This document shows positions 1-64,000 of a stretch of DNA of 64,000 bases, piece by piece. Below the pieces are notes generated by a model. It was not told the DNA's origin and ran no database searches. It saw only the letters and a list, made by a program, of their open reading frames with translations. Location of the stretch: sequence record NC_041917.1; one strand, given 5' to 3'. How positions within the stretch are numbered: the first letter of the stretch is position 1; every line of letters starts with the position of its first letter. The position numbers and the translations under genes were made by a program.

Positions 1-17
1 GATTCTTTCCTGAATCG

Positions 18-236
18 TTGAAAGGTATGGGTGGTGATCAATCGTTTGGTAATTTTAGTTACCAATACTATGATGCTAAAGCAAACGAAGTTATTTGGAT
101 GAACTTATATCAAGAAGAACTTCAAGAACGTTTGCATGAATTGCAAAAAGCTTCAGCGATTCTTTATCAAGAACGGCGTTCTCGTGAAAAAGAGGAACGT
201 AAAAATGACGAAAGCGGAACTACTGGAAATTCTTAA
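18..236 (+). CDS. hypothetical protein (may begin upstream of window)
   Basis: ORF track; overlaps next gene. Confidence 0.5.
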   Translation: MKGMGGDQSFGNFSYQYYDAKANEVIWMNLYQEELQERLHELQKASAILYQERRSREKEERKNDESGTTGNS

Positions 237-393
237 AGATTATTCAGATGATTCATGTATTGAAGTAGTTCATGGTGGTGCACATTTTGATATTACGTGT
301 GTAGTACCTTATAATGATAATGGAACTATTATCGCTGAATTAGGAATTTTTGATCAAAAAACTATTCCTGAATCTGCAAAAAGGGTAATTTAA
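205..393 (+). CDS. hypothetical protein
   Basis: ATG at 205 after GAGG; ORF frame 136..393. Confidence 0.6.
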   Translation: MTKAELLEILKDYSDDSCIEVVHGGAHFDITCVVPYNDNGTIIAELGIFDQKTIPESAKRVI

Positions 394-604
394 ATGTCAA
401 TAAAAATTGATCCAGAAACTCAAACTGCGGTAGACCCTGAAAGTATTGGTAAGGGTATGTGGAAACGTGCAGTACTAGCAATTTGTGTTATTGCTGCAAT
501 TATTGTCACTGCAAAAATTCTGTAAAAAGTACTTGACAGATATTGATAATTTTGATATTATATCTGTCAAGGGATTTTTAATTAAGAACAAAAAAGGTAC
601 TTAC

Positions 605-820
605 ATGAAAACTCTGTATTGCTGGGTCGCTGGTTTAATTAGTGTGATGGTTGGTATAATGATAACCTCTATCCGAATGGCAACATGGCCTCAAGGTAAT
701 ATGTATTATCTATCATATGATGAACGGCTGTTTGTCGGTTTATGGGGTGGTGGTCTATTTTGTATGTGGGTGCTTATAATTGCACTTATTGTTTGGTTAG
801 TTGTAAAAGGTACTGACTAA
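605..820 (+). CDS. small membrane protein
   Basis: ATG 605 after AAGG; two hydrophobic segments. Confidence 0.65.
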   Translation: MKTLYCWVAGLISVMVGIMITSIRMATWPQGNMYYLSYDERLFVGLWGGGLFCMWVLIIALIVWLVVKGTD

Positions 821-1227
821 TGAATGAAGTAATTGAAACTTGGCTTAATAAGGCAAAAACGTATCCACCTGCGGAAATCTTTTTTGAAAAATACGGAAAA
901 GAAGCAAAAGCAGAAGAACGCCTGAAAGGTGTTTGTGAAGAAGTATATCGTTTCTGTTTCCCTGAAAACCAAAAAAATCCATTAGGTGATTTGGGTGCTT
1001 CCTATCGTGATTTTGAAGTAGCTTATATTATGGGTTTTGAAGGTATGAAGCCAGAATATATTCAAAAAGTAAAAGATAAATTTCTCGAAGATGTGAAATT
1101 TGCAATTACTGCATTGGATAATCTGTTTAAAAAAGATCAAGTACTTCAACAGTATTATGCACCGTGGAAAGTTAAATTCTCTGAAATTAATTCTATTGTG
1201 TTCGATATGACTAAGGATTATCTATGA
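820..1227 (+). CDS. hypothetical protein
   Basis: ORF coupled to neighbours (TAATG, ATGA). Confidence 0.75.
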   Translation: MNEVIETWLNKAKTYPPAEIFFEKYGKEAKAEERLKGVCEEVYRFCFPENQKNPLGDLGASYRDFEVAYIMGFEGMKPEYIQKVKDKFLEDVKFAITALDNLFKKDQVLQQYYAPWKVKFSEINSIVFDMTKDYL

Positions 1228-1523
1228 AAAAGTTTCATCATGAACATCAAATTCATTTAGTATCACCTTGCATTGAACTTATTACCAATAATTCAGATTA
1301 TTGGGAAGTACGTGAACGCTTGGATGATAATATGAATGGTGAAGTATCATTGGTATGGGATCAGTATAATAGAAATCTTTTAAATCTCAGTATTAAAGTA
1401 CGTTCAGCCGATATTAATTATGCTGAAAAGCTTGATAAAGCTATTGACGATTTAGCTGGGTACTGTTATGATTACGAATGTAATATCCGTATCGGCGGTG
1501 AAATTGTTAGGAGTGAAGTATGA
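1224..1523 (+). CDS. hypothetical protein
   Basis: coupled ORF. Confidence 0.7.
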   Translation: MKKFHHEHQIHLVSPCIELITNNSDYWEVRERLDDNMNGEVSLVWDQYNRNLLNLSIKVRSADINYAEKLDKAIDDLAGYCYDYECNIRIGGEIVRSEV

Positions 1524-1756
1524 AACTTGTAGCAATCGAACGAATTGGTGATTTTTCTATGCCGTACTTGAAATTGTTCAAAGGTTCAGAAGATTCACCA
1601 TCACCTGAAGTAGTACTGGCAGAATTGGAAGCAGTTAATTATCAAATTAATGTATTCTCAGATCAGGATGAAAAATTAGATAAACAAATGACTCGTATTC
1701 TTAACCGTAATGGTTATACGGAGTTTGAACCACCAACGGTCACGATTAGTGACTAA
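1520..1756 (+). CDS. hypothetical protein
   Basis: AGGAG RBS, coupled ORF. Confidence 0.7.
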   Translation: MKLVAIERIGDFSMPYLKLFKGSEDSPSPEVVLAELEAVNYQINVFSDQDEKLDKQMTRILNRNGYTEFEPPTVTISD

Positions 1757-1763
1757 TTAATTT

Positions 1764-1879
1764 GCAGTGATCGTCTAGAGGCTTAGGACACGAAAAAGCG
1801 ATTCTTGGTTAAGAATCTTACGGCATCAATAAACTTTCATTTCACGAACGTAACGCAGGTTCGAATCCTGCTCACTGCA
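1764..1879 (+). tRNA. tRNA-Glu(UUC) interrupted by a 43-nt insertion (1793-1835)
   Basis: Acceptor GCAGTGA/TCACTGC; T-arm GCAGG-TTCGAAT-CCTGC; removing the insert gives CG|TTC-ATTTCAC-GAACG. Confidence 0.85.
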
Positions 1880-1897
1880 CTAATATTGGAGTAATAT

Positions 1898-2200
1898 ATG
1901 AAAAGTATTCTTCTCTTTGAGTACTTCGCAACTGGCGAAGGTTGGCGTACTGTAATCCGCTTCTATAATCAGAATCGTGTTTCTGATGAGGCTGCACTGG
2001 AAACATTAAAATCAGAATTCGATCCATATTTTCATGTAGGATTTGAATTGCATGATATTAGTACTGTCAAGGATAATGCATCCTTAATGCGTACTTTGAA
2101 AGAACATGTTCCAATTTTGTACAATTATGTTATGTTACCAGATGATGCATATCATCCAGTAATTAATGTAAAATATGAAGGTTATGTAAACTATTCATAA
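1898..2200 (+). CDS. hypothetical protein
   Basis: GGAG RBS. Confidence 0.75.
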   Translation: MKSILLFEYFATGEGWRTVIRFYNQNRVSDEAALETLKSEFDPYFHVGFELHDISTVKDNASLMRTLKEHVPILYNYVMLPDDAYHPVINVKYEGYVNYS

Positions 2201-2209
2201 AAATAATTT

Positions 2210-2335
2210 GTGGGGTTAGCTCAGTCTGGTAGAGCAGCGAAAGAAAAAACAATGGAATCTTGAAAAGGATTCTAACAGCATTATATCTTCTACTGTAAAT
2301 TCGCAGGTCGGTGAGTTCAAATCCACCATCCCACA
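2210..2335 (+). tRNA. tRNA-Tyr(GUA)-like gene interrupted by a ~51-nt insertion (2242-2292)
   Basis: Acceptor GTGGGGT/ATCCCAC; D-arm GCTC..GAGC; GCGAA|CTGTAAA-TTCGC after removal; short variable loop and bulged T-stem are atypical. Confidence 0.75.
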
Positions 2336-2408
2336 CAAATTTGTCTTGACATGGTGTATCCTGTGTGTTATATTACTATCATCAATTAAACGAGATAGGA
2401 TTTAAATT

Positions 2409-2681
2409 ATGGACGGGATTGCAATGCGTATTCAAGTCTTACCGAATGGTTTGATTATTGGTCATGTTGTTCCAAAAGAACATCCAGCAAATCGCTGTTA
2501 TAATTTGGAACCGAACCATGTATATGAACTTCAAATTGATCTTACTTATGGTAACGATAAATTGAAAAACATTGGCGAAGCCGATTTTAAAACTTCTGAT
2601 GTTGATCCTCGTGGTTGTAGTATCGACCACTTGATTGCAGTAAGCAGTGGGCGTCATTTAACCGTGAATGATGGGAAATAA
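2409..2681 (+). CDS. hypothetical protein
   Basis: AGGA RBS; TTGACA promoter upstream. Confidence 0.65.
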   Translation: MDGIAMRIQVLPNGLIIGHVVPKEHPANRCYNLEPNHVYELQIDLTYGNDKLKNIGEADFKTSDVDPRGCSIDHLIAVSSGRHLTVNDGK

Positions 2682-2683
2682 AA

Positions 2684-3049
2684 ATGAAAGTATTCATTGA
2701 TGATATTCGTGACCCAAAAAATTACTTGACACCAGAACAGGCTGATGGTATTATTTGGATCAAAGAGTGGTGGTCAGCAAAACGCTTTTTGATTGATCAT
2801 GCTGCTGAAATTGAAGTGATTCATTTTGACCATTACATGGATGAACCAACGTTAACTGGTAAAGATTTATTCTTTATGGTTGCTGGGGATTGTATGTGGG
2901 GTGGAAAAGAAACATGGATTAAACTACAGAAAATTTATTTACATTCTTCTGATGTTGATATGGTTGAAGAACTTGTTGAAGAATATAGTACTGAATTGGC
3001 TGAATCTGGTGTTGAGCTTATTGATAACCATCAAGAAAGGAACTACTAA
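2684..3049 (+). CDS. cyclic-phosphate-processing receiver-like domain protein
   Basis: KVFIDDIRDP ... IHFDHYMD ... GKDLF ... IYLHSS pattern recognised by eye. Confidence 0.6.
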   Translation: MKVFIDDIRDPKNYLTPEQADGIIWIKEWWSAKRFLIDHAAEIEVIHFDHYMDEPTLTGKDLFFMVAGDCMWGGKETWIKLQKIYLHSSDVDMVEELVEEYSTELAESGVELIDNHQERNY

Positions 3050-3406
3050 ATGAAAGTTTATGTAGATGATATTCGTAATCCACAAAACCATCTAAGTTCT
3101 GAACAGGCAGCCGATGTAGTGTGGATTAAAGAATGGTGGGATGCACGTAACTTTATCTTTTATAATAATTTAGAAATTGAAGTGATTCATTTAGATAATT
3201 ATCTAGGTGACCGTACCCACACTGGTGCTGATTTACTTCGAATGATTACATATAGGTTTCGCCGTGGGGAATTCCCTAAGTTGAAACAAATTTATCTTCA
3301 CAGTTCTGATAAAGATATTGTGAATAAACTGTATGACACACATATTGAATGTTGTACAGAAGCTGGTGTTGAATTAATTAAAAATTCACGTCCAAACCGT
3401 AGTTAA
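3050..3406 (+). CDS. cyclic-phosphate-processing receiver-like domain protein (paralogue)
   Basis: KVYVDDIRNP ... IHLDNYLG ... GADLL ... IYLHSS; tandem paralogue of 2684..3049. Confidence 0.6.
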   Translation: MKVYVDDIRNPQNHLSSEQAADVVWIKEWWDARNFIFYNNLEIEVIHLDNYLGDRTHTGADLLRMITYRFRRGEFPKLKQIYLHSSDKDIVNKLYDTHIECCTEAGVELIKNSRPNRS

Positions 3407-3412
3407 ACAAAT

Positions 3413-3537
3413 GGCGAGTTAGCTCAGTTGGTAGAGCACGTAGAAACCCAAGATTCAAGTACTTGAATCTTACAGCAACAATAACTCATACACTTTTAAT
3501 GTCGTGGTCGTTGGTTCGAATCCAACACTCGCCGCCA
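3413..3537 (+). tRNA. tRNA-Lys(UUU) interrupted by a 49-nt insertion (3441-3489)
   Basis: Acceptor GGCGAGT/ACTCGCC plus G-CCA; CG|ACA-CTTTTAA-TGTCG after removal; T-arm GTTGG-TTCGAAT-CCAAC. Confidence 0.9.
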
Positions 3538-3554
3538 AATAATAAGGAGTACAT

Positions 3555-3761
3555 ATGTTCCTTGATGAAATTAAATCTGTTCCATTCCCAAGCTATAAAG
3601 CTTTGGAAAAATCACGTAACGAATCGTCTAAGTCTGTTAATCCAACAACTTATGATCGTTATGAAAAGTACCATTATCCTGCTGGTACAGAATTCCGTTT
3701 AGCAAAAGCTATTGATTCTGTAATTGTAAAAATTAAAAAGGTAATTAACTATGTCGGTTAA
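3555..3761 (+). CDS. hypothetical protein
   Basis: AAGGAG RBS. Confidence 0.7.
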   Translation: MFLDEIKSVPFPSYKALEKSRNESSKSVNPTTYDRYEKYHYPAGTEFRLAKAIDSVIVKIKKVINYVG

Positions 3762-4356
3762 ATTCACACCAGTAGTAACTACATTGAAAAACACACTTGT
3801 TGTTGAATTGGAATACGAGCATGGTGATGCAGATGCAACTACCTTTGAATATGTAAATATTCCAGTACTTCCTGAACAAAAAGAAAGTATTGGTGTGTTA
3901 CTTTCAATGATTGAGCACGGTCTTGAATGTCAAAATGCTGAACGTGATGACTACACTATTGACCCGTTCTTTGTTGATGAAACCATTGATTATGATGATA
4001 ATCAAGGTATTCCATTAGTTGGTGTTGAAGTTCGCTTCAGTTTTGATTATAATTCTCCGAAAGAGAAAGGAACTGTCGTTAGCGTTGACCACGAACAGAA
4101 ATATATCATTATTCGTTCATCTACTGGTGAAGAACACCAATTTGACTTTGATGAAATTGAAGATTGTATTGCTTCATCAACAGGTATGATGGTAATGGAT
4201 GGTGGTGAAATTAGCTTTACATATAATGGTATTAATGTTAACATTGGCAATGTTGGTGATTGTACTGTTGATTGTCAATTTAATGCATCGGGTGGTATTA
4301 ATGCGGTTTATTACTACGATGAAAATGCTATTAAATACAGTGTAACTGAATATTAA
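3751..4356 (+). CDS. acidic hypothetical protein
   Basis: GAGG-like RBS, 201 aa. Confidence 0.75.
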   Translation: MSVKFTPVVTTLKNTLVVELEYEHGDADATTFEYVNIPVLPEQKESIGVLLSMIEHGLECQNAERDDYTIDPFFVDETIDYDDNQGIPLVGVEVRFSFDYNSPKEKGTVVSVDHEQKYIIIRSSTGEEHQFDFDEIEDCIASSTGMMVMDGGEISFTYNGINVNIGNVGDCTVDCQFNASGGINAVYYYDENAIKYSVTEY

Positions 4357-4371
4357 AATTTGCGGGAACGC

Positions 4372-4401
4372 TTGACAAACTGCCAAAGACCCCGCTATAA
4401 T
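4372..4401 (+). promoter_or_regulatory. sigma70-type promoter
   Basis: TTGACA-N18-TATAAT. Confidence 0.7.
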
Positions 4402-4563
4402 AGAGGGGTTCTTTATGAAGCATTATTATGATGTATTAGTGACGGTAGTTGTGTTATTCGGTCTTGCAACTTGTTTGTTTAAAAGTATAATTGTGGCATT
4501 TATTGGAATAGCAATATTCTTTTTAGGATGCCTTGTTGAATATCTTATCAATAGGAACAAAAC

Positions 4564-4905
4564 ATGAAACACTTCTTGGAAGTACTGTTCGTAGCAATTG
4601 CAATTTTGGCTGGTTTATTAGGTCACGTTGGTCTTGCGATTTGGGCAGGTATGTTTGGTGTGATTATGTGGTTTATTATCCCAAATCCAACGTACCAACC
4701 ACAAGTTCCTGTAGTACCAAAAATTAATGGTATTGAAGTGGAATTTAAATATCGTTCAGATGAAGAAGGTAAAACGTTCACCATCGTTGTGCCAAATAAT
4801 GGTGATGAAGAAATTGTTAATGTGGTTAAGTACATTAACAATTTAACAGGTACAGAAACCTCGGCTGAACGTTTAGAGATTTTATCTACTAAGTACTTAA
4901 TTTAA
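4564..4905 (+). CDS. membrane protein
   Basis: AGGAA RBS; N-terminal TM segments. Confidence 0.7.
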   Translation: MKHFLEVLFVAIAILAGLLGHVGLAIWAGMFGVIMWFIIPNPTYQPQVPVVPKINGIEVEFKYRSDEEGKTFTIVVPNNGDEEIVNVVKYINNLTGTETSAERLEILSTKYLI

Positions 4906-4921
4906 GAGTACTTTAATAGTG

Positions 4922-4945
4922 AAAGCCCTTATTAAAGGGCTTTTT
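4922..4945 (+). terminator. intrinsic terminator
   Basis: AAAGCCCTT-ATT-AAAGGGCTTTTT hairpin with T tract. Confidence 0.7.
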
Positions 4946-4949
4946 AATT

Positions 4950-5035
4950 GGGGATATGGCGAAATTGGTAAGACGCACCACACTCAAAATGTGGCGGTTT
5001 AATCCGTGTCGGTTCGACTCCGACTATCCCCACCA
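4950..5035 (+). tRNA. tRNA-Leu(CAA)
   Basis: CCACA-CTCAAAA-TGTGG, long variable arm, CCA end. Confidence 0.95.
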
Positions 5036-5119
5036 AAAAAAAGATTGACAGTGCTACAAATTTTAAGTAAGATAGAGTCATTGAGTTCAGCAAGTTTAAA
5101 AAAATCTTTAAAAAACTGC

Positions 5120-5148
5120 TTGACAAGTGATTACAAATTCGATACTAT
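5120..5148 (+). promoter_or_regulatory. sigma70-type promoter
   Basis: TTGACA-N17-TACTAT. Confidence 0.7.
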
Positions 5149-5234
5149 GTATCACATCGACGGATGTAAAACGTATCTCTTGGTACTCAACGTTGAGTAC
5201 TGTTTTAGAAAATAATATATAAGGGCTTTAAAAA

Positions 5235-5456
5235 ATGGCTAAGAACACTATTACTGATATTGGCGAAGTTGAACGTACTGTGAACTACATCAAGTTCCAG
5301 ATCTCTCAAGCTGACGAACAGCTTGCTCCATTCGCTAACAGCGATAAGCCAAAGATCTGCTATGCACATCTGTTGGATTGGAAAAAACAGTTGCAGTCTG
5401 AACTGTATGAAATCCGTCAGGCTCAGCAGAAAGCACGTCACAACACGCACAAGTAA
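5235..5456 (+). CDS. hypothetical protein
   Basis: AAGGG RBS; downstream hairpin. Confidence 0.7.
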   Translation: MAKNTITDIGEVERTVNYIKFQISQADEQLAPFANSDKPKICYAHLLDWKKQLQSELYEIRQAQQKARHNTHK

Positions 5457-5516
5457 TGAGCCATGCCGCTAACATCGTTAGCGGCGTCTTTTAAGTGATA
5501 AAAAGAGTATAAAAAT

Positions 5517-5759
5517 ATGAAAAGTGCAACTACTTTAAAGAACATGCATACTCGCATTGAGTTACTTAAATCACAACGTGATTTAGCATGGATTGAATGG
5601 CATAAGTTAAATGATTTGGAACAGCGTAACAAAGAGCAAGGTAAAGCATTGTCTCAAACTTTCGCCCTTATCACTAAACTGACATATGAAATTCGCGGTC
5701 TGCAAATCACCTTTGGTGAACTGAAAGAACAAGTCATCAAAGAAATCATTTTGTCTTAA
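5517..5759 (+). CDS. coiled-coil hypothetical protein
   Basis: ORF track. Confidence 0.7.
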   Translation: MKSATTLKNMHTRIELLKSQRDLAWIEWHKLNDLEQRNKEQGKALSQTFALITKLTYEIRGLQITFGELKEQVIKEIILS

Positions 5760-5775
5760 CTAAAATGGGGTTGTT

Positions 5776-6237
5776 ATGGGTGCAATTATTCTGTACAGTA
5801 TTTTAGGTTTTCTCGGTGTATTCACTTTGTATATGTTCGTTGTAACATCTGCAATGGGTACTGAACGTTTAAAAACTTCACAGTACTTTATGTCTTCATT
5901 GAGTTATAGTGAAGAAGCTACAGTAAAAATCAATCTTTTGATTGATAAGTATCAAGCTGGCTTACTTAAAGCTAAGCTTAAATCAAATGTTATAGAATTC
6001 ACCGAAATGGAAGGTAATGCACTGGCTGGTGAGATTTATATTGCAAATAAGTACTTCTCGTATGGTCAGTTGTATCGTTATGGTGCAAATGGAAATACTA
6101 AGTGGCAATGCAATAAACCAGATTTAAAAACTTTCAAGCGTATTATTAAACTTGAAAAACAACTTGATATTACTGATGAAGTTCCAGTACAAAAAAGTAC
6201 TAGTAAGTCATCAGAAGAACAGGTTATTCTGGACTAA
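5776..6237 (+). CDS. membrane-anchored hypothetical protein
   Basis: N-terminal TM helix. Confidence 0.7.
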   Translation: MGAIILYSILGFLGVFTLYMFVVTSAMGTERLKTSQYFMSSLSYSEEATVKINLLIDKYQAGLLKAKLKSNVIEFTEMEGNALAGEIYIANKYFSYGQLYRYGANGNTKWQCNKPDLKTFKRIIKLEKQLDITDEVPVQKSTSKSSEEQVILD

Positions 6238-6273
6238 GGGCAGCAATGCCCTATTTTAATTGAGAGATTTAAT

Positions 6274-6957
6274 ATGAATATCATTGAACGAGCAAAACAT
6301 ATTGTTTCCGTTTCTGAATTTGAAAGTAATGTTAATCCAATAGAAATGAAAAAGATTAAAGCAGTTTGCCCATACGATGAACAATATATTTTACGTATGG
6401 TGGTAAGTACCGATGGTTTGACCTATCACTTACCTATTGAATTACGATGGATGTATCCATTGTATATTGCAGCTTTAAAACATCAAACTGAAGTAATTGG
6501 GATAAAACATCCGTTTTGTTATATTACTGTTCGTCATGGTTTAGTTAAATCAATAACTGATGACGAATGGCACGTTGATGGATTCAGTACTAAAATTGTT
6601 CATGTACCTGAACAGAACTACATTTGGTCTAACAGTATTCCTACCGAATACACCAATGTTTCTGTTAAGTTCCCTGATGATTTTGATTCTAATATTCATA
6701 ATGTGAATCATTACTTACAAAAGTTTGTCCATAATGATGAAGTTCAGCAGTGTAAAGAAAATGTGTTGTATTGTTTAGACCCATATATCTTACATCGTCG
6801 TCCATCATCAAGTACTGGTGAAGTACGTACTTTTGTTCGTATCTCATTTGTTCCAATTGAAATCAATGATGTTAATAACACCCAAAATAAGTTATTACCA
6901 CGTACTTATAACAACGATGGGGTTCAAGTACGAAATAAATTGAGAACGTATGGCTAA
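6274..6957 (+). CDS. 2OG-Fe(II) dioxygenase-like protein
   Basis: WHVDG (HxD) ... LHRRP ... RTFVRISF double-stranded beta-helix pattern. Confidence 0.65.
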   Translation: MNIIERAKHIVSVSEFESNVNPIEMKKIKAVCPYDEQYILRMVVSTDGLTYHLPIELRWMYPLYIAALKHQTEVIGIKHPFCYITVRHGLVKSITDDEWHVDGFSTKIVHVPEQNYIWSNSIPTEYTNVSVKFPDDFDSNIHNVNHYLQKFVHNDEVQQCKENVLYCLDPYILHRRPSSSTGEVRTFVRISFVPIEINDVNNTQNKLLPRTYNNDGVQVRNKLRTYG

Positions 6958-7363
6958 AATTATTTGTGGATTTCCTGGTATAGGTAAGAGTAGTATTAAA
7001 AATATCGGCAAAGTACTTGATTTGGATAGTTCTTTGTATACCAAGAATTCTTTATTTCCTGCTAATTATATTGTTGATATTGTATCTGCAATGGATGAAT
7101 ATGATTATATTTTGGTAAGTACGCATGACGTACTTAGAAAAGAATTACAATCATTGGGTATTAGTTATACTAATGTATATCCAGAGATTGATTTAGGTGA
7201 AGAATACCACGAACGTTATGTTCAACGCGGAAGTCCTGAAAGTTTTATTAATTTTATTGATGAAAATTGGGATGACTTCATATACGAATTGCAGTATGAT
7301 GATTCTGAATATGTTGAACTGGAAAGCGGTCAATTTCTTTCAGATATTATAGCAAATATTTGA
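6950..7363 (+). CDS. P-loop kinase/NTPase
   Basis: Walker A GFPGIGKS near N-terminus, small NMP-kinase-like size. Confidence 0.7.
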   Translation: MAKIICGFPGIGKSSIKNIGKVLDLDSSLYTKNSLFPANYIVDIVSAMDEYDYILVSTHDVLRKELQSLGISYTNVYPEIDLGEEYHERYVQRGSPESFINFIDENWDDFIYELQYDDSEYVELESGQFLSDIIANI

Positions 7364-7389
7364 AACGAAAGAAAAAATTGTGGTATAAT
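7361..7389 (+). promoter_or_regulatory. TGAAAC-N17-TATAAT promoter (RNA-gene class)
   Basis: TGAAAC ... TGGTATAAT; five more copies in the window. Confidence 0.7.
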
Positions 7390-7406
7390 ATAGTACATAA
7401 GGCAAC

Positions 7407-7523
7407 GGAATCTTACAGCAAAAATACTAATTTTTGATGAAAACGAAACGACGAGGTTCGAATCCTCACCCACGAATTGCCTTATTATTAGTGGGAGCAC
7501 GGTGCTGGATAAACAAAGATTCC
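7407..7523 (+). ncRNA. ACAGCA element bracketing a degenerate permuted tRNA (Ile GAU-like)
   Basis: GGAATCTT-ACAGCA ... AAGATTCC; GAGG-TTCGAAT-CCTC precedes CCCAC..GTGGG. Confidence 0.7.
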
Positions 7524-7584
7524 AGAATTTAAGTTAGAAAATTATGAAACAAATCAAAAATTTGTGGTATAATATAAGAAGTAA

Positions 7585-7691
7585 AGCGGGATGGTGATTG
7601 ATGAAAGCTATTATTTGATTCTAGAAAATCATAATAAGTGAGTAAGAGAACAGGGTTCTTAATATCACGAGGGTTCGATCCCCTGTCGCTG
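7585..7691 (+). pseudogene. degenerate Leu(UAG)-like tRNA
   Basis: TGATT-CTAGAA-AATCA hairpin, variable-arm hairpin, AGGG-TTCGAT-CCCT; poor acceptor and D arms. Confidence 0.35.
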
Positions 7692-7706
7692 CACAAAGCA
7701 ACAAAC

Positions 7707-7824
7707 GAAATCTCACAGCAAACAAAACAATTTTTTTCCTTGCATAGAAAAACGGTGGGGTTCGATTCCCCAACATCCAAGTTGCTTTTAGGATGTGTCT
7801 GGAAGGCCGTATGACAAAGATTTC
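7707..7824 (+). ncRNA. ACAGCA element bracketing a degenerate permuted tRNA (Ala UGC-like)
   Basis: GAAATCT-C-ACAGCA ... AGATTTC; CTTGCAT loop, GGGG-TTCGATT-CCCC, ACATCC..GGATGT. Confidence 0.7.
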
Positions 7825-8000
7825 AGTTCCTATCAACTAAAAAGGATAGCATATAATGAGTTCTGAAGAAAATTTAGAATTATTAAATAAAATAATGAAT
7901 GCCATTGCAAATGGTAAATTGAGTGAAACAATGACTGAACTTGGTTACGAAGTAACTAAGAGTACTGATAAAAGTACAGAATGGTCATTAAAACAATAAT

Positions 8001-8074
8001 GTTCTGTTAGACAAATTGGTAAAGTCACCACCCTTTCAAGGTGGGGTTTACGGGTTCGACCCCCGTACAGAACG
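8001..8074 (+). tRNA. tRNA-Glu(UUC)
   Basis: CCACC-CTTTCAA-GGTGG; acceptor GTTCTGT/ACAGAAC. Confidence 0.95.
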
Positions 8075-8079
8075 CTAAA

Positions 8080-8192
8080 GGATTCGCACAGCAACAATAA
8101 AATCTTAAAATTCAATTGGTGAAAACAACCTTGCAGTTCGATTCTGCTTCCACAATGTGTGGATCTGGTGATGGATAGAAAAAACCGAATCC
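8080..8192 (+). ncRNA. ACAGCA element bracketing a highly degenerate permuted tRNA
   Basis: GGATTCG-C-ACAGCA ... AGAAA..CGAATCC; GCAG-TTCGATT-CTGC then TCCAC-AATGT-GTGGA. Confidence 0.65.
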
Positions 8193-8231
8193 TGATTTTA
8201 ATTAAGAAGTACTAAAGAATTTGATACACAC

Positions 8232-8384
8232 GGATTTATACAGCAAACATAATCCTAAAATAAAACATACGATAATGTTACTAACTCGGAATTCGTTCCC
8301 TTCGTTAGTACTTGGCAACTTGGGTACTTAAATAAGTTGTATCACCTCACGTGTATCGGATTAGAGGTGATTATAAATAAATCC
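8232..8384 (+). ncRNA. ACAGCA element with multi-hairpin cargo
   Basis: GGATTTAT-ACAGCA ... ATAAATCC; internal GGAA-TTCG-TTCC, CAACTT/AAGTTG, ATCACCTC/GAGGTGAT. Confidence 0.65.
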
Positions 8385-8392
8385 AGTAACAC

Positions 8393-8418
8393 AAAAGTAC
8401 CTTGAACGGTACTTTTTT
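8393..8418 (+). terminator. intrinsic terminator
   Basis: AAAAGTACC-TTGAAC-GGTACTTTTTT. Confidence 0.7.
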
Positions 8419-8420
8419 AT

Positions 8421-8513
8421 GGTAGGTTGGCAGAGTTTGGCTTATTGCACTTGTCTTGAAAACAAGCGGGGGTTAACAGCCCTCCGAGGGTTCAAATCCC
8501 TCACCTACCTCCA
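8421..8513 (+). tRNA. tRNA-Ser(UGA)
   Basis: CTTGT-CTTGAAA-ACAAG, long variable arm, CCA. Confidence 0.95.
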
Positions 8514-8530
8514 ATACAATAAAGGTGAAC

Positions 8531-8842
8531 ATGATGGATTCAGTTGGTTTAATCGTTGTGTTTTTAGAACAACGTGTTCGTGGTTCTCATGAAATACATT
8601 ATGTAGTACAAGTTACTGAAGAAGGAACTTGTGACGTTCATGTTACGGACTCATGGAGTTTTAAGTCATGGGAAGATTTAAAAGAAACGCATCCTACTTT
8701 CAAAAGTTTGTTATATGAATTTTTTAATTCTTGCAATTGGGCACCTTATGTAAACGAAAAAGAAATTTGGGCTGATGAAGTAATCGGCGGCGAAGGTCTT
8801 TATGATGATTATGATTCACATGTATTAAGTACTGATTTGTAA
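8531..8842 (+). CDS. hypothetical protein
   Basis: AAGGTG RBS. Confidence 0.7.
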   Translation: MMDSVGLIVVFLEQRVRGSHEIHYVVQVTEEGTCDVHVTDSWSFKSWEDLKETHPTFKSLLYEFFNSCNWAPYVNEKEIWADEVIGGEGLYDDYDSHVLSTDL

Positions 8843-8850
8843 AGTTCAAT

Positions 8851-8925
8851 GGGGTACGTAGCTCAGTCTGGTAGAGCAGCCATGCGAAAACGGTGTGTCG
8901 GTGGTTCGAATCCACTCGCTCCCCA
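8851..8925 (+). pseudogene. pseudo-tRNA (Phe GAA-like, damaged anticodon arm)
   Basis: Good D and T arms; acceptor has 2 mismatches; anticodon stem poorly paired around GCGAAAA. Confidence 0.5.
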
Positions 8926-8929
8926 CTAA

Positions 8930-8986
8930 GGAATCTAGCAGCAACCATAACCCAATCAAACTTTTAATTTGACAATTATGGATTCC
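8930..8986 (+). ncRNA. ACAGCA element carrying an isolated Lys(UUU) anticodon stem-loop
   Basis: GGAATCT-A-GCAGCA ... TCAAA-CTTTTAA-TTTGA ... GGATTCC. Confidence 0.75.
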
Positions 8987-9164
8987 CGTTATTTTTAAGG
9001 ATGTGATATGTCTAAAGAACAAGATGATTTTGAAAAAGAATATCTTATAAGTAAGCGTATTGATCCAAAAGCAACATTTTATATAAAATCTCGTAGAAAG
9101 AAAAATGGTTATAGAACTCGTGAATTGAATAATAAATTTCAAGAATTTCTTAAACGATTTAAAG

Positions 9165-9256
9165 GGTAAAGTGGCAGAGCGGCTGAATGCAACCGCTTGG
9201 AAAGCGGTCAGGTTAGGTAATCCCTAGCCTCGTAGGTTCAAATCCTATCTTTACCG
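9165..9256 (+). tRNA. tRNA-Ser(GGA)
   Basis: ACCGC-TTGGAAA-GCGGT, long variable arm. Confidence 0.9.
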
Positions 9257-9308
9257 CAAAGTAATAACTCCTTATTAAAGTGAAGTACAAAAACAACAGG
9301 AGAATATT

Positions 9309-9665
9309 ATGTACGAGAAAGATGATGGTCCATTAACTGATGAACAAATTCGTATCATCCGTGAAATGAATAGCCATCTGAATCAAACTGATTTAGAAAT
9401 TGATTTAAATTGGTTGAACAGTGATATACAAGGAAATGCAATGTATTACGACTATTATTACAAAGTTGACGGTGACCTTCGTCGTTATACCAGTAATCAA
9501 GAGTTAACGGATGCGGAAATCAATAATATTTTTGGTGCAAGCAAACAAGTAGTAATGCTTACTCCAATTGTATTTGAACGTGACGTAACTACTGAAGACA
9601 AATCTGGTAAAAAGATTAAAAGTACTGAAAAAGTACATGTTGGCTTCTTAGGATATGTGGAATAA
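9309..9665 (+). CDS. hypothetical protein
   Basis: AGGAG RBS. Confidence 0.7.
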   Translation: MYEKDDGPLTDEQIRIIREMNSHLNQTDLEIDLNWLNSDIQGNAMYYDYYYKVDGDLRRYTSNQELTDAEINNIFGASKQVVMLTPIVFERDVTTEDKSGKKIKSTEKVHVGFLGYVE

Positions 9666-9667
9666 AA

Positions 9668-10354
9668 ATGTCAAAAAAGACTGATAAAGAAGTAAAAGAT
9701 ACAAAAGAAAAGTACACTGTTGTTAAACACGGCTCACTAACACTAGTGAATACACCAACAGTAAAAACTTTCTATATGAATGGTTCTATTGATCATCCTA
9801 CATTAACTAAGTTCCAAAAGTTCTTAGAAGATACATGTACGGAAAATAATAAAATTGATACCGAAGAAACTGAACGCAAAGAAAAGGATGAATTTAAAAA
9901 GATTCATGATCCTGAATCTAAGCCAGAGTTTGTTCCTGCTAAACGTAAAGTTGAGCGTATCAATCTGGTTATCAATAGTGGTGGTGGTTTAGTTGCAGTA
10001 ATGCTAGAAGTTGTAGCACTAATGAAAACTTCACCAATTCCAATTGATACCTACTGTTTTGGTTCTGCAATGAGTGCAGCTTTCTTTATCTTCTTACATG
10101 GCAAACGCCGTTTTGTTGGTGAAGGTGCCTCATTTATGACACATAGCATTGGTGCTATGGCATGGGATAATGTACCAAACATGACAATTCGTATGGAGTA
10201 CTTGGTTAAACAAAACGAGTACGCACAACAGGAAATTGCTAAACGTACTGGAATTCCTCTTGAAAAATTAAAAGAGAAAGAACATCTCGATTGGTACTTG
10301 ACTGCTGAAGAAGCGTTAGATGTTAAAATCGGTGAATATTTGATCCGAGATTAA
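9668..10354 (+). CDS. clpP: ClpP-like serine protease
   Basis: INSGGG, AMSAA (catalytic Ser), MTHS (His), DWYLTAEEA. Confidence 0.85.
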   Translation: MSKKTDKEVKDTKEKYTVVKHGSLTLVNTPTVKTFYMNGSIDHPTLTKFQKFLEDTCTENNKIDTEETERKEKDEFKKIHDPESKPEFVPAKRKVERINLVINSGGGLVAVMLEVVALMKTSPIPIDTYCFGSAMSAAFFIFLHGKRRFVGEGASFMTHSIGAMAWDNVPNMTIRMEYLVKQNEYAQQEIAKRTGIPLEKLKEKEHLDWYLTAEEALDVKIGEYLIRD

Positions 10355-10400
10355 ATATAAATTCTGGATTCGAAAGAATCCTTTTTTAAGTGAGATGATT

Positions 10401-10625
10401 ATGGACAATCAACACAAACATATTAAAGGGTATCGTGACCTTTCACAAAAAGAAGTGGATGCGATGAATGAGATTAAACAACTGGCTGCCACCATTGGAG
10501 AGTTGATAGAAAAACTTGAAAGTACTGAATCAGTAGATAAACGTTGGCTTGCAATTGCAAAGACGGATTTACAAAAAGGATTCATGTCAGCAGTACGAAG
10601 TGTGGCTAAACCAGATTCCTTCTAA
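10401..10625 (+). CDS. acb2: anti-CBASS nucleotide sponge Acb2 (T4 Vs.4-like)
   Basis: MDNQHKHIKGYRDLSQ ... RWLAIAKTDLQKGFMSAVRSVAKPDSF closely follows the Acb2/Vs.4 signature. Confidence 0.9.
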   Translation: MDNQHKHIKGYRDLSQKEVDAMNEIKQLAATIGELIEKLESTESVDKRWLAIAKTDLQKGFMSAVRSVAKPDSF

Positions 10626-10634
10626 GGAACAAAG

Positions 10635-11015
10635 ATGTATACAACGGTTAATCATGCTGATATAATTGATGATATTATAACTGAAATACTTGAAATTTAT
10701 ACATGTCGAGTTGAAATTTATAAAGATGGTCATTTATTCACTCAGTACGGGTATAATACTAAACATAATGTGAATTATCATATAAATGTAAAGTACTATA
10801 ATGATAATCCAAGTAATGGTGATAAAGCGAATAGCTTAATGGTAGAATTTAAATTTACCAATAGAGTTCCGAAGGGACTAAAAAATCATTACAAGTTATC
10901 TATACCTGAAATAACAAGTCTTACAGAAGAACGGCATTTTCAATTAATGTTTATCACTGATGATATGTATTTGGATTATGAAGTTATAAATAAATTACGT
11001 ACACATATTGTGTAA
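10635..11015 (+). CDS. hypothetical protein (EExxFQ family)
   Basis: EERHFQL motif. Confidence 0.7.
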   Translation: MYTTVNHADIIDDIITEILEIYTCRVEIYKDGHLFTQYGYNTKHNVNYHINVKYYNDNPSNGDKANSLMVEFKFTNRVPKGLKNHYKLSIPEITSLTEERHFQLMFITDDMYLDYEVINKLRTHIV

Positions 11016-11023
11016 AAAAGTTT

Positions 11024-11077
11024 TAGAATCTAACAGCAATCAAAACTCATTGGATATATGAAAAAAGATAGATTCTA
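11024..11077 (+). ncRNA. minimal ACAGCA element
   Basis: TAGAATCTA-ACAGCA ... TCAT-TGGATAT-ATGA ... TAGATTCTA. Confidence 0.75.
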
Positions 11078-11083
11078 GTATTT

Positions 11084-11156
11084 GGGAATATAATTCAGTT
11101 GGTAGAATGCTCGACCGATAATCGAGTCGCCGCTGGTTCGAGTCCAGCTATTCCCA
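11084..11156 (+). tRNA. tRNA-Ile(GAU)
   Basis: CTCGA-CCGATAA-TCGAG (C33 rather than U33). Confidence 0.9.
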
Positions 11157-11255
11157 CGAAGTAGTTCAGTACTGAAAAATGTACAGTGAAATTATTCAAC
11201 ACTATAGGTAGCACTTTGAATGAATCAGTAAGCCTATAAGTAACTACAATAAATT

Positions 11256-11384
11256 TGGAATTCAACAGCAATTCACTTACTAAAAACAGCTACCTCACGG
11301 TTTGTAGGTTCAAGTCCTACCTTGTACTTTCGAGTACATGTGGTGAAAATGGTAAACACGGCTGTCCAAAAGAAATGAATTCCA
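11256..11384 (+). tRNA. circularly permuted tRNA-Leu (probably UAA) inside an ACAGCA element
   Basis: 3' half (ACAGC, variable arm, T-arm, CTTGTAC) precedes TTTCGA linker and 5' half (GTACATG, D-arm, GCTGT). Confidence 0.85.
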
Positions 11385-11436
11385 GTATTAATTAAGACAT
11401 AAATATTCTTATACACTTTTTTGTAAGGATATAATT

Positions 11437-12036
11437 ATGGAAATGAAAAAGTTGATGGAAGATATTTCTGCCATCATGGAAGGACAACTACCTGGTTATT
11501 ATTATCATGGAAGTTCTGCCCCAATATCAAATTTTAGTGATGAGTTTGTTGGTAGAGGAAATGATGAATACGGTCCGGGAATATATTTTAGTTCAGTTCC
11601 AAATACTTCTATAGGTTATGCAAAAGATGGCGGTTCTAATGGAATGGTATATCAGTGCGAAATCAATTTAAGAAAAGAACTATCTAAAAAAACTAGAGTT
11701 AATAAAGCAGTACTATTAAAATTAATGCAAAATACACCTGATGAAGATGCATATACTAACTGGAATGAAAATAAAAATGTTGCTTATAGAACAGCATTAC
11801 AGGGTTATGTAGATGAAGGTAATATGTATGATGCGTTAATGGGTGTTTGGTACGATTGGTATAGAGAATATCCTGTTCAATTCGTGCGTTCACTAGTACA
11901 GTTAGGATATGATGGATACATATATACTTTTGCAAGCGGTGAACGTTTTATTATAGTATATAATCCAGCAAGTATAAAAGTTGTAAACACATTCAATCCA
12001 GAAGAAGCTATGCAGAAACTGATTGGAAGTGAATAA
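11437..12036 (+). CDS. ADP-ribosyltransferase-like protein
   Basis: YHGS ... GPGIYFS ... ERFIIVYNP pattern of ART-fold (ART-PolyVal-like) domains. Confidence 0.55.
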   Translation: MEMKKLMEDISAIMEGQLPGYYYHGSSAPISNFSDEFVGRGNDEYGPGIYFSSVPNTSIGYAKDGGSNGMVYQCEINLRKELSKKTRVNKAVLLKLMQNTPDEDAYTNWNENKNVAYRTALQGYVDEGNMYDALMGVWYDWYREYPVQFVRSLVQLGYDGYIYTFASGERFIIVYNPASIKVVNTFNPEEAMQKLIGSE

Positions 12037-12043
12037 TAAGATT

Positions 12044-12163
12044 TGGAATTCAACAGCAAATCATTCTAAACCCGTAGCATGTCGTAGGTTCAAGTCCTAC
12101 CAGTACTATCGAGTACTGTAGCTCAGTTGGTAGAGCAGCCACCTTAAAAAGAAATGAATTCCA
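12044..12163 (+). tRNA. circularly permuted class I tRNA inside an ACAGCA element (anticodon uncertain)
   Basis: GTAGC-ATGTC-T-arm-CAGTACT-ATCG-AGTACTG-TA-GCTCAGTTGGTAGAGC-A-GCCAC. Confidence 0.8.
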
Positions 12164-12194
12164 GTATTAATTAAAACAACATGAGTATAAATCA

Positions 12195-12644
12195 ATGTCT
12201 GATAAGCATCAATTTAAAGTAAACATCGGTGATTGGTCACAAGATGGTCATAATCAATATGATGTTTTAGTTCTTAACAGTACTAAACCAGTAGATGAAG
12301 TACAAAAAGCATTTAAAAAAGCTGCAACAGATTTACATTTACTAGTAAATGGTCGTTTTCTAATTGCAGATGAATTTGAAGATTGTAGTCTATCTGAAGA
12401 CCATGCAGAAGTTCTTAAAAATGCAGGTGTAAAATTTGATGATTTAGTGTATAATGATGGCGATGATGAAGAACCAAATTATATTATTGAAGGTTCAAGT
12501 GATATGACTATCCTAGTGATGCGTATCGCCCAACTTGAATTGGACTTTGAATTTGAAATTACGAATGATGCAATTCCGAACTTTAACGGGTTCTGGACAG
12601 AAGAACAAATGCCATCAATCGGATATGGTTTGTATAACATATAA
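12195..12644 (+). CDS. hypothetical protein
   Basis: ORF track. Confidence 0.75.
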   Translation: MSDKHQFKVNIGDWSQDGHNQYDVLVLNSTKPVDEVQKAFKKAATDLHLLVNGRFLIADEFEDCSLSEDHAEVLKNAGVKFDDLVYNDGDDEEPNYIIEGSSDMTILVMRIAQLELDFEFEITNDAIPNFNGFWTEEQMPSIGYGLYNI

Positions 12645-12653
12645 AACAAGTTT

Positions 12654-12718
12654 TGGAATCTAGCAGCACCCATAAAATGAAATCAACTGTTAATTGAAAA
12701 ATTCAAAAATGGATTCCA
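12654..12718 (+). ncRNA. ACAGCA element carrying an isolated Asn(GUU) anticodon stem-loop
   Basis: TGGAATCT-A-GCAGCA ... TCAA-CTGTTAA-TTGA ... GGATTCCA. Confidence 0.7.
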
Positions 12719-12738
12719 GCCTATTTCGGAGTAAAAAA

Positions 12739-13008
12739 ATGTATTATGCTCGATTAGAATATCCAAACAATGGATATGAGATTGAAAGAATACGTCTTAA
12801 AGCCTTAGATCGCAAAAAGTACTATCCAGTAGTTTCGATTGATATTGGTAGTTCAAGTACTCGCATATATCTTGAAGGTGATAAGAATGCATATAATAGT
12901 GTGAACTTTGAATTCTATACCAAACATGGTGATGAATATATTCTTGAAGATATTTTCGAAGACCCTGATTTAAACCCGTACTTGGATGATGATGACGAAG
13001 AATATTAA
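12739..13008 (+). CDS. hypothetical protein
   Basis: ATG 12739 after GGAG. Confidence 0.7.
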   Translation: MYYARLEYPNNGYEIERIRLKALDRKKYYPVVSIDIGSSSTRIYLEGDKNAYNSVNFEFYTKHGDEYILEDIFEDPDLNPYLDDDDEEY

Positions 13009-13076
13009 ATAAAAATACCACAAATAAATGAAACGCTTCAAAAAATTGTGGTATAATATAAGTAAGTTAAACAAGA

Positions 13077-13148
13077 GGTTATGTCGTATAAAGGTTATTA
13101 CGGAGAGCTGTTAACTCTTTTATCTTGGTTCGATTCCAAGCATGACCG
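13077..13148 (+). tRNA. tRNA-Asn(GUU)
   Basis: GAGAG-CTGTTAA-CTCTT; acceptor GGTTATG/CATGACC; atypical D-arm. Confidence 0.85.
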
Positions 13149-13265
13149 CAAAAAGTTAAATTCACCAGGCGTACTATGGTGGGAAAGGTATCATGATACC
13201 AATTCGAATAGAATACGTATTAAACCCTTGAACGGTTTTCTGTAAACTCAATTTAACAAATAATT

Positions 13266-13320
13266 AAGAATCTAACAGCAATAAAAACTCATTCGATTAT
13301 ATGAAAAAAGATAGATTCTT
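13266..13320 (+). ncRNA. minimal ACAGCA element
   Basis: AAGAATCTA-ACAGCA ... TAGATTCTT; near copy of 11024-11077. Confidence 0.75.
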
Positions 13321-13325
13321 GTTTT

Positions 13326-13398
13326 AGGAGTATGGTGTAATTGGTTAGCACACGTGACTTTGACTCACGTAGTTGAGGTTCGAGTCCTTATATTCCTG
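13326..13398 (+). tRNA. tRNA-Gln(UUG)
   Basis: CGTGA-CTTTGAC-TCACG. Confidence 0.95.
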
Positions 13399-13549
13399 CA
13401 AATTAAAATTTCATTCATTTCCTTGTGTGAAACAAGCTGGTATGATTCCCCTTGCTTGTAAAATTATCGAACGGGAACCGCGTTGCACCTGTACAGGTCA
13501 GATTGTAAAGATCGAGTATGTACAGTACTGAGAGCGGCAGTACAACAAA

Positions 13550-13631
13550 GCGGGATTAGCTCAGTGGTAGAGCACTTGCCTTCCAAGCAAGAGGCGAATA
13601 GGTTCCATCGGTTCGAATCCGATATTCCGCT
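13550..13631 (+). tRNA. tRNA-Gly(UCC) with 15-nt variable region
   Basis: CTTGC-CTTCCAA-GCAAG; U73. Confidence 0.9.
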
Positions 13632-13749
13632 CAAACTAAACAAACAATAAGGTGATTTTTATGCTATAGAATCCTAGTACTGGTCCTCCTAAAGAATTTA
13701 ATTCTGATATAAACAACTCAAAATTAAACTACTATAGGAAGAACATACC

Positions 13750-14076
13750 ATGTTAAACAAAGAACAATATATTACTGTAAAAAATACTTGGAAAGCTGTA
13801 AAAGAACATAACATTTTTGATCATGTGATCTATAATGTACTTCGTGGAGTCCCATCTGATACTGGTTTCGCACCAATTACAGACAGGGGTCGTTTACACG
13901 CTAACAACAATGACCCGTTCAATATGTACAATTTCGCAGTTCGTGAAATTCATTATGAATTAAACGAAAAACGGTACAATTACGAAAAGACAGTAAAGCA
14001 TTATTCTGAACTATTCGGCATTGAATTTACAAAAGAACTCATCGAAGAAATTGTTTCTTTGATTAAAGTTAAATAA
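13750..14076 (+). CDS. hypothetical protein
   Basis: AGGAAG RBS. Confidence 0.7.
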   Translation: MLNKEQYITVKNTWKAVKEHNIFDHVIYNVLRGVPSDTGFAPITDRGRLHANNNDPFNMYNFAVREIHYELNEKRYNYEKTVKHYSELFGIEFTKELIEEIVSLIKVK

Positions 14077-14084
14077 CAGAATTA

Positions 14085-14141
14085 AAGAATCCAGCAGCAA
14101 CTAAAACTCATTCGCTTAATATGAAAAAGAAACGGATTCTT
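14085..14141 (+). ncRNA. minimal ACAGCA element
   Basis: AAGAATCC-A-GCAGCA ... AGAAA-C-GGATTCTT. Confidence 0.75.
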
Positions 14142-14161
14142 GTTTTTATTTGGAAAACGAT

Positions 14162-14389
14162 ATGAAACGTAACTACTTCCATTTTGTTACTTTTACTAAA
14201 CCAAAGGTATCTACAACTAAAAGTGCAGACGATGTTGCACAATTAATTGAAGATACTATCAATAAAATGCAAGAAGATGGTGAAAAATATGGAGAAATTC
14301 ATATTGATATGCCAGAAGACTTAACACCAGAAGAACAACAAATGTTCATAGAAGAAATTATGAAACGGTTTGGTGGAACTGATGAGTAA
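14162..14389 (+). CDS. hypothetical protein
   Basis: ORF track, ATG 14162. Confidence 0.65.
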   Translation: MKRNYFHFVTFTKPKVSTTKSADDVAQLIEDTINKMQEDGEKYGEIHIDMPEDLTPEEQQMFIEEIMKRFGGTDE

Positions 14390-14636
14390 TTCATTTTATG
14401 AAGATTTAAGATTTAGATATATTGAAGTGCTTGATTGTCAAGCATATTGTAATCCTGATGAACCTACTAGCAACAAACATTTAGTATGGATGTTATTAGA
14501 ACTAAGTAATCCTAATATGTCTGAAACAAAGAAACATAGATGGTTAGGATACATACAAGGTTGTATGGTTTCTAAAGGACTAATCAATGTTCAAGAAGAA
14601 CGTGAATTAACCAGAGATGTATTTCAAGGTAAATAA
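14382..14636 (+). CDS. conserved phage hypothetical protein
   Basis: KKHRWLGYIQG motif common in phage small proteins. Confidence 0.7.
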   Translation: MSNSFYEDLRFRYIEVLDCQAYCNPDEPTSNKHLVWMLLELSNPNMSETKKHRWLGYIQGCMVSKGLINVQEERELTRDVFQGK

Positions 14637-14637
14637 T

Positions 14638-14847
14638 ATGAAAAAATATTTTGTACGCTACACTTATCCTAGTACTGAATATAGTCAAGAACTTCATGAC
14701 TTTGAACGAATAGAAACAAGTGATATTATTAGTACTGAACACGAATTTGAAGATATTTCGGATGTTCGTGAAAAATTAAGAAGTGTATTTTCATGGCGTA
14801 ATATTCAAGAACATGAATTTGACGTTATAGCATTGAACGTGCTATAA
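14638..14847 (+). CDS. hypothetical protein
   Basis: AAGG RBS. Confidence 0.65.
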   Translation: MKKYFVRYTYPSTEYSQELHDFERIETSDIISTEHEFEDISDVREKLRSVFSWRNIQEHEFDVIALNVL

Positions 14848-14852
14848 TAAAT

Positions 14853-14924
14853 GGAGCTATCGTATATCGGTTAGTATACTCCCCTGTCACGGGAGAGAGG
14901 CGGGTTCGATTCCCGCTAGTTCCG
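14853..14924 (+). tRNA. tRNA-Asp(GUC)
   Basis: CTCCC-CTGTCAC-GGGAG. Confidence 0.95.
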
Positions 14925-14931
14925 CAAAAAT

Positions 14932-15195
14932 ATGAATAAGAAAGCTAAAAAACGTATTTTTAATACTGTGATAGAAACATCATCAGAACATTGTAAGTAC
15001 AATTACTGGTATCATAATCTTCTTAGAAAAACAATTTTACTTATGTCTAAAGGAAAGTATCGTAAATCTGAAAAAGAGATTATACAAATACTTACTGCAA
15101 GACATGGTAAACCCAAATATAATCCTACGCCAGAACAACATGATGAAATGGTTCGTTTAGAACAAAGTGTTGGTCTAATGTGTGGTGTTAAATAA
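14932..15195 (+). CDS. basic hypothetical protein
   Basis: ORF track. Confidence 0.55.
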   Translation: MNKKAKKRIFNTVIETSSEHCKYNYWYHNLLRKTILLMSKGKYRKSEKEIIQILTARHGKPKYNPTPEQHDEMVRLEQSVGLMCGVK

Positions 15196-15198
15196 ATT

Positions 15199-15304
15199 GG
15201 TAATAAAGAGTGTAAGGGTTAGTACTTAGTATCATATTCCCCCTCTACTTTCATCCCCCATAAATTGGGTTCTAGTCGTAGACACAAAGAAGTACTTTAT
15301 TACC
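15199..15304 (+). ncRNA. candidate structured RNA
   Basis: 10-bp closing stem GGTAATAAAG/CTTTATTACC in ORF-free gap. Confidence 0.35.
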
Positions 15305-15384
15305 CGCGATTTTCCTGAAAGGGTGACGATGTGAATAGTGCATATCCTTGTAGTATGGGACAGTACTACATTTTTATAAATAAA

Positions 15385-15592
15385 TTGGAATAGAGAATGA
15401 GACTGCCCTCACTATTCGACGCTTTAAGTAGCTAGCAGACGTTTACTGCATGTAATAAATATGATAGTAGGTTGCAATTCATATTGTTGTGCGGTATCAT
15501 GCAACCACTTTGGATAAAGGTCAAGAAACTAGATTCTCTTTATCGACGCTTTAAGTAGCTTTCTAGAGAGTACTTTCGGGTACTCATTCCAA
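15385..15592 (+). ncRNA. candidate structured RNA with internal 18-nt direct repeat
   Basis: TTGGAAT/ATTCCAA closing stem; TCGACGCTTTAAGTAGCT twice; UUCG hairpin. Confidence 0.5.
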
Positions 15593-15606
15593 ATATTATA
15601 AACACT

Positions 15607-15680
15607 GTTCTCGTAGCTCATTCGGATAGAGCGTCACGCTACGAACGTGAAGGTAGTAGGTTCGATCCCTTCCGAGAACG
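15607..15680 (+). tRNA. tRNA-Arg(ACG)
   Basis: TCACG-CTACGAA-CGTGA. Confidence 0.9.
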
Positions 15681-15699
15681 CACATTAAAGGTCATTAAG

Positions 15700-15927
15700 A
15701 TGAAATCACTAGTAACTATGGTAAAAGACAAAAAAGTCTATTTTAGCCATTATCAAAACAACGAGTTATGGTACAGTACTGAATGCGGATTTATGTTTCC
15801 GGTTCCGGTATCTGATACTGGTAATGCAGAATTTAAAAACGAAGATAAAGCTACGTTCTTTATACGTTGGATTCGGAAACATCTTGAGATGATTGCTGAT
15901 GAGAGTCAAGCACAATCTGTCAATTGA
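15700..15927 (+). CDS. conserved phage hypothetical protein
   Basis: LWY..ECGFMFPVPVSDTG pattern. Confidence 0.7.
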   Translation: MKSLVTMVKDKKVYFSHYQNNELWYSTECGFMFPVPVSDTGNAEFKNEDKATFFIRWIRKHLEMIADESQAQSVN

Positions 15928-16228
15928 TGATTGGAAAACTATACATAATGTATTAAATGAGTACTACACTTCTGGTGAAGATGCTTTACATTATGGAAAC
16001 GTATATTATGAGTACTGGATGCACTATTGCACCTTTATGGGAACTAGCTTTAACTTTACGGATGAATACATTCAGTTTGGTGAAACACGTTCCTATATAG
16101 ATAAAGTACTTGATGAAGAATCACATTTTCAATTAAGTACTGTGTACAATTTCTACGATCTAACATTCGAAGATATTACAGCACTTAAAGAAATCTATAT
16201 ATTCAAACGCGGGGAACCTACACCATAG
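15893..16228 (+). CDS. hypothetical protein (EExxFQ family)
   Basis: EESHFQLST. Confidence 0.7.
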   Translation: MLMRVKHNLSIDDWKTIHNVLNEYYTSGEDALHYGNVYYEYWMHYCTFMGTSFNFTDEYIQFGETRSYIDKVLDEESHFQLSTVYNFYDLTFEDITALKEIYIFKRGEPTP

Positions 16229-16258
16229 GTTCCCTTTTTTTATATCTGGAGTTTATTA

Positions 16259-16618
16259 ATGGAAGATATTAATTCGACTATAGTAAAAAATACAAAGATA
16301 GTTAGAACATTTGAACAAATATCTTTTGACGATATTAAAACGTACTTACCACATCTTAATATAGTTAGGGGTACTAAAGAGTCAATGACAGGAAGTACAA
16401 GATTGTTTAGTATTTCCTTATCAGATAGTGAATCTGTATTAGTCTCACGTGATGTTATCATGTATATATTTGATAAAACTTTTGTTAAATTTAATACTAA
16501 TATTACTGAAGAACAAATGTTTCAAGATAGTACTAGAGTTAATTATGGTAATCTTGCACCAGAAACTTTACCGTACTTGAGAGAGTTAATACAACTTCTT
16601 GACCATTTGTGGAAATAA
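16259..16618 (+). CDS. hypothetical protein (EExxFQ family)
   Basis: EEQMFQDST. Confidence 0.7.
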   Translation: MEDINSTIVKNTKIVRTFEQISFDDIKTYLPHLNIVRGTKESMTGSTRLFSISLSDSESVLVSRDVIMYIFDKTFVKFNTNITEEQMFQDSTRVNYGNLAPETLPYLRELIQLLDHLWK

Positions 16619-16621
16619 ATT

Positions 16622-17047
16622 ATGAATGTATTTGAAACGTGTTTTTTATATGCAAGTGATGGTAACCAAAATAAAACAATTCGAAGTGTAGATGATGACA
16701 AAGCTCTATTCATGTACAAAGTCATAACCGAATATGATTCTTCAATTGAACAAAATGTGTGTATTTTAATGATTACCATATTTGAGGCCAGTGAAACATT
16801 AATATTTGCCTTTGGTATATCTGAACAATATCCAGATATTGGAATTTCAATTATGAAAGTACAAGGTAATAAAACCTTACATTGCAGTGATGTAAGTACT
16901 GTAGAAGATTTAGAAGCACGTTTGTTTCAATTGGAAACAGTAGTTGATGTATATGATTTAGATACTTCTTTATTGGATAAAATGAATATTATTCGTGAAG
17001 TATTTTTAAATAAAAAAGATGAAACGGTGCTGAATAATCTGGTATAA
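16622..17047 (+). CDS. hypothetical protein (EExxFQ family)
   Basis: EARLFQLET. Confidence 0.7.
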   Translation: MNVFETCFLYASDGNQNKTIRSVDDDKALFMYKVITEYDSSIEQNVCILMITIFEASETLIFAFGISEQYPDIGISIMKVQGNKTLHCSDVSTVEDLEARLFQLETVVDVYDLDTSLLDKMNIIREVFLNKKDETVLNNLV

Positions 17048-17070
17048 TATCAGTACCTTAGAAAGAAATT

Positions 17071-17147
17071 CGGGGTGTAGCTCAGTTGATTAGAGTGCAT
17101 ATTTTGGGGATATGAAGCCGCTGGTTTGAGTCCAGCCATCCCGACCA
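17071..17147 (+). tRNA. tRNA-Pro(UGG)
   Basis: CATAT-TTTGGGG-ATATG, CCA. Confidence 0.9.
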
Positions 17148-17155
17148 ATACAAAA

Positions 17156-17229
17156 TCTCCGATTGGGTCATTGGTTGATCGCATAGTTTGGGACTATGAT
17201 TAAGGGTGTTCGATTCACTCATTGGAGAC
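17156..17229 (+). tRNA. second, divergent tRNA-Pro(UGG)
   Basis: CATAG-TTTGGGA-CTATG; acceptor TCTCCGA/TTGGAGA. Confidence 0.7.
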
Positions 17230-17295
17230 TAACTGTAGGTTTTGAGTTCAAAACCTACAACATTGATAAATATTCCATAACAGGGAGATTTATCA

Positions 17296-17892
17296 ATGAA
17301 AATAAATTTTACAAAAGAGCAGCTTTTGAAAGCATCTATTGGTATAACAAGAAAAGTTCATCTTTATAGGAATTTAGGTATTGCGAATACAAATAGTACA
17401 ACATCTAATAAAATAAAACAACTGTGTTTAGATAATGGTATTGATATAGAACAAATAATACACGACAATTTGTATGAATATAAATCATGTCCAGTGTGTG
17501 GAAATGAGTTTAAAGTTTCTAAACAATATGAAACACATAGTCCAAAAACCACTTGCTCACATTCTTGCTCTAATACCTACTTCAGAAGTGGTATTAATAA
17601 TGGTTCTCATGCCAAAGCCCTATCAACAGATAAAATTAGGAAGGCTAAAGAAAATTCTCAATACAGAACACTGTGTTTTCATTATCATGAAAAGAAATGT
17701 GTAGTATGTGGGGAGAAAAATATAGTTGCTGTTCATCATTATGATGAAAATCATTATAATAATGAACCATCAAATTTAATACCATTATGTCCAACGCATC
17801 ATGTTTATATGCATAGTAGTTTCAAACATTTAATTGAAGAACAAGTACACCAATATGTACTTAACTGGAAAAATAACAATAATGTACTATAG
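17296..17892 (+). CDS. HNH homing endonuclease
   Basis: CPVC, CSHSC, CVVC..VAVHHYDENHYNNEPSNLIPLCPTHH. Confidence 0.85.
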   Translation: MKINFTKEQLLKASIGITRKVHLYRNLGIANTNSTTSNKIKQLCLDNGIDIEQIIHDNLYEYKSCPVCGNEFKVSKQYETHSPKTTCSHSCSNTYFRSGINNGSHAKALSTDKIRKAKENSQYRTLCFHYHEKKCVVCGEKNIVAVHHYDENHYNNEPSNLIPLCPTHHVYMHSSFKHLIEEQVHQYVLNWKNNNNVL

Positions 17893-18235
17893 AATATGCA
17901 CAAAACCTTATTCTGACAGAGTTATTACCATGACGCATTTGAGGGGTTTTTATGGTGACTGGATAGAAGAATTTGGAATGAATTATAATGTTGATACTAA
18001 AGAATGGATGTTATGGTATTTGGAAAACAGAGAAAAAATTTATTTAGATTTTATATTATTAGATAAAAATATAGATCAATTTGAATTAGAAAATTATCCA
18101 GTTCCTTTAAAATCATTACAAATAATACAAGAATATATGTTATTCTTTTTATTACATGACAATAATCCATCATTTGTATTAAATGAAAAATTACAAATTG
18201 TAAGATATAATTATAAAGAAATAATATCGGAATAA
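17882..18235 (+). CDS. hypothetical protein
   Basis: ORF frame 17834..18235. Confidence 0.6.
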   Translation: MYYRICTKPYSDRVITMTHLRGFYGDWIEEFGMNYNVDTKEWMLWYLENREKIYLDFILLDKNIDQFELENYPVPLKSLQIIQEYMLFFLLHDNNPSFVLNEKLQIVRYNYKEIISE

Positions 18236-18241
18236 AGTACT

Positions 18242-18571
18242 ATGAAACGCAATAGACAAATGATATTAAGTACTGATTCAGTAACTGACATTAAAGTTAC
18301 TAAAATCAAAAATAAGTACCATGCACGACTATTCGTTAATGGTATCTTATCTGATGAAATGGCATGTTCCTTACGTTCAGATATTGGTTGGATTTGCCGA
18401 GAAATGATGCGTTGGTGTGATAAGTTAGGTGCAGGTAATGCACATACTACATCAGCTCGACGTAGACACAATGAAGATGCTGCTCCACGTGGTAAGGTAT
18501 ATTACTACAATGAGATTCAAACTAATATTCAAAAACATAAGGCCAAGAATAATGGAAAATTATCTTCCTAA
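18242..18571 (+). CDS. conserved phage hypothetical protein
   Basis: ORF track. Confidence 0.7.
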   Translation: MKRNRQMILSTDSVTDIKVTKIKNKYHARLFVNGILSDEMACSLRSDIGWICREMMRWCDKLGAGNAHTTSARRRHNEDAAPRGKVYYYNEIQTNIQKHKAKNNGKLSS

Positions 18572-18938
18572 ATCCGAATTAATAGTTGGAAGAACTTATA
18601 GTGGTTCATGTCGTAATTCTGATACGGCTGTATGGACTGGTACACAGTTTACTTATGAACGAGAAAAATTTGGTTCAACCTATAATGATAGTGTTAATCA
18701 TCCAGAAGATGATGATAACTATGATTTGTTTTATCCCACAGAACTTTTGAAAGAAACATATCTACCTAAATATAAATTAGTAATAGGTGCATGGTATCAC
18801 GGATATGGTTGCTCATCACAAGCAATGTGGATTGGTAATATGTTTATGTATAATTATGGAAATACTGAAAAAGAAGCAAAACATGTTGATGATAGTACTG
18901 AAAATTGCTTTATTCCGTACAGAAAAATAGATACTTAA
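18552..18938 (+). CDS. hypothetical protein with duplicated domain
   Basis: LIVGRTYSG..A.W.G..F.Y repeated as LVIGAWYHG..AMWIGNMFMY. Confidence 0.7.
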   Translation: MENYLPKSELIVGRTYSGSCRNSDTAVWTGTQFTYEREKFGSTYNDSVNHPEDDDNYDLFYPTELLKETYLPKYKLVIGAWYHGYGCSSQAMWIGNMFMYNYGNTEKEAKHVDDSTENCFIPYRKIDT

Positions 18939-18945
18939 AATCAGT

Positions 18946-19023
18946 GGTGGCTATAAGCATAGTTGGTTAATGTTCCTGCCTGTGACGCAGATGACGTGGG
19001 TTCGACTCCCACTAGCCACACCA
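18946..19023 (+). tRNA. tRNA-His(GUG)
   Basis: CTGC-CTGTGAC-GCAG, G-1, CCA. Confidence 0.9.
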
Positions 19024-19040
19024 ACAATAGGAGTACTATC

Positions 19041-19307
19041 ATGAGCGTAGAAAAAATCCTCAGTAAAATGAGACAAAATAAAAGAGATTGGTCAATGCCG
19101 AAACTACTTACAGTAGCAAGTAAGCTGAACATCCCGTACTCGAATCATAGATCAAGTCATTATATATTCAAGTACGAAGGTATAACAGATAATCTGAGTA
19201 TCCCCGAAAATAAAAAAGATATTCATCCAGATTATATAACAAAATTCCTGAGATTCGTAGATAGAGTACTGGAATTGCAATCAAATAATGGGTCTGTAGC
19301 TCAGTAG
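19041..19307 (+). CDS. HicA-like toxin/RNase
   Basis: AGGAG RBS; KILSKMRQNKRDW ... SSHYIF ... LSIP ... HPDYITKF HicA-like pattern. Confidence 0.6.
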   Translation: MSVEKILSKMRQNKRDWSMPKLLTVASKLNIPYSNHRSSHYIFKYEGITDNLSIPENKKDIHPDYITKFLRFVDRVLELQSNNGSVAQ

Positions 19308-19367
19308 GTTTAGAGCGTTGGTTTGAAACACCAAAGGTCGAGGGTTCGATTCCCTCTGGACCCACCA
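19290..19367 (+). tRNA. tRNA-Phe(GAA)
   Basis: TTGGT-TTGAAAC-ACCAA, CCA. Confidence 0.9.
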
Positions 19368-19375
19368 TAAAAAAC

Positions 19376-19404
19376 TTGACTTCAGATAGTCAGTGTGATA
19401 TAAT
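19376..19404 (+). promoter_or_regulatory. sigma70-type promoter
   Basis: TTGACT-N17-TATAAT. Confidence 0.75.
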
Positions 19405-19437
19405 TTTTGCACTGATTAATGATAAAGGAAATGAATA

Positions 19438-19875
19438 ATGTCATCGCAAGTAAAAGCTACCATTGAGTTCGTTAAATCCAATTCAATTGAAAATACACGT
19501 GAAGTAGAAAGTGTATCTATTGTTGGTAAAAGTAAAGAAGCTTTGCATTCACAAGTTTCTTCCATGATCGACACGTGGGTAAGTACTATCAAAGATGATT
19601 CAGGTGCTGTTGTTTTTCAGTGTTATCTGAAAAATGTAAAATACAATGATATTAATATTGCAAGTAAACCAGTACTGGATGCTTCAGTATTAATGACTAA
19701 GGATGAAATGTTCGATTTCATTTCTAACAATCAAGTATACATCACTCCAGACACTCGTTTTTGGGTAGATGATGAAGGTAATGATGTAAAAATCACTACT
19801 ACTATTCAAATTAATAATAAGTCATACGATGGCATGACACTTGAAGATGCGATTTTAAGCTACATTAATAGCTAA
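19438..19875 (+). CDS. hypothetical protein
   Basis: AAGGA RBS. Confidence 0.75.
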   Translation: MSSQVKATIEFVKSNSIENTREVESVSIVGKSKEALHSQVSSMIDTWVSTIKDDSGAVVFQCYLKNVKYNDINIASKPVLDASVLMTKDEMFDFISNNQVYITPDTRFWVDDEGNDVKITTTIQINNKSYDGMTLEDAILSYINS

Positions 19876-20064
19876 AAATGAACTTCCTCAAGCGACTGTT
19901 CTGTGGTCACTATATTAGTATGGAAGTGTGTAAGATACAGTATCACACTTCTAGTACTGAACTAATTTATACTAAAATCTGTAAAGATTGTGGTAAAAAA
20001 TTAGGAATATCCAGAACAAAAAACATTGATAAAAATGGCAATTCATGTTAGAATTGCTTTAATT

Positions 20065-20151
20065 GGGTCGTTCACTCAGTTGGTTAGAGTACCGGACTTT
20101 TAATCCGGCGGGTATATCCCATCGAAGGTTCGAATCCTTCACGGCCTACCA
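20065..20151 (+). tRNA. tRNA-Lys(UUU) with long variable arm
   Basis: CCGGA-CTTTTAA-TCCGG then GGG-TATAT-CCC arm; CCA. Confidence 0.9.
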
Positions 20152-20171
20152 ATTTAAATAAGGAAACATTT

Positions 20172-20708
20172 ATGTTCAGTACTGAATTCATTCCTACTAG
20201 TATTAGCATGTCTTCACTTGTGGGTATTAGTGGTGAGTTCCCACGTGGTCGAGGAAACTATATTAGTACACGTAATAATCATACAGGCGAAAACTTTTCT
20301 ATTATCAATCTAAGTTATGAAGATTTAGAAGATGCGAAAAGTTTAGGTCTTATCGGTGATACTATGCAAGCTGAAGTATATGGTGAAGGTACTGATAAAG
20401 TCGCTTTCATTATTGATGAACGTTTTCCTCCAATCTGCCTTACTCCTGAATGGTGGTATGGAAGCCGTCATCATTTCAAAATACCAGTACTTCGTCGTAA
20501 GTTTGGTGTTCCTGATGGTGTGTGTTTGTGTGAATTTGTTCCATCACGTGCTTCGGCTATTCATTTCCATAATTATGGGTACTCACAGATACCAGGGTAC
20601 ATTGTTAAGAATGGTACATGTACCGAATGTAAAACTGAAGTTCGTACTGTAGACATTGATAAACGTCAATCTATGGTTGGTAACATAGTAACTATTAAAG
20701 GTGCATAA
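20172..20708 (+). CDS. hypothetical protein (C-terminal CxxC)
   Basis: AGGA RBS. Confidence 0.7.
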   Translation: MFSTEFIPTSISMSSLVGISGEFPRGRGNYISTRNNHTGENFSIINLSYEDLEDAKSLGLIGDTMQAEVYGEGTDKVAFIIDERFPPICLTPEWWYGSRHHFKIPVLRRKFGVPDGVCLCEFVPSRASAIHFHNYGYSQIPGYIVKNGTCTECKTEVRTVDIDKRQSMVGNIVTIKGA

Positions 20709-20835
20709 TGAAACCTGAACAATGGATTATTGATGACATGCGTAGTATGCGTTCTATTAAGGAGCGTACTGAAATTGAACAATCATATCTTGAATTACTT
20801 CAATGGTATTGTTCAGTACTTAACGGGAAGGATAA

Positions 20836-21150
20836 ATGAATTTAACTTTAATTATCGTTGCTGGTATGTTAGTACTGGCAGCAGGATTGATATACTTAGC
20901 TAATAAAAAGATTGCAGCTAATGTATATACAAGAACATATCTTGAAATTCATGGACAAGATCCTGCGAATGCAAAGAAAAGTCCATATAGTATTGTTCGA
21001 ACATATAACCGTTGGGATGAATCTCGTTATACAGTAGTTGAGAAGGGGAAACCCGTTTCACCAGTACTGACTTCATTGAATGAAGCTAAAAAATCAATGT
21101 GGGAACTTGAATCATTAAACAATTATGATAAATCCAAGTTTAAGGATTAA
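20836..21150 (+). CDS. membrane-anchored protein, tandem paralogue 1
   Basis: N-terminal TM, KSPY. Confidence 0.7.
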   Translation: MNLTLIIVAGMLVLAAGLIYLANKKIAANVYTRTYLEIHGQDPANAKKSPYSIVRTYNRWDESRYTVVEKGKPVSPVLTSLNEAKKSMWELESLNNYDKSKFKD

Positions 21151-21152
21151 TT

Positions 21153-21476
21153 ATGTCACTAACAACCTTAGTATTTTTGATGTTTGGTGCAGCGTGTATT
21201 ACATTGATTACAAACAAAATGATTGCAGCGACTATCTATAATCGTAGTACTGGTAACTTTGGTAAGAAAAGTCCATATGGACTTTCTCGTGAACAAGGTG
21301 TAGATAAAAAGTGGGGATATTGCATCACTAAACATGGAAAAATCCTCCGTGGCAATGATGGTTATGGATCAGCACCAGTATATCTATCTATAGCAAAAGC
21401 AGTCAAAGACATGAATGTTATGGAAGCAATTGAGGGTTATAAACTGACCACAATTAATTTAGAGGAAAATACATGA
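21153..21476 (+). CDS. membrane-anchored protein, tandem paralogue 2
   Basis: TM, KSPYGLSRE..WGYCITK. Confidence 0.7.
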   Translation: MSLTTLVFLMFGAACITLITNKMIAATIYNRSTGNFGKKSPYGLSREQGVDKKWGYCITKHGKILRGNDGYGSAPVYLSIAKAVKDMNVMEAIEGYKLTTINLEENT

Positions 21477-21784
21477 ATATTTTAATTATTTGTACTACTA
21501 TCATGTTTATTTCTGCATTAATTGCATTAATGGTTAATCGTTCAATTGCCGCACGTATATATGAGCGTACTATATTAGATTTAGCACAATCTGATCTACC
21601 AGATAGCCCATATGGTGTTAGTCGTGAGCCACGTGGTGACGGTTCTTGGGGATATTGTATTACCAAAAATGGTAAAATAGTATTCAGTAGTGATACTGCA
21701 CAAATATTTCCAAGTATTGGTACAATTATCAATGAAATTAATAAACTTGAAAAAATTGAAGGATATAAACTAACTCGTGTTTAA
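21473..21784 (+). CDS. membrane-anchored protein, tandem paralogue 3
   Basis: TM, SPYGVSRE..WGYCITK. Confidence 0.7.
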   Translation: MNILIICTTIMFISALIALMVNRSIAARIYERTILDLAQSDLPDSPYGVSREPRGDGSWGYCITKNGKIVFSSDTAQIFPSIGTIINEINKLEKIEGYKLTRV

Positions 21785-21959
21785 ATCTAAATGCCCTCGC
21801 TGTGGCTGTACTGGTATTCATGCCTGTATGGGCGACACAGCGAAATTAAAAAAGGTTGACATGGCCTCAATAAGCATGTATAGTACCTTGGAAGAAGCGA
21901 TTGAACACATTCGACGTGAGGAAGCCAAAAAATGCAAGACCAAAAAGAAAAAACGGTAG
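21777..21959 (+). CDS. small Zn-ribbon protein
   Basis: CPRCGCTGIHAC. Confidence 0.55.
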   Translation: MFKSKCPRCGCTGIHACMGDTAKLKKVDMASISMYSTLEEAIEHIRREEAKKCKTKKKKR

Positions 21960-22150
21960 CCGTTATCGAGTATTTTGAACTGGCATATGGTGCTGAAGAA
22001 CGACGATTGTTTCAAGTGTTTGAAAGTACCGCTTCATTTGAGAAGTATTGCATTGATAACAATATAGAGATCCGTAAAACTGGTTATGGAACTTATTACT
22101 CTGATGCAACTTATGCATACAATGTTAAAGTTATGGTGGTTAACCAATGA
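21932..22150 (+). CDS. hypothetical protein
   Basis: ORF track. Confidence 0.55.
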   Translation: MQDQKEKTVAVIEYFELAYGAEERRLFQVFESTASFEKYCIDNNIEIRKTGYGTYYSDATYAYNVKVMVVNQ

Positions 22151-22401
22151 TTTTAAGTACTGGTGAAGCTGCATTAGCACTGTTAGTATGGCAATCGTTT
22201 CTTACCTTACTAGCTTATATGCAATATTTGGTTGATAGTTCTAAAAAAGATTATCGTGAATATCTGGCACTCATCGAGCGTACTAAAGGTAAATTCAGAA
22301 AACAATTATATACAATTTATGATTGCATTGATAATATTTTAGGATTTTGGATAGTTGGTTGTTTACCAAGCATAGGATTTTTGATTTATATTTTCAAATA
22401 A
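22147..22401 (+). CDS. membrane protein
   Basis: two hydrophobic segments. Confidence 0.6.
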   Translation: MILSTGEAALALLVWQSFLTLLAYMQYLVDSSKKDYREYLALIERTKGKFRKQLYTIYDCIDNILGFWIVGCLPSIGFLIYIFK

Positions 22402-22448
22402 TCCTTTACAGTACTGACAGTTCGTAGTACTATTTTAATTAAGAAATT

Positions 22449-22533
22449 GGCATCGTCGCATAGCGGCAATTGCAGGAGACTGTAAATCTCTCGCCTTCGG
22501 GCTTCGTTGGTTCGAGTCCAACCGGTGCCACCA
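22449..22533 (+). tRNA. tRNA-Tyr(GUA)
   Basis: GGAGA-CTGTAAA-TCTCT, UUCG variable arm, CCA. Confidence 0.95.
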
Positions 22534-22559
22534 ATTCAACTCTTTATAAAGGAAATTAT

Positions 22560-22835
22560 ATGTTCAATCCATATATTTCATATGTACCAATGAGTGAAGA
22601 AGAAGCAAAAAATGTTAAACCACGAGAAATACTGAATGACCATTATACGTGGGTACAAGGTACTTCTATGGTAGGAAGTAAAGTAGTGAAACGTTCAGGT
22701 AGGCCGTTCAAAAGTCAACTTAAATGTAATACATGTACGGGTATAGTCCGTAATCCACACACCCATCTATGGGCATTAACATTTGCTGATGATGATAGTA
22801 TTGTGGATGTTAAGCAACTAAAACTGGAGTCTTAA
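22560..22835 (+). CDS. hypothetical protein
   Basis: AAGGA RBS, ATG 22560. Confidence 0.7.
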   Translation: MFNPYISYVPMSEEEAKNVKPREILNDHYTWVQGTSMVGSKVVKRSGRPFKSQLKCNTCTGIVRNPHTHLWALTFADDDSIVDVKQLKLES

Positions 22836-23035
22836 TGGTTCATGTGATAAAATACACCGAATCCGAACGTGGATGGGGTGGTGAAGTATGGTATCGTGAA
22901 TTCAGTACTGAAAAAGATGCACGTGCAGAAGTTATGGATACCAATAAAGATTTACCTGAAGCTGTTCCAGACTGGTATATTCAAGCTGAATATATTGGTG
23001 AAATGGAAAAAGCACCAGAAGGTTATAAGTTTTAA
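22835..23035 (+). CDS. hypothetical protein
   Basis: GGAG RBS. Confidence 0.7.
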   Translation: MVHVIKYTESERGWGGEVWYREFSTEKDARAEVMDTNKDLPEAVPDWYIQAEYIGEMEKAPEGYKF

Positions 23036-23131
23036 CAATATTCTCAGGTTAAGCAGGAAACATTCGTAAAGTACTGCGTTCATACACCAATGAGCCTGAA
23101 TTTTTAATTAATCCAGTGTAGGATATATCTA

Positions 23132-23443
23132 ATGAAATATATTTTAGTACTTATCTCTGCTTTACTCATAACTGGTTGTGAACCAGTAAGTGCTGATAAT
23201 ACCAGTACTAACGCTCCTAAACAAAATAATTCCAAATATGATTCTAATGAATCAAACTTCGATCCAGTTCGTCTATCTGAAAATACAGTTGTTTTATATG
23301 GTACTAGTAACAATCAAGTACTTCTAAAACGAGTGGAAGATGTTGATGGTACATGCTGGGTAACTTTGAATACCAAAAATTGGGATTCATCGGTTAGTTG
23401 TGTACGAAAAGAACATACACAAACAGAAACAACTGCACACTAA
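23132..23443 (+). CDS. putative lipoprotein
   Basis: signal peptide with lipobox LITGC. Confidence 0.7.
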   Translation: MKYILVLISALLITGCEPVSADNTSTNAPKQNNSKYDSNESNFDPVRLSENTVVLYGTSNNQVLLKRVEDVDGTCWVTLNTKNWDSSVSCVRKEHTQTETTAH

Positions 23444-23519
23444 AATTTACATCATTCATAAGTACTTCAATTCTAAATAATTAGCAGACAACAAGTTCTG
23501 TTTTTATTATGGAGTACTT

Positions 23520-23708
23520 ATGAGCATTTTAATTAAGATTTGGTCAGTGATTGTATTGGTAGTAGGTAAGATTTGGGCAGAATTGACCAAAGAGCCAGCT
23601 AATAATGTGCTAGATACTGATGCACCAGCAGATGAACCTGCTAGTGAAGAACCAGTTCAACCAGCACCGGAAGCCACCGTTGACAATACAGAGGAACCTA
23701 AGCAATAA
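23520..23708 (+). CDS. small membrane-anchored acidic protein
   Basis: GGAG RBS. Confidence 0.65.
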   Translation: MSILIKIWSVIVLVVGKIWAELTKEPANNVLDTDAPADEPASEEPVQPAPEATVDNTEEPKQ

Positions 23709-23753
23709 AAAGGGAAAAGATTTCCCTTGACAGCCAAAAGGATTTAATATAGA

Positions 23754-24365
23754 ATGAGTGGATTGACAAACAGAAACAACCTTGTTGATTATTTTCATAG
23801 ACATTTAAGTTCATTTGTGGTAGAATCATCATCACCATCACAAACAGTACTCGTAAAGGGTACTGATTTGAAAATTATCAATAATATTGATGGTACGATT
23901 GAATTCTACAAAAAACTCTCAGGTGAATATGCATATCAATATATGGATGATTCACCTTGGAATCCAAGTAGAAGTACTTACACAAATGTTGCCAACATCG
24001 AAAGATTAGCATTAGTCATGGTTAATACTGATACACATTTCTCAATGGTATCTGCTAGTAATGATGAATGGGCTACTGTTAATAAAAAGGTTCGAGAAGT
24101 TAGAATTAAAGATAGTTTTCAAAGTCATTATGAAGAATATTATGACATTGATACAGTACTCAATATGAAGTACAAAAAATTACCCATCTCTGAAGAAGAA
24201 CACTTTCAACGAACAGCATCTGATGATTTGATATTAGATTTGAAACAATGCTTGAAAGTTAAAGAAATGTGTGATAAGATTAAAGCTGTTGGTGAAGTTG
24301 TTGAAGTTTCACCAGTACTGAAAATTAATTTATTGTTCGAAGAAAATTTACGCAACGGTGCCTGA
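23754..24365 (+). CDS. hypothetical protein (EExxFQ family)
   Basis: EEEHFQRTA. Confidence 0.7.
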   Translation: MSGLTNRNNLVDYFHRHLSSFVVESSSPSQTVLVKGTDLKIINNIDGTIEFYKKLSGEYAYQYMDDSPWNPSRSTYTNVANIERLALVMVNTDTHFSMVSASNDEWATVNKKVREVRIKDSFQSHYEEYYDIDTVLNMKYKKLPISEEEHFQRTASDDLILDLKQCLKVKEMCDKIKAVGEVVEVSPVLKINLLFEENLRNGA

Positions 24366-24429
24366 GATGGCTTAAAGGAGCGGATTGCAAATCCGATGTT
24401 CGGGGGTTCGAATCCCTCCCGTTGCTCCA
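24352..24429 (+). tRNA. tRNA-Cys(GCA)
   Basis: CGGA-TTGCAAA-TCCG, U73, CCA. Confidence 0.9.
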
Positions 24430-24444
24430 TTTAAAGGAAAGATT

Positions 24445-24810
24445 ATGCACCACTTTGCATCGCTTGATGAAATAGCTAGTTTCTTTTATAATAATTACTA
24501 TCAATTCTTTAGATATGATGATAAAACCATTGATTATGGTGGCGTAACATATATGATGGAATTTGCGGAGAGTTCACCAGTACCAGTACTGAAGCTTTCT
24601 TATATTAATCCAGATGATGATACTGAACAAGTACTACTATGTGTAGTAGATTTCGGTTTAGTTATTCATTCGGAAAGAAGTGTTGATAATCGTCCAGATA
24701 TTTTTGAGTACGTTGACATTATCAAAGAAGAATTGTTCGGCTTGAATTTGTTTGACTTAGCTAAGTTTAACACTATATTTGAGCGATATAAAAATGATAT
24801 GGGCTGTTAA
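24445..24810 (+). CDS. hypothetical protein
   Basis: AAGGA RBS. Confidence 0.7.
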   Translation: MHHFASLDEIASFFYNNYYQFFRYDDKTIDYGGVTYMMEFAESSPVPVLKLSYINPDDDTEQVLLCVVDFGLVIHSERSVDNRPDIFEYVDIIKEELFGLNLFDLAKFNTIFERYKNDMGC

Positions 24811-24877
24811 CTCAGTAGGTTAGAGTAGCCGACTCTTAATCGGTTTGTCCAGGGTTCGAATCCCTGACAGCCCACCA
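24801..24877 (+). tRNA. tRNA-Lys(CUU)
   Basis: GCCGA-CTCTTAA-TCGGT, CCA. Confidence 0.95.
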
Positions 24878-24945
24878 GATTTCACTTGACAGTCGTGAAA
24901 TTTCGTGCGATAATAATCGCACATTTTAAGTAAGAGGATTAAAAC

Positions 24946-25149
24946 ATGAATATTTCACGTTTGAATGAAATTCAAGTTGAATTGATGAAAATTCAACATG
25001 AGCTTCAAACCGTTATTCGAGTTGATGATTCAATACAAAAATCAGTAAATTATGCACAGCGTTTTATCGTTGGTGGTATTGCAGACGCACGTAATGAATT
25101 GCAGTACTTAATAAAATCGATAGAAGCAACGGGTAATCATTGTGATTAA
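24946..25149 (+). CDS. hypothetical protein
   Basis: GAGGA RBS; promoter 24886-24914. Confidence 0.7.
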   Translation: MNISRLNEIQVELMKIQHELQTVIRVDDSIQKSVNYAQRFIVGGIADARNELQYLIKSIEATGNHCD

Positions 25150-25161
25150 TTAGTACTCAAA

Positions 25162-25234
25162 GGTCAGTTAGTTCAGTTGGTAGAACGCTTCACTCATAAT
25201 GAAGAAGTCACTGGATCGTAGCCAGTACTGACCA
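25162..25234 (+). tRNA. tRNA-Met/Ile2(CAU), atypical T-loop
   Basis: CTTCA-CTCATAA-TGAAG; T-loop ATCGTAG. Confidence 0.85.
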
Positions 25235-25975
25235 CTAATTATATTTTTCATCCCAAATGCGAATTCTCTCTAAAAGTTCTTCATATGTAATACTAGAAGT
25301 ACTATGCTTTATAGTATTATTAGTTTGAAGCATTATTGAGCAATTAGCAGGATGTTTAAGTATGGATGGATCTACTTTATTGTGGTATCCATCATGAACT
25401 GAATACATATGATCACGAGAAACGCCTTTTGGATTTTTCTTTGGATGAAACATACCATGTTCTTCTAATAAAATTAAATCATATTCATTTGGATAATTTC
25501 TTAAATCATGTGTAAAATTACAAAGACCACGATATTCAGTTATTGTTCTACAGGACGGACATAATTCATGTCTAAAACATCCTAATGAAATTTCCTTAAT
25601 GTTGCATTTAGGACAATTTCTTATATTAACAAATTTACGTGAACGATGTGGAGATATTTTAGTACTACAATCTTCACATAATTTTCGTTTTCTATCGGTT
25701 GTAGTTTTTTCATTTTCACATAGTTGACAAACATAGTTATATGTAGTTGATAAAGATTTTGATATTGATGCAGCTTTTGCTTGTAATTGTTCCTTTGTGC
25801 GATTAGAATTATTATACTTTGCAGCACAAGAACTATTACAAAATTTTTTTGTCGAATGGATTAATTTACTACAAAACAAACATGAGTTTGTTTGACATTT
25901 CTCATAGTGAGATTTAATATTACATGTAGAAATTTCTTCATGGCATTTTAGACAAGAACATTTTTTGTGAATCAT
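25235..25975 (-). CDS. Zn-finger HNH-like homing endonuclease
   Basis: several CxxC pairs; GVSRDHMYS ... HPANC ... NTIKH. Confidence 0.7.
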   Translation of the reverse strand: MIHKKCSCLKCHEEISTCNIKSHYEKCQTNSCLFCSKLIHSTKKFCNSSCAAKYNNSNRTKEQLQAKAASISKSLSTTYNYVCQLCENEKTTTDRKRKLCEDCSTKISPHRSRKFVNIRNCPKCNIKEISLGCFRHELCPSCRTITEYRGLCNFTHDLRNYPNEYDLILLEEHGMFHPKKNPKGVSRDHMYSVHDGYHNKVDPSILKHPANCSIMLQTNNTIKHSTSSITYEELLERIRIWDEKYN

Positions 25976-26098
25976 ATTTTTCTCCTTTTTATATTTATAA
26001 AAAGATTCAAGATTTAGGTTCGAAATCGGTATCTATAAAAAATGAAAAAAATTTGAAACGGTAGGAAAAAATGTGGTATAATATACACATAAAGAAAT

Positions 26099-26173
26099 TG
26101 CGGAGTAGAGCAGTGGTAGCTTGCAAGGCTCATAACCTTGAGGTCGTGTTTGGTTCGAATCCCACCTCCGCAT
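26099..26173 (+). tRNA. initiator-like tRNA-Met(CAU) with a 3-nt T-stem bulge
   Basis: CAAGG-CTCATAA-CCTTG; GTG-TTT-GG-TTCGAAT-CCCAC. Confidence 0.7.
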
Positions 26174-26191
26174 CTAAGTAGTAATATGTTT

Positions 26192-26264
26192 GGGGATATA
26201 GCTCAGTTGGGAGAGCATCTGCCTTGCACGTAGAAGGTCATCGGTTCGACCCCGATTATCTCCA
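26192..26264 (+). tRNA. tRNA-Ala(UGC)
   Basis: TCTGC-CTTGCAC-GTAGA; G3:U70. Confidence 0.95.
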
Positions 26265-26462
26265 CAGACAATATACTTATCGTCTAATATTCAGTTTGCG
26301 TATTGTCCAAATAAGGGATACAATAGCTGGACAGGATACTGATTCGCTCGCAGGAGGTTTCGGGGATACAAGTGAAATTCTTGTTGAGTATACCAATTTT
26401 AAGTAACACCATAGTAAAAAAGTAACTAAGAGTCCTAAACAAATAACTAATGAGGTATTATC

Positions 26463-27167
26463 ATGCAAGTACAATTCCAAACCGTTCTATTTGATTCTGA
26501 AGATTATCGTTTCGCAGTAGTAGTTGAAGAAACCCTAGTGATTGTAACCTCAAAAGGTGAAATCGAGCTAGAGTTCGATTCTGAAGCGGAAGCACTAGCA
26601 GGTCAGCTAGAACTCGGTGAAGTACTAGATGCTGCTAAAGGTTCTAACATCGCTTCTGTAATTCAGGACGCTGCTGAAACTGTTTCTGGTCTAGTTTCTG
26701 GTCTATTCGGCAAAACTGGTTTCGGTTCAGTTAAATCTAAAGTAGCTGGTAAAGCTGCTAAAGCAACCGCTGGTATTGATGAGCGTGTAAATGAGTTCCT
26801 ACGTCAACTTGACGAAGCGATCAAAGGTGCAGAACAAGCTGTTCCAGCTCGTGCAGATACCCGCCGTGCTTCCACCGCTGAAGCAGAAGATGTATTCGGT
26901 ACTTCTCGCACACGTCGTGTAGTAGATGCTGATGCAGTAGTAAGTACTCTATCTGATGCTGATCTACAAGCAGTTATCAGTACTAAAGCAGACCAACTAA
27001 TTGCTACTAACCGTCAGGTTCAGGGTCTAGTTGCAAATCTACGCCGCTTCCATAGCGAAGAAGAAGTACAAGAAGCTATCGATGCACACAAAGAAATGGT
27101 ATTCAACGTTGCTCGTGCGAACGATGAACTAACCGTTAACGAAGTGTTCAATCACCTTCTACGTTAA
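26463..27167 (+). CDS. probable abundant protein, unknown function
   Basis: GAGG RBS, strongly biased codons, own terminator. Confidence 0.85.
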   Translation: MQVQFQTVLFDSEDYRFAVVVEETLVIVTSKGEIELEFDSEAEALAGQLELGEVLDAAKGSNIASVIQDAAETVSGLVSGLFGKTGFGSVKSKVAGKAAKATAGIDERVNEFLRQLDEAIKGAEQAVPARADTRRASTAEAEDVFGTSRTRRVVDADAVVSTLSDADLQAVISTKADQLIATNRQVQGLVANLRRFHSEEEVQEAIDAHKEMVFNVARANDELTVNEVFNHLLR

Positions 27168-27216
27168 TATCCAAAATTAAGGCAGCCATTGGCTGCCTTT
27201 TGTCATTTGAGGTTAT

Positions 27217-27756
27217 ATGAAAATAACAGAGCAGTACCGAACACTAGGTGTTCAAAATTTCTATTCATGTCCTTCTATCCAGAAAACATATCAAAACCCA
27301 CACGGTCAATTCATCATCGAATGCCTGAATAACTCATTCTATCAATACTTCACAGAAAACGCCTCAGTACTCGATCTAGGCTCAGGAAATGGCCTTATCA
27401 GTCATGCTCTCAAAACATGTGGAGTCCACAACATTGAAGGTTCAGACAAATACATGTATGAACGTTATACAGAAGAAACGGGTTTTAAATGCTATCCATA
27501 TTCATTCGAAGACATTTCCGATTTTAATTGTACGTTTGAAAAAGAATATGATGTTATCATATGTAGCTATGCATTTGATCTTGTTCCTGAATCATATCGG
27601 CAAAAACTGTTATATGCATTAAGTACTTATACCGAAACACTAATACTAATAAGACCTAACTCACATGAGTTGATTTCTGATATATGGAAATTAGAGTATA
27701 AAAACAGAACGGGAAAATCTAGAGTTACGATGTATCAAAAAGAAAGGCACTCATAA
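27217..27756 (+). CDS. class I SAM-dependent methyltransferase
   Basis: VLDLGSGNG motif I; YDVIICSY. Confidence 0.8.
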   Translation: MKITEQYRTLGVQNFYSCPSIQKTYQNPHGQFIIECLNNSFYQYFTENASVLDLGSGNGLISHALKTCGVHNIEGSDKYMYERYTEETGFKCYPYSFEDISDFNCTFEKEYDVIICSYAFDLVPESYRQKLLYALSTYTETLILIRPNSHELISDIWKLEYKNRTGKSRVTMYQKERHS

Positions 27757-27770
27757 GAGTGCCTTTTTTT
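27743..27770. terminator. bidirectional terminator
   Basis: AAAGGCACTC-ATAA-GAGTGCCTTTTTTT between convergent genes. Confidence 0.75.
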
Positions 27771-28902
27771 ATGCCTTACCAGCGATAACAACTTTACCAG
27801 CAAAATCTTCATTGCTATATAATGTAATATTATCTGAACTATCTACTTCTATTGTTATTGAAACCATTTCAGAACCATCATATACTGAAACGGATGGATT
27901 TGATTTATCATGTATGCTAAATGGTATTTCCATTTTATATGAAAAACCATCCTCAGACCACACTAAACTAGTACTGAATACTGATAATTGATCCGTTGGG
28001 CCAATTATAACAATATCCATATCCTCTGCAACTAATTGAGTTACTGAAATGTCACCAGTACTGTTTACATGTACTTCAGGATTATATACTACCCCATTTG
28101 GATTTTGAATTTGAACTACCAAATCAGCACCACGATTATGTACACTTTCAGGTAATGTATATGTAAATGTTCCATCACCATTATCTACAAATTGTGCAGA
28201 TGCTACAGGTATATTAGTTACAAAATCAGTATCAGTTCCAGATGGTAAAACATCAAAAGGTACTGTTGCAGTATTATAATGTGGTGATGTTATTACAATA
28301 GTACCTACACCAGTATTTTCAAATACGACATTATCGAATGTGAATACTCTGTTAACTACATTAGTAGTATATATTAAACCTTCTGGTGTAGTTAATGTAA
28401 CGATCATTCCATCTTCATTTAATGCACCACTAATTGCACTTACCGATCCAGTTACTGTAGTACTATCAACAGTAACAGTATTAACGATAATAGTTCCTAA
28501 GTCTGGAATTGGTATGTCACATTCAGGGGTATACATATCATAAAGATATGTTCCATCACTCAAAACAACTTTATTAGATAAAAACCGGATTACAAATCCT
28601 TGTTCAGATAAAGAATCGTTGTAGCCACGAACAAAAAAAGAATTTTTTGGAATCATATCCAATAAATTATCATCCGATAAACTATAATCGAGTACTCTAT
28701 TACTTGTGTTATAACCAGTTAATTGTACTTTTTGATACACCATATTAGATACGGGATCAATCAAGTCGAACATATGAATAGATCTTTGCTTATATATTCG
28801 CATATTTTTTAGCTTAGTCCCATCCTTTAATAATGCTCCACTCACAATAAATCCACATACTCCGTATGGATAATCATTTATGCCAGCAATAGGTTTAGCC
28901 AT
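27769..28902 (-). CDS. beta-rich protein, possibly structural (Ig-like/repeat C-terminus)
   Basis: GGAGG RBS; Thr/Val/Asp-rich with repeated segments. Confidence 0.6.
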   Translation of the reverse strand: MAKPIAGINDYPYGVCGFIVSGALLKDGTKLKNMRIYKQRSIHMFDLIDPVSNMVYQKVQLTGYNTSNRVLDYSLSDDNLLDMIPKNSFFVRGYNDSLSEQGFVIRFLSNKVVLSDGTYLYDMYTPECDIPIPDLGTIIVNTVTVDSTTVTGSVSAISGALNEDGMIVTLTTPEGLIYTTNVVNRVFTFDNVVFENTGVGTIVITSPHYNTATVPFDVLPSGTDTDFVTNIPVASAQFVDNGDGTFTYTLPESVHNRGADLVVQIQNPNGVVYNPEVHVNSTGDISVTQLVAEDMDIVIIGPTDQLSVFSTSLVWSEDGFSYKMEIPFSIHDKSNPSVSVYDGSEMVSITIEVDSSDNITLYSNEDFAGKVVIAGKA

Positions 28903-29077
28903 ATGTACCCTCCTAGTTATTATCCTGTATTTATTTGATACGGTATGATTTTCCTTGACTTTTCCAACTCATTGTAGTATAATGTTTTTGTAATGAGAAA
29001 CCCTATTGACAGTGATTAATGGGGTTGACATACCATTCATTTAATGTATAATGAATGAAAATTAATTGAGGTGATGT

Positions 29078-29656
29078 ATGACACGTTTAATTATCCGTGA
29101 AGAAAAAATGAAAATCCGATTGCATCAAGATGAAGCTGAGTCATTTATGGCTAAAGCTGCTGCGAAAGCAGAGAAGTACACCAAGCTTGCACCGGATGGA
29201 AAATCACCATATGGTTTCAATCATGCACACTCGCATCTTGTAGGAATGGCTGCTGAACATGCATCATGGGTGCTTTTTACTGAAATTGAAGAAATGTTAG
29301 GAATTGATTTAAAGATTGATCCTGCCTTTCAAGATGAACGCCGTGAAGGAGAATGTGACCTTTATGTAGGTGGCAAACGTATTGAAGTAAAAGGTATTAA
29401 GTACGGTTCATGGTTGCGATTTGGTCCATGTGTAAGTGCTCGTCAACTTCCAAAAATAAAAAAGAAAGCTGACATTGTACTGTGGGCGTTGTATAATGAA
29501 CGTTGTCAGGAATTTACATTTGAAGGATACAACTTAGTATCTGAAATTGAAACTATTCCTACTATCATGACTGGTGCTGAAGGTCGTGAAAAGATTGAAA
29601 ACTATCCAGTACTAAGCATTATTAAACCACTACAGGAGCTTACATTTGATGGTTAG
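29078..29656 (+). CDS. PD-(D/E)XK nuclease-like protein
   Basis: ECDLYVGGKRIEVKG. Confidence 0.5.
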   Translation: MTRLIIREEKMKIRLHQDEAESFMAKAAAKAEKYTKLAPDGKSPYGFNHAHSHLVGMAAEHASWVLFTEIEEMLGIDLKIDPAFQDERREGECDLYVGGKRIEVKGIKYGSWLRFGPCVSARQLPKIKKKADIVLWALYNERCQEFTFEGYNLVSEIETIPTIMTGAEGREKIENYPVLSIIKPLQELTFDG

Positions 29657-29843
29657 GGTAACAGTTATTAATAAAAATGACCTATCACGAAAGGATTACA
29701 CGTTTCTAGTATTACCCCGTAAAGACGAATGGGTAGTACTAGATAGTGGAGACTTATTTTCCGTGCATAGTATTGTACATCTATGTTCAGGGGATTCAGA
29801 ATATAATCCTCCACGAACTGAAATTTATGTAATTCCAGAATAA
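29646..29843 (+). CDS. hypothetical protein
   Basis: AGGAG RBS. Confidence 0.65.
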   Translation: MMVRVTVINKNDLSRKDYTFLVLPRKDEWVVLDSGDLFSVHSIVHLCSGDSEYNPPRTEIYVIPE

Positions 29844-29849
29844 GGTAAA

Positions 29850-30167
29850 TTGAAAATGAAAAGTATTGGTATTTTGTTTCTTGTATTAGTGTGTACATTT
29901 CTTTACAAAACCGCACATGCAAGTACTGTACCAGTTTATCATAGTGCGTATTGTTCAGGATACGCATCTAAGATGGCAGCGACATATCGTATGCAGTACT
30001 ATTACAAAATGCAAAAGTTTTATGATAGTCAAGTTAGTTCTACAATTGAACATGATGGTCTACTCAATGAGTACTATCAAAGTGGTTCAGAAGCAGTGAA
30101 AGATAATGTATCTATTTCTCATAACTTAAATGATAAGTGTGAGGAACAATTTAAAAGGAATAAATGA
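29850..30167 (+). CDS. putative secreted protein
   Basis: signal peptide ending AHA. Confidence 0.65.
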   Translation: MKMKSIGILFLVLVCTFLYKTAHASTVPVYHSAYCSGYASKMAATYRMQYYYKMQKFYDSQVSSTIEHDGLLNEYYQSGSEAVKDNVSISHNLNDKCEEQFKRNK

Positions 30168-30649
30168 TGTGGCAAGTAATAGTATTTTTTATTTTGTTCC
30201 AAATCTTCTATTCTATAGCTAATAATGCATTTGTGTTTCGTTCAATATATGCATTCAAATTGGCTCAGAAATTAGGTTGGAAGTCGTTTTTTAAATTCTA
30301 TTTCGAATCGTACCTAGTTTATGGTGATGCAATAAATGCATTCGAACACTTCTTACCAGAAGTAAATGATAGGTTGGAAAAGTTGTTAGCACTAGCATTA
30401 AATGGTGAAGCACAGGCAACAATCTCATGGGATCGTTGGGGTGAACAGAATTACTTGAACATCCAAGCACCACGGAATTTTGATACTAATAGTAGTTCAA
30501 TTTCATTCTATTATTTGGTTGGAAAAATTAATAGTAATGAAAAATACCTACTATCACCAAGCGTATTTTTCATTGCTAATAAATTGATCAAGAAGTTGGA
30601 AGACAAAAAGGCTCAAGAAAAGTTAGATAGTCAAAAACGTACCATTTAA
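30164..30649 (+). CDS. membrane-anchored protein
   Basis: N-terminal TM. Confidence 0.7.
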   Translation: MMWQVIVFFILFQIFYSIANNAFVFRSIYAFKLAQKLGWKSFFKFYFESYLVYGDAINAFEHFLPEVNDRLEKLLALALNGEAQATISWDRWGEQNYLNIQAPRNFDTNSSSISFYYLVGKINSNEKYLLSPSVFFIANKLIKKLEDKKAQEKLDSQKRTI

Positions 30650-30710
30650 CTTGACTTGTAAAAATGATAGTGTATAATACTTGTATATTAACAAATGTGA
30701 GGGTTCCATT

Positions 30711-31211
30711 ATGTCAGCAGTACTAGCAACCAATATGACCAACAATATGTCAAACCGTGCAGGTTACCTCACCTTCAATGAAATTATGGATGAAAATTTG
30801 ATGTACTATACATTCAAAGATTGTATTAAGTACAATAAAGAAGGATTCCACAGTTGGATCTGTTATTGGGAAGGTTCACCAATTGCAGTACAATGTACAG
30901 TTAAAGCATCAGTACTTGCAAATGGTTTTACAAAGGTCGCAATTCTATCGAAAGAATTGAAAACTATTGATGAAATTGGTATGTATCCAGCTAAGCAGCA
31001 TCATTGCTTAGGCCACGTAATTAATGGTCGCTTCTTAAATGAAAAAGGTGTACAAAGCTTTGTAACTAAATCAATGGTGGATGGTCTACCAGTTGAAGTT
31101 GCACAGTCAAATACAGTGCTAAAATCCTCTGACAAGAAAGTTCTATCAGCATCTGAGGTAGATCATTTCAAAAAAGTTATGGCAGAAAATTGGGGCTGTA
31201 CATTCAAATAA
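30711..31211 (+). CDS. hypothetical protein
   Basis: GAGG RBS; promoter at 30651. Confidence 0.75.
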   Translation: MSAVLATNMTNNMSNRAGYLTFNEIMDENLMYYTFKDCIKYNKEGFHSWICYWEGSPIAVQCTVKASVLANGFTKVAILSKELKTIDEIGMYPAKQHHCLGHVINGRFLNEKGVQSFVTKSMVDGLPVEVAQSNTVLKSSDKKVLSASEVDHFKKVMAENWGCTFK

Positions 31212-31250
31212 TTTGGTTGGGGCGAAAGCCCCATATTTAAATGGTGACAT

Positions 31251-31697
31251 ATGAAAAAGTCTACAATCTTTACTATAGTGTTCTTACTATTCACAATTGA
31301 AGTAGCAATGAGTTTCGCTCAACTAAACAAAACATATCATTTTTATGCATATACAATTCAATCCAAGTATGTAGTACTATCTGTTATTTCATACTTGTTG
31401 TTCACAGCATTCTCAGGATTATACTTCATGAATATGCCTGATGGACAGAATGCTGAACGAACACATTATCTTGAAGTTTATGGTCCAAAGAAGTTTAACC
31501 TCCTTTATACCTATCACTTCATTATATTCACCGTAATAATGTTCCATGTTGGGAATTGGCCTTGGACTATTATGGGTATCCTACTCTTTATGATATGGAA
31601 CTGGATACGAGTTAAGCAGAATAACTATGTTACGGCAGCTAACTTAGAACAACTCAAAGAAGCTGCAAAGCAAAAACCAACAGTTACATTAGAATGA
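31251..31697 (+). CDS. multi-pass membrane protein
   Basis: 4 hydrophobic segments. Confidence 0.75.
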   Translation: MKKSTIFTIVFLLFTIEVAMSFAQLNKTYHFYAYTIQSKYVVLSVISYLLFTAFSGLYFMNMPDGQNAERTHYLEVYGPKKFNLLYTYHFIIFTVIMFHVGNWPWTIMGILLFMIWNWIRVKQNNYVTAANLEQLKEAAKQKPTVTLE

Positions 31698-31707
31698 GGA
31701 TATAATT

Positions 31708-32136
31708 ATGTTTTCGAATATTGTATCTAAATCATTAGCAGTGATATATCTTTTTTTAGGAGTATCATTGTATGGAGAATTTGTTGAAATGTTTCAATGG
31801 AATACTTATCTAGCAAGCCAATGGTTTATTGTAACTAATGTATTCATGGCTCTAGTAGTGTTCTGTTCATTTTGTTCAATAATCGCATTGGGTATGGTAT
31901 ATTGTGAAATTGATGCAGAGGCTAAACGTTTTAAAGTACAAATGTACACACTACTATCAGACAACCTATACAGTTCATTTTGGTATATATTACCATTTAT
32001 CATAACTGTAGTATGTTTCCAATTAGCTATGTATCTATTCGCTGGTGGATTTTTGATCATTGGTCTGTGTGTACTAGCATTCTATTTGTTACATAAAAAC
32101 ATTATCAAAAAAGCCACAATTACCGCATTAAAATAA
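31708..32136 (+). CDS. multi-pass membrane protein
   Basis: 4 hydrophobic segments. Confidence 0.75.
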   Translation: MFSNIVSKSLAVIYLFLGVSLYGEFVEMFQWNTYLASQWFIVTNVFMALVVFCSFCSIIALGMVYCEIDAEAKRFKVQMYTLLSDNLYSSFWYILPFIITVVCFQLAMYLFAGGFLIIGLCVLAFYLLHKNIIKKATITALK

Positions 32137-32209
32137 TGAAATACCAGTTGACATGACCGCTGTCAACTGGTATAGTACTTGTATATTAAATGAGATGAGA
32201 GGCCACAAA

Positions 32210-32458
32210 ATGGAAATCCAACACCTTGTTAACACAGTAAAAGAGAATGAAATTAAAATCGAAGAACTTCGTCAGTCTATTAAAGATCTGTACGAGGATA
32301 ACAGTATTCGTTTTTCTGAATATAAAAATACTGTCACTCCTGAAATTCAGGAAAACTATAAAAAAATTGATAGTACTTTTACTGCTAAAGCTAAACTTGA
32401 AGCAGAAGTTCGTAGTTTGCAGAAACAAATTCTATCTGTCGTGTTGGGAGAACAATAA
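32210..32458 (+). CDS. coiled-coil protein
   Basis: GAGG RBS. Confidence 0.7.
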   Translation: MEIQHLVNTVKENEIKIEELRQSIKDLYEDNSIRFSEYKNTVTPEIQENYKKIDSTFTAKAKLEAEVRSLQKQILSVVLGEQ

Positions 32459-33081
32459 TGGCTAAGTATAGTGCTGCTAAAATTGAAGTTGCTCGTAAGT
32501 TAAGTACTAGTAAGTATCGTTATTATAGTATCTTTCCAACAGCATTATCACAATTAGATCATATCTTTTTTGTGATCGGCAATGGTATTGGTTTCGACCC
32601 CAAAGATGGAGTGTACTTCGAAAATCTTAGTATCGAGGATGCCAAAAAAGAAAGGGCAAATCGTATTATTCGTTGCCATGAACGCATGAAAGAAATGCGT
32701 GATATTTTCGGTGAAGGTGGTTCCCGTTTTGATGAAATTTATCAAGAAGAAATCCAAGAACTGGAAAAAGATTTTGAACCAATGCCAGCCAGTTATTATT
32801 TTGATGCTGATGCAATGGCAGCAGAACAAATTGTACATAATGAAACAGCAAAACATAAAGGACAACCATATCCTGTTTGTGGTTACTCCATCATTATGCA
32901 TGTTCAACCAGATACAAACAAAACAACGTTAGCATTGGCATTAGCCTGTACTAAAGGTTGGTTGAAAGTAGTTCAACATGAACTTACTTCTGAACAGAAT
33001 GACGAACAGAAAGCAGTACTTGAAAAATGGATTGCTTTCTTTAATGAAACAATTGAACGTTTGGAGAATAAAAATGCTTAA
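32458..33081 (+). CDS. hypothetical protein
   Basis: coupled ORF. Confidence 0.75.
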   Translation: MAKYSAAKIEVARKLSTSKYRYYSIFPTALSQLDHIFFVIGNGIGFDPKDGVYFENLSIEDAKKERANRIIRCHERMKEMRDIFGEGGSRFDEIYQEEIQELEKDFEPMPASYYFDADAMAAEQIVHNETAKHKGQPYPVCGYSIIMHVQPDTNKTTLALALACTKGWLKVVQHELTSEQNDEQKAVLEKWIAFFNETIERLENKNA

Positions 33082-33195
33082 ACCATTAATCCTGTTAATT
33101 GTAGTACTGGCAGTCGGTATTGGTATCGGCTATAAAATTGGTCAAAAATCACCATCAGTTGGTGACTGTGTAAATTCTATTATTGGGAGCAACTA

Positions 33196-33675
33196 ATGAA
33201 CATTAGTACTAATTCGTGGCATTACAAAATGAATGAGTTTGTGTATGAGTTCTTGAACAAGAACGTAGCAACCTCACTCTGTGGTTATTTCTGGCAGACT
33301 GTGTTTGCTCCGATCATTACTCTAACGTTAGCTATTGTTGGATTGATTGTCATTTCCATTCTAAGTTGGGGTGCGTTATATCTAGTAGGTGCACTATTCT
33401 CTAACTTCTTAGTATGGATCAATGTTCTACCTGAATCGTTCCAACTTGTGAAAAACGTATTCAACTGGCGGTTCATTCCAATGTCAATCCTTTTTGACGT
33501 GTTAGTGATTGCAGTGTTCTATGGTAAGTACAAATACTCATCTTACAAAGAACGTAAAATTGAAGAAGCTAAAGAAAAAGGTGCTCCGATTGATTCAAAA
33601 CCACTATTGGTTATTGAGTATATCAAAGCTAAAAAACGTAAAATCTGCCCATTGATCAATTTCACTGACGATTAA
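33196..33675 (+). CDS. membrane protein
   Basis: TM segments. Confidence 0.75.
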   Translation: MNISTNSWHYKMNEFVYEFLNKNVATSLCGYFWQTVFAPIITLTLAIVGLIVISILSWGALYLVGALFSNFLVWINVLPESFQLVKNVFNWRFIPMSILFDVLVIAVFYGKYKYSSYKERKIEEAKEKGAPIDSKPLLVIEYIKAKKRKICPLINFTDD

Positions 33676-33739
33676 TTGTAGTATAGTGCCAGTTAAATCT
33701 GGCACATTTTAAGTTAGTTCAATACAACAGGGGGTCATT

Positions 33740-34081
33740 ATGGCTCTATTCAAAAAAGGAGATGAGGTTTGTTTTGTATATGAAAAACAGATACTTGCCG
33801 GAATCGTAAAAACTATTGGTTTATTGATTGGTATTAAAGTACAATCAGGTGAAATACTGTACGCATCAGAACAGTACGTTGCACCAATAGATGCAAAATT
33901 TTGTGTAGTTGAAACAGATCCAGAATATTCTAATTATTCTAAGATTCGTTTAGATTACACTACTTATACCACAAGAAACAAAACATGGAATAATTGGCGT
34001 AATCAATCCTCTTGGATAAAAGAATCATTTGATCCAGTTGAACTATGTTTAAAAACAACTGTCTATGGACTGGAGATATAA
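33740..34081 (+). CDS. hypothetical protein
   Basis: GGGG RBS. Confidence 0.7.
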   Translation: MALFKKGDEVCFVYEKQILAGIVKTIGLLIGIKVQSGEILYASEQYVAPIDAKFCVVETDPEYSNYSKIRLDYTTYTTRNKTWNNWRNQSSWIKESFDPVELCLKTTVYGLEI

Positions 34082-34353
34082 TGGTTTACATTTTTAGCAT
34101 TAACTTAACACCAGATGATGACTACTATGATTTTCTTGTAAGTATTGTCCAAGAAGATTATTTCAAAGAACATGGCTGTCTAAATGATAATCATCTTGAG
34201 GATGAACTGTTTGATAGTATCCCTGATTTTTATGAAATCATGGAAAGTGTTTTTGAAACTGAATTATCATTATCTTCCGCACGTTCTGCATTAATTAGTG
34301 CAGGGTTAATTGAAAGTACTGAACTTCATTCATTTATTGAATCATGTAAGTAA
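34081..34353 (+). CDS. acidic hypothetical protein
   Basis: GGAG RBS. Confidence 0.7.
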   Translation: MVYIFSINLTPDDDYYDFLVSIVQEDYFKEHGCLNDNHLEDELFDSIPDFYEIMESVFETELSLSSARSALISAGLIESTELHSFIESCK

Positions 34354-34363
34354 GGGGTTATAT

Positions 34364-34909
34364 ATGTCTTTTAAAACTGGTCAGTGGATTGTATTAAAAG
34401 ATCCTGATAATTTCAGCAAAGCTCACGGACAGAATGAAGAAATTGCTCGTGCTATTAATGGAGAAGCTATCAAAATTACGGTTATGGATCGTGATGGAGA
34501 TGTACGCCGTTTTGTTAATGCTGATGGTAATCAGTTTGATATGGGACTATATCGTGCTGAACTTGAACGTTTTTTTGAACCGTTCGACAAGACTGAAGTA
34601 TTTGGTAAGTTTAAATTGATTATTACTTATATTGAGAATGGTAAAACACTGGAAGAAGAAGGTGTTACGAACATTGAACTTACACATGATACAGTATCTT
34701 ACAAATACAACCGTAAGAAAATGGGATTTTTAACCTATAAAGGTGAAGTTTCATTGAAGATCGATGAACTGAAGCAAATCACAGTCAGTACTCCAGCATC
34801 TGAACGTGTGTTTCACATCGAAAATGGTGTTGTAATTCGTGAGCATATCATGTATGATAATAATCGTAAGTTTAAGAAATTCTCATTAAGGAGTAAAGGT
34901 GACAACTAA
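34364..34909 (+). CDS. hypothetical protein
   Basis: AAGGGG RBS. Confidence 0.75.
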   Translation: MSFKTGQWIVLKDPDNFSKAHGQNEEIARAINGEAIKITVMDRDGDVRRFVNADGNQFDMGLYRAELERFFEPFDKTEVFGKFKLIITYIENGKTLEEEGVTNIELTHDTVSYKYNRKKMGFLTYKGEVSLKIDELKQITVSTPASERVFHIENGVVIREHIMYDNNRKFKKFSLRSKGDN

Positions 34910-35043
34910 TTCATGGTGGGTTCGTTTTAAGAAAAAAATGAATGAACCTGTAACAATGTATCATTTTCATATAGCTATGGCATTCCTTATAGGGTACTTC
35001 GCAGCTACTATGGTCATGATAATTTTAATGGTTGGACGTTAAT

Positions 35044-35361
35044 ATGAGCAAATTCTTTGTTGTTCGGGTACAAACTAATTCTGATTATAACCATATCCGC
35101 ATGGATAAATGGAATACGCCAGTACGAACCAATATATTTTCGGAATGTACTAATTTTGAAAGCAAAGAATCTGCTCTAGAAATGATAGAGAAGTTCATGC
35201 TGGTTAGTACTTTCTATCCTCATGAAGTACTATGTTGTGATTTAGAAAATAATCCACCAGTATCTGTGGTGGCGACTTGTACATTTGTTAAGAAAAAAAA
35301 TGGTAAATTCGGATTACACGTACAGGATTTAACTGTTGGGGCAAGCCATCGATCAAGCTAA
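35044..35361 (+). CDS. hypothetical protein
   Basis: ORF track. Confidence 0.6.
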   Translation: MSKFFVVRVQTNSDYNHIRMDKWNTPVRTNIFSECTNFESKESALEMIEKFMLVSTFYPHEVLCCDLENNPPVSVVATCTFVKKKNGKFGLHVQDLTVGASHRSS

Positions 35362-35440
35362 AAAATGTTTAAAATGGATTGACAACAATGGAATTCAATG
35401 ATATAGTACTTGTCATAATTTGCTTATTAAGAGGTTTAAT

Positions 35441-35851
35441 ATGGCATCAGCTTTAATCAATAAACTTTCTGAAAAAAATAAGTACGATGAACTCGATCCA
35501 CGATTAAATCGTATCATGTTTTTAATCGATATTTTCAAAGAACGTGAAGAAAAGTATCGTGAAGTTATTAAAGTTCGTAAAAATCAAGAACGTGCGTTTG
35601 AATTAAGTAATTCTAAACGGCAAAATTATTCAGTAGTTTATACTGAACATACCGTTTTCGGTCGTACTATGAAGTTATGTGATAGTACTGAGGGTGATTT
35701 GGAATATAAACTGATTGAATTTGGTCGTAAGATTTCAAAGATCATCAGTGCTACACCGGAAATGGTTCAAAATGAAAAGGTTGCAAGCTTCCTTTATAAT
35801 ATGGAATTCAAGTCAAACGAATATAAAAACAAGCATCAATATGATCATTAA
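35441..35851 (+). CDS. hypothetical protein
   Basis: GAGG RBS; promoter upstream. Confidence 0.7.
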   Translation: MASALINKLSEKNKYDELDPRLNRIMFLIDIFKEREEKYREVIKVRKNQERAFELSNSKRQNYSVVYTEHTVFGRTMKLCDSTEGDLEYKLIEFGRKISKIISATPEMVQNEKVASFLYNMEFKSNEYKNKHQYDH

Positions 35852-35958
35852 ATAAAAAAAAGACTTGACACCACCGTTCATTATGATATACTGAACAGGC
35901 TAAGAAGGAAGTTCACCACGAAGCCATACCGAGGCTTCAAAATAAAATAAAATAGTAC

Positions 35959-35987
35959 TTGACAGACGAAACGCTAGATGGTACTAT
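35959..35987 (+). promoter_or_regulatory. sigma70-type promoter upstream of large RNA candidate
   Basis: TTGACA-N17-TACTAT with TGG extended -10. Confidence 0.7.
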
Positions 35988-36089
35988 GTAGTCTCTAAAG
36001 AAGACATACGATTAACTAGAAAGAGGATTGAACGCAAATGTAACAGTTTAACTATAATCTTTTATAATATAACCTAGTCGAATCTAAAA

Positions 36090-36945
36090 AATTTATTCAG
36101 CAGTAACAGTTGCAGGGTGGAATGTCTCTACTCTGACAAACAATGAGGGATACGATCATGAAGTAATTTAAACACTTTAAACATCGATCTTAAATATTGC
36201 CTGAGTTAAAGTGCAGTACGGGACGGCGATAAGCAAAGTTGCCTTCTACTATGATCTGCATGACTACATTGCAAATGAACGTGTATCCATTGAAATGGTA
36301 CAAGTGGAGAGGAAACCGATTCACGTGGTACAACCAGTAATCGGCAGAGAATCGTTGAAGCTGTTCATGTTGACTTCGCCATTCAAAGTAATGGCAAGCT
36401 ACTTAGTACTGGAAGTGTATATTTTGTCGTATCATCACATTATAGGGGACATGAAGCCCGTATAATGGGGGTTACGCGGGGATTGCCAGCAGGATTAAGT
36501 AGACAATATGAGGGAAACACGACTAACTGAACACGGTTAGATGAAGTCAATGAAGTGACTTTCCCCTGATACGTAAGTTGATACGTCAGTGGGTTCCGGT
36601 AGACGCAGGCCGGAGAGTGTTTCAAACAAGTGCAAGTTGTACAGCGTAGGTACAACACCCTTTCGAGGGAAGCTGTGAGAAGCGGCACTTGTCGAACATC
36701 CCGAACGATGTTCACACAAAGACTTGCAGTACTACGAAGTTTAATGCTATAATCAGTTCGGTGAGGACTAGCATTAAGCGATTTCAACGCCCCTACGGTA
36801 CGTACCATAATGTCGTACCTGTTCTGTGGCAGAGCATAGCCGACTAGCTTAGAACTAGATGCTCAATTACCCACAAGGGTCAACCCAAGTGAGGTAAAGA
36901 TGTTTCGGATGCAGTACAAATCGGTGGTGGAAACACCACCAACTT
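36090..36945 (+). ncRNA. candidate large structured ncRNA (~850 nt)
   Basis: No credible gene; visibly G+C-richer; nested hairpins with UUCG/GAAA-type loops; boundaries approximate. Confidence 0.6.
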
Positions 36946-36965
36946 TTAAATTAGAGGATATTATC

Positions 36966-37115
36966 ATGAAAGAATATATTGTAGAGTACTTTTTACCAAA
37001 AAGTTCAATTCCTTTAGCAACTCGTCAATTCGCACATTCCGAAGCAAATGCACGAAGTGCAGCTAAAGCAGAAAAGGGACAGGATATAATTATTCGTAGT
37101 ACCCGCCTTGCATAA
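36966..37115 (+). CDS. small hypothetical protein
   Basis: GAGGA RBS; terminator 37141-37167. Confidence 0.6.
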   Translation: MKEYIVEYFLPKSSIPLATRQFAHSEANARSAAKAEKGQDIIIRSTRLA

Positions 37116-37210
37116 TAACTATTAAGTAAGTAAAATTGAGAAAAAGCCAGTTAACGCTGGCTTTTTCTGTTGGATAAAATCAATTGTTGTAATTTTGTAC
37201 GGAGAAAAAT

Positions 37211-38203
37211 GTGAGCATCAAAAAGCTAAACTTAGATGAAATTCAGGATGAGATTCTAGATGAGTGTTTTAACAGTGAAGATAAAACACTTGACTCGTTA
37301 GTTGTCGATGAAGATGATTTCGAAGTAGAAAGTACTGAAGAAGTTATCGATACTGGTCTAACTATGGATAAGATTAAATCCAAAGTAAAAACAGAGCAGT
37401 ACATCAGTAATGAAGTTTTAGTTCGTAATGTACAGAATAATATTGATGTTGAACGTTCAAAAGAACTTCTAATCATGTTCAACAGTGGTTTAGTGTATAA
37501 CGAAGCAAAGAACTGTACTTGTAACATTCCGTTCCAAGATAAAGTACAATACGGTTTTGAAGGATTAATGAAAGCTATCTATGGTTTCAATACAAACTTC
37601 AAAACAATGTTCAGTACTTATGCAACTACCGCGATCCGTCAACATATGTACCGAAACGGAAACAACGATGTGCGTATGGTAGCGTTACCAGAGCATCTAT
37701 CAATGCACAATATTCGCATCCAGAGCTTCATTGAGAAGACCATGCAGGACAGTACTGGCTACCCTACGCACGAACAGATCTCAGAGGGTACGGGCATTGA
37801 CATTCGTTCAGTGAAGCGTATAATGAACTACAACAGCAACACATTCAGCATCGACACCCCAATGAATCGCGGTGGGGATGAAGGGTCACAACAGACTCTA
37901 AAAGATATGATTCCTGGTGAAAGTGGGGATTACATCGTAGATGAACGTTGTGTAAGTAAAGACTTCCTAAGCACAATGGAAGATATTATGAATGAACTAG
38001 AAGAACATGAACGTGTATTGTTAGGTTTAGTTCATGGTTTAGATGGTTATCGTATTCATACATTTGATGAAATTATTAGTACTGGATATATCGACAGTAC
38101 TGGTAAGTATGTTTCATCTAAAGCAACATTATCTCGCCGTTATAGTGCTGTGATGGATAAAGTACGCCGCATTGTTGAACGTAAACAAATCAGTTTTGAC
38201 TAA
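37211..38203 (+). CDS. sigma-70 family RNA polymerase sigma factor
   Basis: Region 2 GLMKAIYGFN..FSTYATTAIRQ, ..VALPEH, region 3 PTHEQISEGTG, SIDTP. Confidence 0.85.
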   Translation: MSIKKLNLDEIQDEILDECFNSEDKTLDSLVVDEDDFEVESTEEVIDTGLTMDKIKSKVKTEQYISNEVLVRNVQNNIDVERSKELLIMFNSGLVYNEAKNCTCNIPFQDKVQYGFEGLMKAIYGFNTNFKTMFSTYATTAIRQHMYRNGNNDVRMVALPEHLSMHNIRIQSFIEKTMQDSTGYPTHEQISEGTGIDIRSVKRIMNYNSNTFSIDTPMNRGGDEGSQQTLKDMIPGESGDYIVDERCVSKDFLSTMEDIMNELEEHERVLLGLVHGLDGYRIHTFDEIISTGYIDSTGKYVSSKATLSRRYSAVMDKVRRIVERKQISFD

Positions 38204-38215
38204 GAGAGGTTATGC

Positions 38216-38653
38216 ATGTTTTTAGATTGTCCTGATATTCTTTCAGATAAAATGATTGACAATAATGAATTAGTTCATATTGTAATTAAACAAAAACGAA
38301 ATCGTAAGTTGCCACAAGAACAACGAAGTGTTTTGACTAAAGCATATAGCCGTTATGTTAAAAAATTACATAAACGTCAGGCTGAAGTACTGAAGAAAAA
38401 AGAACAAAGTAAGGCACAAAAGTATAATTCTGCACGTCCACACGGTTTTCGTTATCGTTCTGCAAAAGAAATTTCAGAATTGATGATTAAAAATCCGGTA
38501 GTACTGGCTAAAGCAAAAACTTATCTAAGTAAGAAAGTTCGTTCTCGTGCTACAAACACATTTTTGCAAAAAATGGATTCAGCCTTAGCATTATATTGTG
38601 CAAAAACTGGTGATGTAAAAATCAAATATAAGTTGGATATTCTAAATCCATAA
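38216..38653 (+). CDS. basic hypothetical protein
   Basis: GAGG RBS. Confidence 0.7.
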   Translation: MFLDCPDILSDKMIDNNELVHIVIKQKRNRKLPQEQRSVLTKAYSRYVKKLHKRQAEVLKKKEQSKAQKYNSARPHGFRYRSAKEISELMIKNPVVLAKAKTYLSKKVRSRATNTFLQKMDSALALYCAKTGDVKIKYKLDILNP

Positions 38654-38664
38654 GGGTTATAATA

Positions 38665-39351
38665 ATGTCACATAAAGATAAACGTTCTGTAAGTACTGAT
38701 GCGTTAGATACGCTTGGTACTATTCATACACGCGATGAACATCGTGATGCAATCCATCTTGGAGTAGAACCAGTTATTGCTGGTGAAGATATTGCAGTTG
38801 GTGCTAATATTGGTATTGGGACTGATGGTAAAGCATATGCTACTGATTTCCGTTCAGATATTAAAGCTGTAGGTATTTCCGATCCATTCCTACGCAATCG
38901 TATCAATGAAGGAGAAAGTTTCTGGTTAGTTGTATATCCACGTAAGATTACATCACTTCGTCATGTGTGGTCACATCCAGACTTTGATTCAGATGAACCA
39001 GTACTAGATATTTCTTCACTAAGTTCAGAAGAAATTATGGCTGAAGTACAAAAACGTTTAGTACAATCATCTGCTGCACCAGAACTCGATGAAAGTCTTC
39101 GTATTGCGGAAGCATTTACATGGATTGACAATTATGCCGACAACTTAGGCTTAAATGTTGAGGAACTAATTGATTATGCTGATTCATGGGTGAACTCTCA
39201 AAAACGTGGAAGTTTTGGTGAGTACTTATGTAAAGGTGGATTACTAGAAGGTGAATGGGTATCTGATGAGTTTTGGGATAACTATGATATATATCGTAGT
39301 ACTAAAACTTTAGATGAACATCGTGGTTCCTTCTTTACATGTTCATGTTAA
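38665..39351 (+). CDS. conserved phage hypothetical protein
   Basis: GISDPFL..FWLVVYPRKITSLRHVWSHP. Confidence 0.75.
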   Translation: MSHKDKRSVSTDALDTLGTIHTRDEHRDAIHLGVEPVIAGEDIAVGANIGIGTDGKAYATDFRSDIKAVGISDPFLRNRINEGESFWLVVYPRKITSLRHVWSHPDFDSDEPVLDISSLSSEEIMAEVQKRLVQSSAAPELDESLRIAEAFTWIDNYADNLGLNVEELIDYADSWVNSQKRGSFGEYLCKGGLLEGEWVSDEFWDNYDIYRSTKTLDEHRGSFFTCSC

Positions 39352-39549
39352 AGGTATAATATGAATAAAACATTATCTCCAGTATCAAAGATAATTGATT
39401 TACACTTGATGCCAGTTAAGAACTTGAATCAAGGAACCGGTAAGTTAGGTTTAGAGAATCACAAAACTGAAACTATCATTGATACTACCAAAATGACTTC
39501 TGATGAAAAGAATGAATATCTGAAGAAGTTTAATAAGTGAGGCAATAAT

Positions 39550-39768
39550 ATGAAAATCTTTATTGCATTCATTGTATGTGTAATTTTAATATTCAGCATT
39601 TTGATTACAGTAATAGATCATAAACCAAAAATTACAGCATACGAATCTCAAGAAAGTACTGAACAAAAGAAAGAAGATGAAGATGATTGTACCTATACGA
39701 TGTGTAATTCATTCGGTGGTGGTATTGCTGGTGATACACTAGCAATCGGATTTATGTTTGGAGAGTGA
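39550..39768 (+). CDS. membrane-anchored protein
   Basis: N-terminal TM. Confidence 0.65.
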   Translation: MKIFIAFIVCVILIFSILITVIDHKPKITAYESQESTEQKKEDEDDCTYTMCNSFGGGIAGDTLAIGFMFGE

Positions 39769-39771
39769 TAA

Positions 39772-40062
39772 ATGAATATTCAAGAATTGGCTAATAGTTA
39801 TACAAATCATTTAAAGTTACTAAATGACAATAATTTTCATATTGATGCCGAAGTTCTAGATAATATGAATATAGTAATTATTGGTGATTATGAATTTCAT
39901 GATATAGGTTTTATTGGTGCATCTACAAACCGTAGGAACTTATTTGAAACAGTTAAATTAGCAATTAAGTTTTATGAAGATATTGTTAGTTATAAAAGTC
40001 CAGTTGGTCCATTTTTCGGTGAAAGTGGCTATTCAATAATTGCTTATTATCGTCCACGATAA
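39772..40062 (+). CDS. hypothetical protein
   Basis: GGAG RBS. Confidence 0.65.
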   Translation: MNIQELANSYTNHLKLLNDNNFHIDAEVLDNMNIVIIGDYEFHDIGFIGASTNRRNLFETVKLAIKFYEDIVSYKSPVGPFFGESGYSIIAYYRPR

Positions 40063-40136
40063 TATTAAAAAAGGGTTGACTTCGGTCAGCCCTTTTTGCT
40101 ATACTCTATGCATCGACAATACAAAGAGATAATATT

Positions 40137-40526
40137 ATGAAAACTATTTATCACTCAGATTCTGTATTAAAAGTCAGTGCAGTACTAAATGGTTTTACAA
40201 AAATGATCCCACAAGAAACGATCACAGAAATGTCTTCGGCTGTGGGTGTTTTAATTGAGGCTAATGCAAAACGGAATGATTCCGATAAAGATTATAACTA
40301 TTTTACATCTATGGTTGAAACATACTTACGGGATTATCACAAAATAACACCGGAAGCATTTATTTGGTTCATTAGGAATGTTACAGATAATGAAATTTTG
40401 ATACGTTATGCTGATGTTCCTTACTTCCGTGATATTGTTTTTATGTATGGTCCACTTCTTCGGGCTGCACGTTGTGTTAATAAAGAAGAAGTTGATAGCT
40501 ATATTATGGGAGTACTTGAAGCATGA
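40137..40526 (+). CDS. hypothetical protein
   Basis: promoter at 40076. Confidence 0.7.
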   Translation: MKTIYHSDSVLKVSAVLNGFTKMIPQETITEMSSAVGVLIEANAKRNDSDKDYNYFTSMVETYLRDYHKITPEAFIWFIRNVTDNEILIRYADVPYFRDIVFMYGPLLRAARCVNKEEVDSYIMGVLEA

Positions 40527-40783
40527 CTATCATTTATCAATATGCAATTGTAGACACAATAACTGAAGAAGTTATTGGTAAGTATACTCGTCCATTTGCA
40601 CCACCAAAAATGCAGAATATTCCTTATGTGTTAATGGTAACAAATTCACATAATACATCATATGTTGAAGGTACTGCATTTCTTTCTAAGGCTGTTAAAT
40701 TTTGGAATGTTGTATCTGATCCGTTGTACAGTACAACTCCAGAACAAAATCGCACATCATTAAAGTTGGAAGGGTTCATCTAA
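40523..40783 (+). CDS. hypothetical protein
   Basis: coupled ORF. Confidence 0.65.
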   Translation: MTIIYQYAIVDTITEEVIGKYTRPFAPPKMQNIPYVLMVTNSHNTSYVEGTAFLSKAVKFWNVVSDPLYSTTPEQNRTSLKLEGFI

Positions 40784-41043
40784 TGGCAATTGGATTTGGT
40801 TCTTGTGATAATTTTCAGGAAACAATTCAGGCTACAGTAGATAATGGTATTGACTTTGCTCGTGCACAATTACCTACTGGTGAATCTGAAGAATTCTGCT
40901 TAGAATGTGGAAATGAAATACCTGAAAAGCGTCGATTGATTCTTAAAGGTGTAAAGTACTGTGTGAACTGTCAAAGTACTAAAGATACTAAGATTAGTTC
41001 TATGTATAATCGTCGTGGATCTAAGGATTCACAGTTGAGGTAA
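40783..41043 (+). CDS. DksA/TraR family C4 zinc-finger protein
   Basis: CLECGNEIPEKRRLILKGVKYCVNCQ. Confidence 0.85.
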   Translation: MAIGFGSCDNFQETIQATVDNGIDFARAQLPTGESEEFCLECGNEIPEKRRLILKGVKYCVNCQSTKDTKISSMYNRRGSKDSQLR

Positions 41044-41045
41044 CT

Positions 41046-41318
41046 ATGGCACATTTAGATAAAAGCAAACTTATCACAAGTCCAATGGATGTATGGGAGT
41101 TCGAATACAATGGTAGGACTTTCTATCGTAGTTCAAAACTTCGTCAGTTTCTTAATGAAATGTTCGGTTCAACATTAGTAGCTGTATTCTGTACAGATAA
41201 AAATCCGAGTACCATTCAGGGATTAGATTGGAGTGGTGAGGATATTGTAACGGTAACAGCTAATGGTATTGTAACCCATCTTATTAATTCAGAGTGGGCA
41301 CATTTTACTAAACTATAA
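41046..41318 (+). CDS. hypothetical protein
   Basis: GAGG RBS. Confidence 0.7.
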   Translation: MAHLDKSKLITSPMDVWEFEYNGRTFYRSSKLRQFLNEMFGSTLVAVFCTDKNPSTIQGLDWSGEDIVTVTANGIVTHLINSEWAHFTKL

Positions 41319-41329
41319 TCGGAGTAAGT

Positions 41330-41650
41330 ATGTTAGAAGGTTTCACTAAAGTTGGCTTTTGTCCTACGGTACTACCAAATGAAAGTGGTGCATATAATGT
41401 AGTCATTATATCACGTGACGGGCTTCCTGTTATTCGTGTAATGTACTTTGATAAAGATGCAGCAGATCGTTTTGAACGTGAACGTCAATGGATTTATGTT
41501 GAAATTTCAGAGTATGGCTACTTCGATTATCATCGTCAAAATGGCGAATTCATTCATGCGTGGAAGAAAATTGAAGGTGTTAATCTTCAAATTATTCCTG
41601 AAGAAATTAAAATTTCAATAGACGGTTTAAAAACTGACGAAGACGAATGA
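41330..41650 (+). CDS. hypothetical protein
   Basis: GGAG RBS. Confidence 0.7.
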   Translation: MLEGFTKVGFCPTVLPNESGAYNVVIISRDGLPVIRVMYFDKDAADRFERERQWIYVEISEYGYFDYHRQNGEFIHAWKKIEGVNLQIIPEEIKISIDGLKTDEDE

Positions 41651-41659
41651 GGTATTATA

Positions 41660-42142
41660 ATGAAAGAAGGTCAATCTAATTCTATTCAACAATCAAAAGA
41701 ATTGTTTGAAAGTGCTCGTTCTGGAAATGTTATGCATCTAGAGCTAGGAAAGTACTTGTTCAACAATATGAACTCAGTTTCTTTTGGTAAGGATAGTGGT
41801 TGGTTCAATGGTGCTGGAACTGATGATCTAGAATATATAGATGCATTTATTGCGTTACGTGATGAATATTCAGATTTATATTCAGATTATAAAGTACATC
41901 CAGATTCTGTAAAATTTTTCAAATGTACAATCCGACCGTCTTATTCACATGATTTAACGTTGGACATTATGGATCATTGTGATTTCAGTACTGAAATGGG
42001 TGACACCATTTTAGGTATGATAAAGAACTATTATAATATTTTGAATAAGACTTCGCGTGAAGAACTTACTAAAGATGAAGTTCAAAACATAGATGCTATT
42101 CTTAATAAAATAGATGAAACCGAGAAGAAAATTCTGGTATAA
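41660..42142 (+). CDS. hypothetical protein
   Basis: GAGG RBS. Confidence 0.7.
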   Translation: MKEGQSNSIQQSKELFESARSGNVMHLELGKYLFNNMNSVSFGKDSGWFNGAGTDDLEYIDAFIALRDEYSDLYSDYKVHPDSVKFFKCTIRPSYSHDLTLDIMDHCDFSTEMGDTILGMIKNYYNILNKTSREELTKDEVQNIDAILNKIDETEKKILV

Positions 42143-42149
42143 TCTATAT

Positions 42150-42620
42150 GTAAAATTCTGTTTGATAGGGGCTTAGATGCCCCTAAAGTTGTTTTTATCC
42201 TGATGTTATCGAAAAGTAGATACCAGTTGAGAAGTTCAAGCAGTTCGAAGTGCAGAAGAAACCCGATAGGTGAAGGCATAGTTTGTACCTCCCTCGGCAA
42301 TGCGGCACTATAAAGAAGTACATCTAATCGTTATTAGTACTTCCTAGATAGACATATAAGATGCACCTTACCAAATACGATAAGGGAGATTATGCATCGA
42401 ATTTGTACAATATAGATCCGTCCAGAATTTGATGTTATAATCAAGTACTAGGATTGATTGTATAGTCCAAGTATTAAGTGAGCTAAAACCTCGACCGTTG
42501 TTAGAACTGAAATAGGAAGAAACAGAATAACCCGCTTCCGTACTGTAAAAGTAATTTTCAATACAATATTGCCGACGACTATCATCGTCAGATTTCATTC
42601 CCCTGCGGGGGGATGAAATT
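42150..42620 (+). ncRNA. candidate structured ncRNA (~470 nt)
   Basis: Follows a TGAAAC-type RNA-gene promoter; CTGTTTGA/TCAAGCAG and AGGGGC/GCCCCT stems; 12-bp terminal hairpin. Confidence 0.45.
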
Positions 42621-42786
42621 GCCTCAACAAATCTCGTCAGTACAATAGTATTGAACGTACATTTAGAAATTGATTTTCTGTGAACGAAGTGAAAGAAAAT
42701 CCTTGACTTGCTTCAGCAAGGCGAGTAAAATATCTCGTATTGAAGCAGTGAACCGTTTTATAATATTAACCAATGAGGTAATTCAG

Positions 42787-43581
42787 ATGGGCGACATTTA
42801 TTTCAAATTAGCAAAAGAAGATGTAACTGGTGACAAATTACGTAAAATGGATTTGACTGATATGGATCGTCGTGATCGTGAAGACCTGTGTGAAATTCCT
42901 GGTGTACGTGAAGAACTTATTGCTATTAATATTCCAAGCCGTCTGCAAGAAACATTGCATCGCCAGAAACACCTTTCAGTAGATGAATGTATTTCTATCC
43001 TGCGTAATAGTGATCGTGTATGGGATAGTATTAGTACTATGCACCTTGATTATCCAGCAGAGGCATTGATGGAATTGGGTAACAAACTTGATTTGTACTG
43101 CATTGAGAATCAGAAAAACATCACACCAGAATTCGTGAATAAGTTCGGTTCAAAAATGGATATTTCTACATTCATTCGTATCCGTGAGGAACGTGGTGAT
43201 ATTGCAGATTTTCTTCAATGTGCACCAGTTATGAAAGTTGGGATTCAAGGTCGTATCCGCTGGACATATTCAAAAGAAATGGCACGTAACGTTATGTTGC
43301 AGTACGCACCTAATCGTGTAGAACAAATTGATGCTGCACTTGATGAAGTCTACAGTACTATCATCAACAAAGAAACGTTGACTCGCAATTATGATATTGG
43401 TGGTTCACATAGTACTACTGATATTATGCGTTTCTTCAATCGTCACTACAACGAAGATAGTACTTTTACATGGGATGCTTTTGTAGAAAAATCCAAAGAC
43501 ATTGATGTTTCAGCATTGGCTGATGTATTCTGGTCAGATTTCTTACTGCCAAAATTGACTCAAGCACTCACTGCTGAATAA
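42787..43581 (+). CDS. helical repeat protein
   Basis: IENQKNITPEFVNKF repeat shared with the next genes. Confidence 0.75.
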   Translation: MGDIYFKLAKEDVTGDKLRKMDLTDMDRRDREDLCEIPGVREELIAINIPSRLQETLHRQKHLSVDECISILRNSDRVWDSISTMHLDYPAEALMELGNKLDLYCIENQKNITPEFVNKFGSKMDISTFIRIREERGDIADFLQCAPVMKVGIQGRIRWTYSKEMARNVMLQYAPNRVEQIDAALDEVYSTIINKETLTRNYDIGGSHSTTDIMRFFNRHYNEDSTFTWDAFVEKSKDIDVSALADVFWSDFLLPKLTQALTAE

Positions 43582-43650
43582 AAACCCCTTGACATGGCAC
43601 GGTCACCGTGCCATAATGTATGTACTTTAAATGAACAGGACATAAAAATT

Positions 43651-44691
43651 ATGTTAGCTTTCAAATCAGATAAAACCAGCCTCCTTGACCTGAGTGTAGA
43701 AGAAATTCGTCGTTTAGCATGGCGTCATATGGATTTCAGCGACTTCGAAGATGAAATCAATGATAAGAAATTTCTTATCCGTATGCGTCTTGCGGATAAA
43801 AATATGTTCTCTTATATTCTGACACGTGATGAAGTATGTTTCTTAAACAAAGAAACTATTGGATTCATGTTAGAATCATTGGGTTCTGATTTCACTGAAG
43901 AAGTGAATGCAAACATGTTCAGGGATAATGCTCAATACCCAATCGAGTTTCTTGAGCGTTATAACCGTAATATCCCCATGTACCATGTTGAGAATCAGAA
44001 GTGCATCACTCCTGAATTCTTGTCTAAGTACAAGAATCGCATGGATCTCAGTAACTTCTGGAGCCGTTTCAGCCGTAACCAAGATGTTAGTACTTATGCA
44101 GTTTGGGCTAACTATAACGATGGTGAATTCCGTTCTGATATGGAAGAATACTGTGTAACTCGTTACTATACAGCGGCTCAACTTGCTTCTTGCGGTATGA
44201 CAGCACCTGAATACTACAATAACATCATGAATGAACAGCGTGTTATGTCAGGTGATCCATGTTCTGATGGTCAACGTTCTTATGCTATCTGGTTGCGTAA
44301 ATATCGTCGCACTTTCAAAGATGAAACGGGTTATCCAACATGGGATCAACTGCTTCAATTATTTGAACAGCATCCCCGCATGAACAACAATGGTTATATT
44401 GATTGGTTGTTTGATCGTGCAGTTCGTCACGATGATGAATATATTTCTGAATATCGTGAAACTCTGGAAATTGGTGAAGTGTCTGAACGTGCTTACGCAA
44501 ATGAAACTGGTGAGACACCAGACGGCGAAGCAGTAGATGTTGAAGAAGGTTGTCAGTGTGATTCATGTGTAGCGGATCGTGAACGTGCTCGCCAACGTCA
44601 ATCACAAGAAGCACCTATCGATCTTTCAGAAGCAGTGACTGTAGCAATGTCACCAATGACTTCAGAAGTTCGTCAACCAACCGAAAGCTAA
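43651..44691 (+). CDS. helical repeat protein
   Basis: VENQKCITPEFLSKY. Confidence 0.75.
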   Translation: MLAFKSDKTSLLDLSVEEIRRLAWRHMDFSDFEDEINDKKFLIRMRLADKNMFSYILTRDEVCFLNKETIGFMLESLGSDFTEEVNANMFRDNAQYPIEFLERYNRNIPMYHVENQKCITPEFLSKYKNRMDLSNFWSRFSRNQDVSTYAVWANYNDGEFRSDMEEYCVTRYYTAAQLASCGMTAPEYYNNIMNEQRVMSGDPCSDGQRSYAIWLRKYRRTFKDETGYPTWDQLLQLFEQHPRMNNNGYIDWLFDRAVRHDDEYISEYRETLEIGEVSERAYANETGETPDGEAVDVEEGCQCDSCVADRERARQRQSQEAPIDLSEAVTVAMSPMTSEVRQPTES

Positions 44692-44761
44692 TATAATTTT
44701 AGTACTTAATAATGCCGAACAAGTTGTTCGGCATTTTCTTTTTTATCAAAGGTAAACTTTA

Positions 44762-45286
44762 ATGACAACAATTATTGTTACACGTAATACTAATATTGGT
44801 TCTATCAATGAACTTATTGAACTTATTAATAAACATGGTTCAGAAAATGTAACTATCAAAAGTATGTATAACCTTCTAAGTTCATCCAATTGCTCAGTAC
44901 AGGAACTTTATAATCTACTACAAGTACTTAATAGTGAATCAGCAGGGGTTCTGATTAACAACATCCTTGATGACAATCGACTATACAATAAAGTACTAGA
45001 AAATTCAGAGTTCACTGAAACACAAATCAATGAACACTTATATGACATTGCTGTTGCAAAGAAAGCACACATTCAGAATGTCCGTACCTCAACTACTATT
45101 GAACAATTGAACAAATTGGCTGAAGCGAATATTGCACCATTGTATTACGTGGAAGTACTACCTGTTATTGATCTTCCATTCATTCAAAAATATGGTGAAC
45201 AAATGGATTTATTGGGCGTAGTTCGTAATTCACGTAACCCTGCTGTAGTTGCTTTTGCACAAAACCTATTGAATAATAAGGAATAA
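44762..45286 (+). CDS. helical repeat protein
   Basis: IDLPFIQKYGEQMD. Confidence 0.7.
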   Translation: MTTIIVTRNTNIGSINELIELINKHGSENVTIKSMYNLLSSSNCSVQELYNLLQVLNSESAGVLINNILDDNRLYNKVLENSEFTETQINEHLYDIAVAKKAHIQNVRTSTTIEQLNKLAEANIAPLYYVEVLPVIDLPFIQKYGEQMDLLGVVRNSRNPAVVAFAQNLLNNKE

Positions 45287-45289
45287 TAA

Positions 45290-46090
45290 ATGTTTAATAT
45301 TTCAGTTAAATCTAATGTTGAATTAGATGAAGTTATCAAAGATATTGGATCATACACGTTTGATCGTGAAGTAATTACCAAAGAAGTTTTCGTATCAATG
45401 GTAGAAAAGTTGAATCCTACAGACTATCGTCGGTTATATTATAATAATGTACTTGAACATTTTACGGCGAACTGTGGTCAGATTGATGATGAAATTGCAC
45501 AAGTACTACTATCTGGAAACATTGATCTAGATTCAGTAGTTGGTTGTACTAAACTATCACCAGAAATGATTGTAGATATTTTGACTAATCATTTGGACGA
45601 ACTATCCCCATCAGTTATGATTGAAGCACAACACATCAGTACTGAACAATTGGATTTATTACTTAATAGTGAAGACCATGAATTAGATGTGTATTCTTTA
45701 GGTGAAGCAATTGGTACATCTGGTAATGTTGAACTGGCTAAGCATGTTGTTATGAATTGGGATAAGTTTGACAACCTAGATGATATTGATAGTTTCCGTA
45801 CTGAACTATTCAATGGTTTCGGTTCAGTTATGATTGATCATGATGATGAGCTTATTATCTTTGGTCTTAATCGCCCAAGTATGTGTGCTGAAGAACTACG
45901 TGAACATGAACCATGTTCGGAAGGTTGGAAACGTGTTCTAAAATGGACACCACGAAATGGTCAATCATATACTTGGAATTCATTTATTGCATTCCACCTT
46001 CTTGCAAACCAAGACGATCTTGATAATGCTAAATCAGATTTAACATGGTTAGCAGAAGTAGTTGCAGATGATAATTCATACTTTTATTAA
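45290..46090 (+). CDS. acidic repeat protein
   Basis: C-terminal ELREHEPCSEGW..TW shared with 50361..51161. Confidence 0.7.
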   Translation: MFNISVKSNVELDEVIKDIGSYTFDREVITKEVFVSMVEKLNPTDYRRLYYNNVLEHFTANCGQIDDEIAQVLLSGNIDLDSVVGCTKLSPEMIVDILTNHLDELSPSVMIEAQHISTEQLDLLLNSEDHELDVYSLGEAIGTSGNVELAKHVVMNWDKFDNLDDIDSFRTELFNGFGSVMIDHDDELIIFGLNRPSMCAEELREHEPCSEGWKRVLKWTPRNGQSYTWNSFIAFHLLANQDDLDNAKSDLTWLAEVVADDNSYFY

Positions 46091-46155
46091 AATCTGCTTG
46101 ACTTATGAACAATTGATGTAGTACTATGGACTCTCACATTAGAAGGGAGTCCATA

Positions 46156-46668
46156 ATGATTAAGTTAGAGTTCAATTCAGAACCAGTGGTAGCGTATCGC
46201 AACACTTGCTGCATGTGCTGTGGAATACCACAAGTGTCGAACCAGCACTTTTTAAAACCCAATGGGAAGCCTGTACAGGTCACTAGTGACCATGTGCTGC
46301 TGAAGTCGTTGGGTGGCTCAGCTAAGGCCGAAAACCTCGTGGTGATGTGCTACGATTGCAATCAGTTGAGGGCAAATCTCTTTGCTGAACTGGAACAGTT
46401 TATTGATTGGTATTGGAGTGGAAAAGAACTACCAACTGAAAAAAACTTCAGTTATATAAAAGATAATCCTAAGTACAAACGTAATTACCGATTCACATTT
46501 GAAACTCCAGAGAAGCATGTAACACACAAGACACCATCTAGTACTGGTGTTGTGCTGCCAAGCAAAAATACATCAGTACCCCTAAATGTTATTGTAATGA
46601 ATGGTGTTAAGTATCAAGAATACAAACATCCTTTATTTGGTAACAGCCTAATTAAGATAGAGGATTAA
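46156..46668 (+). CDS. HNH endonuclease family protein
   Basis: CMCC ... TSDHVLLKSLGG..ENLVVMCYDCNQLR. Confidence 0.8.
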   Translation: MIKLEFNSEPVVAYRNTCCMCCGIPQVSNQHFLKPNGKPVQVTSDHVLLKSLGGSAKAENLVVMCYDCNQLRANLFAELEQFIDWYWSGKELPTEKNFSYIKDNPKYKRNYRFTFETPEKHVTHKTPSSTGVVLPSKNTSVPLNVIVMNGVKYQEYKHPLFGNSLIKIED

Positions 46669-46671
46669 AAT

Positions 46672-46908
46672 ATGACTTTTGATATATTCATGGTTATGGT
46701 TATTATCTTTGTTCCATCCATATTTTGTTTAGTACGTTATCCAAATGAAATTGTAAAGATTTTCGTACTGAACTTTGTATTGGGTTATTTGTGGGTAATG
46801 CATCCACCTGTGTACGGTTGGTTAAATGGTGCATTTCATTTCTTAGCATGGATCGGTTGGTTCATGTTACTTGATACAGATAATAATCTGAAAAAGGAAT
46901 CCAAATGA
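46672..46908 (+). CDS. Imm-like superinfection immunity membrane protein
   Basis: FVPSIF..IFVLNFVLG..WIGW resembles the T4 Imm family. Confidence 0.45.
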   Translation: MTFDIFMVMVIIFVPSIFCLVRYPNEIVKIFVLNFVLGYLWVMHPPVYGWLNGAFHFLAWIGWFMLLDTDNNLKKESK

Positions 46909-47234
46909 CATTATTCGGATTTGTAGTAGGTACTACATTGATAAACACATTGTTTTTATTTGATGTGTATGTAACTAAGTACAGCCAACGTATGTCTCTT
47001 TGGGGAAGTACTATGGCAGTAGTACTACAACAAAGTGGATTGTTCAAATTAGTTCCAATCATTACTCTTTTAAATTTATGGGTGATTGGTATGTTATTCA
47101 GTGGTGGTGTTACATTTGTACAATTCATTGTAAGTATTGCATTCTGGTGCTGGTTCATGCTATTATATGTTTCCAGTACTTTCATGTATTATAAATGGGG
47201 TATTGATAAGATTCCTAATCCAAATAAGAAATAA
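46905..47234 (+). CDS. membrane protein
   Basis: hydrophobic throughout. Confidence 0.7.
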   Translation: MTLFGFVVGTTLINTLFLFDVYVTKYSQRMSLWGSTMAVVLQQSGLFKLVPIITLLNLWVIGMLFSGGVTFVQFIVSIAFWCWFMLLYVSSTFMYYKWGIDKIPNPNKK

Positions 47235-47285
47235 CAAAACGGGATGCTTAGGCGTCCCTTTTTTATTTGACAGAAAGAGGCAATT

Positions 47286-47540
47286 ATGTTAAAGTACAAA
47301 ATAATTCTTAAAGGTTTACAACCTAAGCAGGATGATTATATTGTAGAAGAATTGTTCATTTGTGCAGAAACTGAAATTCAAATTGAAGCATTAATTGCTG
47401 ATGCAATATATGAACTTCGAAATCAGAAGAAGTACTATAAGATGAAATATGTATCTAAGGAATTGTGCAATGACGATGAAAAGTGTGTATGCGGAGTTGA
47501 ACAGGTACAAAGCGAATTGGAAAACCCGTCAGGACGTTAA
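47286..47540 (+). CDS. hypothetical protein
   Basis: GAGG RBS. Confidence 0.6.
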   Translation: MLKYKIILKGLQPKQDDYIVEELFICAETEIQIEALIADAIYELRNQKKYYKMKYVSKELCNDDEKCVCGVEQVQSELENPSGR

Positions 47541-47730
47541 TAGTTCTTGTACAAGGATTTTAAATAAACTTACTCAAATGCGTAGTTTACGTAGAAAAGA
47601 ATTAGCAAAAGCAAGTACTGAAGCTGAAAAGACAGTAGTACATAAAAAATATGACAATCAAATTAAGTTTTATGATTTTCTGTTATATACTATTAAATTA
47701 GAATATTATGAAATTGTGGGTAAGCTATGA
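47449..47730 (+). CDS. hypothetical protein (start uncertain)
   Basis: ORF track. Confidence 0.5.
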   Translation: MYLRNCAMTMKSVYAELNRYKANWKTRQDVNSSCTRILNKLTQMRSLRRKELAKASTEAEKTVVHKKYDNQIKFYDFLLYTIKLEYYEIVGKL

Positions 47731-47928
47731 TATACCAAATGATTATACGAGAATTAAATCGTATACGTAACGAAGGTACTGATATTGGTAAAGCAATAAA
47801 GTACTGTACTGAAAATGCATTTGATTTAGTACAAATGCACGATGATGGTAAAACGGTTAATGAATTGGTGAAGATATGTTTAGCACATAAATAAAATTAC
47901 AGGAAATCATTATTATAAGGATATAAAC

Positions 47929-48201
47929 ATGATTCGACCAGATATGAACGTTATTCAACGTTGGAATACCGTTAAGGTTTCTGATCTTCCAGAACTTCTA
48001 AAATCACAGGGATTTAATTTTGTAAAATCTTTTAGTACTGATGAACATAGGATTTTTGTTAGTCAAGATAATTCATTGATGATAATTTTTGAACGTAATG
48101 TAGGGAAAGTGTATAGTACTCGAAATCGTAAACAGTCTTTACATTCATTCACTGTAGTACCAGAAGGTCCAAAGTTAAATCAAATAAAACGTGCTGAATA
48201 A
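47929..48201 (+). CDS. hypothetical protein
   Basis: AAGGA RBS. Confidence 0.7.
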   Translation: MIRPDMNVIQRWNTVKVSDLPELLKSQGFNFVKSFSTDEHRIFVSQDNSLMIIFERNVGKVYSTRNRKQSLHSFTVVPEGPKLNQIKRAE

Positions 48202-48283
48202 AAACAAAAAAGGGGTTGACTTAGGTCAGCCCCTTTGCTATTATACTAGCATTGAAACAGATAACCTTTTAAGTGAGATACTA

Positions 48284-49153
48284 ATGTCTACTCCAACAGT
48301 TAAAAACATTAAATTTAAACCTTCATATGTAATGAATTTCAACACTAATGTTAACGGTATTCGTTTTACCAAAAACGTTGAAAAGGTTATTGAAGTTATG
48401 AAGCGGGATGGTTTAAAGTGTCATTGTTGTGAAGAAAGTTCAGTATTTTTTAAAGTTATTGATAACGATTATATGGCTGCGTTTGTTGATCGTGATGGAC
48501 AACACGTTCGCCTTACGTTAGACCATGATCATTTAGATTCAATGGGTGGTTCCGATACCATTGATAACTTTCACGTTCTTTGTGAGCAATGTAATCTTCT
48601 TCGTGATGATCGTTTTGCCGAGTACAGTACTTTTAAATCATGGTATGATGAAAAGAAATCGTCTGGTAAAAAGATTTGCAAACCAAACATGCGTAACTAT
48701 TCTCGTATAGATTTTGAATACATGATCAAACATCGTTTATCTGAAATCAATTTCAGTGCTGGTGTTCCAGCACCAATGAAAATACAATTGCGTAAGTATG
48801 TATTATCTCACAACAAATTGAGTGGACGCTACACCGCTAGTGCATTAAAGCGTATTAGTTCAAAGCATATGAATAATTTCTTATCTAAACTCGTACATGA
48901 AATTGCAGCTAAGCGAACTAATTCAGATATTCTTACAAATATCAGTACTCTTAATTTCTATCCTAAAGTTACAAAAGGAACAACTTCCAAAGAATTTTTA
49001 GATAAGTTGGATAATAATTTTAAAATGCATTTGAAAAATACCGTTAAAATGTATTCATCTTCAGAAGTACAACAGAAAGTACTTAATGTACATACATCAC
49101 GAACCGGAATCTGGACACGAATTACTGAAGCATTCAAAATACTGTTTTGTTAA
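48284..49153 (+). CDS. HNH domain protein
   Basis: CHCC ... LTLDHDHLDSMGG..DNFHVLCEQCNLLR. Confidence 0.75.
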   Translation: MSTPTVKNIKFKPSYVMNFNTNVNGIRFTKNVEKVIEVMKRDGLKCHCCEESSVFFKVIDNDYMAAFVDRDGQHVRLTLDHDHLDSMGGSDTIDNFHVLCEQCNLLRDDRFAEYSTFKSWYDEKKSSGKKICKPNMRNYSRIDFEYMIKHRLSEINFSAGVPAPMKIQLRKYVLSHNKLSGRYTASALKRISSKHMNNFLSKLVHEIAAKRTNSDILTNISTLNFYPKVTKGTTSKEFLDKLDNNFKMHLKNTVKMYSSSEVQQKVLNVHTSRTGIWTRITEAFKILFC

Positions 49154-49216
49154 AAACAGCTTGACTCCCTTCGGGGAGTCTGGTATACTGTCTTCATCAA
49201 GTGAGGGGAGTAGAAA

Positions 49217-49999
49217 ATGATTGATCGTCGTGAAGTGCTAAAACTGCGTATCGCTGAAAACTTTAATGCTATGATGGATACGCTTGAATGTGTCCTGAAT
49301 CCGTTGAATCCTATTAAGTCAATGACTGTAACAGGTGCGAGTGGTATTGGTAAATCATACAATCTGATTCTGCGTCTTAAAGAAGCTGATGAAACTGGAT
49401 ATTGTAATTTCCATTACCTGAACAGTAAATGTACGACTCTAGGTTTATATGAGGCGTTGTGGAATGCACGTGAAGTTGGGTCAGTACTGTTACTGGATGA
49501 CGTTGACGTTTTCGATACAGAAGATAAGTTGAACTTATTGAAAGCGGCATTGGAAACTGATGAAGAACGTATTATTACTTATATGAGTACTTCACGTCAT
49601 TTGGTTGATAATGATATTCCAACACAATTTGATTTTCGTGGTAAGATTATCTTTATCACGAACAAAGATCTTGTTAAGATCTCTGAATCAAATTCATCTT
49701 TGTCTCCACATGTGGATGCATTGATGACTCGTGGTGTGTTTGTTGATTTGGAAATTCACGACAATGAAAGTATCATGGTTCACATTGAGAACATCATGAA
49801 CAGTACTAACATTGTTGCTAAGTTCGGTATTGATCAAAATGGTGCAACAAGTATTTTAAACTTCATGCTAAAGAATGCTGCGAATCTTCGTAAACCGTCT
49901 TTACGTATGCCTGTTCAGTTAGCAGGGTTGTATATTCAGTATCCTGATAAGTGGGAGATACATGCAACTAAAATGTATGTAAAAACTAAGAAGGTGTAA
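49217..49999 (+). CDS. AAA+/P-loop ATPase
   Basis: Walker A GASGIGKS, Walker B LLLDD. Confidence 0.8.
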   Translation: MIDRREVLKLRIAENFNAMMDTLECVLNPLNPIKSMTVTGASGIGKSYNLILRLKEADETGYCNFHYLNSKCTTLGLYEALWNAREVGSVLLLDDVDVFDTEDKLNLLKAALETDEERIITYMSTSRHLVDNDIPTQFDFRGKIIFITNKDLVKISESNSSLSPHVDALMTRGVFVDLEIHDNESIMVHIENIMNSTNIVAKFGIDQNGATSILNFMLKNAANLRKPSLRMPVQLAGLYIQYPDKWEIHATKMYVKTKKV

Positions 50000-50000
50000 T

Positions 50001-50348
50001 ATGGGTGAAATGTTTTTAAATTATGCATATGTTAATGTGTCATTATGGACAATAGTAGCACTCATTATGTTCGTAGGGTACTGGACTTATGCAGATTATT
50101 ATACTAATCTTTCAAAACAGATACGTGAAGTATTTGCTGCAATTAGTATAGGACAATTCGGGTGTGGTATGTTTTTCTTACTCATCGGTCTTGGTATTGA
50201 AGACGACAAAATGAATGCAGTGAATGTTGGTGTATGTGTGTTCACAGCAATTAGCACTGTTGTTTATTCAGTACTTCTATTTGTATTCTTATCGAAGTAC
50301 TTCGAACAATCACGTAAGTACTTCGGTCGTAAACGAAACAAAATTTAA
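50001..50348 (+). CDS. three-TM membrane protein (paralogue family)
   Basis: ADYY ... RKYF..KR. Confidence 0.7.
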   Translation: MGEMFLNYAYVNVSLWTIVALIMFVGYWTYADYYTNLSKQIREVFAAISIGQFGCGMFFLLIGLGIEDDKMNAVNVGVCVFTAISTVVYSVLLFVFLSKYFEQSRKYFGRKRNKI

Positions 50349-50360
50349 GGGTAATGCAAA

Positions 50361-51161
50361 ATGATTAAACTTATTCTGAACAGTACTAAACTTTCTGATC
50401 TGACTACTGACCAGTTGAAATTTCTTGACTGGAAAGCATTGTCACGCGATGATGTAACTGAATCTGATAATGAATTCGTCGCGGCGAATCTCAATAAATT
50501 CAGTACGAACCTGAAAAAGCATCTGATTACATCAGGACGCATCAATTCGTCAGCACTGGATCATGATCAGTGGATTGCATTCATTCAAGAACACTCGTAC
50601 TACTCAAGTGATATTGACGTATTCAAACACGTTCAACTTCCGTACAGTGTAGTCAACCAACTTCTTACTGATACCAGCCATCGTTACCGTAGCCGTATCG
50701 TAAGTACACAATCATGTGTTCCTATTGAAGTGGCGATTGAACAAGTATCCGCAACTGAAATGAATGATATTCTATTCAGCAATTCAAATCCAGCGATTGT
50801 TGATTTCATTCAAACGCCTGAAGGTGCAGAAGCAGTTAAGAAACGTGGTAAATCATTCTTGAATTCATTACGTTACTTGACCAGTGCTGAAGGTGAACGC
50901 CTTGGTGTGCGAGTTCGCAACCACACAATTAGTGTAGAAGTACTTCGCCGTGCTAATGCATGTGATGATGGTTGTAACTATGCTCGTCGTATTTTGAAAG
51001 AACTTGATCTTCCATCCATTAAATGGGATGATGCAGTACTGCGTATTCGCAATAGTTCTAAACTTCAAGGCCGTCAAGCATTACGTAGTTACATTCAGTG
51101 GATTGTAGAAAGTCGTGATCGTGTTGAATCCGCTGCTGCTCGTGTTGAAGCTCAGGGTTAA
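50361..51161 (+). CDS. helical repeat protein
   Basis: C-terminal VLRRANACDDG..KW. Confidence 0.75.
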   Translation: MIKLILNSTKLSDLTTDQLKFLDWKALSRDDVTESDNEFVAANLNKFSTNLKKHLITSGRINSSALDHDQWIAFIQEHSYYSSDIDVFKHVQLPYSVVNQLLTDTSHRYRSRIVSTQSCVPIEVAIEQVSATEMNDILFSNSNPAIVDFIQTPEGAEAVKKRGKSFLNSLRYLTSAEGERLGVRVRNHTISVEVLRRANACDDGCNYARRILKELDLPSIKWDDAVLRIRNSSKLQGRQALRSYIQWIVESRDRVESAAARVEAQG

Positions 51162-51209
51162 CATCTAATATAAAAAACTCCCTGCGGGGAGTTTTTCTTT
51201 GAGGTTATT

Positions 51210-51554
51210 ATGTCAGAATTTTTCATATACTTATGTAATGGAATATTAATTTCAGAATTCGTTTTCGGTGCATTGATTGCAGTTGGTTGGTTATGTTGTG
51301 CCAATTATTATTTCTACATTGAAGATATTATAACGAATGTAGGAATTGGAATAATCTATCTCTATTTGGGAATATTTGCATTCTTATCAATAGTTCTGTC
51401 TCTCATGGATGGATGGAAAGGATTTACCTTTATATCAATAATTGGAACTATATTGACTGGTATAGTACTAATTGTATGCTTTATTGTTAATGTAGTACCT
51501 ACTGTACTTAAACTCCGTCAGTACTTTGCTAATAAAAGAGGTCGCCGTATATGA
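51210..51554 (+). CDS. three-TM membrane protein (paralogue family)
   Basis: ANYY ... LRQYFANKR. Confidence 0.7.
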   Translation: MSEFFIYLCNGILISEFVFGALIAVGWLCCANYYFYIEDIITNVGIGIIYLYLGIFAFLSIVLSLMDGWKGFTFISIIGTILTGIVLIVCFIVNVVPTVLKLRQYFANKRGRRI

Positions 51555-51913
51555 TAGATTTTATCGCATCTATATTCCAACAGATTGGAATGTATCCACA
51601 TATTTTAAGCATCCCACTATATGCATTCACTATATGCATTGGAATGTTTATAATCGGATGGTTCTTTAGTACTGATTATTATGATAAGATTGCTGAAGAC
51701 TATGACGATGATGATATGCCAGGTATAGTATGTGTGTTATTGATATGTTTACTGACTGTAGCATGGCATGTAGTTAATTACGTATATGGACTAGATAACA
51801 CTTTTAATATAATTAGTAATCTAGTAGCATGGGTAGTGTTCGTTATACCGATTGTATATGGTTCGTTAGATTCATTTCGTCTTAAAATTCGTAAAAAACG
51901 AGGTAAGTCATGA
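51551..51913 (+). CDS. membrane protein (paralogue family)
   Basis: TDYYD ... RLKIRKKR. Confidence 0.7.
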   Translation: MIDFIASIFQQIGMYPHILSIPLYAFTICIGMFIIGWFFSTDYYDKIAEDYDDDDMPGIVCVLLICLLTVAWHVVNYVYGLDNTFNIISNLVAWVVFVIPIVYGSLDSFRLKIRKKRGKS

Positions 51914-52251
51914 GTATTTGGGAATGGGTTGTACAAAATTCTATTGTACTAACTGCACCATTGTTTTTGTATATTACATTGTATGCATTCACAACAATAA
52001 CTTGGTTGTTTGCAACTGATTTTTATGATAGTTTTAAATACAATTACTCAAATAACTTTGGGATGTTTCATACCTTATTGTGGGGAGGATTAGCAACAAT
52101 CCCAATTGGCTACTATTGGACATGGGTTAATCCCTTTACCTTTATAATCAATGGGTATATTTCACTAATACTTATAGTGATTTTTATTGCTAAGATACAT
52201 TCAACAGCCAATTCTATTCACCAGTACTTTCGTTCTAAACGAGGAAAATAA
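51910..52251 (+). CDS. membrane protein (paralogue family)
   Basis: TDFYD ... HQYFRSKR. Confidence 0.7.
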   Translation: MSIWEWVVQNSIVLTAPLFLYITLYAFTTITWLFATDFYDSFKYNYSNNFGMFHTLLWGGLATIPIGYYWTWVNPFTFIINGYISLILIVIFIAKIHSTANSIHQYFRSKRGK

Positions 52252-52583
52252 TGTTAATACCAATTCTTTATACATACAATGTTTTATTCACTGCACTAAT
52301 AGTAGTACTTATTTTAGATTGGTTGTATGCACTGGATAAAATAAATCCAGTACTAGATAAGTGGGTACATGATGAATCTTATCTATTACCAGTGATGGGA
52401 GTTGAAGTTATTGCGTTATTATCATTAATATTTGCACTAATCACTGATTTAAATTTGTTCATGTACTTTAGCCTAGCTTGTTCATTAATGTCCATTGGTA
52501 TTTTACTAATTGGTACATGTGGATATAGTTGTTACATCGTACTTGCTAAGGTACGTCAGTACTTTATTGAACGAAAAGCGTAA
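52251..52583 (+). CDS. membrane protein (paralogue family)
   Basis: VRQYFIERK. Confidence 0.7.
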   Translation: MLIPILYTYNVLFTALIVVLILDWLYALDKINPVLDKWVHDESYLLPVMGVEVIALLSLIFALITDLNLFMYFSLACSLMSIGILLIGTCGYSCYIVLAKVRQYFIERKA

Positions 52584-52649
52584 AATGCCTTGACAGGGGA
52601 GACTTTATCCCCTATAATGTACCCATCAACTGACAGAGAGGAACACAAA

Positions 52650-52943
52650 ATGCAAGAAGATATTATTGTTGAAGTAGCGAAACGTACCATTGTTGAAATC
52701 AAAGAGCAAGTGCTGTCTACCCCGTTTGTAGCTGCACCATTCGCTGTGTATGGTCTAATCGCAAGTTCATTTTTCGCCACGTTTATTTGTATTCTGGCGA
52801 TCATCGGCTTCGTAGCGTACCAAGAGTACAAACAATACGAAGAAGAATTACTTGCTGGTAATCTGGAAGTACCTAACAAGGTAGATCCTATCGAAACTGA
52901 AGTTCAGAAACAGGCCGATACTGAAAGTACGGATCAGAAGTAA
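52650..52943 (+). CDS. membrane protein
   Basis: GAGGA RBS; promoter 52590-52618. Confidence 0.7.
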   Translation: MQEDIIVEVAKRTIVEIKEQVLSTPFVAAPFAVYGLIASSFFATFICILAIIGFVAYQEYKQYEEELLAGNLEVPNKVDPIETEVQKQADTESTDQK

Positions 52944-52998
52944 TTTTCAAAATCCCCTACCGATGTAGGGGATTATTAATTAAGATGAAGGTGCAACA

Positions 52999-53634
52999 AT
53001 GAAGCGTACTAAAAATATTAATCATAAGCGTTTTCGTAAAGTACATAAATTCTGGAAATATAGTGCGTTGTTTGTAGCGATTGGAAGTACTTTCTTCCTA
53101 ACTGCTTGTGATGATTTTCAGGAAGAAAATGTTTCTGTTTATAAAACAATTCAGGATTGTGAAAAAGGTGCAAGTACTCAAGCTGATAAAGATCGTTGTG
53201 CATTAGATTATCAAAATGCATTAGGTCAAGCTGAGAAGGTTGCACCTAAGTATGATTCAAAAGGTTCATGTGAAGAAGAATTTGGTTATGATCAATGTAA
53301 GCCAAGTTCACAAACAGCTTCACATAGTTCAGGTTTTATGTGGTTCCCAATAATGAGTGGTTATAGTTCCTCACATGCGAACTATCCAAGTCAACCATTG
53401 TATTCAAGTTCACGTTATTCATCTCCGATGTATAATAAGTTCGTTGACGCAAAAGGTAATTCGTTTGGGAACTTTACTCATGCAGGTAAAGCAAGTGTAT
53501 CTCGTTCAGCATTAGCACCTAAACCTGCCATGACAACAACTACAACACGTGGTGGATTTGGAAGTACTGTACACGCACAGTCCTCTGCTAAATCTGTTTC
53601 TCATTCATCTGGTGGTCGTAGCTTTGGGGGTTAA
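52999..53634 (+). CDS. ygiB: DUF1190/YgiB-like lipoprotein
   Basis: LTAC lipobox; Cys pattern YKTIQDC..CEEEFG..QC; FPIMSGY; QPLYSS; TTTRGGFG. Confidence 0.75.
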   Translation: MKRTKNINHKRFRKVHKFWKYSALFVAIGSTFFLTACDDFQEENVSVYKTIQDCEKGASTQADKDRCALDYQNALGQAEKVAPKYDSKGSCEEEFGYDQCKPSSQTASHSSGFMWFPIMSGYSSSHANYPSQPLYSSSRYSSPMYNKFVDAKGNSFGNFTHAGKASVSRSALAPKPAMTTTTTRGGFGSTVHAQSSAKSVSHSSGGRSFGG

Positions 53635-53635
53635 T

Positions 53636-54118
53636 ATGGAACACAAAATTGTTGGTCATAGTACTGATGAATCAATACAAACAACTTTCTATATCATCAA
53701 TAGTACTAATACTGATAAAGTACTGTTCGATTCTATGGGTGGATTGCAGTTTGAACCAATCACCTATAAAAATGAATGGGCTAATGTAATGAACTTTACA
53801 ACTGCTAAAGCTGCTTATTCATATATTAAGCATTTGCATAGCAAAGATAGTATCATTACTAAGCATTATAACTTAGCAGTTATGGGTCGTACTATCATTG
53901 AAACTGTAAACTCCGTGGTTTACAGTACGTACTTGACACATAAAGAACATACTGATGCACAGAATTATGGTCACATGGATACATTTGAACATTTCTATTC
54001 ATCTATACATCCTGAATGGTCCGAAAGTAAAATGCGTGAAGAACGCAGTACTGAAGCACCTGAGTATATTTCTTCAGTACTTCAAAATGCCTTCGAGTTG
54101 TACAAGCAACTGTTGTAA
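53636..54118 (+). CDS. hypothetical protein
   Basis: ATG 53636. Confidence 0.7.
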   Translation: MEHKIVGHSTDESIQTTFYIINSTNTDKVLFDSMGGLQFEPITYKNEWANVMNFTTAKAAYSYIKHLHSKDSIITKHYNLAVMGRTIIETVNSVVYSTYLTHKEHTDAQNYGHMDTFEHFYSSIHPEWSESKMREERSTEAPEYISSVLQNAFELYKQLL

Positions 54119-54120
54119 TG

Positions 54121-54148
54121 AAAAAAGCCCCAATAAGGGGCTTTTTTT
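54121..54148. terminator. bidirectional terminator
   Basis: AAAAAAGCCCC-AATAA-GGGGCTTTTTTT at the strand switch. Confidence 0.8.
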
Positions 54149-55283
54149 ATGATAATGAAGGGGTAACTAATGGTTGGAAACCAATAACTACCTTACTACT
54201 TCCATAATTTGGAAGTAATGAATAATTGCCACTATTACCACAACCATATATTTTAAAATCAGTTATAAAATATGTAGTACTTGTCCCAAAATGTATAATA
54301 TCTTTAATTTGAGATATTATAGAAGGGTCAGTACCAGGAACTTGTGTAAATGAAGTCATATAATTATTCCAAGGTGCAGAAATAGTATTTGCTCCACCAA
54401 TTGGATATGTCGAAGTTTGATAACCACTATAATATAGGTTATTATCAGTTCCAATTATATGTGTACAACTATTAATACTAAAAATTGATTTAATAGTAGA
54501 ATATGAAAATGGTAATAATATCCAATCTGTAATTCCAGTAGTTAACCCATTTCCTAATTGCCCATTAGAATTTTGTCCCTGTACATACCAAGTACCATCA
54601 TTTTTTTTCACAAACAAAGCACTATACATTACATATACATCATTAATGTCCGTATTTAAAGTTACGAAAGATGTATTAGTTTGTGGATAAGTTGAACCTA
54701 ATAAATTTGTTCCGTTGTATCCTGAACCAACCAAAGTCCCGTCATTTTTCAATACAAATAAATTATCAATAACATCATCTTTTGTAAATATGTCTTTTAC
54801 ATCCGTTAGTTGAAGTTTTGTAAATGATTGACTTGTTGTGGTAGTTCCATTTCCATATGAACCATATTGATTACCACCAACTGCCCAAACTTCTCCAATT
54901 GTATTTAAAACATATATAGCTCCTGAACTTACACACATTTTTTTAATAATACCAAATGCGTTAAATCTTGAGCTAACATTACTCCAAGTTACGGATGTAC
55001 TTATTCCAAATGGATTTGATGAACCACTCCACCAGTAAGTACCATCATTCTTGAGTACAAAAGACCAATTTGTATTACTCCAAACATCTTTGACATTAGT
55101 AATAGTATTAATAAAATATGTAAATGGTACACCTAATCCAAATCTTGAAGAATCACCCATTGCATATAACGAATTTGTTGAATCCTGAGAAAGTAGCCCT
55201 AAACTAATTCTACTAGTAACAAACTTTTTATAGAATCTTTTTTCGCGTATTGTAGTATTACTTATTATTGGAAATGGTAGCAT
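54147..55283 (-). CDS. MLPFP-family RCC1-like beta-propeller protein
   Basis: VWAVGGNQYGSYG, GQNSNGQLGNG repeats. Confidence 0.75.
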   Translation of the reverse strand: MLPFPIISNTTIREKRFYKKFVTSRISLGLLSQDSTNSLYAMGDSSRFGLGVPFTYFINTITNVKDVWSNTNWSFVLKNDGTYWWSGSSNPFGISTSVTWSNVSSRFNAFGIIKKMCVSSGAIYVLNTIGEVWAVGGNQYGSYGNGTTTTSQSFTKLQLTDVKDIFTKDDVIDNLFVLKNDGTLVGSGYNGTNLLGSTYPQTNTSFVTLNTDINDVYVMYSALFVKKNDGTWYVQGQNSNGQLGNGLTTGITDWILLPFSYSTIKSIFSINSCTHIIGTDNNLYYSGYQTSTYPIGGANTISAPWNNYMTSFTQVPGTDPSIISQIKDIIHFGTSTTYFITDFKIYGCGNSGNYSLLPNYGSSKVVIGFQPLVTPSLS

Positions 55284-55295
55284 ATTATATTCCTC

Positions 55296-56138
55296 TTATT
55301 GATTATTTGTTAATTGGTTAGGGAATGATCTACCTGCACCCCATATAACTCGTACTCCACCTTGGCATGTAGTAGAATTTGAACCACCAGCACCACGATA
55401 GTTAGTACTTCCCATATTTGAAGAACCAGCAGCACCTTCATTTCCTCGACCTCCACCAGTACCATTGTTACCTTGACCATACATAGCAGTTCCACCACCT
55501 GATCCACCATATGACTGTGAACCTAGACCAGAACCACCACCGCCTCCAGCACCTCCAGCACCAGTTCCTCCTGATCCTCCTGAATATACACCACCATTTC
55601 CTCCAGCACCAGAATATCCTCCAGCACCACCGGAACCACCTCTGCCGTTTCCATATAATCCAGCACCACCGGAACCACCATTAGCACCCCCATCATTTAT
55701 AGTACTTGCAGATTTACCACCTGTACCACCTGTACCTGCATATGGTGTTGTGCCACCCGTACCACCATTCGCTATAACTAATGTATCAGTATTTCTTCTA
55801 ATTGCACTTAATGTTCCACCACCACCAGTACTTCCTATTGAACTAACTGGTGCACCTCTAGAACCAACAATTATTGTTAAGGTTTCGCCTGGAGTTACAG
55901 GAATATTATTTCTAAAACTTAGTCCACCGCCTCCAGCACCTCCACCAGCAGGGTATGAACCTGAACCACTAGGTGGTCCATAATAGGTATTCGCACCACC
56001 ACCACCAGCTATAACAACTGCACTGATAGAATAAACATCATCAGGTACTGTAAAATTAAATGTTCCACTATTAATCCATTCTTGTTGACCTTTAGGTGGA
56101 AGTTTGTTAGTATTGCTTATTATTGGGAAAGGTAACAT
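55296..56138 (-). CDS. MLPFP-family glycine-rich protein
   Basis: FTVPDDV..GGGG..RNNIPVTPGE..GVRVIWG. Confidence 0.75.
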   Translation of the reverse strand: MLPFPIISNTNKLPPKGQQEWINSGTFNFTVPDDVYSISAVVIAGGGGANTYYGPPSGSGSYPAGGGAGGGGLSFRNNIPVTPGETLTIIVGSRGAPVSSIGSTGGGGTLSAIRRNTDTLVIANGGTGGTTPYAGTGGTGGKSASTINDGGANGGSGGAGLYGNGRGGSGGAGGYSGAGGNGGVYSGGSGGTGAGGAGGGGGSGLGSQSYGGSGGGTAMYGQGNNGTGGGRGNEGAAGSSNMGSTNYRGAGGSNSTTCQGGVRVIWGAGRSFPNQLTNNQ

Positions 56139-56141
56139 AAT

Positions 56142-57266
56142 TTATCCTTTTATATTAACTGGTACTAATGAAGTACTACTAGTACCATCAAATGCTAGAC
56201 CAGTTATGAAAACTTTATTATTGTATAGCAAATATGTACAATATTGATTAGACTCCAATGATTGTATTAATGTTGCATCAAATGTGGAAGGACCAATAAC
56301 ATTTGATAATGATATTTGCCTATATGTTCCAAATGCAGATCCTGCACCAGGAAAACCAACATTACCATTTGTATTTCTTCCAGAATAATATATTCCATCA
56401 GCAGTAGCAATCATAGTCATATATGCTGCTCCACGAGAACTACCAAAAAATAAAGGCTTTCCTACCAAATAAAATGTTATAGGATATACTCTATTTCCTT
56501 GCATGTCAGCAATATTATTATTCCCTAATTGACCAAAAGATGATAAACCAACAGCATATGTTCTGTCTGAACCAGGAATTAAACATGATCTGTAATGAGT
56601 TTTAAGTTCAGGGTTAAACATATCTCCATATACACCACCGTATTGTGAAGCCCATGTTGCTTGATTATTTGCAGTTAAAGGTAAGTTCAATGCCCAATAC
56701 TCACCAACTCCATATATATTTTGATTATTATCTCTGTAATACATACTTTCAGTACTAACAGATATATCATATGCGTTGTTTGCAACGTTTTGTAATGATG
56801 ATTGTAAACCAGATGTGTAAACTCCATTACCTAGATACCCACTACCTACCGTATATAACGTGTTGTCATTGCATAGTATTGCACAGATTTTTTCCGATGC
56901 ACAGATTTTTTTAACCCCCTTAGCAGCTACAACATTTAAATTTGTACGAGCTTGCCATGTAGATATATTTCCACTAAAACCGGTACTATTAACTGCACCA
57001 GTTGCCATTATTGCTGAATCCGAATCTCGAATAACAAATGATATTCTTTCTCCACAAAATATATCTCTAGCACCAGAAAAAACTTTAACATAATCTGTTT
57101 GTGTTATTGTATTTCCAGTACCAAGTTGACCATATGTATTTTTTCCTATACCATATACATCACCAGTAGATGTTAAGAACAAGAAGTGTTCTTGTCCAGC
57201 AGCAATTTTAGTAATTACTAATTTTTCTAAAATAGGTGTTGAACTTATTATTGGAAATGGTAACAT
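56142..57266 (-). CDS. MLPFP-family RCC1-like beta-propeller protein
   Basis: GKNTYGQLGTG. Confidence 0.75.
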   Translation of the reverse strand: MLPFPIISSTPILEKLVITKIAAGQEHFLFLTSTGDVYGIGKNTYGQLGTGNTITQTDYVKVFSGARDIFCGERISFVIRDSDSAIMATGAVNSTGFSGNISTWQARTNLNVVAAKGVKKICASEKICAILCNDNTLYTVGSGYLGNGVYTSGLQSSLQNVANNAYDISVSTESMYYRDNNQNIYGVGEYWALNLPLTANNQATWASQYGGVYGDMFNPELKTHYRSCLIPGSDRTYAVGLSSFGQLGNNNIADMQGNRVYPITFYLVGKPLFFGSSRGAAYMTMIATADGIYYSGRNTNGNVGFPGAGSAFGTYRQISLSNVIGPSTFDATLIQSLESNQYCTYLLYNNKVFITGLAFDGTSSTSLVPVNIKG

Positions 57267-57351
57267 TTATCTCCCCCGTTGAATAAGTTTTTATATAGGG
57301 TATTTACCTGTGTAATAAAAAAAGCCCATCCGTAGATGAGCTTAAAATTGT

Positions 57352-58149
57352 TTATAAATCTGTTGTTTTTGAACTAGGAAATGCCCTTCCATTTCCCCAT
57401 ATAATACGAACAGCCCCTGCTCCACCAGGACATAATGCAGTACCGCCACCACCTCCACCATATAAGCCGCCCCTTGATACTGTTGTACTTGTTGCAACAC
57501 CATCGGTTCCACCAGAACCACCTCTACCTACTGAACTAGATGCATTAGATGGAGAACCAGTTCTTGCCGCTCCACTTGCACCTTCACCAAGTAAACCAAC
57601 TCCACCACCAGAACCACCATAGAATGTTGAACTAGATGTAAAAGCTACACCTGCTCCCCCTGCTCCACCAGTACCTGCACTAGATATAGTACCATTACCA
57701 ATACCACCATTACCAGAATATCCTCCAGCACCGCCACCACCGCGTGATGAAGTATCGAATCCGCCATTACCACCACCAGTACTGTTAACTCCAATAGTAC
57801 TACTAGTGTCATTGTTATTACCACCTTTAGCAATTAATAATACTTCTGAAGTACTAGCTCTTACTATTTTAGATGATACTGATACTGTCCCAGCATTTGT
57901 TTGATTCGCTGCGGTTATATTAAGTACTTCTCCTGGTGTTACTGGTATATTGTTTCTCCAGCGGAGATCACCACCAGCACCACCTATTACTGTATTTGAA
58001 ATATATCTACCTGAACCAGCACCTACGCATACGGCACATATACTATGAACGCCAGCAGGAACGGTAAAGGTTGTTGTTTGTGCAGTCCATTGTTGTTGAC
58101 CAGTCGGTACTGATACTGTTGTGTGACTGATGATTGGAAATGGTAACAT
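57352..58149 (-). CDS. MLPFP-family glycine-rich protein
   Basis: FTVPAGV..RNNIPVTPGE..GAVRIIWG; paralogue of 55296. Confidence 0.75.
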   Translation of the reverse strand: MLPFPIISHTTVSVPTGQQQWTAQTTTFTVPAGVHSICAVCVGAGSGRYISNTVIGGAGGDLRWRNNIPVTPGEVLNITAANQTNAGTVSVSSKIVRASTSEVLLIAKGGNNNDTSSTIGVNSTGGGNGGFDTSSRGGGGAGGYSGNGGIGNGTISSAGTGGAGGAGVAFTSSSTFYGGSGGGVGLLGEGASGAARTGSPSNASSSVGRGGSGGTDGVATSTTVSRGGLYGGGGGGTALCPGGAGAVRIIWGNGRAFPSSKTTDL

Positions 58150-58206
58150 ATTGAATTCCTTATTTTAAAATATTTACCCAAAATAATATTAATTTGAGTT
58201 AAGTTT

Positions 58207-59340
58207 TTATACACTTGGAAATGATGTTTGTCTTGAACCAAGTACAACATTCGTGGTAGTACTTCCTAATCTCCCATCAGCACTATAACCAGATGCATAT
58301 TTCGTGTTATCAATCAAGTTTATAATTAACATACCAGCACGTATATTATCTGAATAATCACTAATTGTTGTAGGGAATGTATATGAAGTAAACACTGGAA
58401 CAATAGCAGTACTTCCAGTAGTACTTAAACTAGAATATGAATTTATTCCAGCGAACCATAAAGTACTAGGATCTGATTTAAGTACATAATATGTATTGTA
58501 TTCTGAATCAACTGCGGATAATACATTTGATGCCATTAGATGAGGTTCACTGTAATATACATTACCTGTATTATTATTCCCTGCTTGTGCTTGTGACGAA
58601 TTTCCAATAAAATATAAATCATCATTAGAATCTATATAGTTCAAATGCTTTCCACCAACTGAAAAAGATTTAACACCATTCAAAAATGGAGCACTTGTCC
58701 ATATTCTTTTAGTACTGTCAGTTGCATTCATTGGTATACCTGTAGCACTTACTGCACCACATGCTTGATAACTTCCATCCATCATCTTTGCATATGTACA
58801 CATACCAGATGAACCAGTACCATAAGCATATCCAACTTCTTGAACTGAACTTAATGTCTTGGTTAAAGTACTGTACGAAGATACAGTAGTACCAAATTGA
58901 TAACTTGCATTATTTCCTATAAAATATAAATCACCATTCTTTAGAAGTACACATGCACTTTGAAAAGCAGCACTTTTAATAGTTACTATATCACTTATGT
59001 TTGTTATACCAGCAGAACTAAATTGAGAAGTCAAATCTAATTTTTGATATGATGAACCAGTCATTCCCCAAAAGGAGTTATCACTACCGTATCCGTAAAT
59101 TTTATTACTTGCATAACATAACATGTAAGTGATATACTGACCAGTAAACACAGCATCTACCGATTCACCTGGTGGGGTTTGTTCGAACCATGCAGTACTG
59201 ACTGGTGCATTTGACCAGTATCTACCACGAACAAATACTCTTTTGTTTATAAAATATAATGTGTCAATTAACCCATTAAGTAATGGTTCTATTGGCTTAT
59301 ATCTACTATTCGTATTACTTATTATTGGAAATGGTAACAT
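58207..59340 (-). CDS. MLPFP-family RCC1-like beta-propeller protein
   Basis: GDLYFIGNNASYQFG repeats. Confidence 0.7.
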   Translation of the reverse strand: MLPFPIISNTNSRYKPIEPLLNGLIDTLYFINKRVFVRGRYWSNAPVSTAWFEQTPPGESVDAVFTGQYITYMLCYASNKIYGYGSDNSFWGMTGSSYQKLDLTSQFSSAGITNISDIVTIKSAAFQSACVLLKNGDLYFIGNNASYQFGTTVSSYSTLTKTLSSVQEVGYAYGTGSSGMCTYAKMMDGSYQACGAVSATGIPMNATDSTKRIWTSAPFLNGVKSFSVGGKHLNYIDSNDDLYFIGNSSQAQAGNNNTGNVYYSEPHLMASNVLSAVDSEYNTYYVLKSDPSTLWFAGINSYSSLSTTGSTAIVPVFTSYTFPTTISDYSDNIRAGMLIINLIDNTKYASGYSADGRLGSTTTNVVLGSRQTSFPSV

Positions 59341-59349
59341 TTCTACTCC

Positions 59350-60504
59350 TTAATTAAAATCTGGTATTACTAATGGCCTATAAACACTATCATTTTGTGG
59401 GAACATTAATCCTAAACCCCATATCTCTTGATAATCTGCACCTAAGTACAATAAGAATGCATTATTGTTATTTCCCATTGCCATTCCTGAATATGTCGCA
59501 GTACTGACTGGTAATGTATGTTGTTGTAACCAATTAGCTCGGTTAGATACATTGTTCATTAATGGTGTTACCGAACCCCCGCCACCAAATAATATCTTAG
59601 CAAAGAATTGACCAGTACTCTTTCTTCCATAAACAACTCCTCCACTTGATGCTAATTGAAAATCAGTTAGACCTGAACTTTGATTTCCAGTAGCACTATA
59701 TAAGTTTAATATACCACTATTTGATCCCTGTAAATCTACAGCATTACCACAAAATAATCCAACATTATTAGAACTGTCTAAGTACCAAGATGTTCTCCCA
59801 GCAATCGCCACTGCACTACATACTATAGTTGTACTCATTTGTTGAAAAGTACTAAATGATGATGTATTAGAAAAACTAACCTGCTTATAACCATTATATC
59901 CACATGCCCATATATGTGAAGAACTATCTAAGTAAGAAATAACATTCTGAACAGATCCAACTGGATGTTGAACATATAGTTTCTGAACATCAGTGGCTAA
60001 TGAGACAGTATAAACAGATAAGTTCGTTGTGTTATTTCTACCGAACTGACCATATGAATTTGTACCACAAAAATATACTAATCCATCAGACCGTAAAATC
60101 GCACTCATCTGATACCCAACAATAATATCCTTGATTAATGATACGCTAAATGGTATGCTAGATGTGATTTCTACCCATGAATTTGCACCAACTGTACTAC
60201 TGAACCCAAATTGTACGGCTGACGTAAATCTACCACATACCCATACTGTACCATCATTTTTAATTGCTATCGTATTTTCAGAACGATCCCCATATATCGA
60301 TGATACGTTTGACATACTAAGTACCCAATTGTTATAATCTGTACTGTACGTAGTATCACCAAGTTGTCCGTACTGGTTATTGCCTCTAGTATATAATTGA
60401 CCATTTGTTCCAAGTACTGCAATGTGGGATGACCCAGCTATAAACTTTTGAATTCTGTAATTACTTTTTTGACGTAAATTACTTATGATTGGAAATGGTA
60501 ACAT
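59350..60504 (-). CDS. MLPFP-family RCC1-like beta-propeller protein
   Basis: RGNNQYGQLG, CGTNSYGQFG. Confidence 0.75.
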   Translation of the reverse strand: MLPFPIISNLRQKSNYRIQKFIAGSSHIAVLGTNGQLYTRGNNQYGQLGDTTYSTDYNNWVLSMSNVSSIYGDRSENTIAIKNDGTVWVCGRFTSAVQFGFSSTVGANSWVEITSSIPFSVSLIKDIIVGYQMSAILRSDGLVYFCGTNSYGQFGRNNTTNLSVYTVSLATDVQKLYVQHPVGSVQNVISYLDSSSHIWACGYNGYKQVSFSNTSSFSTFQQMSTTIVCSAVAIAGRTSWYLDSSNNVGLFCGNAVDLQGSNSGILNLYSATGNQSSGLTDFQLASSGGVVYGRKSTGQFFAKILFGGGGSVTPLMNNVSNRANWLQQHTLPVSTATYSGMAMGNNNNAFLLYLGADYQEIWGLGLMFPQNDSVYRPLVIPDFN

Positions 60505-60518
60505 TTGTTGTTCTCCTA

Positions 60519-61676
60519 TTATTCTGGAACCTCTTGTGGTAAAAAATTATATGTAGTCGCATCTAACCACGTTACATCACCACAGGCATATAATATATTA
60601 TTCTGTACAACAAATGTAACACCTGTAGTATCAGTATTACCCGCTGAACAAAATGATGTAATTCCAGTACTAGGCAATGGCATAATAGTAAATCCAGTAC
60701 TCTTGTTAGTACTTGAACCTAAACTTGGCCCAGCACTTCCCGCTGAATATAAATTTGTACTACCTGCATCAGTATAAAATGATTGGTGACCAATTTCTAA
60801 ATATCCAGTACCAAATGAACTAAATGAATTTCCAGTTCCTCCAGCACCAACCCTAAATGTAGGTGTGTAGTTAGAACCATAAGGAGGTATAGCACCACCA
60901 GGATTCGTAGATGTGTATCCACAATATAATATTGCAGTATTATTCAATGTACTATCAGATGCAGCATATATTAATGTATGAATGTATCCCTCAAAGGCCA
61001 TGACAGGATATGTGTATCCAGCAGGTAATGTTATAGTAGTCCATGAAGCCATGTCAGTATTACTATTATTTCCCATCTTATAATTCTGTGCTAAACCCCT
61101 TGCGTACAATACATTATTTGTACCTATACAAAACGTTCCAGCTAGATTACTGTGAACGTACTTCACCCCTGAACGTGATAACGTAAATGCAGTACTAGTA
61201 CTATTCAATGCACCTACCCCTAAACAATTATAAGCGTTAAATCCTAAAGCATATAAGTTGTTATTCGTATTCAATAATACAAATGTTCCATATATGTTTA
61301 AACATATCTGCTTGACTGTCGTTGCAGGTGTTGAGGTTAGTGTGTATAATCTATCATATACCGTCCACAAATAACTCGTCCCACCATATCCTAATGCTCT
61401 ACCATATCCAGCACATAAGAATTGATCATCATATGTTTGTATTATAGTGTGATAATTGTTTAACCAAACCTCTTTAACATTCGTCCGTACTAGTACCCAA
61501 TTCTTATAATCACTAGGTGAAGCTATTCCAAAATTAGTATATTGATTTGAACCCCGCATGTATAAATTACCATTATCGTATAATAATGCAACAACTCTAC
61601 TTGATCCAAGTACTTTCTTTATTTTATTTTTTACTACTGTATTCCCATACTTATTCATTATTGGAAAGGGTAACAT
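60519..61676 (-). CDS. MLPFP-family RCC1-like beta-propeller protein
   Basis: RGSNQY, LGFNAYNCLG. Confidence 0.75.
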   Translation of the reverse strand: MLPFPIMNKYGNTVVKNKIKKVLGSSRVVALLYDNGNLYMRGSNQYTNFGIASPSDYKNWVLVRTNVKEVWLNNYHTIIQTYDDQFLCAGYGRALGYGGTSYLWTVYDRLYTLTSTPATTVKQICLNIYGTFVLLNTNNNLYALGFNAYNCLGVGALNSTSTAFTLSRSGVKYVHSNLAGTFCIGTNNVLYARGLAQNYKMGNNSNTDMASWTTITLPAGYTYPVMAFEGYIHTLIYAASDSTLNNTAILYCGYTSTNPGGAIPPYGSNYTPTFRVGAGGTGNSFSSFGTGYLEIGHQSFYTDAGSTNLYSAGSAGPSLGSSTNKSTGFTIMPLPSTGITSFCSAGNTDTTGVTFVVQNNILYACGDVTWLDATTYNFLPQEVPE

Positions 61677-61781
61677 GTAAAATTCTCCTTATTTTTCACT
61701 ACTGTGTAGTAGTCACCTATAATCATCAGTATTTACCTCATTAAACAAAAATAGCTCAACCTAATATTGAGCTATATGTCG

Positions 61782-61880
61782 TTACACTAATTGTCTTATA
61801 CCTAGTTTCTGAATGTATACATAAAATGTAGATACAGATGCACCACGTACATTATTACTTATTATTGGTAGTGGTAACAT
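61782..61880 (-). pseudogene. 32-aa truncated MLPLP paralogue
   Basis: AAGGGG RBS; MLPLPIISNNVRGASVSTFYVYIQKLGIRQLV*. Confidence 0.55.
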
Positions 61881-61889
61881 ATATCCCCC

Positions 61890-62555
61890 TTAACTTAATT
61901 TTGTTATCTTTATATATGCTAATGATCCTGAACTATAATAGTACTGACCACTCGCCGCATCTACATAACCACCACCTATACTAAAGTAATCACCTCGACC
62001 AAATGCATATGCAGGATAATTCTGTGTTACTCCAGTACGTGCATTGTATATGCTCCAACCAATCCCACGTATGAATGTTATCTTTAATGTCTCCCAACCT
62101 AATGTATTCGCCCCATTCATCAGTACTCTATTAAAACTAGAACCTGTATCACAAAATATTTGAAAGTACGTGCTCGGATACTGATTCGCACTACACGATA
62201 TTCCCGCGACCCTGCGTGTACCATAATTTCCAGTCTGCCATAGTACCTGTAATGTTCCCGTATTACACTTGAACATGTAATCTATCTCGAAATCGATATT
62301 CCTTAAATCTAATTGTGAACCATCAGTAATTGCAGGTGATAAGTAATATCCATTGTTGAATACCATTACATTTCTATCTACTTCAGAATCATATTGTACT
62401 ATTCCCGCTGAACCACTCGATAACGGAAACTGTACCCCAGTACTGTCTATCATAGATGTACTTCCTATATCTTGTCTATCGAAATCTATATCCAATAGTA
62501 TATTAGCCGCAGGTGCAACATTTCCGTACTCGACTATTCTCGCAAATGGTAACAT
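61890..62555 (-). CDS. MLPF-family LamG/concanavalin-like protein
   Basis: LDIDFD..VMVFNNGY..FEIDYMFK..FSIGGGY..LAYIKIT. Confidence 0.6.
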   Translation of the reverse strand: MLPFARIVEYGNVAPAANILLDIDFDRQDIGSTSMIDSTGVQFPLSSGSAGIVQYDSEVDRNVMVFNNGYYLSPAITDGSQLDLRNIDFEIDYMFKCNTGTLQVLWQTGNYGTRRVAGISCSANQYPSTYFQIFCDTGSSFNRVLMNGANTLGWETLKITFIRGIGWSIYNARTGVTQNYPAYAFGRGDYFSIGGGYVDAASGQYYYSSGSLAYIKITKLS

Positions 62556-62599
62556 CTCTATTCCTCTCCTTGAACCTAGTGTTAGGTCACTCCATTATT

Positions 62600-63682
62600 T
62601 TATTTCGGCTGCTCTAACTTATAGTACGATATAGAAGTACCCTGATTAACTAATAAATCAGAACCCGCTCCATATATTCCAGTACTCGTGTGCAATACCG
62701 TACTCGTGTTTGTACCAGTTAAATCAATTAATGATCCACTAAAAGATGTAATAGGATAATACTTCGTCCAAACCGTCTGATTCGATGAAGAACTTCCAGA
62801 ATATAAAGTCTGCCCACATCCCCATATACCATCACTTCCAATCACCGCTGCTCCATATCCCCAACAATGTATCTTAGCAGGTAACAGTATTAAAGTATTC
62901 ATTAACTTCGTTAAACCCCTATTACCTGTACTTCCACTTAAACCTAAAGATATTAATGCATTCTGACCCCTGCCCCATATCTCTCCATTAAGAAGTACTA
63001 TATATACATTGTTAATTCCTCCTAATGCAAATGATACAGAAGTCGTTATACTAGTGTAAGTACTAAATGATGTACCACTGTTAGAAATCTGTAACTGTGC
63101 ATTTGAACCAGTACCAAATAATTCTGAACCCCGTACTATATAAGTGTTGGTACTGTTAATACTAAATGAATCTACATTACTAGAACTCAACGTTAGTACT
63201 GGACTTATCGATGTACTTCCTGTACCTAAATTTGTACCAGTTAAATATAAATTTTTATTACTTAATAATACTCCTATACTACCAGTACTACTCTGTATAT
63301 CTGTAACAGTACTTCCATCTGAGGTTAAGGTGCTTAAATCATAAAACTCTGTCCATGTCAGTACTTGAGTAGATACAGAACTATCACCTATTATTGCACC
63401 CCTCTTACCACTGTATAGGAGCTTCTTCCCCTTACGTATTATAGATGTGTATGTGTTGGAGTTCCTATTCAAATATATATCATCCACTCCAGTTGCACTC
63501 AATGTCCATGTAGTCCTCTGTGTGGTATCACCTAATCCTAATTGACCATTGGCATTTGTACCATAAGAGTATACATTTCCTGTGTTACTTAAAGCAAGAT
63601 AATATCCATTAGCACCAACGTATTTTACAATAGATACCTTCACTATTATATGTGTATTACTTATTATTGGAAATGGTAACAT
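62600..63682 (-). CDS. MLPFP-family RCC1-like beta-propeller protein
   Basis: YGTNANGQLGLG. Confidence 0.75.
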   Translation of the reverse strand: MLPFPIISNTHIIVKVSIVKYVGANGYYLALSNTGNVYSYGTNANGQLGLGDTTQRTTWTLSATGVDDIYLNRNSNTYTSIIRKGKKLLYSGKRGAIIGDSSVSTQVLTWTEFYDLSTLTSDGSTVTDIQSSTGSIGVLLSNKNLYLTGTNLGTGSTSISPVLTLSSSNVDSFSINSTNTYIVRGSELFGTGSNAQLQISNSGTSFSTYTSITTSVSFALGGINNVYIVLLNGEIWGRGQNALISLGLSGSTGNRGLTKLMNTLILLPAKIHCWGYGAAVIGSDGIWGCGQTLYSGSSSSNQTVWTKYYPITSFSGSLIDLTGTNTSTVLHTSTGIYGAGSDLLVNQGTSISYYKLEQPK

Positions 63683-64000
63683 TAATTATTCCTCCTTACC
63701 ATTGTATTCCGCGTGTAGCAGTCACTAGTCAATTATAATTATGTACTATAATATCTAATATTTACCCCATAGAACTGCGTAGGAAGCTCTTAGAGAGCAT
63801 TAGTTTGATTCCTGTAGTATCGCACTGCGATATCGAAAGGATTCAAACACGCCAAAATAGTGCTTTCTAAAAGTACTGGTTATTATTATAGTACTATATA
63901 TTTGTACAACATGTGGATGTTTACAGGTGTAAGTAGGTACAGTATATTCTAGTACTGTCAATTATATTCTAGTACTTGACAGTACTACCCCCTGCCGCTA

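What the first reader, a model, noticed from the sequence alone, without database searches (positions are those of the whole stretch)
3413..3537. tRNA-Lys(UUU) with a 49-nt palindromic insertion at 28/29
Seen: the cleanest case. It is a full canonical cloverleaf with encoded CCA, and CG|ACA-CTTTTAA-TGTCG is restored by removing 3441-3489. The insert is TAGAAACCC, the perfect palindrome AAGATTCAAGTACTTGAATCTT, then ACAGCA. Established: tRNA-Lys(UUU) is the target of the PrrC and PARIS (AriB) anticodon nucleases. Inference: an interrupted precursor could be a nuclease-resistant store of Lys tRNA, matured on demand. The other interrupted species (Glu UUC, Tyr GUA) are also known nuclease targets.
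Basis: partly seen in the sequence, partly recalled or inferred. Interest (0 to 1): 0.85.

Follow-up and report, generated by a model that had tools for sequence, protein, structure and literature searches.

The report
Short structured intron in phage tRNA-Lys
A jumbo phage carries an otherwise intact lysine tRNA gene split by a 49-base insert, one member of a conserved, previously undescribed family of hairpin-plus-motif elements that also interrupt or circularly permute other tRNA genes in several phage lineages, which points to an unknown cut-and-rejoin RNA pathway in phage-infected bacteria.

Summary
Window 3413-3537 is a tRNA-Lys(UUU) gene with encoded CCA. It is interrupted after nucleotide 28 by 49 nt (3441-3489), and removing exactly those bases is the only deletion that restores a canonical cloverleaf.

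The window is about 97% identical to Serratia phage BF, a Rak2/GAP32-like jumbo phage. The interrupted gene is syntenic in at least eight relatives. Compensatory changes keep the cloverleaf intact, including the anticodon-stem pairs that lie on either side of the insert.

The insert belongs to a family with this layout: an A-rich 5' tail, a covarying hairpin with core GAWUC, 0-3 nt, an invariant NCNGCA, then a 3' tail. In the window it also interrupts tRNA-Glu (1764-1880) and tRNA-Tyr (2210-2336). The same two half-elements flank circularly permuted tRNA-like bodies and short "empty" units between 7.4 and 14.2 kb. Related copies occur in Vibrio phage D479 and in IMG/VR phage contigs.

It is not a group I intron, not a bulge-helix-bulge intron, and matches no Rfam ribozyme.

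The most likely reading is a protein-dependent intervening sequence that is cut out and the halves ligated. The enzymes are unknown. Two predicted cyclic-phosphate-processing (cRec) genes lie immediately upstream.

I found no prior description of this element.

The parts
3413..3440 (+). tRNA-Lys(UUU) exon 1: acceptor 5' strand, D arm, nt 26-28
3441..3449 (+). Insert, A-rich 5' tail (TAGAAACCC). Purine/A-rich in all family members, variable in length
3450..3471 (+). Insert hairpin: stem 3450-3458 / 3463-3471, loop GTAC. A perfect 22-nt palindrome with core GAWUC on both strands
3472..3479 (+). Conserved motif ACAGCAAC (family consensus NCNGCAAY; C, G, C, A invariant in 17 copies)
3480..3489 (+). 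Insert 3' tail AATAACTCAT; 8-16 nt in the 17 cis copies tabulated (D479e 16 nt), 8-12 nt in all but one of them
3490..3537 (+). tRNA-Lys(UUU) exon 2: nt 29-76, containing the anticodon loop CTTTTAA, T arm, acceptor 3' strand, G73 and encoded CCA
1764..1880 (+). Sibling: tRNA-Glu(UUC) interrupted by a 43-nt member of the family (1793-1835) at the equivalent position in the anticodon stem
2210..2336 (+). Sibling: tRNA-Tyr(GUA) with a short variable region, interrupted by a 51-nt member (2242-2292, boundary ambiguous by 1 nt) at 31/32
2684..3406 (+). Two tandem paralogous genes (2684-3049, 3050-3406) with the Pfam cREC_REC 'cyclic-phosphate processing receiver' domain. They end 6 nt before the tRNA, and the synteny is kept in all Rak2-like relatives examined. 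A possible, unproven RNA end-healing role
12043..12164 (+). Permuted unit. Order: hairpin 3' strand, ACAGCAAA, tail, anticodon-stem 3' strand, T arm, acceptor stem closed by ATCG, D arm, anticodon-stem 5' strand plus loop CTTAAAA, A-rich tail, hairpin 5' strand
11255..11385 (+). Permuted unit with a long variable arm (Leu-UAA-like) and the same flanking half-elements
7407..8384 (+). Four further permuted-order units (7407-7523, 7707-7824, 8079-8193, 8232-8384). Three of the bodies (7407-7523, 7707-7824, 8079-8193) have a T arm and a closed acceptor-like stem; the 130-nt body of 8232-8384 does not look tRNA-like. ARAGORN does not recognise any of the four as a tRNA after rotation
8929..8997 (+). 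Short unit in permuted order, enclosing only a Lys(UUU)-type anticodon stem-loop, CAAACTTTTAATTTG
11023..14141 (+). Four short 'empty' units in permuted order (11023-11078, 12653-12719, 13265-13321, 14085-14141). Two of them end 4-5 nt before tRNA-Ile and tRNA-Gln

Best explanation
3413-3537 is a functional tRNA-Lys(UUU) gene carrying a 49-nt intervening sequence of a phage-specific class.

The proposed route is as follows. The gene is transcribed, probably together with the upstream cRec genes. The tRNA body folds. The insert protrudes from the 5' strand of the anticodon stem as a hairpin carried on two single-stranded tails. The hairpin (core GAWUC) together with the adjacent NCNGCAAY motif is the handle recognised by an endonuclease. 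The RNA is cut at both exon borders, and an RNA ligase joins the two halves, which the acceptor and anticodon stems hold together.

The distances from the handle to the two cut sites vary, and the insert sits at different tRNA positions in different genes (26/27, 28/29, 29/30, 31/32, 38/39). The folded tRNA body, not a ruler from the motif, must therefore set the exact junctions.

The same two half-elements in swapped order would circularise a permuted precursor. This is formally like the permuted tRNA genes of red algae, but it uses a different signal.

Shown: the gene anatomy, selection on the exons and on the hairpin, the family, and its distribution.

Inferred: that excision happens at all, that proteins rather than the RNA do it, and that the ends are 2',3'-cyclic phosphate/5'-OH healed by cRec/kinase and sealed by a phage RNA ligase.
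For: A single deletion restores a canonical Lys cloverleaf.

The virtual product aligns without a gap across the junction to ordinary phage tRNAs.

In 7 distinct orthologues, 91% of cloverleaf cells pair and 13 pairs changed on both sides. These include 30-40 and 31-39, whose strands are separated from 27-28 by the insert.

The insert hairpin covaries. All 9 pairs show changes on both sides, G.U pairs are frequent, and 0 of 500 shuffles reach the observed score. RNAalifold finds the same stem.

C, G, C and A of the motif are invariant in 17 copies drawn from Eneladusvirus, Mimasvirus and an unrelated Vibrio phage.

All copies lie on the transcribed strand.

Permuted units keep the T-stem and the split anticodon stem by compensatory changes between the window, Yen9-04 and GAP32.

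IMG/VR phage contigs carry tandem permuted tRNAs that give good cloverleaves on joining.

Two cRec genes abut the tRNA. In another phage, cRec overlaps an RNA ligase gene. The literature predicts that cRec opens 2',3'-cyclic phosphate ends (PMC7824862). Relatives encode two RNA ligases (PMC5259590).
Against: There are no RNA data, so excision is inferred and not seen.

There is no sequence consensus at either junction, and no fixed spacing from the motif. No known endonuclease fits.

Vibrio phage D479 has the inserts but no detectable cRec. Klebsiella phage Eowyn has cRec but no tRNA beside it. The cRec link is therefore weak.

Uninterrupted Lys(UUU), Glu(UUC) and Tyr(GUA) genes exist in the same window, so the interrupted copies are not strictly needed.

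Some spliced products would have odd features: C33 in D479d, A34 anticodons, and discriminators that vary in the permuted units.
Confidence: 0.55

Rival explanations
1. The RNA is never spliced. The interrupted and permuted units are tRNA-like non-coding RNAs, either Y-RNA-like scaffolds or decoys. The hairpin-plus-motif arm binds a protein, and the tRNA-like body acts as bait or platform, for example for tRNA-targeting nucleases or for RNA-repair enzymes.
For: Rfam's Y RNA-like family YrlA matches 12077-12139 at 40 bits. The match has the same permuted order: T arm, closed acceptor stem, D arm. In the permuted units the acceptor stem is closed by a 4-6 nt loop and the 'discriminator' is not conserved. 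Four permuted-order units are not recognised as tRNAs even after rotation.
Against: The cis copies keep complete, canonical anticodon stem-loops whose stems only become continuous once the insert is removed, and these pairs covary. The YrlA match is below the family's gathering score (69), and the Ro-binding stem is not matched. No TROVE/Ro60 gene was found among the window ORFs I scanned.
Confidence: 0.15
2. These are pseudogenes. A miniature palindromic mobile or recombination-prone DNA element inserted into tRNA genes and inactivated redundant copies. Nothing functional is made.
For: GenBank annotates the BF and Yen9-04 copies as pseudo or undetermined tRNAs. Intact isoacceptor genes exist elsewhere in the window. 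Short 'empty' units look like decayed copies.
Against: Exons stay intact and covary across genera with about 74-78% DNA identity and in an unrelated Vibrio phage. The hairpin uses G.U pairs, which argues for an RNA helix rather than a DNA one. The strand bias is absolute. Permuted arrangements keep matched acceptor strands.
Confidence: 0.12
3. The element is a new small self-cleaving or self-splicing ribozyme. The hairpin, the NCNGCA strand and the GAAA-rich strand form the catalytic core, and ligation is by a host or phage ligase or by reversal of the cleavage.
For: A conserved internal-loop-like arrangement next to a helix. Neighbouring cRec genes would fit ribozyme-type 2',3'-cyclic phosphate ends.
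Against: Only four nucleotides are invariant, and the A-rich strand varies in both length and sequence. The cut sites are not at a fixed distance from the motif. No Rfam ribozyme family matches, even at E<=10. Alignment folding finds no structure beyond the hairpin.
Confidence: 0.08
4. The main product is the excised element itself, or the element is a transcript-processing signal. On this view tRNA genes merely host many copies of a hairpin RNA with a common single-stranded seed (NCNGCAAY...), or of a cleavage site that dissects the long tRNA-region transcripts.
For: The element occurs without any tRNA body in five short units. Two of these lie just upstream of normal tRNAs, and they are identical or nearly so in Yen9-04. 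The most conserved part is the 3' strand plus motif, AGAWUC-UU-NCNGCAAY.
Against: No complementary target or antisense copy was found in the window. This reading does not explain why the flanking exons are kept in a form that can be spliced.
Confidence: 0.1

Closest known systems
Archaeal/eukaryal protein-spliced tRNA introns (bulge-helix-bulge) and circularly permuted tRNA genes (Cyanidioschyzon merolae, some green algae, Thermofilum)
   Same: A short intron without coding capacity. Non-canonical positions in and around the anticodon arm. The same signal is used in cis (intron) and in swapped order around a permuted tRNA body, which implies cutting at two sites, ligation, and a circular intermediate.
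   Different: There is no bulge-helix-bulge: the borders lie in long, unequal single-stranded tails (about 3-16 nt on the 5' side; 8-16 nt between the motif and the 3' junction, i.e. about 16-27 nt from the hairpin to that junction). A conserved sequence motif (NCNGCAAY) and a GAWUC helix are present. The hosts are bacteria, which lack the splicing endonuclease.
'Enigmatic' tRNA introns of Lak megaphages (PMC6784885)
   Same: Phage tRNA genes with short, highly conserved inserts of unknown class that Rfam could not classify.
   Different: The Lak phages are a different lineage infecting Prevotella. No sequence comparison was made here. No motif, permuted genes or mechanism were reported for them.
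Bacterial and phage group I introns in tRNA genes
   Same: They interrupt tRNA genes of bacteria or phages in the anticodon region.
   Different: Group I introns are 200 nt or longer, self-splice, sit in the anticodon loop and are detected by Rfam. This insert is 43-51 nt in the window's three copies (about 40-55 nt across the family), lies in the stem, and gives no such match.
Bacterial Y RNA-like YrlA tRNA mimics
   Same: The permuted units have the YrlA order: T arm, closed acceptor stem, D arm, with the ends at the anticodon side.
   Different: The score is below the gathering threshold. The outer stem and motif differ from the Ro-binding stem. The cis copies are complete tRNAs.
T4-type tRNA repair (Pnkp + Rnl1 after anticodon nuclease PrrC)
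   Same: Phage enzymes heal and seal breaks in the anticodon arm of tRNA-Lys. The genomic neighbourhood here contains predicted cyclic-phosphate-processing genes, and relatives encode RNA ligases.
   Different: In T4 repair the break is made by a host defence nuclease in a mature tRNA. Here the discontinuity is encoded in the gene.

Membership tests
tRNA (Rfam RF00005), isoacceptor Lys(UUU) | Cloverleaf with 7-bp acceptor, D, anticodon and T arms, a 7-nt anticodon loop with U33 and a purine at 37, and conserved D/T-loop residues | tested here: met
   48.6 bits against a gathering score of 29, with the insert present. A canonical 76-nt cloverleaf after removing 3441-3489.
Group I intron | P1-P9 catalytic core, usually more than 200 nt, located in the anticodon loop, matching Rfam models | tested here: not met
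   The insert is 49 nt. There is no Rfam match at E<=10. It lies in the stem, between nt 28 and 29.
Bulge-helix-bulge (archaeal/eukaryal) tRNA intron | Two 3-nt bulges, each holding a splice site, separated by a 4-bp helix | tested here: not met
   By inspection and folding, the borders lie in 9-nt and 18-nt unpaired tails. No 4-bp helix is possible between the start of the insert and exon 2.
Known small self-cleaving ribozymes (hammerhead, hairpin, twister, twister-sister, pistol, hatchet, HDV-like) | Family-specific conserved cores, as modelled in Rfam | tested here: not met
   cmscan of 3400-3550 at E<=10 returns only the tRNA and noise.
Circularly permuted tRNA gene | The 3' half lies upstream of the 5' half on one strand, with matched acceptor strands and a processing signal formed by the outer flanks | tested here: met
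   This applies to sibling units and not to 3413-3537 itself: 12043-12164 and 11255-11385 and IMG/VR loci L011 and L012. Whether they mature into tRNAs was not testable.
Circularly permuted tRNA gene | Expression through a circular RNA intermediate | not testable with these tools
   This needs RNA from infected cells.
YrlA / bacterial Y RNA | Rfam gathering score, a Ro60-binding stem, and a neighbouring rsr (TROVE) gene | tested here: not met
   40.3 bits against 69, with only model positions 24-84 matched. No TROVE hit among the ORFs scanned. This concerns the permuted sibling, not the Lys gene.
cRec (PF20274) RNA-end processing proteins, the neighbours of the tRNA | A match above the Pfam gathering score | tested here: met
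   43.2 and 33.7 bits against a cut-off of 27. The catalytic activity is a published prediction only.

The most novel reading that the evidence does not exclude
Jumbo phages of Gammaproteobacteria have their own tRNA splicing and circularisation system, not homologous to those of archaea and eukaryotes. A dedicated RNA signal (GAWUC helix plus NCNGCAAY) directs an unidentified endonuclease and a phage RNA-repair ligase to assemble tRNAs from interrupted, permuted and perhaps modular pieces. One such piece may be the lone Lys anticodon stem-loop cassette at 8924-9000. Such a system could let the phage re-target or replace anticodon arms quickly in the arms race with anticodon nucleases.
Probability: 0.3. 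Interest if true: 0.9.

Novelty: new variant of a known kind. Interest (0 to 1): 0.8.

Why it matters
Bacteria and their viruses are thought to have only self-splicing group I introns in tRNA genes. Protein-spliced tRNA introns and permuted tRNA genes are regarded as archaeal and eukaryal features.

A conserved, structured class of about 40-55-nt inserts, found together with permuted tRNA-like genes in several phage lineages, would imply an unrecognised RNA cut-and-join pathway in infected bacteria. It would give a physiological substrate to phage RNA ligases, kinases and cRec proteins, which are currently seen only as repair enzymes.

It also has a practical side. tRNA finders in default bacterial mode miss or mislabel these genes, so phage tRNA repertoires are under-counted.

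If maturation is controlled, it could bear on how phages escape tRNA-cleaving defences such as PrrC, PARIS, retrons, Septu and OLD.

Tried and rejected
- **Known RNA families.** An Rfam scan of 1-30 kb and a permissive scan of 3400-3550 found only tRNA, a sub-threshold YrlA match and noise.
- **Bulge-helix-bulge, hammerhead, hairpin, k-turn and loop-E readings of the tails.** I checked these by eye against the aligned copies and rejected them because the required residues or pairings are absent.
- **A neighbouring protein as the shared partner.**
  - The ORF upstream of D479's interrupted tRNA is unrelated to the window's cRec.
  - tblastn with cRec does not find D479.
  - Eowyn's cRec has no tRNA next to it.
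  - Pfam and PHROGs on about 45 ORFs from the window and from L011 gave no nuclease or ligase near the arrays.
  - tblastn with a cRec-linked RNA ligase returned 655 records, but the listing did not show whether BF or D479 is among them.
- **An antisense or guide copy of the motif.** There is none in the window.
- **IMG/VR pattern scans with 14 specified bases.** Most hits were chance. My first regex-based filter was too loose and I replaced it with a covariance model.
- **A bacterial genome scan for the exon 1-insert junction.** It gave one hit, by chance, inside what looks like coding sequence.
- **Rotated constructs of four permuted-order units** (7407-7523, 7707-7824, 8079-8193, 8232-8384). 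ARAGORN did not call any of them as tRNAs.
- **Literature.** Nine searches found no description of this intron class or of permuted tRNA genes in phages.

Full report
**What the window is.** Region 2800-4200 is 96.9% identical to Serratia phage BF and 93-96% identical to the Erwinia phages pEa_SNUABM_12/19/44/47/49/50 (genus Eneladusvirus). It is 74-78% identical to Yersinia phage fHe-Yen9-04, Pectobacterium phage CBB and Cronobacter phage GAP32, and related to Erwinia phage Kaldavass and Xanthomonas phage XbC2. These are all Rak2-like jumbo phages of about 355-378 kb. The first 27 kb of the window is their dispersed tRNA region: ARAGORN finds 21 tRNAs there in default mode.

**The observation.**
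- Exon 1 (3413-3440) supplies the acceptor 5' strand, the D arm and C27-G28.
- The insert is 3441-3489.
- Exon 2 (3490-3537) supplies A29-C30-A31, the loop CTTTTAA, T39-G40-T41-C42-G43, a 5-nt variable loop, the T arm, the acceptor 3' strand, G73 and CCA.
- Positions 3450-3471 are a perfect 22-nt palindrome. As RNA this is a 9-bp stem with a 4-nt loop.

Rfam's tRNA model matches at 48.6 bits despite the 62 nt it has to skip. Default ARAGORN misses the gene. In intron mode it finds the gene but forces the intron into the loop and calls the anticodon 'tta'.

I tried every deletion of 30-61 nt starting after nt 22-44. Other deletions also give a 5-bp stem with different anticodons, but without U33 plus a purine at 37. 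Only 'after nt 28, 49 nt' gives a 5-bp anticodon stem, U33 and a purine at 37 together, and it reads Lys(UUU). The product is drawn as a textbook 76-nt cloverleaf. It aligns end to end, across the junction, with ordinary uninterrupted phage tRNAs.

**Is the gene alive?** A long tRNA of 115-127 nt lies at the same place in BF, pEa_SNUABM_12, Yen9-04, CBB, GAP32, Kaldavass and XbC2. In each case it directly follows two paralogous genes of about 120 codons. A similar gene is present in the unrelated 258-kb Vibrio phage D479.

On the alignment of these genes I imposed the cloverleaf of the spliced form. Ninety-one percent of cells pair, against 77% in shuffles. Thirteen pairs have changes on both sides, and no shuffle or slid register comes close. 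The acceptor, D, T and upper anticodon-stem pairs are kept at 100%. Pairs 30-40 and 31-39 each changed on both sides in 4 of 7 distinct sequences.

This pattern is what purifying selection on an RNA produces, where the anticodon stem is only continuous once the insert is gone. It argues against a dead gene.

**The insert is a family.** In the window, tRNA-Glu(UUC) at 1764-1880 and tRNA-Tyr(GUA) at 2210-2336 carry 43-nt and 51-nt inserts of the same design. Both give canonical cloverleaves when the insert is removed.

I tabulated seventeen cis copies from the window, Yen9-04, CBB, GAP32, Kaldavass, XbC2 and D479. They share four features:
- a purine/A-rich 5' tail ((UA)(U)GAAA...);
- a 5-9 bp hairpin;
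- 0-3 nt;
- the motif NCNGCA(A/U)(C/U), in which C, G, C and A are invariant, followed by an 8-16 nt A/U-rich tail (8-12 nt in all copies but one).

The hairpin covaries. All nine pairs show changes on both sides, G.U pairs are common, and 0 of 500 shuffles reach the observed score. RNAalifold predicts the same stem and nothing else. In the Rak2-like copies the helix core reads GAWUC on both strands, and its central pair flips A-U/U-A in 7 versus 7 sequences. In D479 the helix sequence differs but the pairing is kept.

A covariance model built from these copies finds exactly the three cis copies in the 64-kb window at E of 1e-8 or lower. The 16-mer AGAATCTTACAGCAAC, allowing up to 3 mismatches, occurs 7 times. 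All are on the + strand, against 0.85 expected.

The strand bias and the G.U pairs point to function at the RNA level and not the DNA level.

**The same half-elements in swapped order.** Between 7.4 and 14.2 kb the 3' half (hairpin 3' strand plus motif plus tail) repeatedly comes first. The 5' half (A-rich tail plus complementary hairpin strand) follows 28-130 nt later.

In 12043-12164 the enclosed 94 nt read, in order:
- anticodon-stem 3' strand;
- variable loop;
- T arm;
- CAGTACT-ATCG-AGTACTG, a closed acceptor stem;
- D arm;
- anticodon-stem 5' strand and the loop CTTAAAA.

This is a circular permutation of a tRNA. Unit 11255-11385 is similar and has a long variable arm. ARAGORN accepts both as tRNAs after rotation.

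Their orthologues in Yen9-04 and GAP32 show compensatory changes. The T stem goes from GTAGG/CCTAC to GCAGG/CCTGC, and the split anticodon stem from GCCAC/GTAGC to GTCGC/GCAAC.

IMG/VR contigs (L011 = L014 from a 246-kb contig, L012, L016) carry tandem permuted units with helix AAGAUUR/YAAUCUU, motif UCAGCAAY and 5' tail UAUGAAAAAAAG. Joined virtually, these give Asn(GUU), Tyr(GUA) and Lys(CUU) cloverleaves.

Four other permuted-order units in the window are not called as tRNAs. Three of them (7407-7523, 7707-7824, 8079-8193) have T arms and closed acceptor-like stems; the 130-nt body of 8232-8384 does not look tRNA-like.

Five short units contain little or nothing between the half-elements. 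One of them, 8924-9000, holds just a Lys(UUU)-type anticodon stem-loop.

Rfam's Y RNA-like family YrlA matches 12077-12139 at 40 bits, below its threshold of 69, because YrlA has the same permuted tRNA-like topology. I therefore keep a rival reading open, in which the permuted units are tRNA mimics rather than tRNA genes.

**What it is not.** It is not a group I intron: it is only 49 nt and has no Rfam match. It is not any Rfam ribozyme, even at E<=10. It is not a bulge-helix-bulge intron, because the borders lie in long, unequal unpaired tails and no 4-bp central helix is possible. The hairpin is not an intrinsic terminator either, since no T run follows it.

**How it probably works.** Across the family the insert sits at 26/27, 28/29, 29/30, 31/32 or 38/39. 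From the GCA of the motif to the 3' junction is about 10-13 nt in the seven cis copies I measured (the D479e tail is longer). The 5' tail is about 3-16 nt across the family (7-12 nt in the copies whose 5' junction I placed by hand). There is no sequence consensus at either junction.

The helix-plus-motif therefore looks like a recognition or assembly handle, and the folded tRNA body defines where the ends are made and joined. I think the most likely route is two endonucleolytic cuts followed by ligation of the halves, which the acceptor and anticodon stems hold together. In permuted order, the same reaction would produce a circle that is later opened at the acceptor end.

Which enzymes do this is not shown. 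Three pieces of circumstantial evidence bear on it:
- The two genes that end 6 nt upstream of the tRNA (2684-3049 and 3050-3406, 47% identical to each other) both match Pfam cREC_REC, the 'cyclic-phosphate processing receiver domain'. Iyer et al. (PMC7824862) predicted that this family opens 2',3'-cyclic phosphate RNA ends and noted that it is linked to RNA ligases.
- In Enterobacter phage FENT2 a cRec gene overlaps the end of an RNA ligase gene.
- The CBB paper reports two RNA ligases in this phage group.

Against a specific link, D479 has the inserts but no detectable cRec, and Eowyn's cRec has no tRNA next to it.

A strong sigma-70-like promoter at 2346-2374 could drive the cRec genes and the tRNA as one transcript.

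**Function of being interrupted.** I have no evidence on this. The window also encodes uninterrupted Glu(UUC) at 8001, Lys(UUU) at 20065 (with an unusual 15-nt variable arm) and Tyr(GUA) at 22449.

Orthologous interrupted genes change anticodon. The Lys locus reads UUU in the window, BF, CBB and GAP32, GAU in Yen9-04, and UUC in Kaldavass and XbC2. The Glu locus reads UCA, an opal reader, in Yen9-04.

HNH homing-endonuclease genes lie immediately downstream of this tRNA in Yen9-04, and within the homologous region in pEa_SNUABM_50. The insert might therefore also protect the gene from such enzymes, as in collaborative homing. That is my inference and it is untested.

**Prior knowledge.** GenBank records already show these genes as 'tRNA-Pseudo', 'tRNA-Undet', 'tRNA-OTHER', 'tRNA-Lys' or 'tRNA-Phe', with lengths of 114-127 nt, but without comment.

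The Lak megaphage paper (PMC6784885) reported 'enigmatic introns' in phage tRNAs and said none had been reported before. Nine full-text searches found no description of this motif, of short non-group-I introns in these phages, or of permuted tRNA genes in any phage. A scan of one genome per bacterial species for the exon 1-insert junction found only a chance match.

**Verdict.** The finding is real and is more interesting than the single locus suggests. It leads to a conserved, structured, strand-specific RNA element that interrupts or permutes tRNA genes in several jumbo-phage lineages. Splicing itself, its chemistry and its enzymes remain to be shown experimentally.

Noticed in passing
window 20065-20151: An uninterrupted tRNA-Lys(UUU) of 87 nt with a 15-nt stem-loop variable arm (cgggtatatcccatc). 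This is unusual for a Lys tRNA, which is normally class I. tRNA-Gly(UCC) at 13550-13632 likewise has an extended variable region.
   Followed up: no
L009 (Yersinia phage fHe-Yen9-04) 3923-4036 and 5756-5876; L007/L008 1600-1717: Orthologues of the interrupted genes change anticodon. The Glu(UUC) locus reads UCA (an opal-reading loop, ATTCAAC) in Yen9-04. The Lys(UUU) locus reads GAU in Yen9-04 and UUC in Kaldavass and XbC2.
   Followed up: partly
window 8924-9000: A short unit in permuted order encloses only a Lys(UUU)-type anticodon stem-loop (CAAACTTTTAATTTG). It lies directly after a degenerate tRNA-like sequence (8852-8924; Rfam tRNA 36 bits; odd anticodon arm; imperfect acceptor).
   Followed up: partly
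window 11437-12036: A gene with an ART-PolyVal ADP-ribosyltransferase domain (E 2e-11) lies between the two best permuted tRNA-like units.
   Followed up: no
window 9668-10354: A ClpP-like protease domain protein (E 2e-19) lies inside the tRNA region.
   Followed up: no
L248 (Enterobacter phage FENT2) 443-3259: An operon reading phosphoesterase, small ORF (top hit to a GAP32 protein), RNA ligase, cRec (overlapping the end of the ligase gene), small ATPase. This looks like a compact RNA-repair cassette.
   Followed up: no
L009 5942-6574 and pEa_SNUABM_50: An HNH homing-endonuclease gene is inserted immediately downstream of the interrupted tRNA in Yen9-04, and an annotated putative HNH endonuclease lies within the homologous region of pEa_SNUABM_50 (exact position not inspected). 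Neither is present in the window. This suggests a homing hot spot next to the tRNA.
   Followed up: no
L102 2690-2850 (- strand), IMG/VR contig 3300025487_000640: Two tandem hairpin-plus-ACAGCAAC/ACAGCAAG elements (GATTCC..GGAATC, GGTTCC..GGAAGC) with no recognisable tRNA halves around them. These appear to be solo copies of the element in another phage.
   Followed up: no
L012 (- strand) 1586-1635 and flanks: A cis-interrupted Tyr(GUA)-like tRNA with an almost absent D arm (GGGGAAG TT AAAATGTTGG...). It resembles the reduced bodies of window units 7407-7523 and 7707-7824.
   Followed up: no
window 17071-17229: Two tRNA-Pro(UGG) genes lie 9 nt apart. The second scores weakly (44 bits), and in Yen9-04 the counterpart is annotated as a pseudo-tRNA.
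   Followed up: no

What the first reader, a model, noticed from the sequence alone, without database searches (positions are those of the whole stretch)
8930..8986. Stand-alone Lys(UUU) anticodon stem-loop inside an element: possible anticodon-nuclease decoy
Seen: a perfect TCAAA-CTTTTAA-TTTGA (8956-8972) with no other tRNA parts. It starts 12 nt after GCAGCA and ends 7 nt before the closing stem. These spacings match the intron tails in the interrupted tRNAs (10-12 nt after the motif, 7-12 nt before the stem). Established: PrrC recognises the Lys anticodon stem-loop. Inference: this is a mini RNA or circle that titrates PrrC/PARIS-type nucleases or Lys-tRNA modifying enzymes.
Basis: partly seen in the sequence, partly recalled or inferred. 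Interest (0 to 1): 0.8.

Follow-up and report, generated by a model that had tools for sequence, protein, structure and literature searches.

The report
Phage Y-like RNA mimicking tRNA-Lys anticodon
The hairpin is real and belongs to a small phage RNA with a conserved "handle", probably bound by a Ro60-like phage protein, whose tip copies the anticodon loop of lysine tRNA; such RNAs turn out to be widespread in phages and may act in the fight over tRNA-cutting bacterial defences.

Summary
The window is the last 64 kb of Serratia jumbo phage BF. At 8930-8986 a closing stem (8930-8937/8979-8986) encloses an invariant CAGCAA motif (8939-8944) and a perfect TCAAA-CTTTTAA-TTTGA hairpin (8956-8972).

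It is one of 11 stand-alone copies, plus one copy inside a tRNA-Lys-like gene. All lie on the + strand between 3413 and 14141.

The "handle" is a terminal stem, then CAGCAA, an A-rich 3' junction, and the returning stem strand. It recurs in tandem beside DUF2828 genes in unrelated Felix-like, Listeria, Aeromonas and mycobacterial phages. BF's DUF2828 protein (gp180) folds like Ro60. Long paralogues carry a YrlA-like tRNA domain.

A covariance model built only from those unrelated phages ranks the finding among its top five hits in 264 kb of BF. IMG/VR holds at least 115 distinct handle-plus-Lys-anticodon-arm RNAs, many next to a Ro-like gene.

Best reading: a Y-RNA-like small RNA that displays a tRNA-Lys(UUU) anticodon-arm mimic. 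The decoy function is plausible but untested. The intron and circle reading is not supported. The handle also matches the hallmarks of Dictyostelium Class I RNAs.

The parts
8930..8986 (+). The finding: a small RNA gene of about 57 nt (covariance-model match 8927-8989) with the CAGCAA handle and a tRNA-Lys(UUU) anticodon-arm mimic.
   Evidence: R1 scores it 51.5 bits (it is a training member). The independent model R2 scores it 22.7 bits, E 0.015.
8930..8937 (+). Closing stem P1, 5' arm. It pairs with 8979-8986: 8 bp including one G-U.
   Evidence: Cells paired: 98% within the lineage and 91% across lineages; compensatory changes at 3 of 7 and at 8 of 8 pairs respectively.
8939..8944 (+). CAGCAA motif. 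CAGCA is invariant in 33 of 33 aligned family members from five phage lineages. Proposed contact site for the Ro60-like protein.
   Evidence: invariant columns.
8956..8972 (+). Apical hairpin TCAAA-CTTTTAA-TTTGA. The 7-nt loop is identical to the anticodon loop of tRNA-Lys(UUU).
8979..8986 (+). Closing stem P1, 3' arm, followed by CGU (8987-8989).
12654..12718 (+). Closest paralogue: same handle, apical hairpin TCAA-CTGTTAA-TTGA with an Asn(GUU)-type loop. It lies upstream of tRNA-Asn and is conserved in XbC2, Kaldavass, GAP32 and CBB.
11024..11077 (+). Short paralogue with handle only and almost no cargo.
13266..13320 (+). Short paralogue with handle only.
14085..14141 (+). Short paralogue with handle only.
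12044..12163 (+). Long paralogue: the handle encloses a tRNA-like domain (T arm, capped acceptor hairpin, D arm). It matches Rfam YrlA at 40.3 bits, below the gathering score of 69.
11256..11384 (+). Long paralogue with a tRNA-like domain that has a long variable arm.
7407..7523 (+). Long paralogue with a T arm and capped acceptor hairpin. It lies behind a strong extended -10 promoter-like site (7360-7389).
7707..7824 (+). Long paralogue with a T arm and capped acceptor hairpin.
8079..8193 (+). Long paralogue with a T arm and short acceptor hairpin.
8232..8384 (+). Long paralogue (153 nt) with larger cargo.
3413..3534 (+). tRNA-Lys(UUU)-like gene with the same handle as a capped hairpin inside a 49-nt insert (3441-3489). 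The insert splits the anticodon stem 2+3 bp. CAGCAA is at 3473-3478 and the loop CTTTTAA at 3493-3499.
   Evidence: Compensatory changes occur on both sides of the insert in XbC2, Kaldavass and GAP32.

Best explanation
8930-8986 encodes a small non-coding RNA of about 57-62 nt from a large phage family of Y-RNA-like RNAs.

Shown:
- The RNA has a handle made of a terminal stem joining its 5' and 3' ends, an invariant CAGCAA two to three bases inside the 5' arm, and an A-rich 3' junction.
- The part between is variable cargo. Here the cargo is a hairpin whose 7-nt loop and closing A-U pair equal the anticodon loop of tRNA-Lys(UUU).
- The handle family sits next to genes for DUF2828 proteins in unrelated phages.
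- BF's DUF2828 protein (gp180, record 101477-103003, outside the window) is predicted to fold like Ro60.

Inferred:
- The RNA is cut out of the polycistronic tRNA-cluster transcript.
- gp180 binds the stem and CAGCAA handle as Ro60 binds Y RNA.
- The resulting particle presents a tRNA-Lys anticodon-arm mimic to a protein that recognises that arm. The most likely partner is a host tRNA-Lys-directed anticodon nuclease, which it would occupy or divert while the phage's own tRNA-Lys with an altered stem (20065-20151) carries translation.

Rough likelihoods: family membership about 0.85, partnership with the Ro-like protein about 0.6, the decoy step about 0.3.
For: Family and structure:
- There are 11 stand-alone copies plus one inside a tRNA-Lys-like gene, all on the + strand at 3413-14141. 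None was found in 231 kb of the rest of BF.
- The closing stem is 91% paired across five lineages, with compensatory changes at 8 of 8 pairs and 0 of 500 shuffles as good.

Link to the Ro-like protein:
- gp180 is Pfam DUF2828+DUF7788 and PHROG 850 'RNA-binding protein'.
- Its AlphaFold model has pLDDT 87.9. The top 11 PDB matches are all Ro60/TROVE, over the full length, E 7e-9 to 1e-6.
- Tandem handles lie directly beside the DUF2828 gene in Felixounavirus UAB_Phi87, Mycobacterium phage Lewan (no tRNA gene in that locus), Listeria phage LMTA-94 and Aeromonas phage LAh_9.
- Of 192 IMG/VR loci chosen only by CAGCAA plus a Lys hairpin, 173 have a perfect closing stem of at least 6 bp, against 12% at random positions.
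- 68 of those loci hold a Ro-like gene 21-42% identical to gp180. It is on the same strand in 68 of 68, at a median distance of 1.5 kb.

Independent membership test: model R2, built without any RaK2-like phage, returns the five short BF elements as its top five hits in 264 kb. The finding scores 22.7 bits, E 0.015; the next hit has E 0.32.

Y-RNA likeness: the paralogue at 12044-12163 matches Rfam YrlA across its tRNA-like domain. Known Y RNAs have a terminal stem with a conserved motif and lie beside Ro60 genes. [quoted passage not shown]

tRNA-Lys mimicry:
- The loop is identical to E. coli tRNA-Lys.
- One subfamily copies 15 of 17 nt of that stem-loop.
- A second helix flanks the hairpin across a 1-nt by 3-4-nt internal loop in about 80% of 115 distinct RNAs.
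- 106 of 192 loci also carry a phage tRNA-Lys(UUU) whose anticodon stem differs from the mimic.
Against: - No expression or binding data exist for this phage.
- In BF the Ro-like gene is about 200 kb from the RNAs.
- The canonical Ro-binding motif (GNCGAAN0-1G or CGAA) is absent.
- The finding's stem TCAAA/TTTGA is not the enterobacterial tRNA-Lys anticodon stem (GTTGA/TCAAT), so only the loop and its closing pair are copied.
- In CBB the loop is different.
- The hairpin is thermodynamically unremarkable.
- The R2 E-value for the finding is modest and the calibration is rough.
- Vibrio phage nt-1 has the protein but no handle within 3 kb.
- AriB is reported to need contacts outside the anticodon arm, which weakens the case for a bare arm as a PARIS decoy.
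Confidence: 0.6

Rival explanations
1. A Y-RNA-like partner of the Ro-like protein, but without tRNA mimicry. The apical hairpin would be only a small pyrimidine-rich loop, as in YrlB or Yrn2, and the particle would gate the protein or tether it to a host exoribonuclease such as PNPase, as described for Ro60-Y RNA-PNPase complexes.
For: YrlB-type Y RNAs are long hairpins with small pyrimidine-rich loops (PMC4201824). The phage phiLo Ro60 and its Yrl RNAs assemble with host PNPase (PMC12135203). Most family members have cargo that is not anticodon-like. CBB has a different loop.
Against: The exact loop CTTTTAA with a C-U-NNN-A-A frame is kept in at least 115 distinct RNAs whose handles and second helices vary. 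One subfamily copies 15 of 17 nt of the host tRNA-Lys arm. A paralogue carries the exact Asn(GUU) loop next to tRNA-Asn.
Confidence: 0.17
2. One reading: a protein-free mini RNA or circle, excised by the same reaction that removes the inserts of the interrupted tRNAs, which soaks up PrrC/PARIS-type nucleases or Lys-tRNA modifying enzymes.
For: The circular order of parts is the same as in the insert of the tRNA-Lys-like gene 3413-3534. BF encodes T4-type Rnl1, Pnkp and an Rnl2-like ligase.
Against: No bulge-helix-bulge, group I or ribozyme signature was found. In long paralogues, joining the flanks gives no conserved anticodon loop. In Aeromonas phage LAh_9 the handle replaces the whole anticodon loop of a tRNA-like RNA, so excision would leave no anticodon. 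A 17-25-nt circle closed over a 5-bp stem is sterically unlikely (inference). The handle is explained by its link to the Ro-like gene.
Confidence: 0.08
3. An evolutionary relic: a decayed fragment of an interrupted tRNA-Lys gene, left next to the degenerate tRNA-like sequence 8852-8924, with no function of its own.
For: In GAP32 the orthologue directly follows an interrupted tRNA-Lys. In BF it follows a weak tRNA-like sequence scoring 36 bits. Part of it is sequence-similar to the insert of 3413-3534.
Against: It is 100% identical between BF and the Yersinia phage while the flanks are replaced. Stems covary and CAGCA is invariant across genera. XaC1 has two copies with different stems. More than 100 relatives exist in unrelated phages.
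Confidence: 0.04
4. A cis-acting signal in the polycistronic transcript, such as a terminator, an RNase processing site or a translational element for the downstream 53-aa ORF (9008-9169).
For: It lies 5 nt after a tRNA-like sequence and 21 nt before an ORF start. The family has conserved flanks, (A/U)AG...C(U)GU, that could be processing sites.
Against: No terminator-like site was called here and no U-run follows. The downstream ORF differs between BF and the Yersinia phage while the element is identical. Family members occur in tandem without ORFs between them.
Confidence: 0.05

Closest known systems
Bacterial and phage Y RNAs (YrlA/YrlB, Rfam RF02553; Yrl1/Yrl2 of Thermus phage phiLo), partners of Ro60/Rsr
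   Same: Small RNAs whose 5' and 3' ends form a stem next to a conserved single-stranded motif. Cargo is modular, including a tRNA-like domain (T arm, capped acceptor, D arm) or a simple hairpin with a pyrimidine-rich loop. Several genes occur per genome, often beside a Ro60-type gene and among tRNA genes (PMC4201824, PMC12135203).
   Different: The motif is CAGCAA, not GNCGAAN0-1G or CGAA. The protein partner would be the divergent DUF2828 branch, which is not found by a sequence search against solved Ro60 structures. The Rfam YrlA model reaches only 40 bits on one paralogue and gives no hit on the finding. Cargo that copies an anticodon arm has not been described for Y RNAs in the papers read.
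Dictyostelium Class I RNAs (Rfam RF01414)
   Same: They are 42-65 nt long, with a 6-bp terminal stem whose sequence varies by compensatory change. An 11-nt motif ending in ACAGCAA follows directly after the 5' arm, the middle is variable, the start is conserved (A)AG and the end is CUGU, and genes lie in clusters (PMC7919456). The finding has the five near-invariant motif positions (T3, C6, C9, A10, A11). RF01414 is the best Rfam hit for six Aeromonas-phage modules. Typical phage ends are (A/U)AG...CUGU.
   Different: Scores are 18-30 bits against a gathering score of 41.5, and the finding itself gives no hit. Class I RNAs are reported as unique to Dictyostelia and bind the RRM protein Rnp1A/Cibp. 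No link to a Ro-like protein is reported, and whether dictyostelids encode DUF2828 could not be tested here. Common descent versus convergence is open.
Phage tRNA variants that bypass tRNA-cleaving defences (for example T5 tRNA-Lys(UUU), Thr, Asn against PARIS AriB; T4 Pnkp/Rnl1 repair against PrrC)
   Same: The same tRNAs are involved: Lys(UUU) and, in the paralogue, Asn(GUU). BF also carries an unusual tRNA-Lys(UUU) with an altered stem and the T4-type repair enzymes (PMC12409363).
   Different: Those are full, decoding tRNAs that replace the cleaved host tRNA. The finding is only an anticodon-arm mimic on a protein-binding handle and cannot be charged or decode.
Intron-containing and circularly permuted tRNA genes (archaeal bulge-helix-bulge introns; permuted tRNAs of Cyanidioschyzon)
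   Same: At first sight the order of parts in the long paralogues (3' half, capped acceptor, 5' half) and the insert in 3413-3534 resemble these.
   Different: There is no bulge-helix-bulge motif, no conserved anticodon after a hypothetical join, and no splicing endonuclease was identified. The topology is the one described for YrlA.

Membership tests
Y RNA (YrlA/YrlB type) | 5' and 3' ends pair to form a terminal stem | tested here: met
   8930-8937 pairs with 8979-8986. Covariation was shown.
Y RNA (YrlA/YrlB type) | Conserved Ro-binding motif GNCGAAN0-1G (CGAA) near the 5' end | tested here: not met
   The motif here is CAGCAA. The published motif is quoted from PMC4201824 and PMC12135203.
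Y RNA (YrlA/YrlB type) | A Ro60 orthologue is encoded in the same genome, usually adjacent | tested here: met
   gp180 folds like Ro60 but lies about 200 kb away in BF. Adjacency is seen in four other phage lineages and in 68 of 192 IMG/VR loci.
Y RNA (YrlA/YrlB type) | At least one family RNA in the genome carries a tRNA-like domain; Rfam RF02553 gathering score is reached | tested here: inconclusive
   12077-12139 matches model positions 24-84 at 40.3 bits, E 2e-6, against a gathering score of 69. The finding itself has no such domain.
Y RNA (YrlA/YrlB type) | Physical binding to the Ro60 protein | not testable with these tools
   Inferred only from gene linkage and architecture.
Dictyostelium Class I RNA (RF01414) | 42-65 nt, 6-bp terminal stem, variable middle | tested here: met
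   The finding is 57 nt with a 6-8-bp stem. Features are taken from PMC7919456.
Dictyostelium Class I RNA (RF01414) | 11-nt motif next to the 5' arm with near-invariant T3, C6, C9, A10, A11 | tested here: met
   8934-8944 reads TCTAGCAGCAA, so all five positions agree (consensus printed by cmscan).
Dictyostelium Class I RNA (RF01414) | Rfam gathering score (41.5 bits) | tested here: not met
   No hit for 8900-9010 at E up to 10. Relatives in the Aeromonas phage score 18-30 bits.
Dictyostelium Class I RNA (RF01414) | Conserved 3' end CUGU, with the C paired to the 5' G | tested here: inconclusive
   The finding ends ...CC-CGU (8985-8989). Most phage relatives end CUGU.
tRNA gene or pseudogene | Cloverleaf with acceptor, D and T arms | tested here: not met
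   ARAGORN and Rfam find nothing at 8930-8986. Only an anticodon-arm-like hairpin is present.
tRNA intron (bulge-helix-bulge or group I) or excised circle | Splice-site structure, and a join that restores a functional RNA | tested here: not met
   No intron family hit. Joins in paralogues give no conserved anticodon loop. The Aeromonas-phage case leaves no anticodon.
Intrinsic terminator | G+C-rich hairpin followed by a U-run | tested here: not met
   No site was called at 8930-8990. The hairpin is A+T-rich.

The most novel reading that the evidence does not exclude
The stem-plus-CAGCAA RNAs are the so far unrecognised RNA partners of the very widespread DUF2828 (Ro60-like) phage proteins and share ancestry with Dictyostelium Class I RNAs. 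The Lys (and Asn) anticodon-arm subfamily forms a ribonucleoprotein decoy or trap that neutralises host nucleases aimed at those tRNAs, working together with nuclease-resistant phage tRNA-Lys genes.
Probability: 0.25. Interest if true: 0.9.

Novelty: new variant of a known kind. Interest (0 to 1): 0.8.

Why it matters
DUF2828 'RNA-binding proteins' occur in at least 709 deposited phage genomes and in thousands of metagenomic sequences, yet no RNA partner or role is established for them. One preprint reports that such a protein in coliphage Bas63 counters a defence system, and guesses that some neighbouring 'tRNA genes' are Y RNAs (PMC11482910).

The family described here gives that guess a concrete RNA signature that can be searched for. 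It also shows that one common cargo is a copy of the tRNA-Lys anticodon arm, the target of several anti-phage nucleases. That points to a new kind of counter-defence particle.

It further explains 'interrupted' or odd tRNA annotations in jumbo phages. And it raises an unexpected link to the Class I RNAs of social amoebae, whose molecular role has been open since 2004.

Tried and rejected
1. Thermodynamic folding of 8925-8995 is no better than shuffles, so stability is not evidence.
2. Rfam at gathering and at E up to 10 gives nothing for the finding itself.
3. I first read the long paralogues as circularly permuted tRNA genes, and the insert in 3413-3534 as an intron with a shared processing motif. 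I rejected this because hypothetical joins give no conserved 7-nt anticodon loop, the topology is that of YrlA, and the Aeromonas-phage tRNA-like RNA has the handle in place of the whole anticodon loop.
4. The promoter and terminator scan shows no site at the finding.
5. A sequence search of gp180 against solved structures found nothing relevant. A fold comparison was needed.
6. The YrlA model finds nothing in the Felix-like and mycobacteriophage loci.
7. Vibrio phage nt-1 has no handle within 3 kb of its DUF2828 gene.
8. I looked for a Thr(UGU)-type mimic, the third PARIS target. None is in the window or in record 262000-293154.
9. The last Rfam call listed only tRNAs and tmRNAs among its best 150, so it cannot say whether any phage module reaches the Class I gathering score.
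10. Avesson et al. 2011 (proteins bound to Class I RNA) is not held. Literature on DUF2828 is absent from the library. Whether dictyostelids encode DUF2828 could not be tested.
11. BF record 200001-261999 was not scanned.

Every sequence in this report comes from a tool output or a quoted paper (E. coli tRNA-Lys, the Class I consensus, motifs).
Full report
SOURCE. The window is identical to the last 64 kb of Serratia phage BF (NC_041917, Eneladusvirus, 357 kb). Window position 1 corresponds to record position 293155. The first 27 kb are a tRNA cluster with 21-22 tRNA genes interspersed with small ORFs.

OBSERVATION. The layout is:
- GGAATC at 8930-8935
- GCAGCA at 8938-8943
- 12 nt of spacer
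- TCAAA-CTTTTAA-TTTGA at 8956-8972
- 7 nt of spacer
- GGATTCC at 8980-8986

The closing stem can be drawn as 8 bp (8930-8937 with 8979-8986, including one G-U). No tRNA is called here. The element starts 5 nt after a weak tRNA-like sequence (8852-8924, 36 bits, annotated tRNA-Ser) and ends 21 nt before a 53-codon ORF. Folding energy is unremarkable, z = -0.72. No promoter- or terminator-like site falls on it.

A FAMILY IN THE WINDOW. A search for CAGCA preceded by a short arm whose complement lies downstream gives eleven stand-alone elements. All are on the + strand.
- Long forms: 7407-7523, 7707-7824, 8079-8193, 8232-8384, 11256-11384, 12044-12163.
- Short forms: 8930-8986, 11024-11077, 12654-12718, 13266-13320, 14085-14141.

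The same parts, with the stem capped by a loop, form a 49-nt insert (3441-3489) in the anticodon stem of a tRNA-Lys(UUU)-like gene at 3413-3534. No convincing copy was found in 231 kb of the rest of BF. Record 200001-261999 was not scanned.

The short elements hold little or nothing between the junctions. The exceptions are the finding (Lys-type loop) and 12654-12718 (TCAA-CTGTTAA-TTGA, an Asn(GUU)-type loop, 360 nt upstream of tRNA-Asn). The long ones enclose a T arm, an acceptor-like hairpin closed by a loop, and a D arm.

CONSERVATION.
- The finding is identical in Yersinia phage fHe-Yen9-03, although the upstream ORF is absent there and the downstream ORF is different.
- Orthologues exist in Xanthomonas phages XaC1 (two tandem copies with different closing stems) and XbC2, Erwinia phage Kaldavass and Cronobacter phage GAP32. 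They keep the hairpin stem. The loop is CTTTTAA or CTTTTAC.
- In GAP32 the orthologue directly follows an interrupted tRNA-Lys.
- In Pectobacterium phage CBB the stem is kept but the loop is CCTAACC. The neighbouring interrupted tRNA has also lost its CTTTTAA loop.
- Within this lineage the closing stem is 98% paired, with compensatory changes at 3 of 7 pairs.
- The interrupted tRNA-Lys is conserved at 122-127 nt in XbC2, Kaldavass and GAP32. Compensatory changes occur on both sides of the insert and in the insert's hairpin.

WHAT THE LONG PARALOGUES ARE. 12077-12139 matches Rfam YrlA (Y RNA-like) over model positions 24-84, which cover the T arm, the capped acceptor hairpin and the D arm. The score is 40.3 bits, E 2e-6, below the gathering score of 69. 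I had first read these elements as circularly permuted tRNA genes. But joining their ends gives no conserved anticodon loop in BF, XbC2 or GAP32.

Published Y RNAs have exactly this plan: a stem made by the two ends, a conserved motif thought to contact Ro60, and a variable module that in YrlA mimics tRNA. [quoted passage not shown] Thermus phage phiLo Ro60 binds two such RNAs encoded next to its gene (PMC12135203).

A Ro60-LIKE PROTEIN IN BF. BF gp180 (record 101477-103003) is annotated 'RNA-binding protein' and lies two genes after an Rnl2-like RNA ligase.
- It is Pfam DUF2828+DUF7788 and PHROG 850.
- A sequence search against solved structures found nothing.
- An AlphaFold model from 29 homologues (pLDDT 87.9, pTM 0.86) has as its 11 best PDB matches only Ro60/TROVE proteins: Xenopus, human, Deinococcus Rsr and phage phiLo. 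The alignments run over the full length, with E from 7e-9 to 1e-6 and TM about 0.55. vWA domains follow as the next matches.
- Homologues occur in 709 deposited phage genomes and are annotated 'Ro-like RNA binding protein' in mycobacteriophages.

BF also encodes T4-type Rnl1 and Pnkp, a CCA-adding enzyme and a Thg1-like enzyme.

THE HANDLE TRAVELS WITH THE PROTEIN. In unrelated phages the same architecture lies in tandem right beside the DUF2828 gene. It consists of a closing stem of lineage-specific sequence, 1-3 nt, CAGCAA, variable cargo, an A-rich stretch, and the returning stem strand.
- Felixounavirus UAB_Phi87: four copies, one with a tRNA-like domain.
- Mycobacterium phage Lewan: three copies directly 3' of the gene, and no tRNA gene in the locus.
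- Listeria phage LMTA-94: three copies directly 5' of the gene.
- Aeromonas phage LAh_9: at least seven copies, plus a tRNA-like RNA in which the handle replaces the anticodon loop.
- Vibrio phage nt-1: none within 3 kb.

Across the five lineages CAGCA is invariant in 33 of 33 aligned members. The closing stem is 91% paired, with compensatory changes at 8 of 8 pairs and 0 of 500 shuffles as good.

A covariance model built only from the four non-RaK2 lineages (A6, R2) was run over 264 kb of BF on both strands. Its five best hits are exactly the five short BF elements. The finding scores 22.7 bits, E 0.015; the next hit has E 0.32. E-values from these models are rough.

THE LYS CARGO IS WIDESPREAD. 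One Aeromonas-phage copy carries TTTGA-CTTTTAA-TCAAA. [quoted passage not shown]

Two exact-pattern scans of IMG/VR were run:
- CAGCAA, 8-20 nt, then the host-like arm: 87 loci.
- CAGCAA, 8-20 nt, then the BF-type arm: 105 loci.

For 21-22 specified bases I estimate fewer than about one chance match per pattern. That figure is my own estimate, not a computed value.

The patterns did not ask for a closing stem. Even so, 173 of 192 matches have a perfect stem of at least 6 bp starting within 3 nt of CAGCAA, against 12% at random positions in the same loci. This gives 115-117 distinct RNAs of 54-71 nt with about 60 different closing stems.

In about 80% of them a second helix of covarying sequence flanks the hairpin across an internal loop of 1 nt on the 5' side and 3-4 nt on the 3' side. 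I read that geometry as reminiscent of position 26 and the variable loop of a tRNA; this is inference.

Sixty-eight of the 192 loci (median length 8.6 kb) contain a Ro-like gene 21-42% identical to gp180. It is always on the same strand as the RNA, at a median distance of 1.5 kb.

One hundred and six loci also carry a phage tRNA-Lys(UUU) gene, and its anticodon stem differs from the mimic. The commonest in BF-type loci is CCGGA/TCCGG, the stem of BF's own tRNA-Lys at 20065-20151.

LIKELY FUNCTION.

Shown:
- The RNA architecture, its covariation, its linkage to a Ro60-like gene, and the copy of the tRNA-Lys anticodon loop.

Inferred:
- The RNA is released from the tRNA-cluster transcript.
- gp180 binds the handle.
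- The apical arm is offered to a protein that recognises the tRNA-Lys anticodon arm.

Host nucleases that cut tRNA-Lys(UUU) are established anti-phage weapons. PARIS AriB cuts tRNA-Lys(UUU), Thr(UGU) and, less well, Asn(GUU), at U36AAUC|A41. Phage T5 escapes with variant tRNAs (PMC12409363). That PrrC is such a nuclease and is countered in T4 by Pnkp and Rnl1 rests on my own knowledge.

A phage that carries a resistant tRNA-Lys, repair enzymes and a displayed host-type Lys arm fits a decoy or trap model. The host-like subfamily even contains the AriB site. This step remains conjecture for three reasons. The finding's own stem (U39-U40-U41) lacks that site. AriB needs contacts outside the arm. 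And no BF element has a Thr-type loop. An alternative is that the loop serves only as a generic Y-RNA loop.

RESEMBLANCE TO DICTYOSTELIUM CLASS I RNAs. The best Rfam family for six Aeromonas-phage modules is RF01414, at 18-30 bits against a gathering score of 41.5.

Class I RNAs are 42-65 nt long. They have a 6-bp terminal stem that varies by compensatory change and an 11-nt motif directly after the 5' arm, in which T3, C6, C9, A10 and A11 are nearly invariant. They start (A)AG and end CUGU. They are reported as unique to Dictyostelia (PMC7919456).

The finding has all five motif positions (8934-8944). Among 441 distinct phage modules the commonest ends are (A/U)AG...CUGU, and the commonest bases before CAGCA are TTA, TAA and ATA. 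The finding itself gives no RF01414 hit. I could not test whether dictyostelids encode DUF2828 proteins. I therefore record this as a striking likeness, not as membership.

NOVELTY. Phage Ro60 homologues with Y-like RNAs are known. A preprint suggests that tRNA-like genes next to a Ro60-like gene in coliphage Bas63 may be Y RNAs (PMC11482910). In the library and in Rfam I found no description of the following:
- the CAGCAA handle as the RNA signature linked to DUF2828 proteins;
- the anticodon-arm cargo;
- tRNA-Lys genes with an embedded handle;
- the likeness to Class I RNAs.

I therefore rate the finding as a new variant of a known kind.

DECLARED SLIP.

Noticed in passing
window 8852-8924: A tRNA-like sequence (Rfam 36 bits; not called by ARAGORN; annotated tRNA-Ser in BF and in the Yersinia phage). 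It has two mismatches in the acceptor stem and no proper anticodon stem, yet it is 100% conserved in Yersinia phage fHe-Yen9-03. It occupies the place where GAP32 has the interrupted tRNA-Lys that precedes the finding-type element.
   Followed up: partly
window 20065-20151 and 13550-13632: tRNA-Lys(UUU) with a long, hairpin-forming variable arm and anticodon stem CCGGA/TCCGG. This stem is also the commonest in phage tRNA-Lys genes next to BF-type Lys mimics in IMG/VR. tRNA-Gly(UCC) has a variable region of about 15 nt. Both are unusual for these isoacceptors.
   Followed up: partly
window 7396-7406 with 7476-7484, and 7697-7704 with 7781-7789: In the two long elements 7407-7523 and 7707-7824, the 8 nt just upstream of the closing stem are complementary to the loop that caps the acceptor-like hairpin (TAAGGCAA/TTGCCTTA and AAAGCAAC/GTTGCTTT). 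The sequences differ but the complementarity is the same, which suggests a pseudoknot or an alternative fold.
   Followed up: no
window 7360-7389, 7544-7573, 13028-13057 (and TGTGGTATAAT at about 26066-26083): Strong extended -10 promoter-like sites (TGTGGTATAAT with a TTGAAA/ATGAAA -35) lie in front of handle RNAs and tRNAs. 7544-7573 precedes an unannotated stretch of about 115 nt (about 7585-7700) that ends in a T-arm-like hairpin.
   Followed up: no
L012 2974-3092 and 3094-3157 (Pectobacterium phage CBB): Both the interrupted tRNA-Lys-like gene (annotated tRNA-Ser AGA, 119 nt) and the following finding-type element have lost the CTTTTAA loop in CBB, while the stems and handles are kept. 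This looks like a joint loss of Lys identity.
   Followed up: partly
L016 1467-2018 (Listeria phage LMTA-94): A ROOL RNA-like match (84 bits, gathering score 99) lies about 1 kb upstream of the DUF2828 gene. An RtcB-type 'tRNA-splicing ligase' gene lies about 1.3 kb downstream, and the three handle RNAs sit between the ROOL-like match and the DUF2828 gene.
   Followed up: no
L014 557-1516 and L017 4537-5445: An SPFH/band-7 gene lies next to the Ro-like gene in both Mycobacterium phage Lewan and Aeromonas phage LAh_9. BF also encodes an SPFH protein (gp022), but far from gp180.
   Followed up: no
L017 349-465 (Aeromonas phage LAh_9): A tRNA-like RNA with a complete acceptor, D arm, T arm and 5-bp anticodon stem. 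Its anticodon loop is replaced by 52 nt holding a capped handle (CAGCAA) and a small hairpin, so it cannot decode. It parallels BF 3413-3534.
   Followed up: partly
IMG/VR loci L019-L210: Other handle RNAs in these loci have 7-nt apical loops in the C-U-NNN-A-A frame with other triplets (TGA, GCA, CAT, GAA, GTA, GTT; 3-6 distinct RNAs each). This hints that anticodon-loop display may extend beyond Lys and Asn. Counts are low and the loci were chosen by the Lys pattern. tmRNA-like genes are also present (L168, L148).
   Followed up: partly

What the first reader, a model, noticed from the sequence alone, without database searches (positions are those of the whole stretch)
11256..11384. Well-formed circularly permuted tRNA-Leu in a phage
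Seen: the 3' half comes first: TAAAA-ACAGC, variable arm, GTAGG-TTCAAGT-CCTAC, CTTGTAC (11321-11327). A TTTCGA linker (UUCG-type loop) follows, then the 5' half: GTACATG, TG, GTG-AAAATGGTAAA-CAC, G, GCTGT. All lie between TGGAATTCA-ACAGCA and AGAAA-TGAATTCCA. Joining restores GCTGT/ACAGC with UAA as the most parsimonious anticodon; the exact loop is ambiguous. No canonical Leu(UAA) gene is in this window. Standard tRNA finders would miss it. Inference: maturation goes via a circle, then acceptor-linker cleavage and CCA addition.
Basis: partly seen in the sequence, partly recalled or inferred. Interest (0 to 1): 0.9.

Follow-up and report, generated by a model that had tools for sequence, protein, structure and literature searches.

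The report
Phage Y-RNA-like tRNA-Leu mimic
The sequence really is a tRNA-Leu-shaped RNA written in permuted order, but it is most likely a non-decoding tRNA mimic: one of about eleven small RNAs in this jumbo phage that share a closing stem and an ACAGCAA motif and probably partner a phage Ro60-like protein.

Summary
The window is the last 64 kb of Serratia phage BF. At 11256-11384 the order is anticodon-stem 3' strand, variable arm, T arm, acceptor hairpin, D arm, anticodon-stem 5' strand, closed by a 9-bp stem. Re-ordered, ARAGORN calls it a tRNA (0/300 shuffles). Eight homologs show 98% pairing with 10 compensatory pairs.

The interpretation as a functional tRNA-Leu made via a circle is poorly supported:
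- No conserved 7-nt anticodon loop.
- No bulge-helix-bulge motif.
- The acceptor arm is 5-9 bp in orthologs.
- The discriminator is U or G, not A.
- BF already has a canonical tRNA-Leu(UAA) just upstream of the window.

It is one of 11 RNAs in window 3-15 kb built as "stem + ACAGCAA + cargo + A-rich strand + stem". The neighbouring copy matches the tRNA-like domain of Rfam YrlA (40 bits, below threshold). BF gp180 (DUF2828) folds like Ro60. In three unrelated phages (KP13-16, Alf5, Lumos) the same module RNAs lie directly downstream of that gene.

Best reading: a Y-RNA-like tRNA mimic bound by a Ro60-like protein. This is a new variant of a known kind, unannotated and not captured by Rfam.

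The parts
11256..11264 (+). closing stem, 5' strand (TGGAATTCA)
   Evidence: Pairs with 11376-11384. 6 of 9 pairs show compensatory changes in 8 homologs.
11265..11271 (+). ACAGCAA motif, single-stranded, directly 3' of the closing stem. Proposed recognition site for the Ro60-like protein.
   Evidence: CAGCA is invariant in 8 homologs. It is present in all module copies in BF, CBB, GAP32, XbC2, KP13-16, Alf5 and Lumos.
11272..11285 (+). variable 5' linker (TTCACTTACTAAAA); may hold a remnant of a CUUAAAA loop
   Evidence: Length 14-20 nt and not conserved among orthologs.
11286..11290 (+). anticodon-stem 3' strand (ACAGC)
   Evidence: Pairs with 11361-11365. C-G to U-A covariation.
11291..11303 (+). 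long variable arm (ACC-UCAC-GGU), class II tRNA type
   Evidence: A-U to G-C covariation at its first pair.
11304..11320 (+). T arm (GTAGG-TTCAAGT-CCTAC)
   Evidence: GGTTCRANTCC is invariant.
11321..11340 (+). acceptor-like hairpin: CTTGTAC + TTTCGA + GTACATG (7 bp with one U-U mismatch, 8 bp if A-1/U73 is counted, UUCG loop)
   Evidence: In orthologs this arm is 5-9 bp with other loops.
11341..11360 (+). U8-G9, Leu-type D arm (GTG-AAAATGGTAAA-CAC), G26
   Evidence: TGGTGAAANNGGTARACACGGCT is invariant in all 8 homologs. The same pattern also finds canonical tRNA-Leu genes.
11361..11365 (+). anticodon-stem 5' strand (GCTGT)
11366..11375 (+). A-rich 3' linker (CCAAAAGAAA)
   Evidence: An A-rich strand is present in all module copies.
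11376..11384 (+). closing stem, 3' strand (TGAATTCCA), followed by AG and a U-rich tail
12044..12163 (+). sister element with a class I tRNA-like cargo (perfect 7-bp acceptor hairpin, AUCG loop)
   Evidence: Rfam YrlA 40.3 bits, E=1.6e-6, model positions 24-84. The GAP32 ortholog matches the full model at 44.7 bits.
3413..3537 (+). tRNA-Lys(UUU) in normal order with the same module (hairpin-closed) inserted between nt 28 and 29
   Evidence: Rfam tRNA 48.6 bits with a 62-nt insert. Orthologs covary.
7407..7524 (+). module RNA with reduced tRNA-like cargo (T arm, acceptor-like hairpin, mini D hairpin); a strong sigma-70 promoter lies just upstream
7707..7825 (+). module RNA with reduced tRNA-like cargo
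8080..8193 (+). module RNA with reduced tRNA-like cargo
8232..8385 (+). module RNA with a 150-nt cargo that is not tRNA-like
8930..8987 (+). short module RNA whose cargo is a hairpin with a tRNA-Lys anticodon loop (UCAAA-CUUUUAA-UUUGA)
11025..11077 (+). short module RNA (hairpin cargo)
13267..13320 (+). short module RNA (hairpin cargo)
14086..14141 (+). short module RNA (hairpin cargo)

Best explanation
The element is a gene for a small non-coding RNA of about 130 nt with Y-RNA architecture. Its 5' and 3' ends pair into a 9-bp closing stem. Next to that stem sits a conserved single-stranded ACAGCAA motif opposite an A-rich strand. The rest of the RNA is an effector domain that mimics the body of a class II tRNA-Leu (variable arm, T arm, closed acceptor-like hairpin, Leu-type D arm) but has no anticodon loop.

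Shown:
- The fold and its covariation.
- Membership of a family of 11 copies in this window, all with the same closing module.
- The similarity of the sister copy to the tRNA-like domain of YrlA.
- A Ro60-fold protein (gp180, DUF2828 plus a vWA domain with a MIDAS motif) in the same genome, two genes downstream of an RNA ligase gene.
- The same kind of RNA immediately downstream of that protein's gene in three unrelated phages.

Inferred:
- The closing stem plus ACAGCAA is the binding site for the Ro60-like ring.
- The tRNA-shaped domain tethers or decoys tRNA-recognising proteins. Candidates are host PNPase or RNase P, the phage Rnl1/Pnkp/CCA-adding repair enzymes, LeuRS, or host tRNA-targeting defence nucleases. 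The likely effect is to help the phage keep its tRNA pool working during infection.
- The RNA is not rejoined into a decoding tRNA.
For: - Fold: the re-ordered body is called a tRNA. 98% of cells pair and 10 pairs are compensatory in 8 homologs, including IMG/VR contigs of 241 and 412 kb.
- Family: 11 modules on the + strand in window 3001-15000, against a mean of 0.26 (maximum 3) in 200 shuffles, 0 on the - strand and 2 in the other 49 kb. There are 12-16 copies per relative.
- RNA rather than DNA: G-U wobbles occur in the closing stem only in the + strand sense.
- YrlA: the sister copy 12077-12139 scores 40.3 bits, E=1.6e-6; the GAP32 ortholog 44.7 bits over the full model; KP13-16 39.7 bits; Lumos 39.3 bits.
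- Same topology as published YrlA, whose M. smegmatis member is cut by RNase P and receives CCA (PMC4201824).
- Ro60-like protein: gp180 matches Pfam DUF2828 + DUF7788. The AlphaFold model has pLDDT 89.3. The best PDB matches are all Ro60/TROVE proteins: 9kop, 1yvr (TM 0.57, E=1.7e-9), 9nf8, 2nvo and 9l5y. The DxSxS motif is invariant. Homologs are annotated 'Ro-like RNA binding protein' in mycobacteriophages.
- Association: in KP13-16, five 'stem + (A/T)CAGCAA' RNAs start about 100 nt after the Ro-like gene on the same strand. Alf5 has four and Lumos three.
Against: - In BF and its relatives the Ro60-like gene lies about 200 kb from these RNAs, not within 4 kb as for published YrlA.
- The motif is ACAGCAA, not GNCGAAN0-1G or CGAA.
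- The flagged element itself gives no YrlA match. Its sisters stay below Rfam's gathering score of 69 bits.
- No expression, binding or processing data exist.
- The role of the tRNA-like domain is unknown even for bacterial YrlA.
- Module copies often sit 20-50 nt upstream of ORFs, so a cis role in mRNA processing or stability is not excluded.
- One family member (3413-3537) would become a perfect tRNA-Lys if its module were removed. This keeps a splicing-type reading alive for the module.
Confidence: 0.65

Rival explanations
1. True circularly permuted tRNA-Leu gene. The paired flanks direct cleavage and ligation to a circle, RNase P and a 3' nuclease open the acceptor loop, CCA is added, and a decoding tRNA-Leu(UAA) results.
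For: - The 3'-half-first order and a 7-bp acceptor stem in BF; the tRNA-like body.
- The same module sits like an intron inside a normal-order tRNA-Lys, where its removal would give a perfect anticodon arm.
- The phage encodes Rnl1, Pnkp, a second RNA ligase, an RlaP nucleotidyltransferase and a CCA-adding-type enzyme.
- Remnants of a CUUAAAA loop are visible: ACUAAAA before ACAGC here, CUUAAAA after the 5' strand in the sister copy.
Against: - No conserved 7-nt loop or anticodon among orthologs. In the sister type the candidate loops read UAA, AUA and AAA.
- No bulge-helix-bulge motif, which is the defining signal.
- Applying the exon borders of the tRNA-Lys member would leave a 3-5-nt loop here.
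- The acceptor arm is 5-9 bp with G-A mismatches in orthologs, and the XbC2 sister copy has no linker at all.
- The discriminator is U or G, not A73.
- Canonical tRNA-Leu(UAA), (UAG) and (CAA) genes already exist.
- The same module encloses plain hairpins.
Confidence: 0.06
2. A cis-acting RNA processing and stability element for the early polycistronic transcripts. The tRNA-like fold recruits RNase P, as in tRNA punctuation or MALAT1-mascRNA. The closing stem then keeps both halves paired and protects the new ends of the flanking mRNAs. No dedicated protein partner is needed.
For: - Copies sit in intergenic gaps 20-50 nt upstream of ORFs. The ADP-ribosyltransferase gene 11437-12036 is flanked by the two permuted elements.
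- U-rich tails follow the closing stem, and T-runs follow it in the IMG/VR homologs.
- M. smegmatis YrlA is an RNase P substrate.
Against: - The short copies have no tRNA-like part for RNase P to recognise.
- The invariant ACAGCAA points to sequence-specific recognition.
- The copy at 7407-7524 has its own strong promoter and is followed by another promoter, like a stand-alone RNA gene.
- The tight linkage to the Ro60-like gene in three other phage lineages is unexplained by this model.
Confidence: 0.17
3. A free-standing decoy or sponge, independent of the Ro60-like protein. The tRNA-shaped domain (and the Lys or Asn anticodon-loop hairpins of sister copies) titrates host tRNA-targeting defence nucleases or tRNA-binding enzymes. 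The closing module only stabilises the RNA, for example through Hfq binding to ARN-like AAC-AGC-AA repeats and the U tail.
For: - Sister copies carry hairpins with exact tRNA-Lys (CUUUUAA) and tRNA-Asn (CUGUUAA) anticodon loops.
- The surrounding genes include known anti-defence domains, Acb2/Tad1 and an ART.
- The phage's own tRNAs show unusual anticodon-loop and variable-arm changes.
Against: - The flagged RNA has no anticodon loop to offer an anticodon nuclease.
- Genomic linkage to the Ro60-like gene in other phages favours a protein partner.
- There is no evidence for Hfq binding.
Confidence: 0.1
4. An inert remnant of a tandem tRNA-Leu duplication or rearrangement, that is, a pseudogene.
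For: A tandem duplication followed by loss of the outer halves gives this order, and the region is rich in odd tRNA-like sequences.
Against: The element is conserved from 72% to 100% identity across two phage genera and in distant IMG/VR contigs. Compensatory changes occur in four helices and the D arm is invariant.
Confidence: 0.02

Closest known systems
YrlA / bacterial Y RNAs (Rfam RF02553; Chen et al. 2014, PMC4201824)
   Same: - The 5' and 3' ends pair into a stem next to a conserved single-stranded motif.
- The middle is a tRNA-like domain in the order variable region, T arm, closed acceptor-like stem-loop, D arm.
- A Ro60-type ring protein is encoded by the same genome.
- The sister copy aligns to the YrlA model.
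   Different: - The motif is ACAGCAA, not GNCGAAN0-1G.
- Scores stay below Rfam's gathering threshold, and the flagged copy does not match at all.
- The mimic is a class II (Leu-type) tRNA with a long variable arm.
- The protein is the DUF2828 branch rather than Pfam TROVE.
- In BF the RNAs lie about 200 kb from the protein gene and number about 11, not 1-2.
Thermus phage phiLo Ro60 with Yrl1 and Yrl2 (PMC12135203)
   Same: A phage-encoded Ro60-fold protein with phage-encoded Y-RNA-like partners that have a 5'/3' stem flanking a motif-bearing internal loop. gp180's model matches the phiLo structures 9kop and 9l5y.
   Different: - The phiLo RNAs carry a CGAA motif and simple hairpins.
- No tRNA mimic is described for them.
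- They sit directly upstream of the protein gene.
Circularly permuted tRNA genes of Cyanidioschyzon merolae, green algae and Thermofilum pendens (PMC3978253)
   Same: The 3' half lies upstream of the 5' half, a short intervening sequence closes the acceptor stem, and the leader and trailer pair with each other.
   Different: - Those genes have a bulge-helix-bulge motif at the junction.
- They give a canonical 7-nt anticodon loop after joining.
- They are processed by the archaeal/eukaryal splicing endonuclease.
- None of these features is present here, and none is known in bacteria or phages.
Two-piece (permuted) tmRNA genes
   Same: A bacterial precedent for a tRNA-like domain encoded in permuted order and opened by processing.
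   Different: - tmRNA has an alanine-accepting end and a tag reading frame.
- ARAGORN finds no tmRNA here.
- There is no tag ORF.
Dictyostelium Class I RNAs (Rfam RF01414)
   Same: A short 5'/3' stem followed immediately by CCUUACAGCAA. Some phage copies read CUUACAGCAA, and they give weak Rfam matches of 23.6-24.4 bits.
   Different: These are eukaryotic RNAs of about 60 nt with no tRNA-like part. The scores are far below the gathering threshold of 41.5 bits, so the match may be coincidence.

Membership tests
circularly permuted tRNA gene | 3' half encoded upstream of the 5' half, joined through a short intervening sequence at the acceptor end | tested here: met
   Order read directly. The re-ordered body is called a tRNA by ARAGORN.
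circularly permuted tRNA gene | bulge-helix-bulge motif formed by the sequences next to the junction | tested here: not met
   No complementary 4-mer exists between the 5' flank (ACAGCAATTCACTTACTAAAA) and the 3' flank (CCAAAAGAAA). The junction is a 21 x 10 nt internal loop. Definition from PMC3978253.
circularly permuted tRNA gene | joining gives a canonical 7-nt anticodon loop with an anticodon conserved among orthologs | tested here: not met
   The flanks next to the anticodon stem vary in length and sequence in 8 homologs. The sister type reads UAA, AUA and AAA.
circularly permuted tRNA gene | 7-bp acceptor stem and a discriminator base fit for the cognate synthetase | tested here: not met
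   BF has 7 bp with a U-U mismatch and U73. Orthologs have 5-9 bp with G-A mismatches and G73. The A73 requirement of LeuRS is established knowledge.
circularly permuted tRNA gene | circular RNA intermediate and a mature rejoined tRNA | not testable with these tools
   Needs RT-PCR or tRNA sequencing of infected cells.
YrlA / Y RNA | terminal stem formed by the 5' and 3' ends | tested here: met
   9 bp; 6 of 9 pairs covary.
YrlA / Y RNA | tRNA-like domain in the order V, T arm, closed acceptor-like stem-loop, D arm | tested here: met
   The sister copy aligns to YrlA model positions 24-84.
YrlA / Y RNA | reaches the Rfam RF02553 gathering score (69 bits) | tested here: not met
   No match for 11160-11440 at E<=10. 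Sister copies score 40.3, 44.7, 39.7 and 39.3 bits.
YrlA / Y RNA | GNCGAAN0-1G (or CGAA) motif near the 5' end | tested here: not met
   The motif in that position is ACAGCAA. Definitions.
YrlA / Y RNA | encoded within about 4 kb of a Ro60 ortholog on the same strand | tested here: not met
   There is no ORF of 400 aa or more in the whole 64-kb window, and gp180 lies about 200 kb away. The rule is met by same-module RNAs in KP13-16, Alf5 and Lumos.
YrlA / Y RNA | the genome encodes a Ro60-type protein (HEAT-repeat ring + vWA/MIDAS) | tested here: met
   gp180: DUF2828 + DUF7788, invariant DxSxS, and Foldseek top six hits all Ro60/TROVE. This is a match at the level of fold, not of Pfam TROVE.
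YrlA / Y RNA | the RNA is bound by the Ro60 protein | not testable with these tools
   Needs RIP, CLIP or EMSA.

The most novel reading that the evidence does not exclude
'Closing stem + ACAGCAA' defines a large, so far unrecognised class of phage Y RNAs that partner DUF2828-type Ro60-like proteins. These proteins have homologs in 709 phage records, from mycobacteriophages to Felix O1-like and jumbo enterobacterial phages. The module works as a generic handle onto which phages load interchangeable cargo:
- whole-tRNA mimics of particular identity (Leu class II, class I);
- bare anticodon stem-loops (Lys, Asn);
- or a complete chargeable tRNA-Lys.

This would give a programmable ribonucleoprotein that repairs, shields or decoys tRNAs under attack by host defence nucleases. 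A bolder version, also not excluded, is that the module is a protein-dependent RNA cleavage and ligation signal. In that case the tRNA-Lys member is spliced and the permuted members are circularised.
Probability: 0.35. Interest if true: 0.85.

Novelty: new variant of a known kind. Interest (0 to 1): 0.66.

Why it matters
- Y RNAs with a tRNA-like domain are known, but what that domain does is unresolved.
- This phage carries about eleven such RNAs with one shared handle and different tRNA-derived cargos. One of them copies a specific class II tRNA.
- The handle is genomically linked, in other phages, to a Ro60-like protein family (DUF2828) that is widespread in tRNA-rich phages.
- That linkage gives a testable protein-RNA pair and a natural series of cargo variants for working out what the tRNA mimic recruits.
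- It also suggests a phage strategy for tRNA repair or for countering tRNA-targeting immunity.
- These RNAs are unannotated in every GenBank record examined and are missed by tRNA finders and by Rfam thresholds. Tests for 'permuted tRNA' signatures will therefore flag them, and they should not be annotated as tRNA genes.

Tried and rejected
- Known small ribozymes or any other Rfam family in 11160-11440: nothing at E<=10 except chance-level matches.
- Group I intron: the flanks are far too short.
- Bulge-helix-bulge motif: absent.
- DNA-level inverted-repeat or mobile-element reading: disfavoured by strand-specific G-U wobbles, 0 copies on the - strand, covariation, and the 'inside-out' arrangement in the tRNA-Lys member.
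- Intrinsic terminator or promoter reading: the consensus scan shows nothing specific at the element apart from the T arm itself.
- Coding potential: only chance ORFs of 31-58 aa overlap the region.
- A consistent splice rule taken from the tRNA-Lys member gives 3-5-nt loops for the permuted members.
- Ro60 gene near the element: none. No ORF of 400 aa or more exists in the window.
- Gene context of DUF2828 proteins in metagenomic contigs (L027-L029): uninformative.
- Literature searches for permuted tRNAs in phages, ACAGCAA or DUF2828 found no prior description.
- Supplementary tables of the jumbo-phage survey were not held.
It was rerun with the identical protein P0001.

Full report
**Where the window comes from.** Megablast places the window at the right end of Serratia phage BF (KY630187 / NC_041917; window position = record position minus 293154). 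BF is a 357-kb Rak2-like jumbo phage of the genus Eneladusvirus. Near-identical Erwinia phages exist, and more distant relatives are Yersinia fHe-Yen9-03/04, Pectobacterium CBB, Cronobacter GAP32, Xanthomonas XbC2 and Erwinia Kaldavass. The flagged stretch is unannotated in every record.

**The observation.**
- closing stem 11256-11264 / 11376-11384;
- ACAGCAA 11265-11271;
- anticodon-stem 3' strand 11286-11290;
- long variable arm 11291-11303;
- T arm 11304-11320;
- acceptor 3' strand 11321-11327;
- TTTCGA 11328-11333;
- acceptor 5' strand 11334-11340;
- Leu-type D arm 11343-11359;
- anticodon-stem 5' strand 11361-11365.

ARAGORN finds 21 tRNAs in the window but nothing here. The Rfam tRNA model gives only a 15.7-bit partial match. 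When I re-order the halves and supply any 7-nt loop, ARAGORN calls a class II tRNA, and 0 of 300 shuffles do so.

Homologs exist in six described phages and in IMG/VR contigs of 241-412 kb. On an 8-sequence alignment, 98% of cells pair and 10 of 25 pairs carry compensatory changes. Six of those are in the closing stem. No shuffle out of 500 reached these values, and slid registers pair at only about 38%.

**Why it is probably not a gene for a decoding tRNA-Leu.**
- The sequences that would have to form the anticodon loop differ in length (14-20 nt and 9-11 nt) and in content among orthologs. No common anticodon emerges.
- The defining signal of known permuted tRNA genes is a bulge-helix-bulge motif at the junction (PMC3978253). 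It cannot form here, because the two flanks share no complementary 4-mer.
- The acceptor arm is 7 bp with a U-U mismatch in BF. In CBB, GAP32 and XbC2 it is 5 bp plus tandem G-A mismatches plus 2 more pairs. It is 9 bp in one IMG/VR homolog and 5 bp in another, and the loops are all different.
- The base at the discriminator position is U or G, whereas bacterial LeuRS depends on A73 (established knowledge).
- BF also has canonical tRNA-Leu(UAA), (UAG) and (CAA) genes. The UAA gene lies only about 1.6 kb before the window start.

**The element is one of a family.** The same closing module recurs 11 times on the + strand of window 3001-15000. The module is an 8-9-bp stem, then (A/G/C)CAGCAA, then cargo, then an A-rich strand, then the return strand, then (A/U)G and a U-rich tail. 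The comparison counts are a mean of 0.26 (maximum 3) in 200 dinucleotide shuffles, 0 on the - strand, and 2 in the other 49 kb.

The cargo differs between copies:
- a class I tRNA-like body (12044-12163);
- reduced T-arm/acceptor/D-like bodies (7407-7524, 7707-7825, 8080-8193);
- a 150-nt structure that is not tRNA-like (8232-8385);
- plain hairpins (8930-8987, 11025-11077, 13267-13320, 14086-14141).

Some of the hairpins are exact anticodon stem-loops: CUUUUAA here, and CUGUUAA in relatives.

In one member the topology is turned inside out. At 3413-3537 an otherwise perfect tRNA-Lys(UUU) carries the module, closed by a loop, between nucleotides 28 and 29. Orthologs keep the split anticodon stem through compensatory changes. 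Other members of that type have non-canonical loops of 5 or 10 nt, or the 7-nt loop ATAGGGA. G-U wobbles occur in the closing stems only in the + sense, which points to an RNA helix rather than a DNA-level repeat.

**What known RNA it resembles.** The sister copy at 12077-12139 matches the tRNA-like domain of Rfam YrlA (Y RNA-like) at 40.3 bits, E=1.6e-6. Its GAP32 ortholog matches the full model at 44.7 bits. Both are below the gathering score of 69.

Published YrlA RNAs have exactly this architecture: paired ends, a conserved 5' motif, then variable region, T arm, closed acceptor-like stem-loop and D arm. The M. smegmatis member is even cut by RNase P and receives CCA (PMC4201824). The flagged element differs in mimicking a class II tRNA-Leu. 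Its D arm pattern TGGTGAAANNGGTARACACGGCT is invariant in all homologs, and the same pattern retrieves genuine tRNA-Leu genes.

**The protein partner.** Y RNAs work with Ro60. The window has no ORF of 400 aa or more, so I read the rest of the genome. BF encodes:
- a T4-type Rnl1 and Pnkp;
- an RlaP nucleotidyltransferase;
- a Thg1-like enzyme;
- a second RNA ligase (gp178);
- a CCA-adding-type enzyme.

Two genes downstream of gp178 lies gp180, a 508-aa 'RNA-binding protein' with Pfam DUF2828 + DUF7788 and an invariant DxSxS MIDAS motif. Its AlphaFold model (pLDDT 89.3) has six best PDB matches and all are Ro60/TROVE proteins: phage phiLo, Xenopus (TM 0.57, E=1.7e-9), human, and Deinococcus Rsr. 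vWA domains follow far behind.

Homologs occur in 709 phage records, and some are annotated 'Ro-like RNA binding protein'.

**The decisive association.** In three unrelated phages the gene for this protein is followed directly, on the same strand, by RNAs with the same 'stem + ACAGCAA' module:
- Klebsiella phage KP13-16: five copies. One scores YrlA 39.7 bits and another is a permuted tRNA-like RNA.
- E. coli phage Alf5: four copies, one of them permuted tRNA-like.
- Mycobacterium phage Lumos: three copies, one scoring YrlA 39.3 bits.

A phage Ro60 that binds phage Y-RNA-like RNAs and recruits host PNPase has been shown for Thermus phage phiLo (PMC12135203).

**Most likely mechanism.**
- Shown: the fold, the family, the YrlA-like topology, the Ro60-fold protein, and the genomic linkage in other phages.
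- Inferred: the closing stem plus ACAGCAA docks on the Ro60-like ring. The tRNA-Leu-shaped domain then engages proteins that recognise the tRNA elbow or the Leu-type D arm. Candidates are PNPase, RNase P, LeuRS, phage RNA-repair enzymes or host tRNA-directed nucleases. The RNP would thus serve tRNA repair, surveillance or decoy functions during infection. The RNA is not rejoined into a decoding tRNA.

I put this at about 0.65. The rivals are:
- a cis-acting processing or stability element (0.17);
- a protein-independent decoy (0.10);
- an inert remnant (0.02).

**Limits.**
- In BF the protein gene is about 200 kb from the RNAs.
- The motif differs from the published GNCGAAN0-1G and CGAA motifs.
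- Rfam thresholds are not reached, and the flagged copy gives no YrlA match at all.
- There are no expression or binding data.
- The tRNA-Lys member, which would be perfect if its module were excised, keeps open the possibility that the module is a cleavage-ligation signal.

**Novelty.** I found no description of these RNAs, of ACAGCAA-type Y RNAs, or of DUF2828 as a Ro60 partner for them in the searchable literature. Rfam 15 has no family that captures them. I rate the finding as a new variant of a known kind.

Noticed in passing
window 3413-3537: An otherwise canonical tRNA-Lys(UUU), with a 7-bp acceptor stem and CCA encoded, carries a 49-nt 'hairpin + ACAGCAA' module between nt 28 and 29 of the anticodon stem. 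Removing it would give CGACA-CUUUUAA-UGUCG. Orthologs in CBB, GAP32 and XbC2 keep this by compensatory changes. RefSeq annotates it as a pseudo-tRNA.
   Followed up: partly
window 8930-8987; L008 ~17378-17445; L009 ~15740-15807; L010 ~15906-15970: Short module RNAs whose only cargo is a hairpin with an exact anticodon loop: tRNA-Lys (CUUUUAA) in BF and tRNA-Asn (CUGUUAA) in CBB, GAP32 and XbC2. The Asn copies lie about 100-630 nt upstream (about 100 nt only in GAP32) of the tRNA-Asn gene.
   Followed up: partly
window 11084-11157: The tRNA-Ile(GAU) has C33 instead of the near-universal U33 (anticodon loop CCGAUAA).
   Followed up: no
window 20065-20151 and 13550-13632: tRNA-Lys(UUU) and tRNA-Gly(UCC) are class I tRNAs with unusual 13-15-nt variable-region insertions. 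The CBB and GAP32 tRNA-Lys(UUU) genes lack the insertion.
   Followed up: no
window 10401-10625 and 11437-12036: gp469 has an Acb2/Tad1 hairpin domain (anti-CBASS / anti-Thoeris sponge type). gp467 is an ART-PolyVal ADP-ribosyltransferase, and its gene is flanked by the two permuted tRNA-like RNAs.
   Followed up: partly
window 7707-7865; L030 8505-8567 and 8594-8644: Weak Rfam matches (23.6-24.4 bits, gathering score 41.5) to Dictyostelium Class I RNA, which also has a 5'/3' stem followed by CCUUACAGCAA. DUF2828 was also mentioned in plant papers in the literature search. A link between Class I RNAs and a DUF2828 protein is untested.
   Followed up: no
window 8852-8924: A tRNA-like sequence (Rfam tRNA 36.4 bits, annotated tRNA-Ser) with only a 3-bp anticodon stem and a 10-nt loop. 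ARAGORN does not call it. It occupies the position of the module-bearing tRNA-Lys-like gene of GAP32 and XbC2.
   Followed up: partly
window 7360-7389, 7544-7573, 13028-13057: Repeated strong sigma-70-type promoters with an extended -10 (…TTGTGGTATAATATA…). The first lies about 10 nt upstream of the module RNA at 7407, which suggests these RNAs are early, independently transcribed genes.
   Followed up: no
L024-L026 (BF record 36562-107462): BF carries a large RNA-repair set outside the window: Rnl1 (gp072), Pnkp (gp076), RlaP nucleotidyltransferase (gp153), Thg1-like (gp146), a second RNA ligase (gp178), the Ro60-like gp180 and a CCA-adding-type enzyme (gp188). There is also an Acb1-like 2H phosphoesterase annotated as 'RNA ligase' (gp110).
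   Followed up: partly
L030 9363-9596 (Klebsiella phage KP13-16): Sub-threshold tmRNA and permuted-tmRNA matches (31.6 and 23.4 bits) in the gap between the Y-RNA-like cluster and the tRNA cluster.
   Followed up: no
L023 21667-21742 (BF record 289666-289741): A suppressor-type tRNA with anticodon CUA lies just upstream of the window.
   Followed up: no
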